NCBI GenBank assembly: GCA_965655095.1
Contig: OZ296658.1
Coordinates: forward strand, 76,384,001-76,448,000
Length of the DNA: 64,000 nt
Source of the DNA: Haplodiscus bocki
Lineage: Eukaryota
Direction of reading: 5' to 3'
Part shown: in pieces, positions 1 through 64,000 of the stretch
Numbering within the stretch: the stretch's first letter is position 1
Layout of the letters: each line of letters starts with the position of its first letter
Position numbers and translations under genes: made by a program
The notes under the pieces: model-generated
Database searches by the model: none
Seen by the model: only the letters and a program-made list of their open reading frames with translations
What the model was told of the DNA's origin: nothing

Positions 1-1583
1 TTGACTTTTATACTTTATTTCATAATTTCAATTCAGGCTAAATTAAAGTAGCCTGAATTGGTGGATGTTGATTGCATTTTGTAATTTTAATTCAGACTAA
101 ATTGAAGTGGTCTGGATTATTCTGTTTGCTATTATATTTTTTTTTCACTCCTAAAGTGAAATTGTCATAACGATATTTCATATTTTTTCGCGTTTTGGTG
201 GCGCCCTAATACGAGTCCTGATTAGAATTTTCCAACTTCTGGCAGTATCTTCGCGCGTAAAATTTCGTTGCTGTAAGTAGAGTAAGACGTAAATTGAGCT
301 GGTAACTATATGCTTCTGAATCAAAAGACCTTATGGTGAATTTCCCTGTGCTATTCCGCGCTTACAATTTGGTAATCCCCCCTTACCAACGTGCAGTTAG
401 TCGAGCTTAGAAGGTTGGAAATTTGGAATACGTTCAATAATAATTCAGTGTTCTTTCATACCATTCTCTGCTATAGCTCAAAGTCCTTGCTTGAATTCAC
501 GCAATCCCTTTGTTCGCACGGCTAAGCAAGGCACACTATTGAGACTTGTAAATGTTAACCGTCGCTACCATGCAGTAGAGCTGACCGAGCGTACTGCCAG
601 CATAGCTAAGTAAATACTAGATTGGTAATAACAATTCCCCCACCGCGTGCGACAACTCTACTAAATTAGCAGAATATGTTGCCATTTTTGATGATATGGC
701 GGACGAAAGAATTTGTTGGACGCCAGTTTTCACGACGCATTCCTTCTGTATATCTTCAATAAACGCACTTCACTACAAGTTTGACTGAGTTTTTCCTTCA
801 TTCTGGGTATACATTGAAATTACACTTCACACCATTCAAAATTCTGAACCATCGCAAAACACTCGACTCGTTGGAGGACGAAACCTACACCCAGCTAAGT
901 GTGTTCAATAAATGTCACTCCGGACCGAAAATATTTTTGAAAAGCGTGTTCAACTGCCATTAGCATTTGGATCAAATTCTAGGCATCTATAATGCAATAG
1001 TACCTGTTACCAGTGTCGTGACGCCATCTCAATTTTAACATGTCAAGAAAAAAACAACCCCCCAATCATACTAATTTTCAGAGTTTTTCTGAAAAAAAAT
1101 TCCGACGAGACAGAGTGACAAGAAGGATACATTTGAATGACAACAAGGACTGTACGAACTTGACCCACATAACAAAAACGTTAAAGAAAGTGGACAAAAA
1201 TATTTTGAAAAACAACTACTGACATAGTTCGATAAAAGAGACCTAGTCTATGTCTTCAAGTAAAGAAAATCTAAAGATGGAGTTAAAGATGAACTGCAAA
1301 GAAATTAGTTACTAAAGGATCGCAAAGTCTCTCTGATTTTTTTGCAACCCTGGTTACCGCATCAATCATACTACAGATGGCAAAATTGTTTCCATGATAA
1401 CTGATCACAATTACAAACAAATGATACAAAAAATTCTTGAGACAGAGGCAGGCAATGTTTTTGGCGAAGAGCATGCTCCATCATTTGTTTTTGAAAAAAG
1501 GCAATTGATAATTTTGGATTATGTTCCATTTCAAATCATGAAAACATCTAGCACTTCCCATTTTTGTTCTTCCTTTCGTTAGA

Positions 1584-3380
1584 TGTGACGTACTGTCCCG
1601 AGACGTCGTCTCTGAACTACAGGAGGAGCCTTAAATTGCCTGATAATTTTATTCTAGAACTTCATGTATCCATCACCTAGCCAGCTAAACTAGACAGTGA
1701 AAAAACAATAGCACAAACTTTAAAAAACGAGAACGAAATAAATGTAAACTACCTAACTCAAATTATATTGGCCGGCAAAACAGCTAACAAATCAAACTGC
1801 CCGACTGTTTCATCTGCGATCGAACAGATATAGAAATCCCGGAATTGAACACCGAGTTTTGGATTAAGATTGGATGAAAGATTAGCTATTGGTTGCATGA
1901 TATGGCAGCATGCTGTTATTTTGGAGTCCATCTGCGAAACCAAAAGCGATCCTAATTTTGCTTCCCACTTCACCGACTGGACTTCTTACTCCTCCTCTGA
2001 CTTGCTCTCCTACTCTCTTCTTCTCCGTTTTACTTTTTTACTTGGAGAAATTATTGTAAGTCCAACTCCATTTCTCCCTTTTACTACCTTCGACCAACTT
2101 ATTCTAAATCCAATCTCCCTTTCTCCCTTCTCTCCTTGCTTGGACCAAAAGAATCTAAGTCCAAATTTTATTTGCTCTTCCGGGACTAAAAATTTCAAGT
2201 CCAACTTTAATTTACTAAAAATTTTCTAAGATAATTTCATTTTCTGTCTTAGAAGGAAATTCACTGAAATTCTACAAAAATATCCCAAGACAATGTCATT
2301 TTCTGTCATAGTCGCAAATTCGCTCAAATGCTACAAAATATTCTAAGACAGTTGCACTTTCCATCTTAGTCGCAAATTCATTGTACAAAAACGTTCTAAA
2401 TCCAACTCTGTTTCTGACTTATGAAAAATCTCTCCTTTTCCTCACCTACTCCATACTTTTGCCAACGGAGTTTGAACAGTGTCCACAAACGCCAGCTTCG
2501 GTATTGGCGCGTGCGGATTCCATAGACTAACGTCAGTTCTGAAGCAAAAGTGAATCTTAAACTGCAAAACCCTCACCAGGTTTTTCGAAAAACATTTATT
2601 TCGCGTTACATAATAGACCAAGTCCCACCTCGTCCGTTGCCGTGGAAATTTAGAAATCATTCCAAACTCCTAGATACGGACTAAAGACGCAGAAATTGTC
2701 CCTTTTGCTAAAATTCCCAAACAATTCCACTTTCTGACTTAACGTAAAACTCCCATTCCATTCTATTGCAAGTCGGATTTATAAAAAGAAAATCCCAGAA
2801 AAACGAGTAAATCACCCGATTCCATCAATCGTAACCGTTAGTCAGAAGTTTTTCTAGTCCAGAATGAGTACATCATTTTGGTCAATAACGACGCTTTTTG
2901 CATAAATCCAGACGTGAAATATGGCTGGTTTTCCAACGGAAACTAAACTAAAACTAAACAATTTCCGGGCCTATTGATAAATTCCCCATGAATACACGAG
3001 ATGCAGTAGACTCCTGGGCCCATCCATAAGTTTTCGTCCCCGTAAAATCCGCTAGACGATAGTTTCGGTTGGAAAAAAAGGAACTAGGAGAAAATCACAA
3101 GGTCGCCGCTTGAAGCAAGTTTTCAGTTAAGTCCTAATTGAAACTCAAAACATCTTTTCCCCGCCAATAAACCCGCAGACTTCTTAACGTTTCGGAAAAT
3201 CGGGGAAAACTAAAATCTTTCAACCAGTCGCTATGCTGACACAAGTACTGAGTCGTGAATAAAACAATTACTTAATCCTACAAATGAAACACATGTAAAT
3301 TCCTCGTCAACGGTTCACGCCTGACCACAAGAGGAAATCTAAGAGACCTGTCTCGGTAGACTGCGGACTGCACGTCACCA
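1584..3380. mobile_element. Possible solo-LTR/TIR-bounded degenerate element
   Basis: Starts TGTGACGTACTGTCC and ends GGACTGCACGTCACCA (imperfect inverted ends). Internal short repeats (aaattcact..aaa.tctacaaaa) at 2200-2400. No clean TSD. Confidence 0.35.
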
Positions 3381-6300
3381 GAGCGTATACTGAAAGATAA
3401 TGTACATGAAAGTAGTCCTCTTCAATTCACAGCCTCATCCTGATATCTTGACCGCCTAATGAATAGAAAAGGGACTCCTAAGATCTAAACCAGTCGACGG
3501 CGGATTGCCCGTTACTGAGTGTAGACAAAGAGAAAAAAAAATTAAATAGTACATATATATATAAACATAATATAAAATTTCATAAGAGCCACAAAAAGAA
3601 AAAACAGTGCTAGAAAGAGCGAGTATCAATCTGTTCGCCCAAGTCAAGAGCTCAAAAATGAACTTACCAATTGATATTTTCCGCAAAGATTTTTCCGATT
3701 TTTTCTGAAAGTTCTCTTACATTTCATAATTTTTGATTTTGGATAGAATTAATGAAAAAAGTTTCAATAATTTTGTGGGTATTTGTATCAGATTTTTAAA
3801 GTAATGTTTTGAAACTCTTTTAAACCTTGTTGATAATTTTTCCAATTTTTTATATGACTTTTTTTCAGATTTTGTTCTAAAGTGTCGTTGATAAGTTGAA
3901 TTGGAAATTACTTCCGAATTTTTAAAGCTGAGACTAGTGATAGAAGTAGAGAATAATTTTCGTTCTTTTCTGGAGACAACTGCAATAAATTTTGATATCA
4001 TCAGACTGCTGTTGCTTTACAAATTCCCCTTCTCCTCGCGAGCAGTTTTCTTTGACTCAGTCCCCAGAGACGTACATTTGCATTTCAATTTGCTTGAACG
4101 CGTTTCATTTTCCTTTGTAAATTGAATAATTGAATATTTCATTTTCTGTTTCCCTTTCATCGCTCATAAAGTCCTTGCTGTTGAACTTAAGCAATTTTTG
4201 TTCGCGGAGCCAGCAAGGCAAGGAGAGTAGGAAGATAAAAACTTTAGAGACGCTCTCTGTTTATTGATAAAACAACTGACGCACCGCAGCTGTCGCTTTA
4301 ATTTAAGCAACAAATGGAGCATTAGGCACGCACCGCTCTGAGTGAGAGTGTAAATTAGCACCAAATAATAAATCCGACTTCAATTCTCTTTCTTTCATAC
4401 AACCACATGCTTCTGCGACAACTCTCTTAAACCTATTGAAGAAGTTTCGTTGAAAAAGACACCTCCAAAAAGAAAAGATTCCCAAGACAAAAAAATTTCC
4501 ATCAGATGGGCTAACCAATGATGTTACGTTTCCCGAAGCTGATGGAGGAAAATGAACAGTGCAAAAGTTTCCATATTTGGCAAATTTTGTGCACCTGAAA
4601 GTTGGATTTCGCGTTCCAGTGGTGCAAACCGGTTTTTTCAAGGAAGAAGGCAGTTTTGCTCTTGAAAATCCAACACTAGCAATACAGCTCATCAACTCCA
4701 TTGAAACCACGTCAACGACCATGCAACTCTTCTGCTGCCGTAATGTCAACTGTCAATACTATTGGAGAAACTGCCACTAAAATCCTCATTTTCACACTAC
4801 ACCAACACGAAGCTTGAACCACTACGGACAAAATTTTGGTGACAACCGACGTTTGCGTTTATGTTCCTCCTGCAGCTGGAGTGATTTGGATAAGGCTCCC
4901 AGCCTTTTGACAAAAAACGGCTGGCGCCAATTGGACCAAAACTAACCATTGCAAGTGGCCAACATTCGCAGGTCATCGACAAGAGTTGCAGCGCCTTTAC
5001 AAATAGTTTGAAACCCTTTAATATGATCGTCTATTCCAAAAACAAATCACATTGAAACAGATAACTATCTAGTTAAGGCTAGATCTAGTTAACTATCTGG
5101 TTAACAACTAGTTATGGCTATCCAGCAAAAAATCTCCTTTCTCTCCATGTGATCTGCAGTTTAAAGGAAAATTACTAACTGACAATTTAAAGAATCCAAA
5201 ATTTGACACAATACAGAATTTTGGGCAATGTTCGGTTTGTTGAATCTGCTATGGAGAATAACGCTCCTCTTTCCAAACCATGTCGATACATGTCGATACC
5301 GCCCGACGATGCCATTTCCAACTATCATCTGTACTGGAAACCTCATCAATGACATGATGCAAATCGGGAACTGTTGACTCGGCAACACAAATTAGAATTA
5401 CCAACGAATAACTTCCTCATTTCTTACTTATAGTTACCCTTCCGGCAAATCGCTTTTGACGCAACCATCGCCTCGTTAGTGAGTTCAAATGCTATTCTGC
5501 CACTCTTTGTCGAGTCCAGAAGGGTAACTTTGAATTGAAAACAATCTTGATGGAATGCTCTGACGACAATGGTCTGATAACGTCTTCACCGGTAAAAGAT
5601 TTGAATACTTGGACTCTGCACCAGATTTCACTGATGCAATTGGCTGGCAAAACTGATACCAACATAGTCAAGGTAAAGTAACCGCTAGATACAAGTATTG
5701 TTTCTGCAGTTGTTGCCATGAAGAAATTGTTTCATCATTGGGCCAGGAAAAGTTAACATTCCTCATAACAAACGACCGATTTAAATGAACCACATTTGGG
5801 CTTTGCCATTTTTTGCAGACGCTCGACGGCATTCACAGTTTCGACTACAAAAGCGAGTATCAATTAGAAATCATAAAAACCTCTGTATACTGTATTTGCT
5901 CAATTTCATGCAACAGATGGTCACCACTGAGGAAAAACGCCTGGAGACTATCGGAATCTGTTTTGCAATTATTGGCCGATTTTTTTCTTGACTGTTGCTG
6001 GATACCTGGAACTAAAATTGTTCTTCAAGTTTCGCTTGACTTTTTGCAACTGTGCAGAACATTTTAACTTTTGGGAGTTTTGCTCTGAAATTATATAATG
6101 TAGTCCTTCAAGGTTGATTCAGTGTCGTCCAGGACAACATATTCTGCTTCTAGGTTTTGAAACAATCCTTAGCGCGTTTGTAGTACTGCAGATGTGCCTT
6201 CGCAGCAACAGACAAAGTGTTGAGACATGGGGTCCTTGACAAGTGGCTGTTTCATAAAATTTCTATCGTTGATCAATGTTATTTCAACCAAAAGGCTAAT

Positions 6301-8159
6301 TGTATTGCTTTTTGGAGCCTTCGTGATTTGTTCGCATCCAACTTCCAGGCTGATACTAGCTTGGGGATAGCAAGTTTTTATCTGAATCTTCAATATTTTG
6401 AAAATAACCATTCTACTGCGAGTTTCGACAAGACAACAGCTTAAGCAAGTCTCACAAATGACGATGTTCGTACCATCTCATGTTAACAAACCAGGGTTTT
6501 GCTAATATCGGACGACTCTATGAAGGCCACTTTTCGAAGAGACTGCGTAGACTTCTAGGACCGGACCCATACTTTCGTTACGAGATGTCTCTCTCAAATA
6601 TAACCAGCGTGCGGCAGGTTTCATCTGGAACTGGATGACACATCGCAAAACCTTCACTATTTTGAAAATGGCATTTACAATCCTCATGATACATGGAACG
6701 CTGTGCGCCTAATTGAAATTCAGGAGGAAAACCAAACATTCGAAGCTCTCCTATGCTCTTAACAGCGTCAATTCGGGTTGGGTGACCACAGTCTGTGCCT
6801 AGTCAGCATTTGAAGAGGTGGAAAACAAATAGAAAACGTCGTAGTCTCCACGATGCACCCTGAATTGAAGTACAAAAATATTGGAAAGTCGTCATAGGAA
6901 ACGCTACCATCTGACAGGTGATTCAGTTGCCGTCCAGCATACCGTAGTACGCGCCACTACTTACGTAGACACCTGCTGGCGGTCAACCCTGTAGCTTCAA
7001 CAATCCTCAGATGCCACTTCGCTTACCAATTGGGGAATAAAGGGCAACGTGGGTCTAGCTTAACGTTTTTTTTTGGAGTTATTCTTGAGCAACAGCTACC
7101 AACCTTCATAACTCAATTTGACAGATGAGCAAATTCAAATCCGTGTAGTGAATCATAACCATTTGTAAACACACCAACAGGTATTAAATCATACCGTCAA
7201 GTAGAATTTTGAGATCGTTATGCAGCTTTCAGTCATGGTGCCTTACAGGAAGTTGACTCTTCAAAGCAAACCCAAGTAACAGCAAAAAACTGACAAATTT
7301 TAGAAGTTGTTCCTAACCATGATTGGTACTGATTTTGGTTTTAGCGGAGCCAAAGGCAGCTTGCCACCAAGAGCTCCTCCCTTTTTCTTTTTTCCCGAAC
7401 TACAGTTCGAATCCGAGAAGAAAAATGAGATCAGAAAAACTAGATTTTGAAACAATCTTATGAATTTTGAGCTGACACAAGCCAATGATTCGATCTCAGA
7501 AAATCTCCAGGGAAAATGTTTTCTGAGTAAAAGTACTGAAAGAGGCTTAGGTGCGTTAGTATCCCAAATTGGAGAAAAAAGTCACAAAAAGACTCAATTG
7601 CAGACATACGGGGAAATTCAAGAAGTTAACTGCATGCTTGTCTTACAGTTATTCCCCTCCTGACGTCATCCCAACAACAAGTTGCAAAAAGCCTATCCGC
7701 TCAGCTCAGTTTCTCACGTGAATCAGCTAAAAAATGTCTACTACGACGGCAATTGAATTCAAAAAGAAAAAACTGCAATTTGGTTTGTGTTATAACGCAA
7801 GCACTTTAGAAAAACAATTTAATCGATGCTACATGCGTTCCCACAATCAGAACTCGAAACATCCATTTTCACGCGCGTTCTTAAACTGGACGGAAATATA
7901 CGAAAAACTCCAACCTACCACTCCACGGGAGACGATACCATCAGCTATACTAACGAAAGTTACATCTAATAGTATTTTTAAGCTCGCGATAATTACTATT
8001 GGTACGCCCAAAGTAGACACCTTTAATTTCTAAACTACTCAAGCGGGAACGTTGATCAAGCTAGCATGCATATTGGTCATGTCCTATTGACGGCACTTTC
8101 ATTATAGCGTGAAGGACTGGGTATTGTCTGGAAAAATTTCCCTGACATTGTGGAATTCA

Positions 8160-9602
8160 AACAAGACGGCCGGCTAGCACCGGCATATTTTTCGCCCAAC
8201 TACAAATATTTTGATCAACTTTTGCAAACGGTTAAAAACAAAACAACTGTTTTGATATTAGTCTTCAAAGAGTGTTTACAAACATCTATTCGACCACTGA
8301 TTTCTGTACTCTATGCAAAAGGGTATCACGATTTTCCGTTGAAAAAAATTTGTCTCACAGTGCCGAAAAATTTCGTCGAGGAACCCTTCTGTGTTTCACA
8401 AAATTTCTGATACCGAAAAATGTTAGGGATAAGAGAGGGGGCGGGTATCACGATTTTCTGTCAAAATTGTTTTGTCTCACAGTACCGAAAAACTTCGTAG
8501 GGGAACCATTGCGTGTTTCACAAAATTTCTAGTATCGAAAAAATTTATGGATATGAGGGGGGGGGGGGGGGAGGAGCAAGATTTTCTGTGGAAAATTTTT
8601 TATCTCACAGTGCCGAAAAAATTCGTAGGGGAACCTTTTAGGGTGTCACTGATTTCGGGTATCGAAAAATTTTATACTTAAGAGAGTTATGTCACGATTT
8701 TTTGTCGAATCTTTTTGTCTCGCAGTGCCGAAAAACTTTGCTGGGGAACCCTTTTGTGCTGTGTTTCGGAAAGTTTCCGGTAGCCAAAAAGTTTATGGAT
8801 GAGAAGGGAGGGGAGTATCAAACTTTTCCCTCGAAAATTTTTTGTCTCAAAGTGCCGAAAAAATTCGTACGGGAACCTTTTAGTGTGTCATTAATTTCGG
8901 GTATCGAAAAATTTTATGCTTCCGAGGGTTATGTCATGATTTTCTGTCGCAATTTTTTGTCTCACAATGCCGAAAAATTTCGTTGGGGAACCCTTCTGTG
9001 CTGTGTTTCAGAACATTTCCGGTAGCCAAAAAGTTTATGGATAAGAGGGGGGGGGGTATCAAGATTTTCCGTCAAAATTTTTTTGTCTCACAGTACCGAA
9101 AAATTTCGTAGGGGAACCCTCCTGTGCTGTGTTTCAGAAAATTTCCGGTAGCCAAAAAGTTTATGGATAAGAGGGGGGTATCAAGATTTTCCGTCGAAAT
9201 TTTTTTGTCTCACAGTGCCGAAAAATGCTGTAGGGGAACCCTTTAGTCTTTCATTACTTTAGGGTATCGAAAAAGTTTGGATGAGAGTGTGGGGGGGAGT
9301 ATCAAGATTTTCCGTCCAAATTTTTTTGTCTCACAGTGCCGAAAATTTTCGTAGGGGAACCATTTTAGTATTTCATCAATTTCGGGTGTCGAGAAATGTT
9401 AGGGATAAATCGTAAAAAGATTTGGCAGGGCAGTGACTCGAACCCCGACCCTAATGCTTGAGAACCTTGTTGTCCTACGCCTACCGCTGTCATTTATTTT
9501 TGAATTAAAAGAGTTGGCAGTTTTGGTCAGATAAAAAAAAGAAAAACGACCCTACTGAATGAATAATTGTTCTTGTATATATTCATATACGGCGAAAAAT
9601 AA
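8160..9602 (-). mobile_element. Helentron-associated non-autonomous element (HINE/DINE-like) with an internal tandem-repeat array
   Basis: 11-bp subterminal inverted repeats TATTTTTCGCC (8186-8196) / GGCGAAAAATA (9591-9601). Terminal hairpin GCCGG-CTAGCA-CCGGC (8169-8184). Internal ~115-125-bp units with core tgtctcacagtgccgaaaaa. An inverted copy lies at 53212-54311. Confidence 0.65.
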
Positions 9603-12205
9603 CAAGAAGTGAATTACACAAAAGATCGTACATACTTTTAATCGAATGTTTTACAGGTGAAGAGTGATGTGCATTCGCTGTCAAAGACACAGTGCGACAA
9701 AGAACCACACAGTACTCATCACACATAAGTCTTTCCGCACGAAAACTTTTAATGACAAACAAGGATCTGCGAAATGCACTAGATCAGATTTGCCTGAAAG
9801 TTTCTCTTTAGGAGTTTTTTGAACGTCCTGGCGTGAAGGGTGTTATAGCAACCACAATACGCCACCCAAAGTTTGCAGTAGTTCACAAATTGCCGGACAA
9901 TGCATCTACATGCTTTGCTAGAGCCATTAATATTTATCTCCACTCACAATAATGTAGCCTATGTTGCAACTGCTCGCAAACTCTCGAAACCCAGGAGTCA
10001 GACTACATAAACTGAACTACATTTAAAAACCGACCAAATTACTCTTCGAAACACACGAACATTTTTTGAAAACAACGTTTTATTATCGCATTATTCTGGA
10101 AGGATCATGCAAGCCATGTTCTTCATTTTTAGCGAACCCCGATAGTCCGCCTACTTCCTGTAGCTTGGACATCTTTTTGAAGATAGACAGCTCCCATTGA
10201 TCTTAATAGCCTCTTGAGAGCCAAATAAGCACTTTTGGATCCACTTGATCTGTGTCCCGGAGTCATACAACAGTCTCTGTTGAATGATTCAAAGTTTCAA
10301 CCCCTTTTTTCCAGCTGGTCAAATGTTACCACAACCCGGAAGGGTCCTATACTTTTTTTGGGACCATGCAGTATTAATTCTCTTTAGGAAGCGTGGGAAG
10401 TCAAACCAATTGGTGACGCTACAGCTTCTTGGTATTTCCCCAGCGTAATGGATCTTGGAGAATGAATCCTAGTTTAAACTGTAGCAGCAAAATACCAAAT
10501 TTTTCAACGAAACTTGAAAAAAAAAACAATTCCATGATGCATTTTCATTCAACTTGAAAATCCCTCAATTATTGCGATCAGAACTAAGTTGAGCGGCTTA
10601 TCAAACTAATTTGAAAAACATCATGACTGAACTTTTTTATCAGGCCCTTTTGGCAGATGCAGAGTTAACCATGGAAGTTGCTTCTGTCATTATATTGGAC
10701 ATACTGAAAGTGTGCTGAAACATTTCTATGCGAAAATCTGCAGATCCGCTGTAACACCACCATTCACTCGCAACGTCTCTTTTTGTAATCGCAATTCCAA
10801 TGACAATTCGTGAAACTTGCAACAATAGTGCAGACGATATTGCAGATGCCGCAGTACCGATTAGGTTTTTTTCCCTCGGATAAAATCTAAAATGCTGTAA
10901 GCCTTCTTGTAGCCCTTAGACTATTACGGTCAGCTGATGTTCTCCAATTTGGCGGTAGACACACTTCATAATTTTCAGGACCTACACTTAAGAACCAGCT
11001 TTGCTGACGCCCTGACTCGGGTAACACGCTTTTCGGAGGACAACAACAGAAAAGATTCTCTTCCTCAACTAGATCTTTCTGGAGCTTTCTTAGATTTGTA
11101 ACTATCCCTCTGTGAAAGACGAAAGAGTCTGCGAACCTTCTGCAGGGTATAAACAATTTCCAAGCGAGAAACTGACTCGTTTTTCAAGCATGCGTAACAA
11201 CACTTTTCTCTGATTTCATACTCATCGTGCTACGTGACTTCTCGTTATATGTACTTTCAGGATGTTCTGCAGATACGTAGACAATGTTCAGTGTTTACTG
11301 TGACATACAAGAAAAAACTGAAGGTTTCTCGACAGATTTGACTGTCCGAACTGAGTCACTTGAAGGATGTAACAATCTAATTCTTCTCAAACCTCTACTC
11401 AAACCTTCAGGACTGAACTACTATGAACATATAGGCTGTCTCGAACGATTTATGAAAACCATTTGATATGATTAACGTTATGTTTTTGATAACGAGAAAT
11501 TTGACGTCACGAGAAATTTGAAGCTAAGATAAAATAAAAAATAAAGTTCGTTCAATTGAAGAGAGGCATCGGTCTGCTGAAAAAACATATGTTTCGGCAA
11601 AAAAATGTTTTTTTTTTTGTGAGGATTCATTTGCAATCGACAGACGACGAAACGGTCTTGAGTAAAAAATTTGCAATCAGGTCAAGTTCAAATTACTATG
11701 ACAATCAGAAATTGTCAAAAGAAATAACATGAACGTTTTGATAAACATGAACACTTTTATCTCGAACATTTTTGAACTACTTTTTCTATTCTAATTTTGG
11801 TGCTCACCTCTGTTTTTCTTAAATTACCTTGCGCTTACCATACTTCTGATCACGCGACGTCTCGTGACAACATATCACGCCACCTCAAAAAAAGTGCAGA
11901 ATTATTATTAAAATGACGATAGTTTCTGGTGCTTTAACAATCTCCTGGAGACGGCCGCTACACCACAGCAACGTCTTGGAGACGCTTTGACAACCAACTT
12001 TCCAGAACATTCCAAGGACGAACTCTAGAGACTTTTTACGACATCGATTGCACCAGATCGACAAAAATACCCAAAAATCGTCAAAATATCAACGGGCGTG
12101 AAAACTGATCACGCCGGGCAGAGTATATAAGACAGCATCACAAATCTCTGCTTTTAGACACCCAACTTAGAAGATAAAACTCAAACTGCAAATTCGACGT
12201 TAGAC

Positions 12206-12235
12206 CTCTCTCTCTCTCTCTCTCTCTCCCTCTCT
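12206..12235 (+). repeat. (CT)n microsatellite
   Basis: ctctctctctctctctctctctccctctct. Confidence 0.9.
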
Positions 12236-14003
12236 TTCAGAATCTCTCTCTTCAAGTTTGTAAATCTCTTCAAAAAAAACGAAATCAGTTTCAATCTTCC
12301 TCAACCATCGAACGACCTCCTGTATTCAAAGACCACCCCGAACGATCTTTCATCTTCACAGAATACCCCAGAAGGCTCATTTGGCTAACCACAACCCTTT
12401 GATCTCCCATATCAATACAGCAATAATGCCGTGAGTTCAAAAAAAATATTATTCTTGTTTTCTCAGGAAATACTTAGTTGCTTTAATATTATTCGAAAAC
12501 GAAATGAAATATTCAATCAAATTCATTTTTGATTTTTTTCTATCACTTTTTACTATAGCAAGCTTTAAACAAATCCTTTTTCAGTAACCCTAAAGTAGTT
12601 AAAACTACTTTTTCAATTCAATATTAGTAGAGTATTCCCAGACTCACTACTAACAAAATTATATGTGTGACGAGAACCAGAAACGCGCATTCGAAAAAAA
12701 ATATGAGAGTTATTCAAAGCTTGCTAAAGTTTGAGAAGATAGAATGTCAAAACTGCCACCACCAGTAATAGAAGTTGAAGAATTTAGAACCTAAAGAATT
12801 AGGAAACAATTCGTTTGCACAGAGTTGATAGTATTTGTTAATAAATTTCACTCTGTACCAAGCGGTGAACTTAGAGGCGGTAAGGTACCAGCGTAGCATC
12901 TCCCTGTCAGGATACAAGTAGAACGTGCAAAATCTGCAGTACTGACTAATGCATGGTTGTGAACTGAACGTCTCGCAGTTGTGCCAAACAACCTACAGTG
13001 AATTTTTTAAGACATAGTTAAGAAAGAATATATTTCAGCCACCACCATTCAAAGTAATAGAAATAAGCCATTTGAGCAAAGAATTCAAAACACAACATTC
13101 ACTAAACAATCGTCACATTACAAATTAGATGCTCCATTAAGAGTTCACAGCCGACTGTCTATTTTCTATGGTGTTTCAAAGGTGGTAACCGGGAGATGTG
13201 GGATATTGCGCTAAACAAACAGGCGTATACGTGTCAAACACAAGCATACAAGGACGAGCATTATTTACTCAAGACAGTCACCGGAAAGCTCATGCACATC
13301 AACAAAGAGGGCAGCCTCAAAACTATACGCTGTTTCTCCATCTTCCTTTTGTTGTTCTTGGAGTTCCTTTTTGTCTGGTTTTATCCTTCATACCTGACCT
13401 CGCTTTTTATAGACAACCATTTGCTAACTATAAAAGACTAACTAAGTAGATTTATCTTCTATCACAATTGCCCGATTCTTTTGTTATGTCCCGAAAACAA
13501 GCGCTCAGAAACGGAAAACAATGGAGTGCAGTTTCTCAGAAACAGGGTTTAGTGCGCATACATATTGGTCCTTGATTAAGCTGCATAATTACTTCAACCC
13601 AATTGTTAGAAACTCAGCCATCCATGTGGGATCTTTCCTTCTTTGATATGCTTGTGCCGAGCGAGTTTAACTTAACCTTTACATCAAAAACAGAGACCTG
13701 AGAAGAATAAAAACCAGTCAAAGGATAATGCTAATTTTTTCTTACTGCAGCTCCATCGAAAAAGTGTTAAACGCCATTAGAAGAAGAAAAACCTACTTCT
13801 CTAAAGTAGTACCAGACTAAGCAGAGGAGCCAATAAAGCCAGTTTCCTCGCCTTGAAACCGTTTGCCGTGGAAGGAAAAATTCCGCAAGAGAATGTGTAA
13901 TCCAAAACACCTGGGTTCAAACATTCCAACAAACACTTTAAATTTTGCTTTCGCAGGGAGAAACAACAGCAAACTTTTTCCGCAGAAGTGAATCACAAAA
14001 CCA

Positions 14004-15785
14004 CCCGGGTCGAACTTTTTCGGGAAAACGCCGCTATTTTTCCGGTATAGTGGCGTAAACGCCGCTAACGCCGTTAACTTACAAGCAAAACGCCGTTAAC
14101 GCTTTAATACCGACAAAAAACGCCGTTAACGTCGTTAGCGTTCCGGTTGAACGCCGTTAACGCTGTTATACCAGAAAAACTTCTGTCTACAAAAAATCTG
14201 ATTTTCTCACTCCATGAAGAATTAGAAACTCATGGTCAATCATTTATTTGACAAAGGATTACGAAGCTTTCAGAGCATATTTCCTCAAAAGTGTGAGAGA
14301 ACTGCAGGGGACTGGAGTCTGCCTGAACGCGGCGGCATTGGTAGTGTCATTGAACTTGCCATGGCCAAACAAGTTTACCAAAAAATTAATCATTTTACGA
14401 CTTGACTAGTTGGAGTCTTGCAGAAGTTTTGAGTTTTAACCTGGAGACTTCTCTCAAAAAATTTTTAGTTTATTAATTCCTGGTTACAAGTTCCATCTTC
14501 AGTGGTTACCTTTGAGGTTTTGTGGTTCCTTTGTTTTGTTTCTCTATTTCCAAACGCGAAAGTTTTGAGTTTTTAGGCTGGAAGAATCAAACGCTTATTA
14601 GGTGAAACCAATGTTTTCAAGGACCTTCATTTTTTTCTATTTTTCTTTGTAATGGTGGAGCTCTGGATCTGTTCCGGCGCGTGGTAGACCTTTCAGTGTC
14701 ATTGATCTTGTCACGACCAGCGACATAAAAGTGAGTACATAAAACTTGAGCATGTCAAGACTTGAATTCTTAATTCTGGTTTTGCAAAGTTCCAACCGTT
14801 TAGATCTGATTTTCCTTTTTTAAAGTTTCCGCTAGTTTGACTCTTACTGTCTACGAGGTCCGTGATCAATTGATGCTTTTAGAGTCCCTAGGTTTTTTTG
14901 AAAGGTCCAGACCATGCCATGACTCCATAAAAGTTGGACATATCAGGACTTGCCTTCTTAGCTCTAGTCTTGCCAAAGTCCAAGTTCAACAGTTTTAATC
15001 TGAATGCTTTTTTCAATTTTTCTTCTGTTTGTTTCTTCCGGGTGACAAGGTCCATCGTCAATAGCTGCTTTAAGGGCTGTGTTGCACGGGGTTGTTTGGT
15101 CTAGGCTAGAAATGTATTTTATTTTTTTTTTCGTCTGAAATCTTCAAACTGCTTTCCCGTTAAAACCCATGTTTTCGAAAGGCCCTTCATTCTATTTATT
15201 TTTGTTTGTAATTATGGGGCTTTAAATTTGCGCCTGCGCGTGGTAGCCTTGCTAGCGTCAGTGACCATGTCATTACCAACCAAGAATACATCAAAGTTGA
15301 ACATGTCAGGACTTGGTTTCTTAGTTCAGTTGCGCAAAGTTCCAACTGTTTTGATCTGAATGGTTTTTTTAAAGTCTTGTTTAGTTTAATTCGCTTTATT
15401 TACAGAGGACATGTTAATTTGTTGCTTTCAGAAACCTTGCGTTTAACTATTTTTCCGGTTAAACGCCGTTAACGCCTTTATACTGACAAAAAACGCCGTT
15501 AACGCCGCTTTTTTCCGGTTAAACGCCGTTAACGCAGCTATTTTTCCGGTTAAACGCCGTTAACGCCTTTATAATGACAAAAAACGCCGTTAACGCCGCT
15601 TTTTCTCCGGTTAAACGCCGTTAACGCCGCTATTTCTCCGGTTAAACGCCGTTAACGCCGCTTTTTTTACGGTTCAACGCCGTCAACGCCGCTATTTTTA
15701 AGGTTAATAACGGCTTCTGTGGCTAATTTTGACCGCCGTTAACGCTCTTTTACCGGAAAAAACTCGGCCATTATTTCGACCCGGG
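14004..15785. mobile_element. Non-autonomous CACTA/CMC-like DNA transposon (CCC...GGG ends, 2-bp TSD, subterminal repeat arrays)
   Basis: Perfect 11-bp TIR CCCGGGTCGAA (14004-14014) / TTCGACCCGGG (15775-15785), flanked by CA on both sides. Arrays of AACGCCGTTAACGCC at 14027-14170 and 15445-15745. Internal duplication (~14600-14900 vs ~15165-15440). No ORF. Confidence 0.7.
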
Positions 15786-15894
15786 CACAAGCGAGCCACA
15801 ACATTGAAGTCTGTTTTTTGTTGGACGAACTAGAAAGAAAAGGACACCGTGACAGTAGGGACTTGAACCAGAAGACTTGGATTGCGTGCCAGCT

Positions 15895-16094
15895 NNNNNN
15901 NNNNNNNNNNNNNNNNNNNNNNNNNNNNNNNNNNNNNNNNNNNNNNNNNNNNNNNNNNNNNNNNNNNNNNNNNNNNNNNNNNNNNNNNNNNNNNNNNNNN
16001 NNNNNNNNNNNNNNNNNNNNNNNNNNNNNNNNNNNNNNNNNNNNNNNNNNNNNNNNNNNNNNNNNNNNNNNNNNNNNNNNNNNNNNNNNNNNNN
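15895..16094. other. Assembly gap (200 N)
   Basis: Run of N. Confidence 1.
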
Positions 16095-16352
16095 CGGAAC
16101 ACGTACGGAACAAATATTCACTCCCAGAGTCAATACACTTGAAATTAGTCAATCTACGTACAGCATCAATTTAATTTTAACTTGAAATTAAACTGCACTT
16201 CTAGTAATCAAATATTGTTCGACTTCGTTGCAAAAAAGGTGGATTTATATTTAATAATTAAGTAATGATATTAATATAAATATGGCACCTCTTCTAATAA
16301 TAATGCTCTGTGAATACTCGTTTGTTCCGTAGCGGTTCCGTCCTAGTCCGGA
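16095..16352 (-). repeat. 3' terminal repeat (LTR-like) of Gypsy element 1, truncated by the gap
   Basis: cggaacacgtacggaacaaatattcactc...gttccgtcctagtccgga matches 30033-30289 at roughly 80% by eye. Confidence 0.8.
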
Positions 16353-16494
16353 TCAATTTGGTTCCGTATAATTACGTAACCATATTTATGTGCGTTGTTA
16401 AAGATACGTATTATATACGTATCCGTATATATGCACAACAGTTAAAATACATAATAGAGTTATATTAAGAGTTCAGTCAATGTTTGAGTTTCTT

Positions 16495-17185
16495 CTAAGC
16501 ATTGGGTGGCTTTCCTTGAGGTAAGGGTTGGCCGCATGCCTCGCAGGTGTGCTGCGACACTCTCTTTTTTTGAGGAAAAGACATCCCCATGCTTAGTCTT
16601 CTCGTCTGTCGCGGTGGAGGTGGTGGAGTAGAAGAAGGGCTCGAGGCGACAGACACATTTCTTGGCTCGTTAGACTCGAAGGTGTCGCTCGACGAAATAT
16701 CCCAGTAGACTCTTCTGGGCTCATCATCTGTATAAAATGTGTCATTGTCAGTCGTAGTATGCGTTGTGTCCCACCCTTCAATAGTACTGACGTTCATCGG
16801 AGGCGTTGAGATTGGGGATGGGATGGTTGGCTTCGGTGACTGGGGGCTGTATTCATCATCCACTCGGTTTGCGGCCATCGTTGCCAGTACATTGAAGGGA
16901 TTGGGCGGCAGATTGAAGTCGTTGAGGCTTGGCGGAACTATTGGTTGTTGATTGCCAGACCCATAGGGCTTTGTGGAGTCATTCGAGTCAGTCCAGCGTC
17001 ACAATTCGTGGTTCCGGGGAGGCGACAAAGGAGATTGTGACGACCCCTCTTTCCATAGCTCCGGATATCTCCGTCGAATTTAGGATCGCAGAATTAATAT
17101 TTCGGACTGGGCTGCCTTCTGTTGATGTTTGTTCCACGTTAAAAACATCAGACTCTGTGGAGCAGGAGTCCAGAGATATATTCAT
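16495..17185 (-). pseudogene. Second accessory ORF of Gypsy element 1 (Ser/Pro/Thr-rich, C-terminal CxxC), sense to gag-pol, disrupted
   Basis: Track ORFs 16988-17302 (from MNISLDS) and 16495-16878 are collinear and of similar low-complexity composition; ends HTCEACGQPLPQGKPPNA just before the 3' terminal repeat. Confidence 0.5.
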
Positions 17186-17619
17186 AATGATGATTTGTTT
17201 GGAGTTTTGTAAATATGAGAAAATTAGAGATAAGGTTTGAGCTGCTGATATCAACGAAGCGACTGTAAAAAGTGATGACTTAAATAAGAAGTCAGTCGGC
17301 ATCCGTCGCCAAGTGGGAGATTCTTTGAAGTTCCCGCGGTATCACTCTAACTGCTTAAGTCGAATATTTGGCGGTATAACAGGAATTGATAACTTGTAAA
17401 CAAATCAAGGAGTGAGTTTGAGAATGAGGAAAATTTGAGTTTATTTCCTCAAAGTATTCTTGAAAATATGATGGTGATGATGATGATCACGATGACGTCA
17501 TTGCTGGCAGACAAATCGGTCATGATAAAAATTAAGATAATAATGATTTTCATGTATGAACTTATGAATCCACCATGTAATAACTTATTAGCCACGTTCT
17601 TCGAAACAATTCGTGAAGT

Positions 17620-20600
17620 ATGTCCAAAGACAGTGTTATCTTCCTAGCGGAGATCAATTCGTTCCTGGTGGACAATTAATCAGCTGTTCAAGCTGCTGTT
17701 TCCTCTTCCCCTTTTGTTGTCCCCGAAGAAAATGTTACTGGAGAGAGAGGCGAGGAGAGTCCTGTGGGAGGTCTGGAGGGACAAATTGAAGTAGGCGGTG
17801 TGTGCGGGACCGAGGCGGGCACTGAAGCTGATGCGGAGGACGAGGATGAGGACGTCGATGTTATTGGTGGCGTGGAAGAATTTGGGATTTCTGGGTATGA
17901 ATCTGAGGGATTCACGCTCTCAGAGATCCTTCGCCGCAAGAGACTTGAGAAGAATGCGTCCGTGGGTGTCATTGACGCCGCTCACCTTCCACAATGTGAG
18001 TTTTCAAATCTTCATCGATTACCATTAGCCTTGTTTAGAATTTCTTTGCTCGCCAGTCAATGAATTCTATTTGGGCTAGTTTTGCTACGCGCGCACTCAA
18101 GTGTGAAGATGACTTCGTGAGGCTGTTGTGTTTCAGTGTACAATCGCTCAAGAGAACCAGTGGTTCATTTTGGTGAGCCTGAATTGCCTCGGGCAGACGT
18201 GTCTGGGTCCGAGTTTGAGGTTGGCGCGCCGACTTCAGAAGAGGAAGCCGAGAGAAAGAAGAGTCAGACAAAACGCGCTCCGAAGAGTCCTCTCACGGCT
18301 GTTCTTGAGAGTTGGTTGCTCTCTATTCTACATTGCAAGTTTTTGTCATATCAGTGGCTCATTCCCTGTTTATTTCTGGGTGATGCCGAGACGATTCCGG
18401 GAGTATCCGGAAATAAAGAAGTGTCGACTGGCGTGGAGACTGATGGGCAGTTGAGCGGGCGTCAAATTATTGTTACCAGGAGCCTGGTACCGTTGGCTGG
18501 GTGCCCCAGCATGATGTCCCTGAGCCTGTCCACAGTCGAGGTCGAAGCAGGGAGCTGTTAGAGCGGGCGTTTGATGATGGTAATTCTTGTGCTTGAATGA
18601 GGAATTTACTAATATTGTTCCAAGTTGGCTCCAAGTTTTTACCATGTTTCTTTCTTTTGCAGATCAGTTCGTGACCGATCCCCCTGCCACTGTAATTCGT
18701 GCCACTGGGCATCAAATGGTGTCCTTGTATCGCTCCGTTTGCGAGGAGGAGAAGGCTCAGTTGCTGTCTCCTTCGATGAACAGTTAGTATTTTTCCGCCT
18801 TTTTGTGTTCAGTAGTATTGTCTCAGTCCATATTTTGCGTTTTTCTGTTGGTAGAGCTGAATGAAGTGCTGGACCGACTATAACAGGGACCCTCACAGAG
18901 TCCGCTGAGAATTGAGACGTCGGACAGCAGCGGAGACGAGACAGATGCAAGTCCGGGGCGCCGGAAAGTTCTGTCGAAGAAAACTTAACGGATGAAGAAG
19001 GTTTACGCGGCAACGGAGCTTGGCAGGATTTTGTGACAGGGCCATTAGATGCTGTCAATATGCCAAGCCACTTTTTTTGTCGGTTGTGCCGAAAGAATGT
19101 GTCCGTGCTCACACATGGGCACCATGAAGTATTGCGGCATTTTCAGGGGCGTTGTCACTTTGCCCGTGACCAGCGTTTGCGTCTTGAAACACCTGGGTGA
19201 CGCATGCTGGATTTTCAAGGAAATTCCTTGACTGAAGATGAGCTGGAGCGGCAGAGGGAGAAGATTCAGAAGGTTCCTCTTGTAGTACGGGATCGCGAGC
19301 ATCCGTTTGCAGAGGACTTGATCTCTGACGAAGCTGGTGTGATCGACCCTCAGTTGCCAGTCCTGACGAAGGTGTACTGCCTGGTAGGTGGGTTGAAGAT
19401 GGGAGGCAGCTACGGGCTCATCGAGAAACTGTGGGCGCAGTTTGTGCTAACCGCCGGGCCAGTGAACCGTGAAGTCGCGTGGACACGAGATGAAGTTTTG
19501 GTAGGTTCCGTAGATTTCCGGAACCCCTGCGTCTCATTACTGATTCACATTGTTGTTTTGCGTTTAGTCAATCATCCTTACTGGAATTCTGCCCCGAAAT
19601 TTGTCACGAGTTGTTGGGTGGGCAAAGGCTCATCATTTCTATGGCTTTGAATTTGAAAAGCGTGGCGATTCACTGTGGGCCTTCATGAGAACGTGGGAGA
19701 AGGGCACTTTCCGTCGGGTCGCTGTGGATGTTGTCGACCGTTTTACAGTTGATGCAACCCACGATGTAGCAGTGCTAGGGTCAGTTGTGTCTGCAGTTGG
19801 TAGTTCGGCGTCCCTTGTTGCCATTTCTGGCGGGTCGCATGTGCTGGCTGACCCGTACAAGGAGTATTTGGGAAGTGGGTACTCGCACAAGCTGGTGGAG
19901 TATCCCATTTTTGATCTGCGTCTCCTGAAGCGTTGTTTGCAGAAGGTGTCATCTTCCGTTTTTGGGTCTTTGGATCCGTTCCTTATGACGGAATTCATCG
20001 TCACGCGCCTGAAGGGTGCCGAACATCGTGATTGGATGATGTCCCGATCCAGTCTTCGCCGTACCATCATCACCGGAGAGCTGTCAATGCCGTCTCTTGT
20101 TGAAGTCGTCAGCAACATTGTGGGGGTATGGCCCCTCATCGTGGTGTACCTCAAAGAGACTGGTCGAAAAACTGATGGCGACAACTTAGTGGTATAATTC
20201 ATTCTGCACGTTTTATTTCATTTGGAGTTTCCACTCCTTCATCTTGCTGTTTTCTTTTTAGAAGAAGGGAATCGATGGCTATTTCTACATCGATCAGATG
20301 GCCCGCAGCAAATTCCGTCTGTTCCACTTGATTCTCAAGATCTGTAAGTCCAACTTCTTGCACTTTCCCCATCTAATTCACGTTGGTACGTATACATTCC
20401 GGTAAATTTGATAGGGGATTCTGGGAAACTTGTGGCAGTGTTCCTAGTTTCCTCATTTTGGGACACTTGGGTAGTTCGTGGAGTTTCCACTTTTATACCC
20501 GTGTGGCATTGTCTGGGCGTCTCCTTGGGTTGTTTTGGGGACTCCTGTGGACTGCTGAGTTTTTTTCAGTGTGTAGTTCCCACTCATGATGAACTAGGAA

Positions 20601-22121
20601 TTTCTAGTAGCACTGCTAGTTGGCTCCTGAACTCCACGGGTCGAACTAGGAAATTTGGGTATCACTCCTAGTTCGATCCTCATTTGGTAGTCTGCTTTTG
20701 GGAAGGGAGGGTCCAATTGTCATTATCTCGTCTCACCTGTCTCTGTTGTTTCAGTTGCACATAACTTAACCGAACTGAACTCTGGGCGGACTGACTATGG
20801 CTACTTGGCATTCGGTGAACTCTCGCGCTTTGTGTATTTTCTCTTGCAGAAGGTGAAGCGGAGTAGTGATTTGCCCGTGATTGAAAAGGGGGAAGCGTAC
20901 ATGCTTCCAAATCATTCGTGTTTTGGGGCAATTCCTGAGGAGCTTTTCCTGGAACGGACCCGTGTGTTATTATCCCTTAAGAAAATCAACAGCAGCTTCC
21001 TCCGCAAAGAGTTCCGTAGGGACCGTATGGACTGTCGTTGTTTCCGTGAGGATCTCGTGAGCACCATCCTCTCGACAGTTGCTGCGCGTTCTCCAATTGG
21101 CCAGGGTCTCAGTTGTTTCTGCCCGGAGATTGTGATTGGGAGCGACGACTATTCCGCTTTCCATCTCTTTGGGCAATTGTTGGATTGGCTGCTTGAACTT
21201 GGCTGGGTCAGAGGATCAGAGGTCGAGCCTGCAAAGGCCGAATTCCACTCTTTTGTGCGTGAGCAGCGACAGGTGGAAACAAGCAGCAGCAGGTCTCGTG
21301 CTCCGATCAACAGCGTGTTTTCCATCTGCAATCAGCCCCGTTTCCGTTCTCGGCGGAATTCGCACAAAGTTGGTATTAGTTTTTTAAGGTCATCTCGTTG
21401 TTGTCATGATCTAACACATGTGCTGTTTTAGATTTTTCACTTGGCAGCACTAATGGTGAAGGGTCCTTCGGAGTTGCATCCCGTCTTCACTGTGTCGCTG
21501 GATGCGGCTGCAATTGACCATGAGAAGGTGAAGGGGGTGGTGGCGTGTGTACAGGAATTTGTGCGTCATCCCTTGTTTACACAGAGAAGTTTTTTCTCTG
21601 AAACTGGGATCAGCATGCTAAACACTGCTGTCGCTGCCGCAGATGCTGTCCGAAACAGTGCTAGATTTGACCCTTGGGGAGCTATTGGTGTCGAAGCTGG
21701 CCCCGTTATTGCTGATTTAAAGTCTTGCCGCGAGAAGATTTCGTCCCCGAGGAAGGCGGTTAAGGATACACGGGAGCGGTGGTTCAGTGTTGAAACCGTT
21801 GCCTCATCAGCTGTCGGTGAGAGTGCGCCCCGAACAACTGTACGCAACTCTGATGTTGTTGAGGTGGGGGACGTGCAGTAAGTGGCGGAGCATGAGAAGC
21901 TTGGTCTCCCTTGTTGTAGTCGGTCAAGTCCCGGGAAAGGCAAAAAGAGGCAACCGTAAGTGAGTCCTGGTGTCTCAAAAAAACAGTTTTCTGTTTCCAA
22001 CCCGTCTGTTAGCCGTCCCTCATTCGAGTCTGCTCTTGAGAAAAGTTTTGAGAGTTCGGGGGCGAAGAGAAGTGGTCGCGATCGCCGTAATGCCCCAGTA
22101 TTCCAAGGGGGATACCAGTAA
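17620..22121 (+). pseudogene. Intron-containing accessory gene, antisense to gag-pol, inside Gypsy element 1 (~1,200 codons; C2H2 BED/hAT-like zinc finger); exons ~17620-17995, 18137-18579, 18663-18782, 18855-19500, 19568-20191, 20262-20385, 20755-21368, 21432-22121
   Basis: Seven GT...AG introns with pyrimidine tracts join the separate track ORFs (17764, 18136, 18587, 19204, 19601, 20805, 21441 frames) in phase. Contains the motif FCRLCRKNVSVLTHGHHEVLRHFQGRCH. About six point-stops and two 1-nt frameshifts show recent decay. Confidence 0.75.
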
Positions 22122-22614
22122 CAATTTAACTGTATATTTGTATAAACTTCTCACATTTAGAATTTTAGTAATAGTCTGAATTTATTTAGCATAGCCGTCT
22201 TTTGCATGGGTGAAATGAGTAGGAGATGTGTTGCCGTCCAGGAATTAACCTCGCACTACTGGGAGTACCCGTATGTATTCCGTAGTGTTTCCGGATACAA
22301 AACTTTGGTGAATTTTCTGGAATGGTTCCGGAATGGTCCCGGAATCAAATTTTGGTTGATTTTCCTGAATGATAACGGAATGGTTCCGGAAACGTTCCAT
22401 GTATCGTCTGAGGATATATTGGTGTAATTTGATAAGGATCCGATTCCCAGTCGCTTTAAGTGCCAAAATTTGTGTTACTCTGTCCGTAGTGCTCAGTAGT
22501 TACTTCGGGGGGCCATGTAAGTGCTTGAAAGAATATGTCGGCTTTCCGCATGGCGCATTCCTGGGGTTTCTGGAAAATGTACGTATGCGTTCCGTAGACA
22601 GTTGCTTGACAGAG

Positions 22615-25600
22615 TCAATATCTGTAATCGTCGATGCAATTTGGCCTTGGGTTATGGCGTAGATCGCATTTTGAGCTGCGGGGGTTGGTAGGCATAGGGT
22701 CAAGTTGCTCTGCACTCTTATCCGCATCAGGCTGCGTGTCGTGATCCACGTTTCTTTCGTCATATGATCCATCTGGCTGAGGGGTATTTCCTGGGGAAGT
22801 TTCTCGTATGATTCCCGGCGTGCTCCTCGTTTCATCAGTTGCCTGTTTGGATCGTAATGTAAGTTCGGGTGGACTGGGTGTTGTCAAACTATTGTAATCG
22901 CTGTCAAATTTTGGCTCGTCATATTCACACTCCCACGCCCTGGCATATATATCATCAAGTGTAATGACAACTTCCGGGTCTGGTTGCCACTCACGTTGTC
23001 TGACTGGTATGTCTGATATCAGTTGGCGGGGTGTGAATTGTCGCAGCCTCATTCGATGTAGAATTTGCGTTCTGTTAGTGCCGATTTTGCGTACCAAAAA
23101 ATTTTCGTTGGGTCACACCTTTTCAATAATATATGGCCCGATCCAGCGGAAGTCCGTAAAAGGAATATTACTCCCTTGGTGATCTGCTTTCGGCTGTAAT
23201 ATAAAGACGTAATCGGCTTGTTTGAGTTTTGAGGCGTTTGCTTCCCTATCATAAGACGCTTTGTATTTGATTTATGCTTGCATGGCATTTTTGCGGACGT
23301 CCTGGAAAATTGTTTCTGTTTGTTCAGACACATCTTGGGCAATCTGCGAGTGTGGAGGGGGATTTTTCTGTGGACGAATACCTATTTTTAAATCAAGGAT
23401 ATTATAAGGAATACGTCCATGAAATACTCTGCTCGGCTCACAGCCGATACTCGCTTGATAAGATGTGTTGTAATTAAGGACCGCAATACTGACGTATTTG
23501 TGCCACAGTGATCTCCGCTCGCCTGTCTCAATCTTAAATGCTTGACTGATTGACGCGTGAGGTCGTTCAAGTAGTCCAGTTGTTTGAGCGTGCTTGGTGG
23601 TGGCGTGCTTTAAAGTAATGCCAAGGACGCCGGCCACTTCTTTAAATACATTTGAAGTAAAGGCTGTACCTTTATCTGAGATGAGTGTTGTGGGTAGGTA
23701 GGCGTGCTGAGTCATGATGTTAATTAGCACTTGAGCGACTGTTTTGGGGTCCTGATTTGATGTCGGGTATGCGAATAAATAGCGGAAAAACACATCAATG
23801 GCTGTCACAATGTTTTCATAGCCACCAGATGGCGGTAATCCCGGTACCAAATCAATCTGCATGACATCTTCTGGCGCAGTATTATACTCATTCGGGTTTT
23901 GCAGCGGAGGGCGGCTTAGTCGGGGATTAATCCGTGCTTCTCTAAAGCATTGTCCACATGACAAAACCCACTCCCTTATTAGTTTAGCCATATTTGGATA
24001 ATAATATTTTTGTCTGTATGCGATTATCGTCTTGGTAATTCCAGGATGTTTACCAAATTCTCTGTGGAGATTCCGGAGTACTTCGTTAACAAGCTGCTTC
24101 GGTATGAGAATTTGGTAGTATTTGACGCTGCCAGTTTCTCCGTAGTATTTCCGGAATAGGAGTCCATCTTTGAGGATAATGCGATCCTCATTTGCTTTGT
24201 AATGTGTGTATCGTCTATCCGTTGCTAATAGCACATTATCGTGTGGTTGGCCAAGTATTTTGAGTTTGAGGTTCTTCAATACTAGATCGGCATCTTGCTC
24301 TACTCGTATTCGTGCGCTTGCTTTAATTCCGTTGATGGAGTACGACGTAGTATTTCCGTCTATCTTTGTAAATTCTTTGATGCTTGGCTTCAATGAGGAT
24401 AGTTCCTGGTTTATTACCCATTCTGCTGCATTTTTCTGAGATTGTTCTTTCCTTTGTAGGATTTGTTCTTCAGTTTCATCTTGACTATCTGGTTGCGTGA
24501 AGAAGAATTGTTCTTCATCTGCGACATCTGAGGAAGATGTTGAAACCTCTATGGGTGTTGTTTGGACATCTTCTCGGATTTTGAGATGGATCTTTTCCGT
24601 AACTTGCAGATCCAACCTTGAGTGAAAGTCAGCCGCTGTGTTAACTGAACCAGCGATATGTGCTATTTTAAAGTTGAACAGGAGCACATAATCACATGCG
24701 TTCCACAAGGATGGTGGAATGGCTTTCGTCTGGAAAAACGGGGTAACTGATTTGTTGTCCGTCAATACAATCGTCGGTTTTGATGTGTCCCACGGAATGT
24801 GCGCAAATTCAAGAAATGCCATGTACATTGCCAAAAATTCCTTCGAGTAAATTGACATCTCAAGCCGTGCGAGGGAAAAGACTTTTGATCCAAACGCGAC
24901 TGGTACATACGTTTTTCTTTCTGATTGGATTTTTTGATCCGGTTTGTCTTCAATCATAAGAGCATAGCCTGCACTCCTGAAACTTGCATCGGTCATTAAG
25001 ACTAACTGTTTTCCAGGAATGGGTTGCTCAAGTGCCAATTGACACGCATCACTCAGTGCTTTGTTGACTGAATCGAAGGTTTCTTTTAATTCTGAGGTGA
25101 TGTTGACTGGGACTTCTGCTTTCAAAAGTTTATAGAATGGGTTGAGCTTTTCAGCCCTTCTGGGAATTTAATTTCTGTAGTAATTTACGAAGCCCAGATA
25201 GCGCTGCAAAGCCTTCTTGGATTTGGGGAATCTCAATTTGTTTAAAAAGTTTTGAATTTTATGAGATTGTGGTAATACTCCCTCGGAGGAAATGGTTCTG
25301 CCTAGGAATTCAACCTATTTGACTCCAAAAAGGCACTTTTCAAATGTCAGCTTCGATCCTGCTTGGCGAATGCACTTGAAGACTGCGCGAATGTTCCTGG
25401 TAAGATCCGTAGCATCATTGGCTGCAATTCCGGTGTCATCCACGTATTGAGCACATTGGTCAGCTTTGACAATGGGTCCAAGTACTCGCGCATGAAACTC
25501 AAAAAAGCAGACACAGATCTGCTAAGACCTTGTGCAAGTCTTCTGTAGGCAAAAGTTCTGCTAGCAAAATTGAATGCAAGCATTTCCACTGAGCGTTGGT

Positions 25601-27497
25601 CCGCCATCTGCAAGCAGTGATACGCTTGGGAGCAATCAAGCTTACAGAATAGTGATTTTCCAGCCAGGTGTTGTGCTGCGTCTGACAAAGTCCTGACTGG
25701 ATGTTTATTATTAGTATAATCATCTGCAATCAGGGTGTTGATTTTCCTGAGATCCACAAGGAGACGTATTTTTCCGTTGGGTTTCCTCTGTGCAAATATG
25801 GGGCTTGCGTATTTTGAGAACGATAACTCCGTGATGATCCCATGCTTGTGCATAAGGGCGAGATCAACAATTAAGTCTTCTTCCAGATGGATTGGCATTG
25901 GTAAGCTCTGGCTTTAAACAGCTTTATCATCCTTTGGTGTGAGTTTTACCTTTAACTCTGTATTCATTCCAATATCCATTCTCTGTCTAGTAAATATATC
26001 ATGATATTCAACTAGAATGTCTTCAAATGCTTGTTTCTCAGTTTCCATGAGCAGTGTGTCTGTCCAATCAAATCTTTTTAGGAATTCCGTTCGTGATTCA
26101 CTGTCATCTTTTGGATTTAGTTTTTCCTTTCGTTGCAATTCACAGAGTTCTGTGAGGATCCGTGTTTGAATCGGGGTATGATCTTCTGTGTTGCCAGGAT
26201 TTTTGGGTGTCGGAAACCAGAAAGTATTGTTTTGTTGAATTCGTTCATTTGTTCTGAGTAGCTCGGTCAGGTAAGTAACCAGATCTGGGTCACCTTCAGG
26301 AATCATACTAAGTATTGCCGTGTCCACTGGTTTAAAAAATTTGGATTGCTCCGCAGTCACTACGGAGAACTCGACAATTTGTGTGTTTTGGTTGATTGTA
26401 TAAGGTGATTCCGTTGTGTTAGTTACTCTGACTGCTATTTTCCTGTCAATTATTGTTGACATTGAATGGGATATGATTAGGTTCGCGGCTTTTGTGAATT
26501 TTTCCAGTGGGGTCACAGTGCCTGTTGTATTCCATTCCGATGAGTGGTCAACAAATGCTGTAATTGTTTTCGTTGTCATCTGTGGTATTGTTATACTATC
26601 GTGAATGAGAACAGGTTGAGGCTTAGCACTTGCTTGGCTTGATGCACTTTTGACTTGCATTGTCAAATGGGGAAAATGGATGAGACCGTGCGTGGTATCA
26701 ATGACCACACTGTTGTGTTTCATGAAGTGCAAACCAACAATTGGTCCTGTCAAATTCTTCATCACTACGAAGTGTTCTGCAAATATATGATCGCCAATGT
26801 CAAATTTAAGTGTGGCTGTTGCTGTTGGCTACTCTAACTGGCCATTTGCTACTTGGATTTGAAAATTGGGCGGATCATCGGTTTTTAGGATGTTAGACAG
26901 GGCTTGCTGTTGAATTCTGTCCAATTCTTTCTGGGCTATTGCACTAACATAGGCTCCCGAGTCATTAAGGGCATTTATTGTTAAGCCATTCTCAAAATCC
27001 AGAGGGACATACAACATTTCCTTCTTTCGTTTGAGGACAATTGTGGAGGATAGTGGCATATATAACTCATTAGTAATTTCATCTCTCACAAGTTGTTCTT
27101 GAATTTGTGAAGTTGTAAATTCAGGAGGAGAAGTGTTATCATTTCCATTGCCCTAGGTTGTCAGACCTATTTCATTTCGTTGGATTTCGTTTTGTTGTTT
27201 GTTGGAGTCATTGGGGCACTGTACTGGTATGCTCCTAATTTGGTTTTCAAGGAGTGATTCCGTGTCGGATCCGGATACTTGAGATGAGGTTTCCTTTATT
27301 GTCGACGTCTGTGCTTCTACATCATTTTTCTGTTTGGGCGTGTGGGTATGTTTATTAGTTTCATTAGTCAGATCATTATGAATATTAGTTAAGTGAGTCT
27401 CCTGAGGTTGCTGCCAGACAACCTCTGGGATTGGTGGAAGTGTTAAATGATTTACCTCCGGTCTGTCAGTTGCAGCTCCGGAGTGGAGACGTGGCAT
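22615..27497 (-). pseudogene. pol: Pol polyprotein (protease, RT, RNase H, integrase with GPY/F motif) of Gypsy element 1, broken by a few stops and frameshifts
   Basis: Protease ALNDSGAYVS; RT LLVDLRKIN, LDCSQAYH, QGLSRS, YVDD (~25435-25446); RNase H LMTDASF, YSKEFLA, LTDNKS; integrase HREFGKH...CGQC, QIDLV, ISDKG, GLLER; WIGPY at ~23130. The PR-RT-RH-IN order indicates Gypsy. Confidence 0.92.
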
Positions 27498-27499
27498 AT

Positions 27500-29107
27500 T
27501 CAGTTTAAATTTTGGGCTACAGCCTGGCTATTTTCTTTTGAGTCATTTTGAACAGCTCTTTCTTGGACCTGACTTTGTCTTTCCGGATTTGTCTGCCGGG
27601 GAGGCGGTCTATTGGCTGCATTGACTCCATGATAGCATCTCTCTGTCGAATAGTTTGTCTTACCACATGTCTCACAGGGTGAGTAAACAAATTTTGGCTT
27701 CCTTTCGGTTCTGTTACTGTTCGTGTTGTTGTTGTTAGGATTGTTGACGTTGCCGTTGGGGTTAGACGTTTTGGCATCACTGTTTTTGTTTCCAGGATTG
27801 TTTTGATTATTTTCAGCTTGTTCTCGCTGTTTTTTCAACAATCGGCACTGATTTTTATAATGTCCTGGTTTTTTACAATAATGGCACGATGGTTTGGCTC
27901 TGTCAGCACTTGCATTGACAGTATTGTGGCTCACAGTACTTATTTGTAGCTCGTCAGTGGCTTCCCAACCATTTAGTTCTAGTTCCTTTTCTAGGTGTGT
28001 CACAATCTGTTCATATGTGCCGTTTTCCAAGTGGGCCTGATTCATTGATTTTTTCAGGTGCGGTGGCATCTTGGCATATATGAATTGTTCAATGATGGCA
28101 TGGGCAGCAATTCTGAATGCGTCTTTGGCCAGTTTTTGAAGTTCGTCAAGAAAATCTACTAACTTTTGATTTGCTGGGTTGAAGACAAGTTTTTGGAATT
28201 TATGTTCTGCTGTCGCCATTGATTGGGGTTTTACATATTTCTTTCGAAAAACTGCCAGAATTTCTCCCAGATTCTCTGGGGTAGGGCCATTTATGTTTTT
28301 AAATGTTTGTAATGCATCTCCCCTCATGACAGAATAGAAGTAGTTATTTCTGTCCTCCTCTGTCAACTGATTGTGGATTTTGAGATTCGTTTGGAACAGA
28401 TCTTCAAACAACTCGAACGTTTCAGATTTCCAATCAAACGTTGGCATCGTTGTCGTGAGTGACTTTGGCAATTTGGAAATTCTGTTAATATTGTTAGGGA
28501 AATTTGCAGAATTTTTGTTGTTTGCTAACTGCTGAAGTGCCAACAAAATTTGGTCTGCCTCAATCGTCGCAGGGGTGTTTTCGCTGCGAAATTGGGGTTG
28601 ACTTGTAGAGCGGTTCTTTTTCTGCTTTCCGGAAGAAGTGCTAGGGGAGCAGTACATAACTTTTTCGTGAACTCCTGTCACCATGTCCTGACCAGCTGCA
28701 CTCTCTCTTTGGACTCCTGTCGCCATGTCGTGGCGATCCTCTCGGCCATAGAAGAGGAGGCCTGCTTCACGATGAGGGTTACTCTGGGAGTCATCCTCAT
28801 TCGTTCCCTGGTTTATACTAAACCTATTCCGGGACATCTCCGGAGTGGTTCCGGAGTGGCCCAGGAGTAGTGGGTTCATGAGGAAGTCATCAAGTCTTGC
28901 TAGCGCACCTAGTTTACGATTTTCCGTTCTGCTAGGTTCTTGCGACAACCTTTTGGTGACCCTTCCTTCAATTTCCTCGGAAAATTGAGTTATAGAGTCC
29001 TCCTGTGATCTGGGAACATTTGAGTTTGATGCCAATTTACTGCTGGGATGTTCCTCAAAGTTTTCCTTATTCAAAGCTGCCAGTTTCTTTTTGTTGCGAG
29101 TTGCCAT
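27500..29107 (-). CDS. gag: Gag polyprotein (535 aa) of Gypsy element 1
   Basis: Uninterrupted ORF; capsid-like region (MPTFDWKSETFELFEDLF...); CCHC knuckle CHYCKKPGHYKNQC and a second, degenerate knuckle CETCGKTNYSTERC. Confidence 0.9.
   Translation of the reverse strand: MATRNKKKLAALNKENFEEHPSSKLASNSNVPRSQEDSITQFSEEIEGRVTKRLSQEPSRTENRKLGALARLDDFLMNPLLLGHSGTTPEMSRNRFSINQGTNEDDSQSNPHREAGLLFYGREDRHDMATGVQRESAAGQDMVTGVHEKVMYCSPSTSSGKQKKNRSTSQPQFRSENTPATIEADQILLALQQLANNKNSANFPNNINRISKLPKSLTTTMPTFDWKSETFELFEDLFQTNLKIHNQLTEEDRNNYFYSVMRGDALQTFKNINGPTPENLGEILAVFRKKYVKPQSMATAEHKFQKLVFNPANQKLVDFLDELQKLAKDAFRIAAHAIIEQFIYAKMPPHLKKSMNQAHLENGTYEQIVTHLEKELELNGWEATDELQISTVSHNTVNASADRAKPSCHYCKKPGHYKNQCRLLKKQREQAENNQNNPGNKNSDAKTSNPNGNVNNPNNNNTNSNRTERKPKFVYSPCETCGKTNYSTERCYHGVNAANRPPPRQTNPERQSQVQERAVQNDSKENSQAVAQNLN
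27503..27509 (-). promoter_or_regulatory. -1 ribosomal frameshift slippery heptamer U UUA AAC at the gag/pol junction
   Basis: Gag ends AAT TTA AAC TGA; the -1 frame reads TTT AAA CTG AAT ATG CCA into the pol ORF 27153-27497. A GC stem CTCCGG...CCGGAG lies downstream at 27456-27483. Confidence 0.75.
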
Positions 29108-30024
29108 TCTACGGAAAAGTGTTTTGACGATTAATGATTGGTTGTCTTTTTATTGTAGAGTCAAATTGGTGGTTTACAGTATTAACGTTAGGAAATAAAG
29201 AATAAATGAAGAATAAATGAAGACTGGTTAAGTATCGGCAGTACTTATCAATCAAAAATAATTGTACATTCGTTCTGAAGAAGGTTCAATACAATTCCTA
29301 AGAGTTTTCGAAAAGGTTCTGAAAAGCTCTTGAAAAATTATGAAATGTTCCCTTGAAGAGCTTTCAAAAGTTCTGCAAAGTTCTGTCGAATTCCCCAAAA
29401 GTTCTGATGTTGTACTTTCGTTTCTCCTATTTATACTTTTTCCTGGCGGGAAACATAATTGTTTGCACGCCAAGTCAAAGTACAAATAAGGAAAAGTACT
29501 GTCGAAAGGTATAGCATCAAAGGTAAGAGTGCCGACTCTGGCGGGAAATAAACAACTTTTCCATCCATCTCTTCCCTCATAGGACGCGCCTTTTCCATCT
29601 TTCGACAGAAAATGGATGGTCCTAGTCCGTCAGAGATGGACATCAAAGTGTTTATTCCCGCGCCGACACTTTTGCTTACAGTTCTACAAAAATATTCCGT
29701 AAATGGAAAAGGAAAAAGATTTCCTTAATTGTAAAAATGGATTAAAAAATAAATATGGAAATGCATGACTTTAAATAATATAAATAATCATCACCCTCAC
29801 ATTCACCTCATCAATAACGACAGCTCATTAGTTCTTACTCTTTGGAAATGAAGAGAAACTAGTAGCACTACTAGTTTACTCCTCATTCGTACGAGTGGCA
29901 CTAGTGGATTCCGGAATGATTCCGGATTCGTTCCGCATTCACTAGTAGTGGTCGTATTCTTTGCTCAAATGAGGAGTAGTTCCGGAATGATTCCGGAATC
30001 ACTACAGCGCGGCAGAGTAATAAT

Positions 30025-30309
30025 AGTAGCGACGGAACACGTACGGAACAAATATTCACTCCTAGAGTCAATACACTTGAAATCAGTCGTTGTGCTTATA
30101 GCATCAATTTAATTGTAGTTTCTAATTAAACTGCAATTCGTGCAATCAATCAAACCGTCAGATTCATTGAAAAAGGTCGATTTATATTTAAAAATTAATT
30201 AATTATTTTATTGTAAAAATACCACCTTTGAAGTTAATAATACTCTATGAATACTGGTTTGTTCCGTAACGGTTCCGTCTTAGTCCGGAAAAAATAGTAA
30301 GTATCTACA
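30025..30309 (-). repeat. 5' terminal repeat (LTR-like) of Gypsy element 1
   Basis: Direct repeat of 16095-16352; runs from (a)GTAGCGACGG to ...TCTACA, resembling TG...CA LTR ends; lies ~900 bp upstream of the gag ATG. Confidence 0.8.
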
Positions 30310-33300
30310 TATGCAAGTTTTGCACTGTTCATGATTCGATTCGATAAAAGTGAACTCTTCAGATGAGTGGAGTAAAAGCAAAATATACTTTCTCGATCCG
30401 TTCTTCGAAACTCTCCAGCGTCTACATCGTTGCTCAATCGCAAGAAATTCCAGCGTTTTTATGTCAAAAAAGAAGGATAAAACAGGCAACATTGAATTTG
30501 AAGCTCTTCATTGATGATAGAAAATCAAAAAGGAGGTGGAAAAGAGAACCGCAAAGAAAACACTTTCTTTGCAGCACTGTTTTTTTGATATGAAAGCACA
30601 TGGAATGTAAGGATGTAAGTTTATCTGTTTTTTATTCCAAACGCGGAGGGCGTCAATTTGTTTCATCAGTTTTCCAATTAGAATAATTTCTATATTTCAA
30701 AACTAAAGACATTGAACCACACGCTGTCGAAACACTATTTCCGGGCCAATTTTGAAGAGCACTACTGATTCTTGTTGAAGTTTTGTTTTTCATTCGGATT
30801 CTAAATATAGTCAGTAGACTGACATAAGTGCACCTTACTTTCTCTGAATACGTTTTTGTTCTTCCTGATTGATGCTTTTTTCTCTAAGATGGACTTGCCA
30901 TTGTTTTTTGTTCGTACCCTGTAGCAGTTCCCAAGTGTGACCTGACACTTAGTTAGGTCAAAAATTTGATGCAACGTCAAGGGCTCTCTCGTCCATTTTT
31001 TCTGAAAAAAAATTGCCCAACAAATGCCTCTTGGCCAGACCGATTTGGTCCAACACACGTTGAAAAGGTCAAACAATGCCAACTTCGTGTTTTCTCACCG
31101 AGGTTGTGATATTATAAAACGAATGAGATTATTATTAAATGAGCTGCATTTGCTATCATTTAGTGCTTCATCCGGTTCAATGAGCTGGGATCCATCTTGC
31201 AACATTTCCAAAGTATACTTTCGTCAAGAAACGTGAACTTATAGTGGTTGATATTTTTTGATGTTGAGACGATGGTGTTCAACAAAAGTTAGTTTTTTTA
31301 GGTGTTCGGCTTCAAAGAAAGTGCTCTTCGATTGCTCGGCCTACTTTCTGATTTGCAGTACAGTTTTCTTTTAGAGTCTCTGAACGGCCCGAGTTCGTGG
31401 GCCTTTAATTTGAAGAGTTTTTTGTAGAGTGACACAAACTGTTTCCCATGTTTCTGTCCCAACTAGGCCAAATTTCTAATTATCCTCAACGATGGGCATT
31501 CTGATGGTAAATCTATGATTTTTCTCCAGATTCGGTCTGATTTTGACCGTTTTTAAAATTCAACTGTTTTTAATGAAATTGCACCGAAAGTCTCGAATAT
31601 TGTTGGTGGATTCACTGAGCGTTTTCCAGAGCTGCTTCTTTTTGTTTTGGAAGTTTGAAAATCTTGCGTTATTCTTGAAGGCGTTTCAGTGCAGTCCAAT
31701 TCTGTCATGTTCGTCATTGAAGGGTTACACCTTTCTTTTTCTAAGGTGTTTCGCCAGATTTTTATAATCAACCTTTTCGACCAACTGCTTGAGTTGTACT
31801 GCATGGAGTTTAGCCAATGACTTAATCTCTACACACACTGGAAAGTTTCCCTAACTGAAAATCCTGAAAACCTCCATTACATATTATGTTTCAAGTGGTG
31901 TCTGTTTGAGGAGAGGGGTTAGAAATGCACCAGTCGATGATGCTTCAACCGTTTGTTGCTAGGAAGGCTGGTTCAACTTTATCGAAAACAGACAAGGTTT
32001 CTTTTTTTTACTAACAAAGTTCCCTGATTATTTGCGGATGTGTCCACCCGTTAGATGTGTCCAGCAAACAAATCTACGCAGAACGGCATGCCCGCGAAGT
32101 TGCTGCAGTCGATGAGGTGCGGAGTGGATTTGTATCGATGGGAAAAGATTTGATTCGACTGCCTGCTATTTGGCTGTATGTAAGTTGTGTTGATTTGAAC
32201 CTCTAAATCATGGATGCTCATTGAAAAAAACAGTCATTGTAGATGGATACGAGTTGAAATTTTCTGTTATGTCGAAAAATCTCTCTCTAAACTGTTGCTG
32301 CGCTCTGGTAATTGTTTCAGTTTCAATAAGTTAGTCGCCGACTGCGTCGACGTTGAGAGGAAATTTCAACTAGTTAAAGCACGTGCAGTTTGATTGTTTT
32401 TGGTTGGGAAATTTTGTTCATCCAATTTTGATATACTTGGGGACTCCGTTTAGGTTAAGTTCGAGGAATCATCAAGGCCCACGCTTCATCGCTGTTTTCT
32501 CCCAGTTTGTTGATACGTTGCTGAATTGGTGCAAGTTTTGGCCTTCTACGAACATTGTGTACTGTGGAACTTCGTTCTATGCAAGTTAGACAATCAATTC
32601 AGTCGGCCAAAAGGTTTCCCTTGCAGTTTAAACAATTTATTGGTTTTTAAATAGAAGACCGATCAAAAATGCGGTTTACGCTGCAGTGGCCACAGATTTG
32701 CTTCAAATTGCAGTTTGAGTTGATTTGCTCATATTTTTGGCAGTTAAAACCGCGTCGTAATTAACTTCTCCTGTTCAACTCTGGTTACCATGTAGAACAA
32801 TAAAGTTAATTAAACATTGAGGAATCGTGTGTTTATGATTTCGTCAACAACGCGCTTGTTTCGGATTGAAGAGGTTAACTCGGAGTCATCTGTATCTTTA
32901 GGCAACCTCTTGAGATTGACAATTCTCGTCTGATCTGCTATCGTGTCCGGTTTCTCGGATTCTGCTCCGACTCCCGAAGAATTTTGGTTTCCAGTTCTCG
33001 ATTGCTTCTCTGGCTTCGTTCTCAGTCAGAATTTTGGGGTTATCGGATATCTAAAAAAAGGTAATTTGTGAGAATCTTAAAACCGTCAAAAAAACGATTG
33101 ATTTACGATCGGTCATAAAAGTATATTTATGTGACATGTTATAAATCTGGGCTGTCGAGTTCGATAGCTTTCGCAAAGCAACGGTCGGCTTTCGACAGTG
33201 GGTATGTTTTAACTAAAGATCTATCCGCCGCGTTTCTACGGATGAGCTGAACAAAACCAAAATCCTACCAGATGACGACGAGTTTCGTCCAACAGCATTT

Positions 33301-33989
33301 ACTGATTAAGGGTTTCTAAGCTAGAAGAGGCGGCCATTTGCTTGGTTGCAACAATTCTTCAAGTTTCACGTTAACACGCTAACTCTTTTCTAAAAATGAG
33401 AAAACCTTTTTATTTCTCAACTCTGAAATAACCTCTCATGAAACTCTCCACAATCTTCTGGTTTTACATAGGTTCAGAGGAAGTGAAGAGTGGTGAAAAG
33501 GGTCATCAAAATCATCTATCATCCAAGTCTCAGCCTCAGCTCAACTGCGTCACTTGCACAACAAATCGCATCTCCATCGCGTATCTAAATAGATCTCCAT
33601 TGCAGATGAAAATCTCAACCTCATCTTGATAAATCTCATCTCTCTCCAAAATAAATCTCATCTCCATCGCAATTCAGTTCAACAGAAATTGATTAGCTCT
33701 GTGAATACCTTGTTGAAATTTTTTCTCTCTCGTGGGATTCGCGAAACGCCAACCGTGGTTCGTTGCGAGGGAGAATTACTTCTAGACGGAGCATTTCAAG
33801 AGGAAGTACTGAACGCAGAAACATCGGGGACTGGGTATCGGGGCAGAGGAGATAGAATGCGTGCCGGTTACAGAGGCGGCAGATGCAGAGCCCCAAATCC
33901 AAGAAGACACCCATGAGTGCGCGAATGGTCACAATCGCGAGAGAAGTTTTCTGAATCTGATCGAGAAATGGGATTTCAAAGTGATAGTT

Positions 33990-36900
33990 GCCGGAACTGC
34001 GGTCAACGTGGTCACTGGGCTAGAGAGTTTGAAAATTTTTCAAGTGTGGACGTTCACAACATTTCAGTGGAGATTGTCTGTTTCTAAACTGAAAAAGGCT
34101 GTTGTTGATATTGCCGCATATATGCCCACCAATAAACAGGCCAAAGTAAGAATGACGGGAGAAATGAAGTCAACGACAACGTCAGCGTTATAAGCGACGC
34201 TGCTGATACAACGCAGACTAGCTTTTACGTTGGTGGATAGCAGCAGTGTATCTTTAGTGTGCTGGACTTTTTTACAATCAACGGGTTTCAGTTGGGCATT
34301 GGAAGTCCACAGTTGAAAAAATCTTACAGCGATTAGTACATCAATGCCTGTAAAATAAACAATAGAGCCCATAGTTCTACTGGAAATATTTGCATCCGAA
34401 TTTTGGGCCGCTTTCCTAAAATCGACAGTAGACACATTTCATTGTTTGCTCGAGTTTAATTTTTCGACCAAAAAAGATTGCATACTGTGTGCCAAGGAAA
34501 AAACTCTTCTGTAGGAAGATATGCCGACGTTACAACTGAATGCAAGACCAAAAACGAAGTAGTCAACGTACTTAACATTAGTTTCAACAAGAACAGTTCC
34601 AGGTAGGAGCGACAAGTTACTGCAATGCGTATTAAGAAACGAAGACGTTTCGTAAATTTGCTACTACGAAGGAATGGTTACTCCATTTGAATTTTTCCAT
34701 GTTTTCAGTGCGTTCTGGGTATCACAAGAGCCAGTTAGCGATAACGCGGGAATATTTAGGGTACGTTAATCAGTTTTTCATGAAGAAGATAGTGTTACAT
34801 ACAGAAACTTCCGAGTCTGCTTGCTTCAAACTTTTGAGTTTGAGCATCGAACATTTTCTGTACGAACAGAACCGACAGAAGTCGCTGGAAAAGTTCAGTT
34901 TCGAGAAACCCGTTAGAATTGATGGCCAGCACTTGTTTTTACCTGATTTTAATAAATAAAAATGTTAATTGAAAAAGTTGCGAAAATCTTTTCGAAGAGT
35001 GCAAGCGACTTATGACTTCTGTTTCAGTAATCAAATAGAACAGGAAATCAAATTGAAACCGGACGCGAAACATTTTCGTGGCACATATGGTAAAATGAGT
35101 TGTGACAAGGGAGAAGCAATGAAAAAAATTGTGGAGAGACTAGCGTACCTAATCACTCTAACACACTCCGATTGAGCTGTTTTGAGCATACTGGTCCCTA
35201 AAAAAGATGGGAGGTACCATTTGATCATAGACTATCGTGGACTTAACAAGCAAAAAAAACCTGATGGCCTCTTCCAAAAATTGAATACGTGGTTGATTCT
35301 TCGGAACGAAGTATGTTTTTTTTGAGCATTGATTTAACGTCAGGATTTTTTCAAATGGTTTTGAAAGGGGAAAGCCAAAAGTTAACAGCTTTCAATACTC
35401 CAAGGGGACTCTACAAGTGGACACGACTACCAATGGGACTGGCATCTGCACCTGGAGCATTCCAAAAACTAATGGAATTTGCGTTGAGTGACCTTTCTTA
35501 CCAAGTTGTCTTGGTGTATTTGGACGACATAGTTGTATGCGGAAAAAGGTTTGAGGAACATTTACTACGTTCGGAGCAAGTTTTTGCGCGACTCGAGGAA
35601 AACAGTCTCAAGATGGAAAGTTCTGATCGTAAAACTTTCCAGAGAAGAATTCATGTTTTGGGGCAAGTTGTGCAAGAAAAAGGAGTGGTAGTGGATTTAG
35701 AAATACTGGCAGCAGTAGAAAAATTGAAATCACCAAGCAATTTGAAAAAATCACGAGCAGTGCCGGGTTTAGGTGTTTTCTATAGCAAGTTTACTTCGGG
35801 TTTCGGAACAACTTCAGATTTTCCACACCTACTACTGAAGAACGAGTAGATTTTTTTTGGACAAAGGAGTGCGAAGATGCATTGCAAGATTTGAAAGAGA
35901 AACTTCTATCAGCACCTATCCTGGACTACCCAAACATCCGCGATGAGTACACTTTGTTCACAGATGCAATTCTGACTGGTACCGGTGCAATTTTGACTCA
36001 AAACCCAAAAGGAATCAATTGAGTTATTGCATATGCAAGCAAGAATCCAAAAAAGCCAGAGCAACTATTCCGCAACAAAACGTGAGGTTTTTGCTGCTGT
36101 GGTTCACATTAGGAATTACATCAGGACTTACCTGATATGTCGGAAACTTGTAATTATCACAAACCATCGAGCATTGGTGTGGCTGTATAGTCTCAACGAC
36201 CCCAAAAATGTAAATACAAGATGGCTTGAAGAGTTGGGATAATTTAACTCTGGTATAAGACATAACACTGGAAAAGACATACCTCATGCGGATTGTCTGT
36301 CACCAGTTCAAACTTTTGAGAATGACATAACGATGTTTGTGACCGCTTTAATGAGAGTGACACAGGAACTGGAAGTGATACAACTAACCCATGGAAAGTT
36401 TTTGAAGTCACTGACCGGAAAAGCAGCGAAATGAAATAGAAACACGATGAAAACCCAACCAAAGTCTTTATTTGGCTAGGAAAAAACAGAGACCCATAAG
36501 ACAGGAGCCTGAAATGAATTCTGGAAATTCTTGGTTGATTTTTAAAAAATAGAAATGTTGATGGACTTCTCTATAAGAAGGAAAAAATGAAAAAGTGGAC
36601 AAGTAAGGCAGCAATTTCTTGTTGCTGAGACTTAAAATTCACAAATTTTATTTTGTCTCCATGAATCTCCGTGTGCGAGACATTTTGGTATCGAGATCAC
36701 TTATCAATGGGTCCAAAAGCATTTCTTTTCTTCTGGCATAAATGGTGTTGTCTGGGACTGGGTTGATAGCTGTGATCAGTGCCCGGGAAGGAAAGGAACG
36801 CCGCAAAAACAGAGACACAGTCTCACAACCTGGCAGCCTAGTCATCTTATCTGTCAAGTATCGCTAGACGTGATGGGGCCCTTACCTGTTTCGGAGGGAA

Positions 36901-37700
36901 CTTAGTACTATCTTGTAATCGGTGAACAGTTCAACTAATGGTAAGAAGCCGTAGGGATGCAAAACAAAGACAATTAAACAGTTGCCCTAGCTTTGGTCGA
37001 AATGTGCATAACTAGATTCGGCTGCCCTGTCCACCACCACAGTGATGAGGGAACGAACTTATTGTCTAAACACTTCCATGCACTTTGTCGGACTCTAAGC
37101 ATTGAAAGGATTTCAAAAACGTCGTTTCACCCTGAAGAAAATGCAGTGATTGAAAACACGAATAGACAATGGGAAGAATGCCTCTTTAAATATGTAGATG
37201 ACCATCAGGAAGAGTGGAAAGGTTATCTTCAGCTGATAATGATGGCCTACCGCTCTTACGTTTACGCAGAATCAAAATAGAGCCCTGCCTACGTGGTGCT
37301 AAGTACGCCTCTGATACTGCCGATTGACTATATGTACGACACGCGTCCTACAGAACACTTCCCGACACCAAGCAATTTTATCTTCAATACGAAGAGAGAA
37401 ATGCAGTGAGCACACCAAATGGTGAGACCAGAATTGGCGGCAGAAAAGCCTCGCCAAAAGACATATTACGATTCTCCTGCTTATGGTCCTACGTACAGTG
37501 AAGGAGAGCAGGTTCTTGTTTTCTTTCTAACTCTGAAAAAACCAAAGACAAAAAGGTCACGTCTTTTTACACGAGACCTTACACCCTCCTTGAGAATGTT
37601 AACTATCGAGACTTTTGCGTCCGTAAAAACGGAATGAAGAAAATTTTAAATGTGCATTACATGAGATTGGAGAAGTACAAAACTCGAGAGCAGTTTTTCG
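33990..37700 (+). pseudogene. pol: gag C-terminus + pol remnant of Gypsy element 2
   Basis: Knuckles CRNCGQRGHWARE(F) and CGRSQHFSGDC (~33990-34078); protease TLVDSSSVSLV (~34226); RT LVPKKDG, IDYRGLN, IDLTSGFFQ, LPMGLASAPGAFQ, YLDD; RNase H LFTDA, YSATKRE; integrase HES...HFG, CDQC, SLDVMGPLP, HSDEGTN, HPEENAVIE. Many stops and frameshifts. Confidence 0.9.
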
Positions 37701-38151
37701 TGCGAATGAAAAAATTAGCAGGCGTCAGCAACAGGGGGCGACTTCTTCAGTTGAAGAACGGTTGACGACCTCGTCGAAGTGAAGGTGGAAGACAAAAAAC
37801 TACCTGACCACGCAAAACACAGGGTGGCAGCAAACGAAGCAAACCTTGAGGAATGAGCACCCCAATGCATACAGAACGAAATCCCAAATATTAGGACTAG
37901 CAAAGACTCGGATAGGAGCATCAGTCTTGCCTCTGGCGAATTATGGTCTAAAAGTTTCGGTAAACCAAGCGCAAGTGCGAAAAACCTACGCTAAAAAAAG
38001 TAGGAAGAAGTCCGTACCACCACTTAGCGAAAAAATTACGCATGCTTGCTCGTTACTAAAAAGATTTGTTGACTATTTCGTCTATAGTGACAACGATGAT
38101 AATGATGATAATGGTGTTGTTTCTGCTTCAAGAGGCACGTGAGATGTAACA

Positions 38152-40050
38152 ATGGACAAAAACGGAGAGTTGAGCAATCAATATAAACACCTGATTGCAT
38201 TGCTTCTGATTTCGTTTGCCTTCAGCGTGTTCGCGATCAGCGATGAAATTTTAACAGTGGGCTGTTATTTCGAGCAAATCGTAACTAGCTCAGTGTTTTC
38301 CTTAAGTGACCAACAACAATGCTCTCAAGACTCGACGGCCAGTACCAATATAACTGAAGCAACAATTTTCCCTCATGAAAACAATTTTGAAGTAGAGTTA
38401 AGTCTCTGTTACTTACCAGGTTTCATATGCGGTAGCAAAAATAAAAAAGTCTAACGGATTTGACGACGGACTTTATTTGCACCACTAATTGAAAATACTA
38501 CCGACTTCTTACGGGATACTTTTTGAAACATGCCAATCAGTATGCGTCGGAAGAAAGTTCATGTTACCGGGGTTTGAAAAAGAGGAATTTCAAATCAGTT
38601 GAACCGAAATTAGGAAAAAAGAGCAGGCCAAAACGGAAAAATGGAAACAGTTGAGACTTTTGATTACTCAGGTACGTTTTTGAAAGGACAAGTGAATGGC
38701 ATAGGCTATGCTCACCCTGTGGAATGGAGAACACCACCAGGTGACACTATCGCCGGATCTGTGTTAATCAATGGGAGACTCACGATAGTCAAGCTGTACG
38801 CCAAAAAAGAAATGCAACCTGAGGAATTTTTTCCCTGGCATTACTTTTTGGGAATTATGTTTCGAGGTCCAATTTACTAAACGATTTTGAGCATGATCTT
38901 GTGGTTTACTTGACGACGAACACCACGAATAGTTTTTGGTCGAAACTTGTAGCAATTACGGAAGACAACAAAGCAATAATTTTTCAAGGAGAAAAAAATA
39001 TTTTACTAACAGTTTTCTCTAGTTCGAAATGTAATAACTTTTTGCCGTTGAGATCGACAATAAACTTCTAAATATTTGCAATAGAACCCTCTTCACGACA
39101 CTCGCTCAGGAAGTATCTGTCAGTTTCCAGTTAATTGGTCTACCCAAAGCCAAATGTAACGCGCTGGACCAGACAATGATCATAGAGAGGTGGTTGGAAG
39201 TTGTCTATGCGCACAGGTTACAAGAAAAGGAAGATATGTGGGTTGAAATTTTTTTTTCAAAATTGCCAAATGGATCAACTAAGAACTCAAATTAAGCTCT
39301 CACTTACTTTTAACTTGGACAATGCAGTCTGGCGAGTAGGAGAGAAAGTATACTTCTTAATAAAATAAATTCTAAAGAAAAATATTTCCTAATAAAAAAT
39401 TAAAAACTTCTTAAAATGAAGACAAGTGGAGTAGTCTTTTTTTGATAGATGTGCAAAGGTCGACGCTACAAATGCTGAAAAAATTTTGCACAGGAGAAAT
39501 GCCCGTTCTATCGAGGCAAAGTAAAGAAACGGTGCTTAAGTGTTTAAACCCCATCACATCTTTTCATCAGTATTATACTTTGACTGAATGCAATCCTCTC
39601 TAACCTAAGTTGATGAAACATCGGAATGGCACATCGATTGCCTTCAGTGAGAAGAGCGAGATCGCTTGCGTTGAACCAGTGTTAATGTACAACGAAACGA
39701 GACGAAAAATGAGACACCACGAATTCCTCGATTTGGAAGCAAATGGACTGTTCACAATGGAGCACTTTTACAGGTGTAGTTGAGCGGGGGCATAGCAGAA
39801 ATACTATCGAAAGTAGAGAGTGGCAGTATTCACACGAGCGGTTTTTTTCATCTGAGTATACCACATCGACAGCTGGGTTTCAGCTGGGCTGTTTCCAAAT
39901 GTTTTGGAACTGTGAAAAAGGACACATTGTTGCTCTGGTGGACAACCAGGAAAATTGCATTAACCATCCTAACTTTAACATTGTTAGGTACTATGTTACG
40001 CTCTTCGGAAATCTGTCTTCATTATTCAGCTAAAACAACTGTGAAATAAA
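38152..40050 (+). pseudogene. Env-like glycoprotein remnant (signal peptide, Cys-rich ectodomain, C-terminal hydrophobic segment); resembles chuvirus/herpes-gB-type class III fusion proteins
   Basis: N-terminal hydrophobic signal LIALLLISFAFSVFA followed by Cys residues and an N-x-T site. At 39447-39620, RCAKVDAT...CTGEMPV...LNPITS...TLTECNPL*P. Hydrophobic IALTILTLTLLGTML near 39960-40000. Lies directly after integrase. Confidence 0.55.
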
Positions 40051-40381
40051 GCTCGTTTCACTCTACAGCCGTTGAACTTGATTTACCGGTATATTCAGTA
40101 TCTGGTAGTGGTCCGGGAAAGAAGCAAGAAGACAGTAAACAGGAAAACGGCGTGTTTGTGGAGACAAAACACCAACATAACGACTGCGTAGAAGGCTAAA
40201 AGCATAAGATAACAACTTAAACGTGTTTTGGAGTTGAGGTTTTTTTTTAAATATCGCAAGTAATCTAGCTTTTGTTTTGTTCAGAATTGGTTGAGGGACG
40301 CAAAAAAGAGGAGGTCTACTATTCACCAGATCTCTACCAAACAAAATTAGGAATGGCACCAGGACTGCACCGGGTACAAAG

Positions 40382-40967
40382 ATGTATTTCTGGGCATCGG
40401 CAACTTGCTCCCGAGGACGCTGTGAGTCCTGCAAAAATCAATTCAAGAGCTTATGTATCTCCAACTTATTGGGGTTTGACATGATGGAAAATGAGGCATT
40501 AGGAGAACAGCTTAGATCGGCTGACTTGCCCATCAATGTAAGGAAACATGAGCAAGGGCGGCTTCAAAGGATTTGAGTTCGCTGTAAGAGCCGAACGAGA
40601 TAGAATAGAACGATTGACGCAAAACCTGCACAAGCAGCACATATTGGTCAAATGCGAGAGAAGCAGGGCAAGAATAGCAGAGAAATTGGTTCACCAAAAG
40701 AAACAAACTAGCCTTTTACAACAACTTTTCAGGCTGAATGAGGTTTTGTTCGTCCATGAAAAAGATGACGTACAGAGAATTACAAGGCACAGCAGAAAGT
40801 TGTCCGCTATGGCCCGTCCGGATGTCGGATGTTGCGAAGACGTTTTCAAAACCATACACCGAGCCTTTGCAATTTTGAGCCATGAGAAAACCAGAAAAGT
40901 TTGTGATCAAGGAGGCTTTGAAAAAGCCGAGGACGAGTTTTTGAGAGAGAACAACAGGAGTGATTAA
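40382..40967 (+). pseudogene. J-domain (DnaJ/Hsp40-like) accessory ORF inside Gypsy element 2
   Basis: LNEVLFVHEKDDVQRITRHSRKLSAMARPDVGCCEDVFKTIHRAFAILSHEKTRKVCDQGG follows the J-domain pattern (Y.vLgv...I...yrkLa...HPD...F..I..Ay.iLs....R..YD..G). HPD appears as RPD (CGT vs CAT) and YD as CD (TGT vs TAT). A probable N-terminal part lies in ORF 40382 via a frameshift near 40570. Confidence 0.65.
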
Positions 40968-42899
40968 GTGGAGTGGGCACTTCCTCCACAAACAAATTTG
41001 TCGACGGCAATGACTTTCTCTGGTAGAACGCAGGACGTGTGAATACTTCCAAATTTAAGTAAAAGGTGCGTTTCAACTTTTTGTTAAAAATTCAAATCTA
41101 CTGAATTTTTCCCTTCAATGGGCTATGTTCAACAAATTAGAAACGAGAGATGTCAACCCATTGTCGACAACAAATTGCAAACATACCAAAAACAAACTGG
41201 TGCCATTTCTATGGTTTATGAGCTCTCTGTTATTTAAGGAAGCATCCCAATTTTGGCTAAATTGTTTACTACCTCCCAGAATGTTTCGTAGTGAAGTCAG
41301 AGAAGATTGAAAGTGTCTTCGGTGCTGGAAGTGAACAGAAGAAAGCCCGAATTGTTGCAATTATTGGGACGTTTCATCCCTAGTCGTAGAATGAGGGGAG
41401 AGAAATGAAATAGGCAGGTCTTGCTGCTATCGGAGAAGAGAAGACGAAGGCACTAGTGACCATTGAGAACTATACATTTGGAAGGACGCAGTCCATCACC
41501 GCCAACTGACGCTTGACCGACAGTTGAACATAATCACTAGCCTGAAGACAAATGTGCAGGGTGCCGAGTCTGATTTCATTGCAGCGGTGGAAGAGCTCGA
41601 TGAGCAGGAGGAACAATAGCGAAGCTTTTTCGAGCCGCTGAAAATTCAGCAAGTCACCGTTGGGACACCAAATTGTGAATTCAAAGCTCGCGACAATGCA
41701 CCAAAATGTTTCTCAGTTTGTACCAACAGCTGATGCTGTCGAATGACGCTCCAATAGATTCAAATACAAGTAGGTTACGGAACCTGAGCCTATCGTTTCA
41801 CTCAAACCTGGGAGAAAACTCAAGAACCGTTTGTCCGGCTACAGTGGTCTCGCTGAATTCTTGCCAACCCAGGCGCTCGCAATGTTCAAGAACTCGAGGG
41901 ATGGGAAGCCGCAGACCACGTTGTCAGCTTCAAAAACAACATAGATTAATGAACTTTGTTATCGCTTGGGCGTCAGTAGAGGACTATTTTTCTCGCCTTC
42001 CCTTGCTTTGTTCTTGTTTCTTTGTTTTGCTGCGATTAAGGTGACTTCTCTTTCTGAAGGGAACATTATGGGATTTTAAAAAAAAAAGTTATTTCGGAGA
42101 AGTTTCTAAAGCGTCAATAAAAACCATTGCTTTACGCTCGGTCAAAAAAAATTATGACATGTCATAACTCGGGGCTGTCGAGTTCGACAGCTTTCGCAAA
42201 GCAACTGTCAGGTTTCGACAGTGAGTATGTTTTGACAAAACAGGTGGTCGTCGAGTTTCAACGGATGAGCTGATTAAAAGCATAATCCTGCCAGATTAGG
42301 ACGTTTCGCCCAAAAGTATATACTGATCAGGGGTATATGAGGTGAAAGAGGAGTCGGCTAAATTCTTGGTTGCCTGAGTTCCTCAAATTTCTTTTTACAA
42401 CGCTAACTGTCTTCTTAAAGTAAAGAAACTTTCTTATATCCTAACTCTGAAACAAACTCTCAAGAAACTCTCCACAATCTTCCTGTTCTTCCGAAGTTCA
42501 GAGGAAGACTAAAGAATGAATTTTACTCCATGCAGTTGCGTTGGCGTACCAGAGCCTTCTCGGTAGGAAACTTTTCGCAACTTCTTTTTTGATTGCGACG
42601 CTGTTTCAAAAAGGTGATGCTTCTGTATTTGTTAGAATTTTGAGTGGAGATCAAAACGAGGTTTTTTCCTTTGTCTCGAATGGCCGTGGAGGCTTCGTTC
42701 CAGCTGGTGAGTAAACTCCAGCATTTTTCTGTCGGTGAGGACGCTCCACTGAGGTCTTCAATTCGTCGAATTTTGTTTGAGAATAACGAGTCGGCTTTGG
42801 TTTTTTTGTTGTTGTTCTTGTTTGTCTTTGCTTTTCGAAGTTGAAGTAGCAGGCAGCTCAATTAAACTGGTAGCGTTCAGTAGTGCCTTGCAAGCGTAG

Positions 42900-43698
42900 T
42901 GGATAGAGTTTCATTTGTGTATTACAAATGGATCTTCATGCTCATTGTTGTCGCTTCCATTTTGACACTACGTTGTCGCATTACGTTGACCAGCGATCTC
43001 ACGTAGAACATGCACATATCAAAAAAAGTAGCGAAAGCAAACGGTGTTCTCTACTTACTAAGAAGAAATGTCTCTCAATCTGTAGGCGCTCGAATCAAAC
43101 TCGGACTCTATAATTCCCTAGTCTTACCCATTCTTCTCTATGGTATCCAGTGCATTCACCTGTGAAAACGGTCAATGATCATTCTAGAAAAACTCCAGGA
43201 AAGAGCCGTTAAGTGGATATGCGGAACAGGAAAATATGGACAACAACTTCGCTTTCTGAACATTCTGCCGTTGCCTATGCACATCCAAATTTTGAACCTG
43301 CTTACCTTGTCAAACTTTCGTACCAACTTTTGTACCAGCAACCCCACAACTGGGACTCTTTTACAGAGTCAAACTGCGCCCTCAACAAGCAAAGAAGTCT
43401 TCAAGCTTCCCAAAACTAGAACTGAAAAGGCGAGGAACGAATTCGTGTTCAGAACTTCCCGTCTGGCAAACAGAGTCAATCAACACGCAAACTTCGAGGA
43501 ACCTGTTGGACTGAAAAGACGTCTGATCAAGCTATTTTGGACGGTCGTGGAAGCTACCTACGACGAACTCAACTCCTGCACCTGGCTGATTGCGTGCGAC
43601 TGCCAGAACTGCAGGGAAAAGTGGACAATTTTCTGAACTCAACTCGGGATCAAACTCCCCTCAGTTTACTGTAAAGCCTCAACAACAACAACAACAAC
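42900..43698 (+). mobile_element. 5'-truncated CR1/L2-clade LINE 3' end with (CAA)n tail
   Basis: LYNSLVLPILLYG, LEKLQERAVKWI, LRFLNILPL and the terminal CDCQNCR are typical post-RT ORF2 sequence; ends in caacaacaacaacaacaac at 43680-43698. Confidence 0.8.
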
Positions 43699-44789
43699 TA
43701 GAATCTGCAGCTTTTGCAGCGAACTCGTCTGTTGATTGTTTCGAAATTTTCCATAGATTCGTCAGTTTTGTTCTGGGCAGGTAAAGTTGCTTCGATTCCA
43801 GTTACACTTCTCACCGGTTCCCTGCAGGTCGGTGCCTCCAAAACAATCAAAGTATAAGATTTGTTGCCGCTGAAACATTAGAGTGTGAAAGGAACAGAAA
43901 CTTGTCCATGAAAACAAGTTGTGTTTTGTTGCCTCCAAAAGACGAGTCTCGCCGATACGATTGTGAAGGTTGTTTGCGCTAACCTCTCTCCCTTTCTAGA
44001 ACAAATTAAGGCTGTTTGAGTTCCTGACGATACGGAAAAAAAGCGTCAATACTTTTTTCATCAGAGGAATGGATTTGAGAAATTTGAGTGACGACGATGT
44101 GTTGTTTTTTGGGTCGACAGTCATCGGCTTTTTACGTCATGAAAACTCACACCTGTTGATTTCAATTGCTTGAACGCATTTGGAGCAAATTTGTTGACAA
44201 GAAACAGCAGTTAACTTGGATTTGCACGATTTCATTGTTTGAAACACTTCTTCAACCGGACAAGATTGTTTATTGTTCGAACGACGTTTCGTTAAAGTAT
44301 GCTTTCGTGCCAAATACTTTCATTTGATAACGAACCTGAATCCAGAAAGAATTTGCACCTTACTCGACCACGGATTCAAGCTGAGGTCATGCATTGCAAG
44401 GAAGATTTTCCTCAATATCCTTTTCAGCCAGTAAGGAGTTGCTTTATTTGCCTTCCGTAGAAAACGGGAACCCACAATGTAGACTATTGAAATGATTTGC
44501 AAATCGCTCTCTTGAATAAGTTTTATACAACAAGTGGGAAGTGAGAAAAGCAAGCTGTGGTATTTATTGTGACTGTTTCTACCAGTGACGGCTGGTGAGA
44601 CTTCAGATAATTTCCCGGTTGACATCAATTTTTTCTTGGGTGTTTCTCGTTAGGTGTTGTTCTTTGTCCCCAATTTTTTACTCGGAGCTTTTAATTACTT
44701 TTGTGGAAAAAGTCTCTCATCGAGTTTTGTTTCTTTTTGAGGTCGACGTGAAATGACTACTTTTTCCCTGGAATTTTGTTTTGAAGCAT

Positions 44790-45080
44790 GCAATTACAGT
44801 CTATGACAAGCACAGGCAGATAATCACAAACACGAAAAGAACCTTCCACGAAGTTTTTCAGCACTGTGAAATGAAATTTTCGTGAAAATTATGATACCCT
44901 CCGTATCTCTGAAGTTCGTTGATACTAGAAACTTTGAAAAACACCAAAGCCCCCATCCTACGAAATTTTCCGGAACTGTGAAACCGAAAGAACTGTGAAC
45001 CTATTTTTCGTGGTACTCAATTTTTCGCGCCCGACATATGGGCAGCGCTTTATTGACTTTTGTAGTGTGTTGCTATGATC
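44790..45080 (+). repeat. Interspersed repeat (cactgtga-unit family) immediately upstream of PPM1D exon 1; second copy at 60930-61480
   Basis: Shares the start aagcatgca...agtctat.acaagcac.ggca.ata and the end gaca.atgggcag.gct with 60930-61480. Confidence 0.6.
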
Positions 45081-45176
45081 TTGAAACAATGTTCAAGTTT
45101 CTGATGCATTGCGACTTCTGACACGTGACTTCTAATGCATAGTATGTATTGGCTTGCCATTTTTTTCAGTTCAGCA

Positions 45177-45471
45177 ATGGGGAGAACAGTAGCTCGTTTA
45201 CGTGTGTGCGCGGACGCTCAACAAGGTAGTAGGCGTTATATGGAAGATTTTGTGGATCTCAGATACGAAAAAGATAAAAACGGCAACACGGTCGCATTTT
45301 TTGCTGTGTTTGATGGACATGGTGGTAAAGAAGCTGCTCTTTTCGCGCGGAATCGAATGTGGAGTAATTTGAAACGGCGCACATCCTTTTACTCATATTG
45401 TCCTAAAAAAGTGTGCAAAACAATTAGCGATGTCTTCCTTGACACACATGAATCAATGTGGCCACATAGAG
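45177..45471 (+). CDS. PPM1D: PPM1D-like coding exon 1
   Basis: ATG at 45177 just after an acceptor-like ttttttcag (an upstream non-coding exon is possible). Encodes [24 protein letters not shown]...FDGHGG...MWPHR; donor G|GTAAGT at 45472. Confidence 0.9.
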
Positions 45472-48400
45472 GTAAGTCAAATGGATTGTTGACTGTTACA
45501 TCTACCTTCTTAATGTGGTATTAGTAACAACTGGAATATAAAACTAATTGTTGTGATAAACTTATTAAATAGATATAATGAATTTCGGGGCAGCCGTGGT
45601 GGCCCTTGATGATTAATGTTGATTGTTGGAGCAAGTTCCCTACACAGTGCTCTAAATACCTTAAATCCTGATTGGATAGAACTCGCCGAAAAACTGTCAG
45701 AACACGTTTACAGTAGCGGTGGAATCTGTCTTCATCCCGACGCCAAAAACCGCAAGTATCTGCAAAATATCCTCAAACAATTCGACCCTGAAGAGAAAGT
45801 AATCGTGTGAACCGACGTGCTCAATAATACGATTACAAAACACCCATACGAGAAGCGAAATCCTCTCACGTCTGCTGAACTTTTGTCCGATATAAGAGCC
45901 CTCCCACAAATTGCTTGTATAATTTACTGTGTACGCGAAGGTGCTGATGACATCCATATTAAATTAAAAACGCTCCCAATTCCTATTGTTCACGTCGTCA
46001 AAGACTTAATTTCAAATTCAAAACTAAAAGACAAATTCGAAACCAACGGATATAAAGAATTACGTCAAGATCATACCTTGGAATTGCATTCCCTGGAAAT
46101 TGTTGCGAATAACGGCTTTGACTTCAAAAGGCTTTTGTTGAAGAAACGGAGGCCGGAAAAGAAGCAACGAAAAGCGAAGCGAAGTAAACTTGAAAATCAA
46201 GAGCAAGACTGAAATCGAATGTGAGTTTTTCTAATTCTTGTTCGGAGACTGGATTTAAGTGTCCGGACTTTTGGGCATAAAAATCCCCTTGATACTCCCT
46301 TCTCTCTTCACCCCCCACCATGAACAAAAATTGCGCTACCTGCAAGAAGGCTATTAATGCTAATACCAAAAAGTACGTCTGTGTATCGTGTACTGTGCAC
46401 ATGCATCTCGAACCAAGCTGCACAGGGCTCTCTCAAGTGGCAGTCAATGGCATCATGGAGCTGGGACAGCTTGCAATGCTACTCTGCAACAACTGTGTGA
46501 GCAATAATGAAGGCGATAACTTTATAAGATGCCGATCATTTGAAAATGAACGAGAAAATAGAAGGAGAAAGGCACGAAATTAATGAACGTCCCCAGAAAA
46601 TGGAGACACGATTAACAGCATGCGTGGACGCAAAAGTAGACAAGGCCATCAAAGCAACATGCGAGAAAGTGGACAAAAGATATGCTGAAGTCATGGCCGT
46701 TCAGCCAAAAGAAACAAGCAACGCCCATACTCGGGCACCAACCAAAACGATGTCTGATGGATCTCAACATCCGAAAGAAGTGTAAGAATTCAAGGGGTAC
46801 CAGAAGACCCTGAGAAATCAAAAGCCGAAAATCTTGTCCCCACGACCGACGTGGTGAACGGAATCCTAGAAGGAATGGGCGTGACGTCCCACATAACCGA
46901 ACTATGACGACTTGGGAAATTTGACTCTGATAGAAAGAAGCCTAGAACGTTAATGCTAACATTGTCAACCGAGCATGAAGGAAGACTGGTCTTAGTGAAG
47001 TCATTTGAAAGAAATAATGATCTGAAAGACAAAGGTATTTTGTGCTGCCGGCGTTATCTGAAGAAGTTTCAAGAAAGGAAAACTTGTGCCTCAATAAACG
47101 ACGTCAATTTATCGAACAAAATGTGCCGCGTGAAAAATTGAAGATTCGCAATCTAGAGCTCTACAACGACGGAGTCAAGGTCGCCATTGAGGACCCGGTC
47201 AGCGAAAGCTGACTAGGTTTTCTGAACGTTCTCCAAATGAATGCCAGAAGTCTCGTCAACTTTGATCGGAGAATGAAGTTCGCAAACGCCATAAGACTTT
47301 CTGACTGTAACGTTGTTTGTATTTGCGAGACTTGGTTAAACGAAAACATAGAGTCAGCTGAAATGCTGCTGCGCAACTCTACTATATACCGCTCAGAATT
47401 GACACTACAAAAAGACATGAACACCCATGGTGGTGTTATGGTAGCAATAAAGAACAGCATCAACTGTGAACTGCTAAACACTGATCAACCTGACTGCTCT
47501 ATGACTTGCAACCTTGAAATCTATAATCAAATAATCTATATTTGTGTTTTCTATAACCCTCCAAATTGAAACGGATACAGATAGGTCAAAGAAGATTTCG
47601 AAAAACTGATTGCAGCCGTTCCGAAAACGAAAGCTGCTCTGACATGCGGAGACTTCAATTTTCCGAATACAAATTGGAGCAACTTCAGTAGTGAAGACGA
47701 GGAAACACAATCGGTCCTAGAACTGTCTGAAAACGCTCTTTGCCAACAAGGAGAAATGTAGCATTCAAAGTGAATACTTTCATTAAACTCGGATCATGCA
47801 AATCGCTTATAGTACCGATCCTGGTCTATGAACTCGATTGCTTAACACTAACCAAATATGACCTTCAAATTCTAGAAAAATTTGAAAGGAAAGTTGTTAA
47901 ATGGATAACGGGGCAGTATGAAGACTACACGAACCAACTGCGGCTCTCGAACATTCTTCCACTGCCAATGTACCTCCAGCTGAACAATCTTCTAACGCTC
48001 TCAAAATTGGTCAAGGAAAATAGCGAACATATTGACCTACCTGAAATTAACGAACAAAGAGGAAGAAAAACCGAACTCTTCAATCTACAGAAACGAAGAA
48101 TCGAAAAAATCAGAACTGAATTTGTTTATAGAAACTGCAGAATAGCCAACACAACTGACAATGAAGTGAACTTTTCGAACCCGAAAGGGATGAAAAATCG
48201 ACTGCTGGAACTGATGTGACAGTATGTTGACGGCAAATTCTCAACAAAACAGCTGCATTTGGCAACTCTGCTGTGACTGTCACAAATGCAGAATTATATG
48301 GACAATTTTTCAATGAAGATACGAGGGAGAGTGATCCATCGACGAAAAATTGTAAATCCACAACAACAAAGCGGTCCGAGTAACTTCAATAGTCACATCG

Positions 48401-51400
48401 TAGATATGACTGTAGAAACGAGTTAACTGCTACGATTTGTTAGGGATTTTTTCACAAGACAGCCGGCCACCACCGGCCTGTTTCCGCCATGCAATTTTGT
48501 TGAACATGCATTTAGAAAGGATTAAAACGTTTTTTCCCTAAATTTAAAACTCTTTTTCTCTCTCTTCATGTTATCTAAGTTTTCCAAATTTGAAAACTTT
48601 CTGATTTCTGGTGAAAACCCTCAATTAAGGTGGAAAAAAAATCTTTTTTGAAATGAAATCATTTAATACACATTCTAGAGCAAAATTGCCACCTTTACCG
48701 ATTTTGAGAAATTTCAAGTCTTTTGAAACAACCCATCGTTTTTTTCTCGAAAAAAACCCAATCGCGTACGCATTTGAGAAAGTTATTATTTCAATCGAAT
48801 TCTACGGCAATTTTCCTATGAAATGATGATAAAATTCAAATTCTAGGTAAAGAAGTGAAGTGTTTGAAAAGCTGTTTGCTAAAGGCCGTTTCTCAGAAAT
48901 ACAGAAGTATATGAAGTCACCCAAGAGCAGAAGTCCACTGCCATCATTTATTTACTAGAAAGAAGAGTGCGAAATATATTTCCACACTAGCAAATCTCGT
49001 TAATAAGTTTTTCAGTACGATTTTCAACCACAGCCTATATGAGAAACCTCAAAGAGAAATATTGTCCTTCTGAAAAAAGTCCTTTTCGTGGAGTCAAAAG
49101 TCACAAAATTCATCACAAAACTAGACCACCAAATAAAACGCAACGCTGGTCTCGGCAATACTGTTTTGAAAAAAAAAAAGGTTTTCACATTGTCTCGGAA
49201 AGTGCTTGTGTTTTGTCTTCGATATCATCTGCAACAGCCACATGTTTTTGGCAGTGTGGGAGACTGGACAGCATGTATTCATCCATATGGATGGGGACAA
49301 GCAGTTTTTCGAAAGCTACAACGGCTTGATAGTCTTCGCAAATGTGAGCAAAATGTTAGCGAAATTGCTTGACAGATCCTTCCCAACAGTTGAACCATGA
49401 ATAACTCCTCAGCAACTCGACTTTTGTAATCGCAATTCAACCATGACGGAAATGATAAGATTCCTGAATGCAGTGTACCAGGGTATGGAATCTCATGTAA
49501 TGCATGCTCTTTATCTGGACTTCGAAGAGGCCTTCGGCAAAGTCTGCCATAAGAAGCTCCTTGAAAAGTTGTACCTCCACGGTTTCTCGGGAGGTGTCCT
49601 GGCAATGATTGAAAGCTATCTTAAAGACCGAGAGTGTACGTTAGAATTGGAAAATCATGTTCAGACAAACCCAGAGTACCTAGCGGAATCCCGCGAGATT
49701 CTGTTTTAGGCACAATATTTTTCATTGTATTCAGCAATCCTTTAGCACAGAAAGTTATGTCAAACTGCTCTGGATATGTTGATTATGAAATCATGTCAGG
49801 GAATTGCATCTCTCTGCAGATAGACGCTTGAAGATTGGCAAGCTGGTCTTTTTCGAACGAGATGAGTTTGAACGCAAAAATTGCAGTCGTAACTTTAACT
49901 TAAGGTGAAGGCAGGTTCAAAATGATCGGTATGTAGCTCAACAGCTCGGAATCTCAGGCGGACATTCGCATCGTCGTCAATGAGACTCTGACCTGGACCG
50001 AACACGCTGATAAGCGCGTTTGCAAAGCCCTCAGACCTTTCTATCTGTTGAAATTGAACACTGTGTTTAACACTGTTTCAAAGGGAATATGTACAAAGTT
50101 TACATAGGTCCCATTTTGTCATATGAAGCCATTTTGTCGAAAGCCGCTAAGATAGATTTTCAAGCAATTGGAAGTGTCCAAAACTGGCATTAAAATGGAT
50201 AATATCACCATCCCTCAGCTACAGGGAAAAACTAGTCGAGCTCGATATACTCACACTCTCACTGTATCATGAATTACATTTCTCTGTACCTTTTATTGAC
50301 ATCATCAATGGCAAGTATCAAATTGACCACTGTAAATATGTAACTGTGGCCCAGAGAATCGGTCGAACGAGATGTGCATAATTGAGGAGATTCATCCCCC
50401 AGAAATTACTATTGGAGACAAATCAGTGATTCCTGGCGGAGAGCATGCTTACTAGTCAACATCATCAACCAATACCTTGGCGAAGATGTAACAAACATAG
50501 AACATCCGAAACCAGTTGATATGGAAGCATACGTCACATGGAACACTTCAACGAAGACAACTTATGCTCTTGGAGACGCTTTTGTCTGTGCAGAGTAGAA
50601 ACACGAAACTGCACAAAGAAAGAAAACAAGGAACTTGCGTGAATGCCGTGATTTTTCTTCCCTCCGGACGTACCCAAAATGCTTTGTTAATATCATCGTA
50701 ATTGGCAAGTAATGGTTTGAAAAATGCGCCCCTCTCAGTGTTTGAGTGGGTACTTTCCCTTCATCTTATAAATGTGTGCGGAAGATAATGATTATAATTC
50801 CTTTTTGTATCAACAGCAATATCCTTCGTAGTGTTGTGATATGCGTTAATTCGTGTACCATGTTTTTCTATGTTCACGCTGTGGATTGACGTTTTGATTG
50901 GTATTTCGAAGCTGTTTTGGTCCCAGAATAATTTGAAAAGAAACCACTTAGTGAGATAATTAAAAATCTGAAATTTGAATAATGGCTAAACTTCATCAGA
51001 ACTCGAAATCAGGGTTGTTTATTTATTTTAGCAATAATTGAAGTACTATCCTAACATTTATTTTTTTTTGCAAAGGACAAGGCCAAGATAATATATTGTA
51101 CCGCGTTCCCGTTCAGTGATTGCAATTACTGCTGCGCGAAAATGATTGTCAAATTATTGCAGCGTCAGCTAGCGTGAGAGCTGTCGCAACTGGTCAATGA
51201 TTCTCGGACTGTGATAAATTGGAAATTATGGAATAATGATTTATTATTTGTGAAATATTTATGTTATGGGAGGAAATTTATCCATTCAAAGCGAACTTTT
51301 TTTTACGCCGAAATGACAAGTGAAAATGTCCGACTGCGAATGTCCGGAAGGTTCGGACCTTGAATTTTTTTAGTAACCAAGTTATTGCAAGTTTGCCGCA

Positions 51401-54400
51401 GAATGCAACTGAAATAGTATGAGCTCTCAGAAGCTTCAAAATTTTGTTTTTTTCTCGAATTTTTTTTGTGATAAGAACTTCTAAAAAAATCACTGAAGTT
51501 GGCAAATTTGCTGTAGAATGCGTATCAAATGATTTTATTTTTTATAAAATGTCTTTTCCACCTTAATTGTGATGTTTGTTGCTAAAAATGTAGAAATTTT
51601 TCAAATTTGGAAAAAATAGAAAAAAATGCTGCGAGTGTTCATGAAAAAAAACGCTTCTATCTTTTTAAAAGGCATTTTAACCAAATGGGAAAGCGGAAAA
51701 TATACCAGTGGTAGCCGGCCGTCTTGTTTTAATTCAGCTGAAAACTTGAAGCGAAAATCTTCAAAAACCTTTGACCAAATCTCGGGATTGAAAAAGTTGT
51801 TTTTCAAACATGTAAAAAAAGCCGATGATTAGAATCACCTTTGTTACGTGCTTACTGAGATTTTAGCTTAGTATTGGTTTGCAATATTTTTTCAGGGCCC
51901 AATAATTCATTGGTGTGTTTTCACAATTGCAATAATTTATTTTTACAGGACAATATATTTTTGTTCATTATTGGAGTCTTAGTAGTGTATTGTTCTACAA
52001 TATCTAACGTCCCTGTAATATGCTTTACGGGTTCTTTAAAGAGCAACATTGAATGAGTCCAAGAGAAAGATAGCCCAGCATCTTGGCACTGATAGCCCAG
52101 CATCTTGGCACTGATTTATTATAACTAATTTTGATTTCAGTTGGAATCGATTGGAGATTTTTTCAACTTTCTCTGGGTTTTATTTAGAAAAATGGCCGAT
52201 GACTGAGTCAGGGTATGTGAGTACTTCTGGGTGCACGGCCAGTGTCGTTGTCATCAAAGGTTCGCATGTGTTTGTGGCACATGTAGGAGACTCTTCTGTG
52301 GTGCTGGCAGAAAACTGCGGAAACTCGACGCTAGATGAACCTGTTAATGCCAATATGGTTAGCCTTTATGGCTGCTAGCAATTTTAGACCGCGGCAAAGA
52401 TACTTACCGTAAAACCTGTAATTGAAGGCCATGGCCTTCTATTTTTCAACCTTCTCACTAGGGTGGCCTTCTATTACAGGTGGCCTTCAATTACAGGGTG
52501 GCCTTCTATTTTTCAACCTCCTCGCTAGGGTGGCCTTCTATTACAGGTGGCTTTCAATTACAGGTTTTACGGTAGTCGACGAAGTGCGTAGTAACGTATT
52601 TAGCAAATTCTCTGCTGTAAATTGCTCTGACTGCACAATGCTCTACATAGCAGGCGTGATATTTGTTTCGAAAGTTATCTCCAAAAAAGCTTTCAGCAAG
52701 AAGTCACTTTTCAACTTTTCTTGAAGTTTTTTATTAGGCATTAGCACCAGATTATTGCCATATAGTTTTACTTTCTTCACACATCTAGAACAAAATGTTA
52801 TCACGATCTATCTGTGCTCATTTTTAGAACCGCGTGGATGTGAAATTAGTTCTTCCCGACTAATGTATTTGGAAAGTGAAAGTATTTATTTACTTTATTT
52901 AACTTTCGCATACTTTTTGATTTCGTTCATTGAATTCAATCCCTGTTGTTTTACTAAAACTTAATCAAGTTTCATGGCGTTTTCGTCTTCTATTGTAATT
53001 GAAAATCAGTCGTTTTACTTGCTATTTATTGGTTTGTTTCTAGTTTTTGAATATGCAGCTTTCATAAGCATTTCTTGCTGCTTATGTTGATTTAATGCAA
53101 TTTTTTGATCCGATTTAAAAATGCGTGGTTGAGATGGTTTGAATTTTGTATTTGTTTGAAATTGCTCGAGTTGAAAATTACTAACAGCGTTTTTGAAGAG
53201 GTAGAAGCTTGTTATTTTTCGCCGTATATGAAATATACAAGAAAAATTATTCATTCAGTACAGTGTACAGTGGGGTCAAATTTCTTTTTCTTTTTTTTTC
53301 AGTGCAAAACTGCCAACTCTTTTTATTCAAAAATAAATGACAGCAGTAGGGTTAGGACAACAGCGTTCTCAAGCAGTAGGTTTGGGGTTCGAGTCTGTCG
53401 TGCCAAATATTTTTACGATTTATCCCTAACCATTTTCTATACCCGAATTTATTGAATTACTAAAGGATTCACCCACGAACTTTTTCGGGACTGTGAGACA
53501 AAAATTTTTCGACGGAATATCTTGATACTCCCCCCCCTCCTCCTATCCAAACTTTTTCGCTACCGGAAATTAATGCAACAGTAAAGGATTTCCCTACGGT
53601 AATTTTCGGCACTGTGAGACAAAAATTTTTTGACGGAAAATCTTGATACTCCCCCCCCCTCCTTCGTATCCAAACTTTTCCGGTACCCGAAATTACTGCA
53701 ACAGTAAAGGATTCCCCTACGAAAATTTTCGGCACTGTGCGACAAAAAACTTTCGTCGGAAAATCTTGATACTCCTCCCCTCTTATCCATAAACTTTTTC
53801 GCTACCGGAAATTTTCTGAAGCACAGCACAGAAGGGTTCACCTGCGAATATTTTCGGCACTGTGAGACAAAAAAATTTCGACAGAAAATCGAAAATCGTG
53901 ACATAACCCTCTGAAGCATAAAATTTTTCGATACCCGAAATCAGTGAAACACTAAAGGGTTCCCCTACGAAATTTTTCGGCACTGTGAGACAAAACATTT
54001 TCGACGGAAAATCTTGATGCCCCCCTTTCCCCCGTCTCTTATCCCTAGCAGTTTTCGATAGCAGACTTTTTCTGAAACACAGAAGGGTTCCTCGAGGGAA
54101 TTTTTTGGCACTGAGAGACGAAAATTTTTCAAGGGAAAATCGTGATACCCTTTTGCATAATGTACAGAAATCAGTCGTGGAATTGATATTTGTAAAAACT
54201 CTTTGAAAACTAATATCAAAACAGTTGTTTTGTTTTTAACCGCTTGCAAAAGTTGATCAAAATATTTGTAGTTGGACGAAAAATATGCTGGTGCTAGCCG
54301 GCCGTCTTGTTACTTTTTTGAATCATTTTTCTTTTTTGGCCGATTTTGCAATGTTCTCACTTTCTCTTTCTGCCGCACTGGAGTACTGCTGGGTGTTAAT

Positions 54401-57400
54401 GGCGGGTTTACTTATCATTTCAGCTTACCCAAGACCATCAACCCCAATATTTCCAAGAGAGGCGGCGCATCAAATTGGCGGGTGGAGCTGTTGAAGTGAA
54501 GAAGGGAGTCACCAGAGTGGTGTGGCGACGACCCAGCTTCCCTGGACAAGTGGCCACCCGCTTCGCCAGCCGATACACCAACGTTCCATTCTTATCCGTC
54601 TCCCGGGCTCTAGGTTGGCTAACTTATCCTACTTGAATCGCGTTTGATATTTCCGAAAGATATAGAGAAAGTACAGAAAGATGTTTGAAATAAGCTAGTG
54701 TATCGGCAGTGGGATTGTCATCATTAATTACCGTCTTAGAAGTGAAAGTGAAGCTTAGTAAACTGCAGAATTTTTGGTTTGCATCAGTTGATTTATTTCA
54801 TGCATTTTGATTAGCATGAAATAAATCGACTGATGCGAACCAAAAATGTTAAATTGACCAGATTTCCTCCATAGTTTTATTTAAGTCACTCTAGATGTGA
54901 AGACGGCTTATTTCTAGCTTAAAAATAACTAAGATCTCTGCGTTGAACAAGATGCCATATTTTGGTATCATTTTGCAATATTTTTTTATTTCAGGTGATT
55001 TGTGGAGTTGGAATGAGGACAAAAGAGAGTACATAGTGTCTCCCAACCCTGACGTCATGTACTTCAATCTGGATCTGAAGAAACACAAATTCCTCGTCAT
55101 TGCATCCGACGGAGTATGGAATGTGTTCCCACCCAAGGCAAGTCACTACCCCCATTCATTTAGTTGAACTCCCACTCCCCATTGGGAAGATGGGAATATT
55201 GCATTCCAAACCAACCTTCAATAAATTATTGGTAAACGTCCTAATACAATTTCAAGAAGCCAAGACTGGCCAGAGTCAGTGCCGCCCGTATGGCTCAAAG
55301 TATTTGTAGAACAGAGTTGATTTTGATGTTTTAAAAAAATTATTTTGGTACAATTTTTGGTGTAAAATGAATGTAGCGAAACATACCTTATGCTGGGATT
55401 CGAACCCGCCACCTGTGGCTTTGGAGCCCTTTTGTCCTATCCCAGTGGGCCATATAAATTGTATTGGGAGGTATCACGAACTTTCCAAAAATTTTCCGTG
55501 TGTGCCTTCGCAAAAAAGTCCATTATATTTAATGGAGGTTTTCAGGAACTTTTTTTAATTCTATCTTATTCTAATAGTTTTGAAAGACATGGTTGTCAAA
55601 CCTACTGCTGTGGGGCCTTGATGGACGTTGGATCAAGCCAGTGGTGTCTTCGTTACGTCTCGGAGGGACTTGTCGGAGCTCTTCAATTAGGTCACAGAGT
55701 CGTTCTAGCTGTTTAGTCAGCGGATCGGTAGCTGCTTTGATCTGCCTGGCTACCTCCTCGGACGTAACGGGGATATTTAAGCTACTAGTAGCACTATTGA
55801 CGTCCTCTGGTTCGTGACCATTCAGAATGTAAGTCCCATCACCAGTTTCACAGTATTCACTCCTACAATTGGGGTACCCATGTCGGTTCACAAAACATTA
55901 GTACGGGGTCAATATTTTGAATTAGCTTGCTGAGGTTACAACATTGAGTTAGAATGTTTACAAGATTGATATAAAAGTGTAATGAGGTCTGGTATTCGTG
56001 ATAAACGATAACTGAGTGGAGGTTCGATGAAAAGTGAGTTATATCGTTACTAGCTGTATCTTGACGTTACTGCGGGTCTCATGACTTGAGTTTCCCGTGC
56101 TGGGTGGTTAATTGCTAATAATTGGTCACGTAACACCATCCTGCGCTAAGATTTGTTACTTGCTTTAGCAACTTCATTAGCACTTAGGTGACAACGCTAT
56201 TCTTGCCTCCAATCGATTAGTGGCCTCAAATACAAATTGCACTTTGATTGGCCTCACGCCTTTTGTTCGTGGTGGTAATAATTGTTTGAAATGGCAATGA
56301 TTAATGTTGGATAGCTTCCAGCACATATACGGCGGCTCAAACAGCAGTGCTCTAATGATTTGAAGTTATGGCTCTATAGCACGAGCGATGCATCTCGCTA
56401 GACAGCGCTCAGCGATGAAGCACAGCTTCGGAGTGAAATAATTACTGGTATGAAAATGAAAACTCGTGAACTAAATAAAATGTAATGCAGTGAATGGATG
56501 GTGTTTAACGATGTGGCTGGAAGTGTCATGACAAGCAACGTAATGATAGCGTTTAATAGTGCACAATGATGTCAATGTAGCTCCTTAGAATACATATAAT
56601 ACATAATCACGTTCATAACTGATTGGGAGGAGATAATGGTACATAGAGGCGCTCATATTGTGTTGTGGGTATAAAGCTGCATAATTTTTTTTATTAGGTG
56701 ATAATAAAAAGCATAAGGGCTTCATGGATATAACATAGGCTACTCGCATAATCAGATTATATTGTTCATATTTCCATCATGCGAGGGCTTGACAATGGTT
56801 TAATTCTTAGCATCAAAAACTATAATTTGCCGCAAAAATGCAGCTGTACAAAAAGTGGATCAAATCGAATTGAGGTCTATAGAAATTGAAAATGGATCGG
56901 AAAAATTAATTGTGCCTAAGTTCGCTCCCGCAGTGTAGTATTATAAACGATGCGTACTATTTTTGAAAAAAAAACATTGGGACAATACGAATTTCTGCTA
57001 AATACACAAAACAACCAAAAACTATGAATAGTGCCCAAAAGAAAAGTTCTTGAATTTCAACTAGTTTAGTAATGTTTGTTTGAAATCTCAAGAATGATTA
57101 CAGTAGTTTGAAGATTTTGTATCCACATGTATTTACACTTACCTTGCGCGAGTTACCTTACACTTAACACAGCTTTAAAATTTTCCGATTTGGTGACAAC
57201 TGACACAAGTTCCTAGATTTGACCAGAGAAAGTGGAGTGGCCTAGGCTCGAACCTGGACCGTTTACGACGCAGACGCTGTTCTACCTGACTGTGCCGTTG
57301 TGGCTTCAGAGTCAGTGTTTTTTTTCGAAATATGAAGAGAATGAAGTATTAAAGCATGTGTTTATGAAATACTTGTATATAACCGTTCGTGCTTATCAGA

Positions 57401-60400
57401 CGTGTACAAAATTTTATAGAATTGACTGGGTTAATTAAATTGCTCTTTAATCCGTAGCTTTTGTGATACCATGACATCTTCAAAATAGTTTTACTTGATC
57501 GATTTGTTCTTTAGTTTTCCGTTGGCGCATGTGTGGCGAAGCGGAGCTTCGCCTCTTTGCAAGGTAGCTGTTTTGTTTTGCATCACAGCTTTGGATATTT
57601 TAAGTGCCTCGAAATTCATTTACATTCACTCAAGATCCCCGAGACCTATTACTGATTGCTGTGAAAAATTGACAACTCAGATATTTACGCGGCATGAAAA
57701 TGAAAAGGCATGAGTAATTATTACTTACATGTATCAAGGTAAAGACGGTGTCACTTTAATTGTAGTGTCCATTCCATGAACTTAATTAGGTATCCAGCTT
57801 ATGGGCTTCAGGCCTGTGGATTTTGTTTTTTCTTCGCTTCTTCGAGCATTTTTGGCAAACCGATTCTTACTGGCCGGCTTTCATGTTTATTTATATTTAC
57901 TTTCCTCGCAGCTAAAATGAACGTCACTATTTATTTCCTCTATAGAAATTTCAAGCCTCTTTTTGAAAAGCAAATTGAATGATTGATGATGGAAGGAATT
58001 AGCGTAATTTGTGTCAGTAATAGAACAAATTCGATCAAAAGCGTTGACCTAAAAGCAACAGCTCACTTTCTGAAAGCATATTGGTAAACAAAGTTCAACA
58101 AAAATTAGGCAATACTTCATCAACGCAGAATTAAGTGCGCGCATTTAATACAACTACGTTCAAAATGCAAAAACGTTAAAATGAGCATCGTCAATGTCAA
58201 CAAAATTAAACAAGCTGCAAATCAGTTTAGGTTGAAAGATTTCGATATGCCAATCACCGATTCAGACGTATTAACACAGCATGTATTTGTGGATGTGACA
58301 TACTACACATTTCTCTTGATGCGCATATTATTGACTACCGTGTGTAACACGACTAGCCAAGTGGGAAAACACTTTTCCTGTGGGCTGACATACATGAGTT
58401 CGTATTTAATCCAACCCGCAATTTTTCTAAAACACTCAAACTTGCCGAATCCCGATTTCCTCAAATTTCCCGTTTCCTGTAATGAGAAATAGTGATCGGG
58501 TGAGGGAAGGCAAAAAAAACTTATATCATAGATTGCTGTGTCGAATTCTCGGTGTAAAAAGCCTTATGAAATTTTTGAAAGTTCCGACACGATGCACGCA
58601 AAAGTTATAAATTTTTCATGAAGGTGAATAATTGACAGGGAAGCAACCGCTCTGAAGAAGGAAATTGCATTTTCATCTTGATGCTGAATTGCGTTTTTCA
58701 CTTTCACCTCCAATTTTCCGTACTTCTTTCTGCTGGAAAACTCCATGTTAACTGCTGACTTCACATGCAGATATTTGAGTTGCTGCATCCTTCAATTTTT
58801 TCATCGTTTTCTACACCTGGATGCGAGTCCGAGAAACCTTGAATGCCGAAGTGCCATCATTCAACGTTTTTGGGAGCCCTGGCAAAGTCTTCCAGTTCAG
58901 TTTCTTCTTTCCATACGGATGGGGAAATTGTGATTTTCTCAAATCACTCATTCTAGTAAATTTAGAAATACGAACATAATCTTCCAGTTTTTTCTAATTC
59001 ACTGGAGTCGAGTGACAGCTACTTCTCGCCAATTTTCAACGACCAGCTTGAGGGAGGATTTGTGGGTGCGCCTGGTACACCTTTTCCAGGTATAGTATTG
59101 AGTGGAAGAAGCATCTTGATTTTCTAGCACTAGGTAGTGCCTTTTCCAAGGCTTTCATGGCAGCAAGCTTTTGTTCAAGCTAAATTTCATGAGTAACTGT
59201 ATTCGGGGGGAGTTACAACGGAATATCCAGGGAACGTTTATAGCTGTTTTCCGTTTTGTTCGGTAGAAATGCATACATGCATGCTGGCAATGTTTCAGGA
59301 TCCTGATAGTGAGCGGTGTACAGCTGATAAATTTCTTTTGAACTTTTCTTAAATGTCCCATCTGCTAGAGATGATGGAGATGACTGCAAATGATTCAACT
59401 TTTCATCGTCTGTGAAAACGCAGATCCTTTGATGGGTCTTCTTTGCCAGGTCATGCGCTTCGAAGGAGTGAAAATCATTTGGAACGGCGAACTTTTTGCT
59501 AACAGGTTCCATTTGATGGGACAAATTCTTTTTCGTCGAAGTGGTTGGGAAGCTTTGAAGACTGGTGTTGGAGGTCAGTGTGAACTGAGTTGCGTTTTTT
59601 TCCGTGACGCCCGACAATGTCGATGCAAGGAAAGCTACAGGGTTTCAAGTTTTACTCATTTCTTTGATAATTTTGAAACTTTTTTGAGCTCCAACTTATC
59701 CTTACTGAACGTCCTGATCTTGGCTCGCTGGAATCAAAATCAGCTGCACGCCATTTGCTTTGCAATGATTCTGCAGCTGCATGGTATTGGACACAAATCA
59801 AGGCTGTGGTTAATTGGTTCCATTTTCTTGTAGTCTTCATAGGCGTCTAGCGCCGGAATTGTTTTCGATATGCTAGATAGCACCATTTCAGCGCTACTTA
59901 TTGTGGTTTTGTGTTTGAGTGTAACTTTAATGATTGAGTCTGAGATACTTTTTCACAGAGTGGTTGCACACCTGATTTTCTCCTTTAATTATCACACTCT
60001 TTCTGAGGCAACGAAAATGAAATGCGTTGACCTTTTATATTGTTCTACTTACGTAAATCAAACGCAGAAATTATTTTTTTCACTGAGAACGCTAATTACT
60101 CTGTTTTTAGGCATAATAATAATAATAAATACTGGTATGGCTTCTAAAAAAATTTTTAGGCCACACTATCATTAATATTCTGGATTAAAATGCCCTGGCA
60201 CCGGTGATTCAAATATTCTCAAGTTTTTCAATTTAATTCTTATTTCCTGCTGATTCAAGTTAGTGAATTTCCATCGCGTCGAAAAAATTGGTGAATATTG
60301 ACCATTTGACCATGGTATTCTCGGAAATTTTCGCCAGTCTGAATAATGTGCATTTTTTCGAGCTCTTAGACTTCTGCTTTTTTGCTTAATTCTATTTTAA

Positions 60401-63095
60401 AGTTCCGGAAACATTTTGGAAGTACTCAGAGTGTTACTCGATTTTTAACGTTTTTAGTGCGATATTTTGCCACCTCGTTCAAAATAAAGAATTTCGTGCG
60501 ACTTTTGAAAAGCTGTTTTCAAAACGGAGAAAAACTGCATGGGAGTACAGGAGGGACCCTACGGACCATGATAGTATCGGCGAAAGCGCAAATCAAAGAC
60601 TTTCGAATTTTTCGTGTTCCCAAGTCAATATGCTGGGATTTGCGTGGGGCTTTTTTTGAGAAATATTCCTTTTTTCCAAAAATGTAGCTAAGTTGTGTGG
60701 GAGTACAGGAGGGGTCATAAGCCTTATAGTAGCAGTGTGAGCGCACGAATCAAAAAATTTCGAATTTTTCTGAAATCTGACCGTCCTTGGGCGGCTATAT
60801 TTTACTTATCTAATTTTTTGTAGCGCTTATTGCATGGCGTCTCTGATGACTATGTTTTTAGCTGGCGCTTCTGTTGAAAAAGCTTCAAGATCACAACGAG
60901 TTGTCTGCTTTTTTTCCTGGTATATCTTTTTAAAGCATGCATGTATAGTCTATAACAAGCACGGGCAAATACTCGCAAAAACCAAAAGGTAGCTTCTACG
61001 AAATTTTGGGCACTGTAAGACAAAATTTTCGTGCAAGAATCGTGATGATGTTTAAGTTTTTGCGTTACCAGAAACTTTCTGAAACACCGAAAGAGCCCCC
61101 TTCACGAATTCTTTCTGTGACACGAAAAGTTTTACACATCTTTCTCTGTGATACCCGTTCTATGGTTTACCGAGAGTATCGTGCCTGAGAAATGGTCAAC
61201 GCCAGAACTTTTTCAGAAACACAAAAGTTCACTCTGAGGTACTGAGACAAAAAATATATACGAAATTTTTGATACTCATTTCACGCATAAAGTTTTTCGG
61301 TAACGCAAACTTTCAGAAACAGCAAAATGGGTCCCCACACCCGTTTGTTTTATCAGTATTGTGATACTGAGTCAAAGCGTTTTCGACCCTTTTTTTTGTG
61401 ACACCACCTTCTATGGTTTACCGAAAGTTTGCGACCGACAGATGGGCAGTGCTGGCTTTAAGCTGTTCTGAGCTTGTTACTGTTATAGTTGGTGATCAAA
61501 AAGATTCAGCAGTTTGATGAAGAGAAAGTTGACAACGTGGCTGAAAAGTTGGTCTCTAACGTGCTGGCCAGGTGCAACATGGCGGGAGTGAGATCAGACA
61601 ACACGTCAGCTATCGTCATATTTTTTGAAGAAAAACCGGATGTCACTGCTAATCCACCTCCCCCCTTGGACCCAGAGACAGCAAAACCCACTTCGGATGC
61701 TGCAGAAAAAGAAGGGAACATGTCATCAGATAATGAAACCGAAGACTGCTGTCGTTGGGCGGTCGATGACGTCATCGTGTCGTCTGATTCGACAGGTCCC
61801 GCAGTCAATGAGGTTAGGGCTGATATTTTTACTTGACATCAGTGTACGTTTGATTTCGTATTGTTGGAAAAGTTAAAAGTTATTGCAAAAAGAGAATAAA
61901 ATAGGTGAGCTACCTCTTTTTTTTTCGGCAAAGAGCTTCATCAAATATTTGATGTATGTCACGAAGCTTAACTTTGAAACTATTTTCGTTGCGGGTTATA
62001 TCAGTGCTCAAAAAGTTGTACCGGTTGTTCTAAAAAGGAATAAAGTTAGCTTTTCTTTTGAAGGATGAAGGTGAAGACAACGTTGAAGAAATTTCACAAG
62101 AACCAATCAACAACGAAAATGACCCAAAAGACGATTCCATGCTTCAATCGCTGCGCAATTTGATCAAGTTTCAAATGGCTGGCAGCGGACAAGCTCTGAA
62201 TGAACAAACTAATATCGACATCCCTTCGCCTCTTCAATTCCCAGGAATAACCCCAGTCAAGTCGGCTCAAAAACGTCGACCAGAACCTGACATTGACCTT
62301 TCCAATCTATCGCCTGCAAGCAAAGCTTCCAAAGTTGACACCGGTGTAGTTTCCACTGAACGCAAGTCCACTCGAAGCCTTTCGTACAAAGCGGCACCGC
62401 ATAACAAAAGTGAGTCAGCCAAAAGTGGAAATTTTGTGACCACTGAGAAAAACTCTGAGACCAAAGAAGTTGCAAAGGATGTTGAAAATGTGGAGTTGGT
62501 TGACGAAAAAGTGGTTGACACATCTGACAGGGATTCCAAAGAGGCACTAATGGGTGATGTATCTTCTGAAACAACTGAAAACACCTCAAAAACCACAAGT
62601 TCAGGAAATATCAGGAGCCCGATCGGGGATGAGGAAGCCGCAGAAACCCAAGAACAAAAGGCCACCGTAGTAGACACAAATACTGAGTCATCTAACCTGG
62701 ACGCACCAAACCTCAACCCAAATACTGAAGAAAACACTAACGGTGAAGAGTCTTCGGGCACTCCAATTTGTGAGATTCCCGATTCCGAGATCATTTCTTT
62801 ACCATCTGCTATTTTAGAGTGTGACCGTAGCTCTTGCGATGATGAAGATAATGTTGAAGAAGAGAAGGTAGATACTGATTTTTCCGGTACAACCGGCATC
62901 AGCTGCACAATGCCTTGTCTTAAACCAAAAGGACCTCCCTCTGGCGATCAAGTTTCAGAACTGTCAGACGAGAATTTTTGCGAAGAAACCGAAAATTCAG
63001 ACCCCATTAATTTCGACTTGCAATCTAGCGCTATAAGTGGCTGCAATGCTCTGACAACTCTTGTTCTAGAAATTTGTGACTCCACTACTTCCTGA
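45177..63095 (+). CDS. PPM1D: PPM1D/Wip1-like PP2C (PPM) Ser/Thr phosphatase; coding exons 45177-45471, 52188-52357, 54424-54613, 54995-55137, 61489-61812, 62064-63095 (2154 nt, 717 aa)
   Basis: Spliced exons stay in frame (intron phases 1,0,1,0,0) and give all PP2C motifs in order: [68 protein letters not shown]1D-type segments [15 protein letters not shown] and [10 protein letters not shown] (B-loop start) are present, followed by a long acidic low-complexity C-terminal tail. Confidence 0.9.
45580..48370 (+). mobile_element. CR1-type LINE in PPM1D intron 1: esterase-like ORF, PHD-finger ORF1, AP endonuclease, RT deleted, 3' end with CAA tail
   Basis: ORF1 PHD CATC...CVSC...HLEPSC...CNNC (46320-46500); endonuclease NARSL, CICETWL, GGVMVAI, YNPP, GDFNFP (47220-47680) joined near 47745 directly to the C-terminal [17 protein letters not shown] region; CDC..C and caacaacaa at the end. 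Confidence 0.85.
48455..48850 (-). repeat. Related HINE-like repeat (same caagac.gccggc end), probably interrupted by the LINE, with its other end at ~50700-50790
   Basis: caagacagccggcca end motif; the body (caattaaggtggaaaa...aaatcattt.atac.cattcta.agcaaa) is the reverse complement of 51280-51726. Confidence 0.55.
49020..50690 (+). mobile_element. Degenerate CR1/L2-type LINE RT fragment in PPM1D intron 1
   Basis: [36 protein letters not shown] and later ORF2-like segments with many stops. Confidence 0.75.
51240..51726 (+). repeat. Related HINE-like repeat, inverted relative to 48455-48850
   Basis: Ends in tagccggccgtcttg (51712-51726); body is homologous to 48455-48850. Confidence 0.55.
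52188..52357 (+). CDS. PPM1D: PPM1D-like coding exon 2
   Basis: Acceptor ttttatttag; encodes [40 protein letters not shown]; donor ATG|GTTAGC. Confidence 0.9.
52407..52572. mobile_element. Tc1/mariner-type MITE (166 bp) in PPM1D intron 2
   Basis: TIR CCGTAAAACCTGTAATTGAAGGCCA / TGGCTTTCAATTACAGGTTTTACGG, flanked by TA on both sides; internal duplication. Confidence 0.85.
53212..54311 (+). mobile_element. Second copy of the HINE-like tandem-array element (PPM1D intron 2)
   Basis: Reverse complement of 8160-9602: subTIR at 53213-53223 and 54275-54285, terminal tagccggccgtcttg, ttcggcactgtgagacaaaa units. Confidence 0.7.
54424..54613 (+). CDS. PPM1D: PPM1D-like coding exon 3 (not in the ORF track)
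   Basis: Acceptor tttcag; translates [63 protein letters not shown](G); donor G|GTTGGC. Confidence 0.9.
54995..55137 (+). CDS. PPM1D: PPM1D-like coding exon 4
   Basis: Acceptor tttatttcag; encodes [48 protein letters not shown]; followed by AAG|GCAAGT (GC donor). Confidence 0.88.
55385..55450 (-). repeat. tRNA-derived (SINE-like) fragment; similar relics at ~9420-9480 and ~57235-57300
   Basis: The reverse strand reads GCGGGTTCGAATCCCAGCA (B-box/T-arm-like), but no complete cloverleaf is visible. Confidence 0.45.
55594..56794 (-). mobile_element. Solo LTR-like insertion (1201 bp) with 5-bp TSD in PPM1D intron 4
   Basis: Begins TGTCAAACC and ends GGCTTGACA; ATGGT is duplicated at 55589-55593 and 56795-56799. 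Contains a minus-strand coiled-coil ORF running off the left end. Confidence 0.8.
58560..59900 (-). pseudogene. MULE (Mutator-like) transposase relic in PPM1D intron 4
   Basis: [14 protein letters not shown]...LADGTFKK...YQLYTAH...[16 protein letters not shown] is the MULE DDE core pattern; a downstream NVE*WH motif lies near 58850. Multiple stops. Confidence 0.75.
60930..61480 (+). repeat. Interspersed repeat copy abutting the PPM1D exon 5 acceptor
   Basis: Homologous to 44790-45080, with extra internal units (ctatggtttaccga repeated). Confidence 0.6.
61489..61812 (+). CDS. PPM1D: PPM1D-like coding exon 5
   Basis: Acceptor tgttatag; encodes [13 protein letters not shown]...[14 protein letters not shown] (last PP2C motif); donor GAG|GTTAGG. 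Confidence 0.88.
62064..63095 (+). CDS. PPM1D: PPM1D-like terminal coding exon 6 (acidic, disordered tail)
   Basis: Acceptor ttttcttttgaag is in frame with the 345-aa ORF 62058-63095; E/D/S/T-rich; stop TGA ends at 63095. Confidence 0.8.
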   Translation, partial: DEGEDNVEEISQEPINNENDPKDDSMLQSLRNLIKFQMAGSGQALNEQTNIDIPSPLQFPGITPVKSAQKRRPEPDIDLSNLSPASKASKVDTGVVSTERKSTRSLSYKAAPHNKSESAKSGNFVTTEKNSETKEVAKDVENVELVDEKVVDTSDRDSKEALMGDVSSETTENTSKTTSSGNIRSPIGDEEAAETQEQKATVVDTNTESSNLDAPNLNPNTEENTNGEESSGTPICEIPDSEIISLPSAILECDRSSCDDEDNVEEEKVDTDFSGTTGISCTMPCLKPKGPPSGDQVSELSDENFCEETENSDPINFDLQSSAISGCNALTTLVLEICDSTTS

Positions 63096-64000
63096 TTATT
63101 CATAATGAATGAAAATGGAACATTCGCAACTTCTTTCGGCTCAAAATCACAGCGTCATTATTTCAAATTTTCCATTTTGCCGCCCATACCACAGTCGTCG
63201 CCGCCATTGAACTCCAAAGGAAGAAGAACATTCAACGACTTAGTTCTAGATTTTTTATTTAATTTACTAGTTAATTAATCTAGCCATGAAATAATGATAA
63301 TAATCCTGTATTTTTCTCTTTTATTATTAAATGAATATTTTGTGATACTTAATTCAACTGCAATGCATAATTTTCCCCTCCATTGTGCAAATGCAAAATT
63401 TCCCAATATTGTGCGTGTTTTATGTGCGAGGAAAGTCTGCACGGGTGACTAACCAGCTGGCCTTCTGCTTATACTACCGGTTATTCAATTCGCTTAGCTT
63501 GTCTCCTGCAATTTTATTGACTGAGCTTGCGCAATTCGGATACATAACAATTCTGAGCAATTAGCGAAAATTAAACTACGAAAATTAAATTTATTCAAGC
63601 GCAGAATTGGCTAAATGAGCTGCCGGCTGAGTGAAGGTCACCTTTTCGAACTAAATATTTTCCAATAGATGCACAAACATTTTCCACTCCTTGGTTATTC
63701 TCTAATCTTGATGTACAAACGTGCCCTTATGTTGTTTCCTCGAATAAAAGGTTTTAAATAATAATGTTTCTAACAAACCACGACACTTGCGATTTAAATA
63801 TATATTTTCAATATTTCATCCATGACTTTGGTTGGTTTTGCCGGAATAAAGATGTTCCTGTTCGTTGAGCTTTGAAAGCTGTGCGTTTTTCAACTTGCCC
63901 AATTCAATTCCTAAACTTCAATTTGATCATGTCAAGTGATTTTTATTGATTCCAGTAAAACTGTATGGAAAAGAAAGTGAAAGGTCACTTTTGAATTGTA

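Follow-up and report, generated by a model that had tools for sequence, protein, structure and literature searches.

A conserved antisense gene of nine predicted exons in a clade of Gypsy retrotransposons, with possible links to hAT transposases

In the window, a stretch of 64,000 nucleotides from contig OZ296658.1 of Haplodiscus bocki, a Gypsy retrotransposon is accompanied by what appears to be a large, intron-rich gene on the strand opposite gag-pol. This raises the question of whether such a gene belongs to the mobile unit and, if so, what it encodes and where it came from. Because splicing of the genomic RNA does not remove introns that lie on its opposite strand, such introns survive reverse transcription. 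The reading preferred here, with a probability of about 0.6, is that a Gypsy clade carries a nine-exon antisense gene kept by selection, which is likely spliced and would encode a former hAT transposase without catalytic residues, serving as a nuclear DNA-binding helper.

The interval 16095-30289 of the window is a single decayed copy of a Gypsy family (~15.7 kb, LTRs of 1.8 kb, 5-bp target duplications), referred to as family A; families B, C, and D are three further Gypsy families. In the window copy, gag precedes protease, reverse transcriptase (RT), RNase H, and integrase, of which RT, RNase H, and integrase score above curated cut-offs and protease, like gag, below (Table 1). A conserved TGG-led stretch at the expected spot beside the 5′ LTR is the putative primer-binding site. 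Each of the 20 family-A copies examined end to end contains an LTR together with the complete exon set, the pol tail, and integrase (20/20). A proper 1.8-kb LTR pair with 93-99.6% identity is found in 15 of these 20 (rows L002 and L013, where the LTR pair is not the element's own, are excluded), and an exact 5-bp target duplication, under a strict motif test, in 6/20, the window copy's own outer ends being missing. In families B-D, the antisense protein is 35-68% identical, layout and most intron positions are retained, and the pol tail accompanies the gene in 20/20 copies and integrase in 19/20. The gene occupies the identical position in every family examined, and even for a relative with 27% identity, opposite-strand pol fragments lie ~1 kb away; in family 2, pol and the later exons are absent, and no diverged full genes come from it. 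Across four family groups of this Gypsy clade, the antisense gene is linked to LTRs and pol. The earlier note had regarded the gene as part of the mobile unit, and this is borne out: the segment is not single, recurs with the same pol and LTRs in 20/20 copies, and was not found as a separate DNA transposon with its own ends. The gene start does not adjoin the 3′ terminal repeat, as the 3′ LTR begins at 16559, ~1 kb from the ATG, and most of the gap is filled by a conserved sense ORF.

Table 1. Features of the Gypsy copy and its antisense gene, in window positions.
Feature	Position	Strand	Remarks
3′ LTR, visible part	16095..16559	-	remainder lost in N gap; family LTR ~1.83 kb, TG...CA; loose ends at 16559
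Sense extra ORF, ~230 codons, Ser/Pro/Thr-rich	16495..17185	-	ends inside LTR; inferred start codon; frame break near 16,990 in window copy
Polypurine tract adjoining 3′ LTR	16560..16571	-	
Conserved non-coding block, likely internal promoter, possibly two-way	17345..17615	.	TGACGTCA at 17493
Exon 1, ATG, acidic low complexity	17620..17995	+	
Exon 2	18137..18310	+	
Additional intron	18311..18379	+	absent from the earlier note's list
Exon 3	18380..18579	+	frame break near 18,500 in window copy
Exon 4	18663..18782	+	
Exon 5, C-x2-C...H...H zinc-finger-like motif	18855..19500	+	frame break near 19,030 in window copy
Exon 6, predicted RNase H-like fold	19568..20191	+	no catalytic Asp at expected strand ends
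Exon 7	20262..20385	+	
Exon 8, predicted all-helical	20755..21368	+	
Exon 9 with stop codon, basic C-terminal tail	21432..22121	+	
pol, decayed: protease (weak), RT, RNase H, integrase, C-terminal tail	22615..27152	-	
gag region with zinc knuckle and primer-binding-site position adjoining 5′ LTR	27500..28725	-	
5′ LTR, outer end absent in window copy	28726..30289	-	

The predicted antisense gene lies behind pol and consists of nine exons and eight introns, with ~1,190 codons. Seven GT-AG introns with pyrimidine-rich acceptors and in-phase joins had been listed previously; all are confirmed and conserved across 39 other copies. In the window copy, each of the seven starts with GT and ends with AG after a T-rich tract, and their GC content is 0.33-0.46 vs. 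0.44-0.53 in exons. Per intron, the donor GT is kept in 35-39 of 39 other copies and the acceptor AG likewise in 35-39, against an average background retention across the same copies of 0.845 for GT and 0.862 for AG dinucleotides. Reading frames were also fixed independently, from the lack of stop codons and from variation among copies at third positions, and these frames run on in phase through the listed junctions. The large spliced frame of ~1,200 codons proposed at the outset stands, and its exon count rises from eight to nine through the intron at 18311-18379, whose acceptor is canonical in 32/37 copies and degenerate in the window copy, and which is present in other families too. A donor at 18557 and an intron of 29-47 nt near 18,450, considered as explanations for the phase of the 18580 junction, were dropped after comparison across copies and families. 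The start ATG at 17620 is found in 34/38 copies and the stop at 22119 in 38/39, and TATAAA at 22141 is a candidate poly(A) signal. In families B-D, where intron lengths vary, donors are GT in 17/17 copies for intron 18783, 19/20 for 19501, 20/20 for 20192, and 18/20 for 21369; for the longest intron, no donor could be placed in families B and C. Rows L100 and L087, which stood on the wrong strand, were dropped. No exact intron match occurs among the joints listed (15 of 875; 15 of 50), and intron 19501 is absent from none of 13 natural ORFs carrying both flanking motifs, thus no processed copy is seen. From these sequence features, the antisense gene is likely spliced.

Six stop codons interrupt the frame of the window copy (17677, 18881, 18986, 19198, 21879, and 21957), each common to 0 or 1 of 37-39 other copies. 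The earlier note had reported light decay, with a few stops and two 1-nt slips; the exon-level frame breaks are those of exons 3 and 5, and a length difference at ~18,370 falls within the additional intron 18311-18379. Since an unbroken spliced frame occurs in 0/35 family-A copies and a copy of this family with 99.6% LTR identity already has frame breaks in exon 1, the gene would not be needed in cis.

Patterns of substitution across copies show purifying selection keeping the antisense gene protein-coding. Shared variable columns fall at third positions in exon 6 (34/46, p = 8e-9), exon 8 (40/54, p = 7e-10), and exon 9 (35/54, p = 5e-6), with a third-position share of 77/108 in the integrase control; the distribution is flat for singletons and introns, and exons 1-3 have no significant third-position excess. 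Shared indels number 1.9 per kb in coding vs. 24 per kb in non-coding sequence. Between families, dN/dS is 0.04-0.27 where estimable, synonymous sites being mostly saturated, which again indicates purifying selection. Greater conservation of exons than of introns, as expected by the earlier note, is seen in families B-D, where introns stay in place although their sequence has diverged, but not for the upstream introns within family A, which are no more variable than exons. Its claim that an animal Gypsy lineage propagates a large multi-intron cargo is upheld by linkage and selection, and no sequence-based result refuting it was found.

The conserved block before the ATG has 67-76% DNA identity to 7/7 diverged copies tested, in which intron 6 and the 3′ spacer find no match, and its TGACGTCA motif occurs in 26/37 family-A copies and 17/20 copies of families B-D. 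The antisense gene is probably transcribed from this block. The sense ORF runs away from the block; it has a third-position excess of 39/52 within 16560-17000, matches in 19/20 copies of families B-D, and a dN/dS of 0.08-0.30. No env-type glycoprotein was recognized in it, the ORF being short, with best 19-residue hydropathy values of 1.65 and 0.29 and, for the longer piece, no Pfam match.

hAT transposases are laid out as a zinc finger, an RNase H-like core, and a long helical region. In the antisense protein, a C-x2-C...H...H zinc-finger motif occurs in 13/20 rows (C2H2 Pfam matches weak, E 0.14-0.17), and the predicted core consists of three strands-helix-strand-helix, an RNase H-like topology (pLDDT 57-76). 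The top fold match is Hermes (8edg_A; Z 5.5, rmsd 5.7, 115 aligned), from a query model with a mean pLDDT of 43 and with unrelated folds tying at Z 5.3 and 5.2; other RNase H-like folds include Argonaute (Z 4.8), RT domains (4.3-4.8), and integrases (4.0-4.3). Atlas matches listed with a family are hAT-type (DUF4371, FAM200-ZBED5 RNase-like, Dimer_Tnp_hAT), at scores of 0.76-0.78 that, being <0.9, serve as leads only, and one third of shuffled proteins also yield ten matches of one family; exon 6 alone gave no usable Atlas match. The hAT idea predates both the fold and Atlas searches. For the antisense protein, no match was obtained to a Pfam transposase family, in a PDB sequence profile search, or in HMM/HH profile comparison with hAT alignments. 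A fold search with the C-terminal half (model pLDDT 39) returned generic helical matches only, and the hAT C-terminal dimerisation domain PF05699 had no Pfam match, the C-terminal model being of low confidence. With the register set by eye on predicted strands, strand 1 ends in Glu in 13/14 and strand 4 in Gly in 13-14/14, and the catalytic aspartates of the D-D-E triad appear to be absent at the two expected strand ends checked. Inverted repeats flanking the gene do not exceed 9 bp (E 1.5 or worse), and terminal inverted repeats are thus not seen. These models hint weakly at a hAT relationship of the antisense protein. A hAT-like nature had not been proposed in the earlier note.

The gene may instead be a real element gene whose source was another RNase H-fold protein (a nuclease of the host, a PIWI-like domain, or some other superfamily of transposases) and whose product acts on RNA or small-RNA silencing. 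The Argonaute, RT, and integrase scores near that of Hermes and the lack of a hAT link in sequence profiles favor such an origin; however, Hermes ranked first, the Atlas families are hAT-type, and the order of zinc finger, RNase H-like core, and helical region suits hAT, leaving it rather unlikely. A hAT-derived protein could also work during integration instead of controlling expression, by anchoring the Gypsy integration complex to selected chromatin or sequences. This would agree with the predicted zinc finger and transposase-like scaffold, which suit DNA targeting, yet the target duplications have no common sequence among copies, and in close family pairs integrase and exons 5-9 are not equally distant at synonymous sites, which suggests that the two can be exchanged independently; an integration tether is accordingly improbable.

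Two further readings deny the element a gene of its own. Introns are common in DNA-transposon genes, and transposase-like features would be expected of a separate, still mobile DNA transposon nested in the window's Gypsy copy. This is largely refuted, and very improbable, given the constant gene position across families, the want of flanking inverted repeats >9 bp and of Asp at two expected strand ends, and the 27%-identical relative that also neighbors opposite-strand pol fragments. Short ORFs with GT-AG flanks are likewise common, so exons and introns might be chance patterns or the shadow of a sense-strand gene. However, exons 6, 8, and 9 have fixed stops in all three minus-strand frames while the plus frame is open with a codon signal, and intron positions stay constant while intron sequence diverges; by these comparisons the idea is refuted and its chance negligible.

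On the preferred reading of a domesticated hAT gene, a hAT element would have inserted behind pol in reverse orientation and been retained by the Gypsy element after losing terminal repeats as well as catalytic residues, a course of events that is modestly favored. The antisense gene would be transcribed from the conserved block, and its protein would help the element in trans as a nuclear DNA-binding factor. That the protein is a trans regulator promoting element expression or shielding the element from silencing is a tentative suggestion. It is conceivable, if somewhat doubtful, that the retrotransposon lineage domesticated a hAT DNA transposase as a DNA-binding regulator or anti-silencing factor and that a second accessory gene shares its two-way internal promoter.

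Antisense ORFs are known in plant Tat-lineage Gypsy elements (Grande gene23, RIRE2, Retand TRP28), where they lie between pol and the 3′ LTR in most copies, as here (PMC7264820, PMC11963269). The Grande gene is preceded by a promoter of its own and its product is nuclear, and Retand TRP28 is predicted to bind DNA (PMC7264820, PMC11963269). However, the hosts are plants, the antisense protein here has no Pfam match to TRP28 / PF04195, and the word "intron" is absent from the accessible text of the Retand paper, whereas the present gene has eight introns. As stated in the available part of a review, the origin and function of Tat antisense ORFs are unknown and they have no similarity to genes of other transposons (PMC7264820). 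Boty-like Gypsy elements of Botrytis also carry an extra antisense gene, brtn, but are fungal and chromodomain-bearing (PMC8365987, PMC4227169, PMC7264820). HTLV-1 hbz and APH-2/3/4 are spliced antisense genes in a retroelement of animals; their nuclear product regulates transcription of the element, and the gene here is likely spliced as well. In contrast, HTLV is a true retrovirus with the promoter inside the 3′ LTR and a 31-kDa bZIP protein of unrelated sequence (PMC10186651). hAT transposases and their domesticated forms (Hermes 8edg; ZBED5/FAM200/DUF4371 clusters) resemble the antisense protein in zinc-finger motif, predicted RNase H-like core, helical region, and weak fold and language-model matches, but the antisense protein is not detectably similar to them in sequence and has no Asp of the catalytic set in register, and its gene lacks terminal repeats and is carried by an LTR retrotransposon. 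Bdelloid ORF3s (PMC5408684) and planarian Burro (PMC6431247) are LTR elements of animals that have grown by capturing genes, though the accessible text describes no antisense or intron-containing cargo.

No title or abstract opening in the openly accessible literature searched reported such a gene, whether multi-intron antisense or hAT-derived, in a Gypsy element of an animal. The suggestion that the architecture was undescribed is therefore right for the animal clade and gene size and, likely, for the DNA-transposase origin, but not for antisense extra genes, already described from Gypsy elements of plants and fungi, as with brtn, nor for spliced ones, known in HTLV. The case offers a large, multi-family animal example, in which selection can be measured and an origin in a DNA transposase can be proposed, of antisense Gypsy genes, otherwise an open problem according to the available review text (PMC7264820). 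If the hAT origin is true, one transposon class has domesticated the enzyme of another. A backward-facing, intron-rich full gene can persist for long in an LTR element, and such genes would escape ORF-based repeat annotation.

The antisense gene opposite gag-pol is a real feature of the element, new as a variant but of a kind already known. Antisense extra ORFs downstream of pol are described for plants and Botrytis (PMC7264820) and for plant elements (PMC11963269), and HTLV carries spliced antisense genes (PMC10186651). The architecture, unrecognised in the earlier note, therefore has known counterparts; among the papers that the literature searches listed, none describes a comparable animal case. 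Its interest lies in its size, its breadth across families, and its likely origin from a DNA transposase.

The antisense segment had been proposed to belong to the Gypsy unit, with recurrence beside the same pol and LTR as the test, and the copies bear this out. When one antisense exon was searched as DNA, at least 40 matches came back (91-100% identity); a second exon, searched as protein, gave at least 150 (83% identity or more). Thirty-nine DNA matches were fetched, 20 end to end and 19 on one side only. Each of the 20 end-to-end copies has the LTR together with the complete set of exons, the pol tail, and the integrase; among the one-sided copies, the LTR was found in 18 and a nearly complete integrase segment in 16. 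A proper LTR pair (93-99.6% identity) was found in 15 of the 20, a full-length copy measuring about 15.7 kb with LTRs of 1.8 kb. Under a strict test, for which both ends were located in only 10 copies, 6 of 20 showed an exact 5-bp target duplication. A 47-nt unit stands twice in tandem in the spacer that separates pol from the antisense gene, and some copies have one unit fewer.

Features of the decayed element, its surroundings in the window, and related genomic loci
Feature	Position	Strand	Remark
31-nt unit array	14055-15760
Arrays of about 122-nt units	8160-9545; 53285-54311		two, inverted, 45 kb apart
LTR retrotransposon, decayed	16095-30289	minus	gag, protease, RT, RNase H, integrase
Sense ORF	16495-17185	minus	about 230 codons, Ser/Pro/Thr-rich; polypurine tract inside; end within 3' LTR
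GCGGGA and TCCCGC, facing	17320-17345
Internal block	17345-17615
CCACCATG	17570-17580		just 5' of main ATG
Antisense gene	17620-22121	plus
Eighth intron	18311-18379	plus
Exon 5	18855-19500	plus
Exon 6	19568-20191	plus
Exon 8	20755-21368	plus
Exon 9	21432-22121	plus
47-nt tandem repeat	22300-22391
Distant exon 8 relative	L087:593-1039 (G000:C6:11642593-11643039)
hAT family L133	G000:C1:51725600-51728300
Wnt match	G000:C3:31196892-31197824

The seven introns noted earlier are real, with GT and AG ends in the window that are retained in 35-39 of 39 copies. An eighth, whose acceptor is canonical in 32 of 37 copies, lies at the same place in the diverged families B, C, and D; the first count of eight exons and roughly 1,200 codons is thereby revised to about 1,190 codons in nine exons. 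Across 35 copies, the exons add up to 3,524-3,571 nt. Six in-frame stops, nearly all of them private, interrupt the window copy, and its frame is also broken near 18,500, as in about 15 of 37 copies, and near 19,030. An unbroken spliced frame is retained in none of 35 copies; the integrase frame is also damaged in many copies, the window's length phase being kept in only 21 of 36.

Within family A, to which the window copy belongs, changes found in at least four copies were taken to date mostly from the family's spread, and singletons mostly from after insertion. In the plus-strand frame, shared changes fell at third positions in 34 of 46 cases in exon 6, 40 of 54 in exon 8, 35 of 54 in exon 9, and 18 of 26 at 19035-19500; for the integrase control, read in its own frame, the figure was 77 of 108. 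No periodicity was found in singletons, introns, or the LTR across family-A copies, and all three minus-strand frames of the three large exons contain fixed stops. Shared indels number 1.9 per kb in coding versus 24 in non-coding sequence. On the comparison of exons with introns, a check named earlier, the third-position signal marks exons 6, 8, and 9 and the stretch 19035-19500; in exons 1-3 the signal is not significant in family A, and the upstream introns there are no more variable than exons.

A protein search found 35 relatives at 44-91% identity. For three of them, representing families B-D, the genome gave 86, 90, and 51 matches, of which 20 were fetched; identity to the window is about 70-83% in integrase and 35-68% in the antisense exons. 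The layout is shared (pol tail 20/20, integrase 19/20, sense ORF 19/20). The four projected introns have GT donors in 17/17, 19/20, 20/20, and 18/20 copies and AG acceptors in 16/17, 16/20, 19/20, and 18/20, several misses being projection offsets. Intron length and sequence vary, and the longest intron is shorter, its donor placed only in family D. Between families, dN/dS, a check named earlier, is 0.04-0.27 where estimable, with synonymous sites mostly saturated. Between close families (fetched stretches L109/L111 versus L113 and L116/L118 versus L119), synonymous distance in exons 5-9 is about twice that in integrase, which suggests that modules may have been exchanged by recombination or that integrase codons may bear extra constraint. 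Exon 8 has one distant relative (27% identity), with decayed pol fragments about 1 kb away on the opposite strand; it may represent an older lineage of this kind. A profile search returned 1,491 clusters at E ≤0.001 in one sequence library.

The internal block aligns at 67-76% to all seven diverged copies compared, whereas intron 6 and the 3' spacer gave no alignment with these seven. It contains TGACGTCA, a CRE-type palindrome, in 26/37 copies of family A and 17/20 of families B-D, and a TATA-like word lies about 55 bases upstream of the ATG in 28/37 and 14/20, respectively. CCACCATG, retained in 33/37 and 17/20 copies and directly followed by a stop in family A, could serve as a core-promoter motif or constitute a minimal upstream ORF. 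The short conserved stretch with facing GCGGGA and TCCCGC, retained in all family groups, is a possible hairpin or binding site. Purifying selection acts on the sense ORF in every family group; this ORF has no clear membrane segment, and its longer piece gave no family match. Since the two genes diverge from the block, their orientation suggests a candidate two-way promoter.

The antisense protein has no match among Pfam and PDB sequences, and a C-x2-C...H...H motif occurs in 13 of 20 rows. A natural read-through ORF spanning exons 5-6 was modeled at a mean pLDDT of 43, with a core of three strands, helix, strand, helix at 57-76. The top fold match of this low-confidence model among 48,161 chains was the Hermes hAT transposase, in a tie with a glucokinase and a ribosome-particle chain; the Hermes match has Z 5.5 and rmsd 5.7 with 115 aligned positions, residues 239-354 of the model lying on 137-261 of the chain. 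In Atlas, a language-model protein match resource, every listed match with a family is hAT-type, at scores of 0.76-0.78 that count as leads only, and profile comparisons with hAT alignments, one of 61 sequences, gave no match. Descent from a hAT transposase is given a probability of roughly 0.6. At strand ends matching the hAT catalytic Asp, Glu stands at the end of strand 1 in 13/14 and Gly at the end of strand 4 in 13-14/14, in a register set by eye from the predicted strands, with the genome's own hATs for comparison; if this register is right, the protein is not an active transposase. One hAT family of the genome, L133, combines an open frame of 624 codons with many copies of equal score, and was probably active recently.

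The antisense introns likely pass unspliced through copying of the LTR transcript, since that transcript has their splice signals on the opposite strand. A second transcript, started in the internal block, would undergo splicing and encode a zinc-finger protein, whose predicted sequence has basic patches. A copy with 99.6% LTR identity is frame-broken in exon 1. A non-autonomous derivative family (L080-L099, at least 40 copies) has the first exons only, has lost the promoter motifs, and is without pol in the fetched stretches. Judged from these exon 1 breaks and the spread of that family, the antisense product is dispensable in cis. A trans-acting helper would fit such dispensability together with retention under selection in the families examined, and expression regulation or anti-silencing, by analogy with Grande gene23 and HBZ, is favored as its possible role over integration targeting.

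The arrays of about 122-nt and of 31-nt units are probably other repeat families. The 1.5-Gb host genome contains a Wnt-family match above the Pfam cut-off, which marks the host as an animal, and its only Wnt match at E ≤1e-15 lies in an intron-free open frame of 452 codons.

Follow-up and report, generated by a model that had tools for sequence, protein, structure and literature searches.

A selected J-domain gene behind the envelope gene of Gypsy retrotransposons in Haplodiscus bocki, as predicted from a decayed copy and its young relatives

The decayed element and its genes

The window, i.e., the whole analysed stretch of 64,000 nucleotides from Haplodiscus bocki (contig OZ296658.1, positions 76,384,001 to 76,448,000), contains on its forward strand a decayed, LTR-bounded Gypsy element at 33041-42513, from which gag has been deleted. 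The 5' LTR (33041..33489, +), whose ends were set from other copies, matches positions 42080-42507 at 76.8% over 436 nt and pairs with the 3' LTR (42067..42513, +), the edges of which were also taken from the family copies. The LTR termini of this family read TATA...TATA in the better-kept copies, and the LTR end ...CTATA, in place of the usual CA, is common to the old family of the window and the young J-bearing families described below (window; L103/L104, L118/L119). A putative primer-binding-site-like TGGTGA motif was recognized by its sequence next to the 5' LTR (33490..33506, +), and at this place the young families have TGGTGACA, a primer-site-like motif common to the old and young J-bearing families. 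The gag deletion point (33643..33684, +) was located by comparison with other copies, with about 1.4 kb missing: the 40 nt left in the window correspond to 1406 nt in a copy on C1, and tblastn with gag hit 12 of 40 copy loci and nothing in the window. The broken pol (35265..37765, +) encodes reverse transcriptase, RNase H and integrase in the Ty3/gypsy order, with the Pfam hits RVT_1 (E=1.9e-21), RT_RNaseH (1.4e-10), Integrase_H2C2 (1.5e-10) and rve (0.0025). This succession between LTRs, by which Ty3/gypsy elements are recognized, was thus found in the window element, and the protease and gag of the same layout were seen in the young relatives and in other copies. A short purine tract, common to the copies, lies ahead of the 3' LTR (42056..42063, +); in the flanks of the element 2 of 4 bases of a target site match, and one old copy has a 4-bp flank match as judged by eye.

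Behind pol lies a broken ORF3 (38152..40049, +), which by profile-profile alignment likely encodes a gB-type (class III) envelope. An alignment of the ORF3 copies (50 rows, some of the loci overlapping) matched a profile of 58 gB-type (PF24664) envelope proteins with E=2.5e-4 and a probability of 43% over 204 columns in hhalign. In a comparison of thin alignments, the gB type was reached at E=0.016 with colinear cysteines and the F type at E=0.75, while the best hmmsearch E value of ORF3 against gB-type envelopes, 0.014 with 0.83 for the reversed control, was not significant. A signal-peptide-like start and a hydrophobic C-terminal stretch were noted by eye at the ends of ORF3. No hit was obtained in a Pfam scan of the ORF3 pieces, and none at E 0.1 in a tblastn search of the old copies with gB-type envelopes. 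An F-type envelope was rejected for this ORF3, as four young envelope proteins gave no tblastn hit in the window or in 40 copy loci; a single-sequence fold of ORF3 (pLDDT 32) was discarded.

The next frame, ORF4 (40287..40967, +), had its frames set from the stop-codon columns of 40 copies and comprises an N-terminal part, a coiled coil, J-domain 1 (J1) and a short acidic tail; in the window two frameshifts, near 40470 and near 40557, disrupt it. The earlier note on this DNA had placed a DnaJ J-domain at 40734-40916 (+), and the window frame 40542-40967 does match PF00226 at its residues 67-122 with E=9.7e-5 and 22.8 bits, yet under the curated cut-off of 27.8 bits, which is passed by another copy of the family (C5:81077043) with 51.4 bits. 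Lack of a PF00226 hit even for a consensus had been named beforehand as evidence against a J-domain; a hit was found. The best PDB match of J1 in the window is DNJ-12 (E=0.0023), and the other top relatives are the J-domains of Sis1 and DNAJA1. The motif, which reads RPD at 40815, had been taken for a decayed HPD, and this reading agrees with the other copies (H in 28/38, P in 25/38, D in 24/39), as does that of the CD further on as a decayed YD, Y being the commonest residue there (15 of 36 other copies). The coiled coil ahead of the J-domain and the lack of an intron were likewise borne out, a coiled-coil-like segment and the J-domain standing in one frame. The stated position between an env-like gene and the right LTR holds insofar as the gene follows ORF3, although the word env-like is itself only moderately supported. 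The cysteine cluster CSRGRCESC, said to precede the J-domain (40406..40432, +), had to be given up, and with it a zinc site, because the comparison of stop columns puts it off-frame and outside the protein of the family. Between 40270 and 40470 the frame of the cluster has 6 codon columns with a stop in at least 30% of the copies, versus 0 in the frame of the family, and 22 of 30 copies have Phe in place of the middle Cys. The frame call in this N-terminal part rests on the stop columns, since neither frame has a third-position excess there.

A second J-domain, overlooked in the earlier note, was found in the window element at about 41712-41955. It belongs to a broken ORF5 (41150..41955, +) of uncertain start, which contains a coiled coil at about 41552-41690 followed by J-domain 2 (J2; 41712..41955, +); the latter is frameshifted, its motif is decayed to HSN at 41799, and it was recognized by genome matches and by PF00226 on a copy. 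A genome search with J2 gave 90 matches, the window's own at 41818-41946 with E=3.8e-4, while J2 of another copy hits PF00226 at E=7.8e-6, and the HPD of J2 is intact in 11 of 27 readable copies. With RPD at 40815 and HSN at 41799, an intact HPD is absent from the window copy, which is the dead remnant of an old family with two J-domain genes.

The window contains several further features. A second Gypsy element of 14 kb lies on the reverse strand at 16095-30289, with LTR parts 81-85% alike, gag at 27500-29149 and pol at about 22600-26800; about 6 kb of GC-richer sequence between its pol and the far LTR have no explanation, and its reverse transcriptase groups with those of the gB-envelope families. 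An exon at 45129-45524 (+), 2.6 kb from the J-bearing element and probably of a host gene, has the motifs RRYMED and FDGHGG, which we take to be those of a PP2C-type phosphatase. Fragments resembling a LINE endonuclease and C-terminal region were noticed by eye at 43166-43636 (-) and 47213-48219 (+), and a repeat of about 122 bp forms two arrays in opposite orientation, 44 kb apart (8160-9545 and 53285-54311).

Copies of the old family and its young relatives

The genome contains at least 113 matches to the J1 frame of the window (150 of 205 candidates scored), most of them with stops, and among the matches listed no full-length J1 relative is closer than 52%. In the best 29 other J1 matches, the family's pol lies within 10 kb upstream in 23, ORF3 is present in 25, the second J-domain downstream in 23 and an LTR in 27. 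The core claim of the earlier note, that the J-domain is a stable cargo of a Gypsy element, is therefore sustained by at least 113 matches embedded in colinear elements; of the accompanying check for other copies linked to pol and env with an intact HPD, the linkage was confirmed, whereas the HPD of J1 is intact in just 9 of 38 old copies. A single processed pseudogene of a host DNAJ gene was rejected on the number of matches, on the longest A-run after the stop (5) and on the identity to host J-domains of 27-48%.

The 40 copies of the window's family have a mean identity to the window of 72.6%, LTR pairs 69-91% alike were found in 12 of 20 old copies (one of 13 hits, a simple repeat, being left out of the count), and the reverse transcriptase tree of the family is star-like, so that the family represents an old, apparently extinct burst. 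Its coding history is visible in the third codon positions, the diversity of which over the coiled coil and J1 (40560-40964) is 0.341 vs. 0.290/0.261, with 0 of 2000 permutations as high. The excess was also found for J1 alone (p=0.0005), the first half of J2 (p=0.0065) and the integrase core (p=0.0005), and was not found in the LTRs (p=0.22 and 0.56), in three of the four ORF3 pieces or in the N-terminal part of ORF4. At the motif columns of both J1 and J2, the most frequent residues are H, P and D. However, the intact fractions given above are close to the expectation of neutral decay, and the HPD is kept no better than the other residues of J1 (mean modal fraction 0.67); thus, selection on the HPD is seen only in the young relatives and in the comparison of J1 with J2.

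The young relatives came from a genome search with PF00226 (150 of 666 candidates scored), which gave sets of at least 8, 8, 22 and 13 hits with identical scores. The representatives of these sets are gag-pol-env-ORF4 elements, several with every frame open; the LTR pairs agree at 99.5% and 99.8%, and both copies checked have target duplications of 4 bp. The envelope of these families is of the F type, with Baculo_F matched at E=1.8e-7 in one of the four envelope proteins scanned, those of families C and D having 69-73% identity with this protein in the part searched and that of family E being alike by eye. The DnaJ scores of young ORF4 against PF00226 are 33.9-53 bits in five of five families, all above the cut-off, and Pfam gave only DnaJ and coiled-coil-type hits on this protein. 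Between RNase H and integrase of young pol a Macro domain was observed (L101:375-5621, E 0.027; L107:1149-5942, 1.6e-4; L113:1321-6258, 6.4e-6), so that the young elements carry two host-derived domains, this one and the J-domain of ORF4. At G000:C10:69551000-69564848 (L117) five family D ORF4 hits with a spacing of about 2.7 kb form a tandem array of the J-gene region, and in L103 and L118 (families A and B) most of env is gone while ORF4 and near-identical LTRs are kept.

The HPD is invariant in 18 aligned young rows at 21-60% protein identity. Since the J hit itself had served in part to select these rows, two J-independent picks were made. In the pick by the N-terminal part, 92 of 178 database proteins match and 27 of them reach the motif, with HPD in 21; the database relatives number 35 in one search and 256 in another at E up to 1e-10, generic DnaJ included. 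In the pick by the envelope only, for which 19 loci were drawn from 144 matches so as to take in unseen families, a J-bearing ORF4 stands behind all 19, of which 13 have HPD, 4 a changed motif and 2 an unreadable one, and in the families new to that search HPD was found in nine of nine. The proposed dN/dS check, run on ORF4 of the young relatives, gave 0.12, 0.24, 0.42 and 0.27 for four within-family pairs. Between the families dS is saturated and pN was used instead, amounting to 0.31-0.56 for ORF4, 0.27 for env and 0.10-0.17 for the region of reverse transcriptase and RNase H. As judged from these comparisons, young ORF4 is under purifying selection and its HPD is kept.

An AlphaFold model of young ORF4 from the 18-row alignment (pLDDT 72.5) has a small beta-barrel at residues 9-62, followed by a disordered Pro-rich linker, an 85-residue helix, the J-domain and a CCG...CxxC tail. 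The modelled J-domain aligns with that of Ydj1 (Z 9.0, rmsd 2.0, 74 residues aligned), and its four-helix fold was recovered in the models with Z 9.0-9.4 and rmsd 1.2-2.0 to the J-domains of Ydj1 and ERdj5. The N-terminal barrel of the whole-protein model matched UBE2O 331-385 (Z 7.0, rmsd 1.8, 52 aligned), with weak sequence rows for Tudor and Spt4/5 (E about 0.04), which suggests a common SH3-like fold and nothing narrower.

Trees and exchange of modules

In a tree of reverse transcriptase and RNase H (18 rows), the window's family and the young families A-E are joined with a bootstrap of 100, and three gB-envelope families with the other Gypsy element of the window stand on the opposite side of this branch; the tree was rooted at the midpoint, with a thin outgroup and rows built on one young reference. 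One locus without coverage of the reverse transcriptase was left out of the RT tree. The phylogeny against host DNAJ genes, as proposed in the earlier note, was built with 14 host J-domains, the partial host J exons being dropped; it sets the elements apart from the host, albeit weakly (63/43). Within it J1 pairs with J2 as its sister (93/87), and the young J-domains cluster together (99/96). By hhalign, no homology to the barrel of young ORF4 was detected for the N-terminal parts of old ORF4 and ORF5 (E=0.16 and 0.74). The simplest history is a single ancient capture, with an envelope change and a duplication afterwards, and there may have been two separate captures of a J-domain, both being allowed by the undetected homology of the N-terminal parts and the weak separation of element from host.

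Exchange of modules is seen in the young families A and B (L101/L102 vs. L105/L106), which are 98.8% alike over 8.9 kb and share gag-pol-env, while the ORF4 proteins agree at 56% and the LTRs are largely different. The near-identical backbones with differing ORF4s indicate that the 3' module was exchanged. Elsewhere in the genome, intact multi-copy families with a gB-type envelope have a non-J fourth ORF or none that was seen, and therefore the J gene is dispensable for replication in general. The fourth ORFs of young gB-envelope elements include L183:266-1351 (-) of 362 aa, coiled-coil-like by eye, and L199:2597-3364 (+) of 256 aa; no HPD J-domain was seen in these two.

Predicted role of the ORF4 protein

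A splice-acceptor-like motif, a T-rich tract followed by TTCAG, lies at the 5' edge of ORF4 (40268..40284, +). YAG stands there in 15 of 22 old copies, with an equivalent motif in all five young families A-E, and the fraction of pyrimidine upstream of the site in the old copies is 0.68 vs. 0.43 +/- 0.13 at the conserved AG columns generally. Families B, C and E have no ATG in frame shortly downstream. In a projection-based ranking the site falls outside the top 8 of 217 YAG columns, and contigs of four runs of unknown type from one study, compared with a young copy, had no GT..AG joint among the 14 listed, which is uninformative either way. From the motif and the lack of a near ATG we infer that ORF4 would be made from a spliced subgenomic RNA.

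The intact ORF4 protein is probably an element-encoded co-chaperone recruiting the host Hsp70, and the selection on HPD in the young relatives supports this predicted recruitment. In J proteins, the HPD with helix II stimulates ATP hydrolysis by Hsp70, which clamps the client presented by the rest of the J protein. By analogy, the ORF4 protein, translated from the spliced RNA and devoid of a signal peptide, would be cytosolic or nuclear; its coiled coil and N-terminal part may bind the client, on which the HPD would trigger ATP hydrolysis by Hsp70, as with the J-domain of the SV40 T antigen. The T antigen is described as depending, for virus-specific activities, on the J-domain that it carries itself (PMC9867986). 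Among the complete single-frame Hsp70 sequences of the host, the best one found was the ER form.

As to the client of such a co-chaperone, a host restriction or silencing factor is slightly favoured over the element's own Gag or Pol particle, since ORF4 evolves faster than env and reverse transcriptase, was swapped between near-identical backbones and is missing in the sister families. A small-RNA target of ORF4 is conceivable, as a J protein can link Argonaute to HSP70 (PMC11194074). A fuller picture, which we put forward as doubtful, is that of a clade-wide T-antigen-like accessory protein made from spliced RNA, whose barrel and coiled coil would grip a silencing or restriction complex (e.g., PIWI/Argonaute) while the J-domain turns Hsp70 on it, the gene having been kept through an envelope swap, duplicated and exchanged. 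The self-directed form of the co-chaperone reading, namely assembly or uncoating, where the coiled coil would bind Gag or Pol and Hsp70 would remodel the virus-like particle, is a tentative but serious possibility. Hsp70 and Hsp40 are used in assembly by many viruses, and the presence of the gene in 19 of 19 F-envelope loci sampled, as well as in a family with another envelope type, fits a housekeeping need; dengue virus, for instance, needs host J proteins (PMC9867986). However, the swap of ORF4 between A and B on a 98.8% alike gag-pol-env is hard to square with tight co-evolution with Gag, and the evolution of ORF4 faster than env and the sister gB families without a J gene speak against it as well.

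An effect without a specific client, with a decoy or dominant-negative J protein tying up Hsp70 and blunting the small-RNA loading of Argonaute/PIWI or the stress responses, is considered unlikely. It would fit the lack of the G/F, zinc-finger and client-binding regions of class A/B DnaJ in ORF4, as well as the duplication of the gene in the old family, as expected from a dose effect; but the young proteins keep the SH3-like barrel and the CCG...CxxC tail, which suggest specific partners. The closest solved J-domains are those of DNJ-12 and DNAJA1, of which DNJ-12 is described as linking an Argonaute to HSP70 in miRNA loading (PMC11194074); yet the same source has DNJ-12 not binding the PIWI protein PRG-1 (PMC11194074), and the closeness to DNAJA1 is a generic J match. 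That the J gene was taken from the host as a fragment and has hitchhiked without function is very improbable. In favour of it, all the copies of the window's family looked at are decayed, stops occur in most of the at least 113 matches, and the score of the window copy is under the Pfam cut-off. Nevertheless, the best host J-domain is just 27-48% identical, families between which dS is saturated still have open frames, HPD and a dN/dS below 1, and the old family has its third-position signal and no poly-A. Functionless hitchhiking is thus largely refuted by the third-position signal, dN/dS and the envelope-only pick.

Among the known systems, the errantiviruses and other env-carrying Ty3/gypsy elements (Chary and Hayashi, 2026, PMC13524379) have gag-pol-env between LTRs, as here, and the F-type and HSV-gB-type envelopes are found both in that survey and in the present genome (PMC13524379). 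Some errantivirus clades are described as mixing F and gB envelopes (PMC13524379), as the J-bearing elements probably do; the present elements add one or more J-domain ORFs after env to the organization given there (PMC13524379). The words "DnaJ", "J domain", "chaperone", "accessory" and "downstream of env" are absent from the available text of the survey (PMC13524379), and "DnaJ" and "Hsp40" from the available content of its seven supplements. The SV40 large T antigen, as described in PMC9867986, shares with ORF4 a mobile-element-encoded J-domain joined to other domains, without the client-binding regions of class A/B. It differs in belonging to a DNA virus and having its J-domain N-terminal and helicase-fused, whereas in ORF4, a retroelement gene of its own, it lies on the C-terminal side of the coiled coil, and the resemblance to DNAJA/B J-domains also sets ORF4 apart from the T antigen. 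Bdelloid LTR retrotransposons have a GDSL esterase, a DEDDy exonuclease and a dUTPase as extra ORFs (PMC5408684), a host-derived modular cargo as in the present case; those described there are enzymes in the ORF3 slot (PMC5408684), while the present elements retain env and have a co-chaperone domain behind it. The best sequence matches, the J-domains of DNAJA1, DNJ-12 and Sis1 (PDB 2m6y, 2och, 8eod), share even the YDxxG end of helix IV, but ORF4 lacks the G/F region, the CxxCxGxG zinc finger and the C-terminal client domain of these proteins. With its J-domain C-terminal and not N-terminal, ORF4 falls outside the class A/B DnaJ (Hsp40) proteins, and its architecture is class C-like. The earlier note knew of no Gypsy family with a J-domain cargo, and none was found in the literature covered, with Repbase, GyDB and the subscription journals outside the scope; the mentions of DnaJ in PMC9004415 and PMC12924346 are unrelated to such a cargo, and PMC6431247 has none.

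What the sequences point to extends beyond the window: an accessory J-domain gene under selection throughout a clade of envelope-type Gypsy elements. Accessory genes, a hallmark of complex retroviruses, are little known from the Gypsy elements of invertebrates. The conserved J gene provides a handle, with a simple activity assay and partners open to pull-down, for which the young families offer natural intact ORF4 proteins, and the choice between retrotransposon counter-defence and particle assembly becomes a testable question. The piracy of J-domains would extend from DNA and RNA viruses to retroelements, and the T-antigen-like reading, if true, would mean a retrotransposon-encoded, chaperone-based counter-defence.
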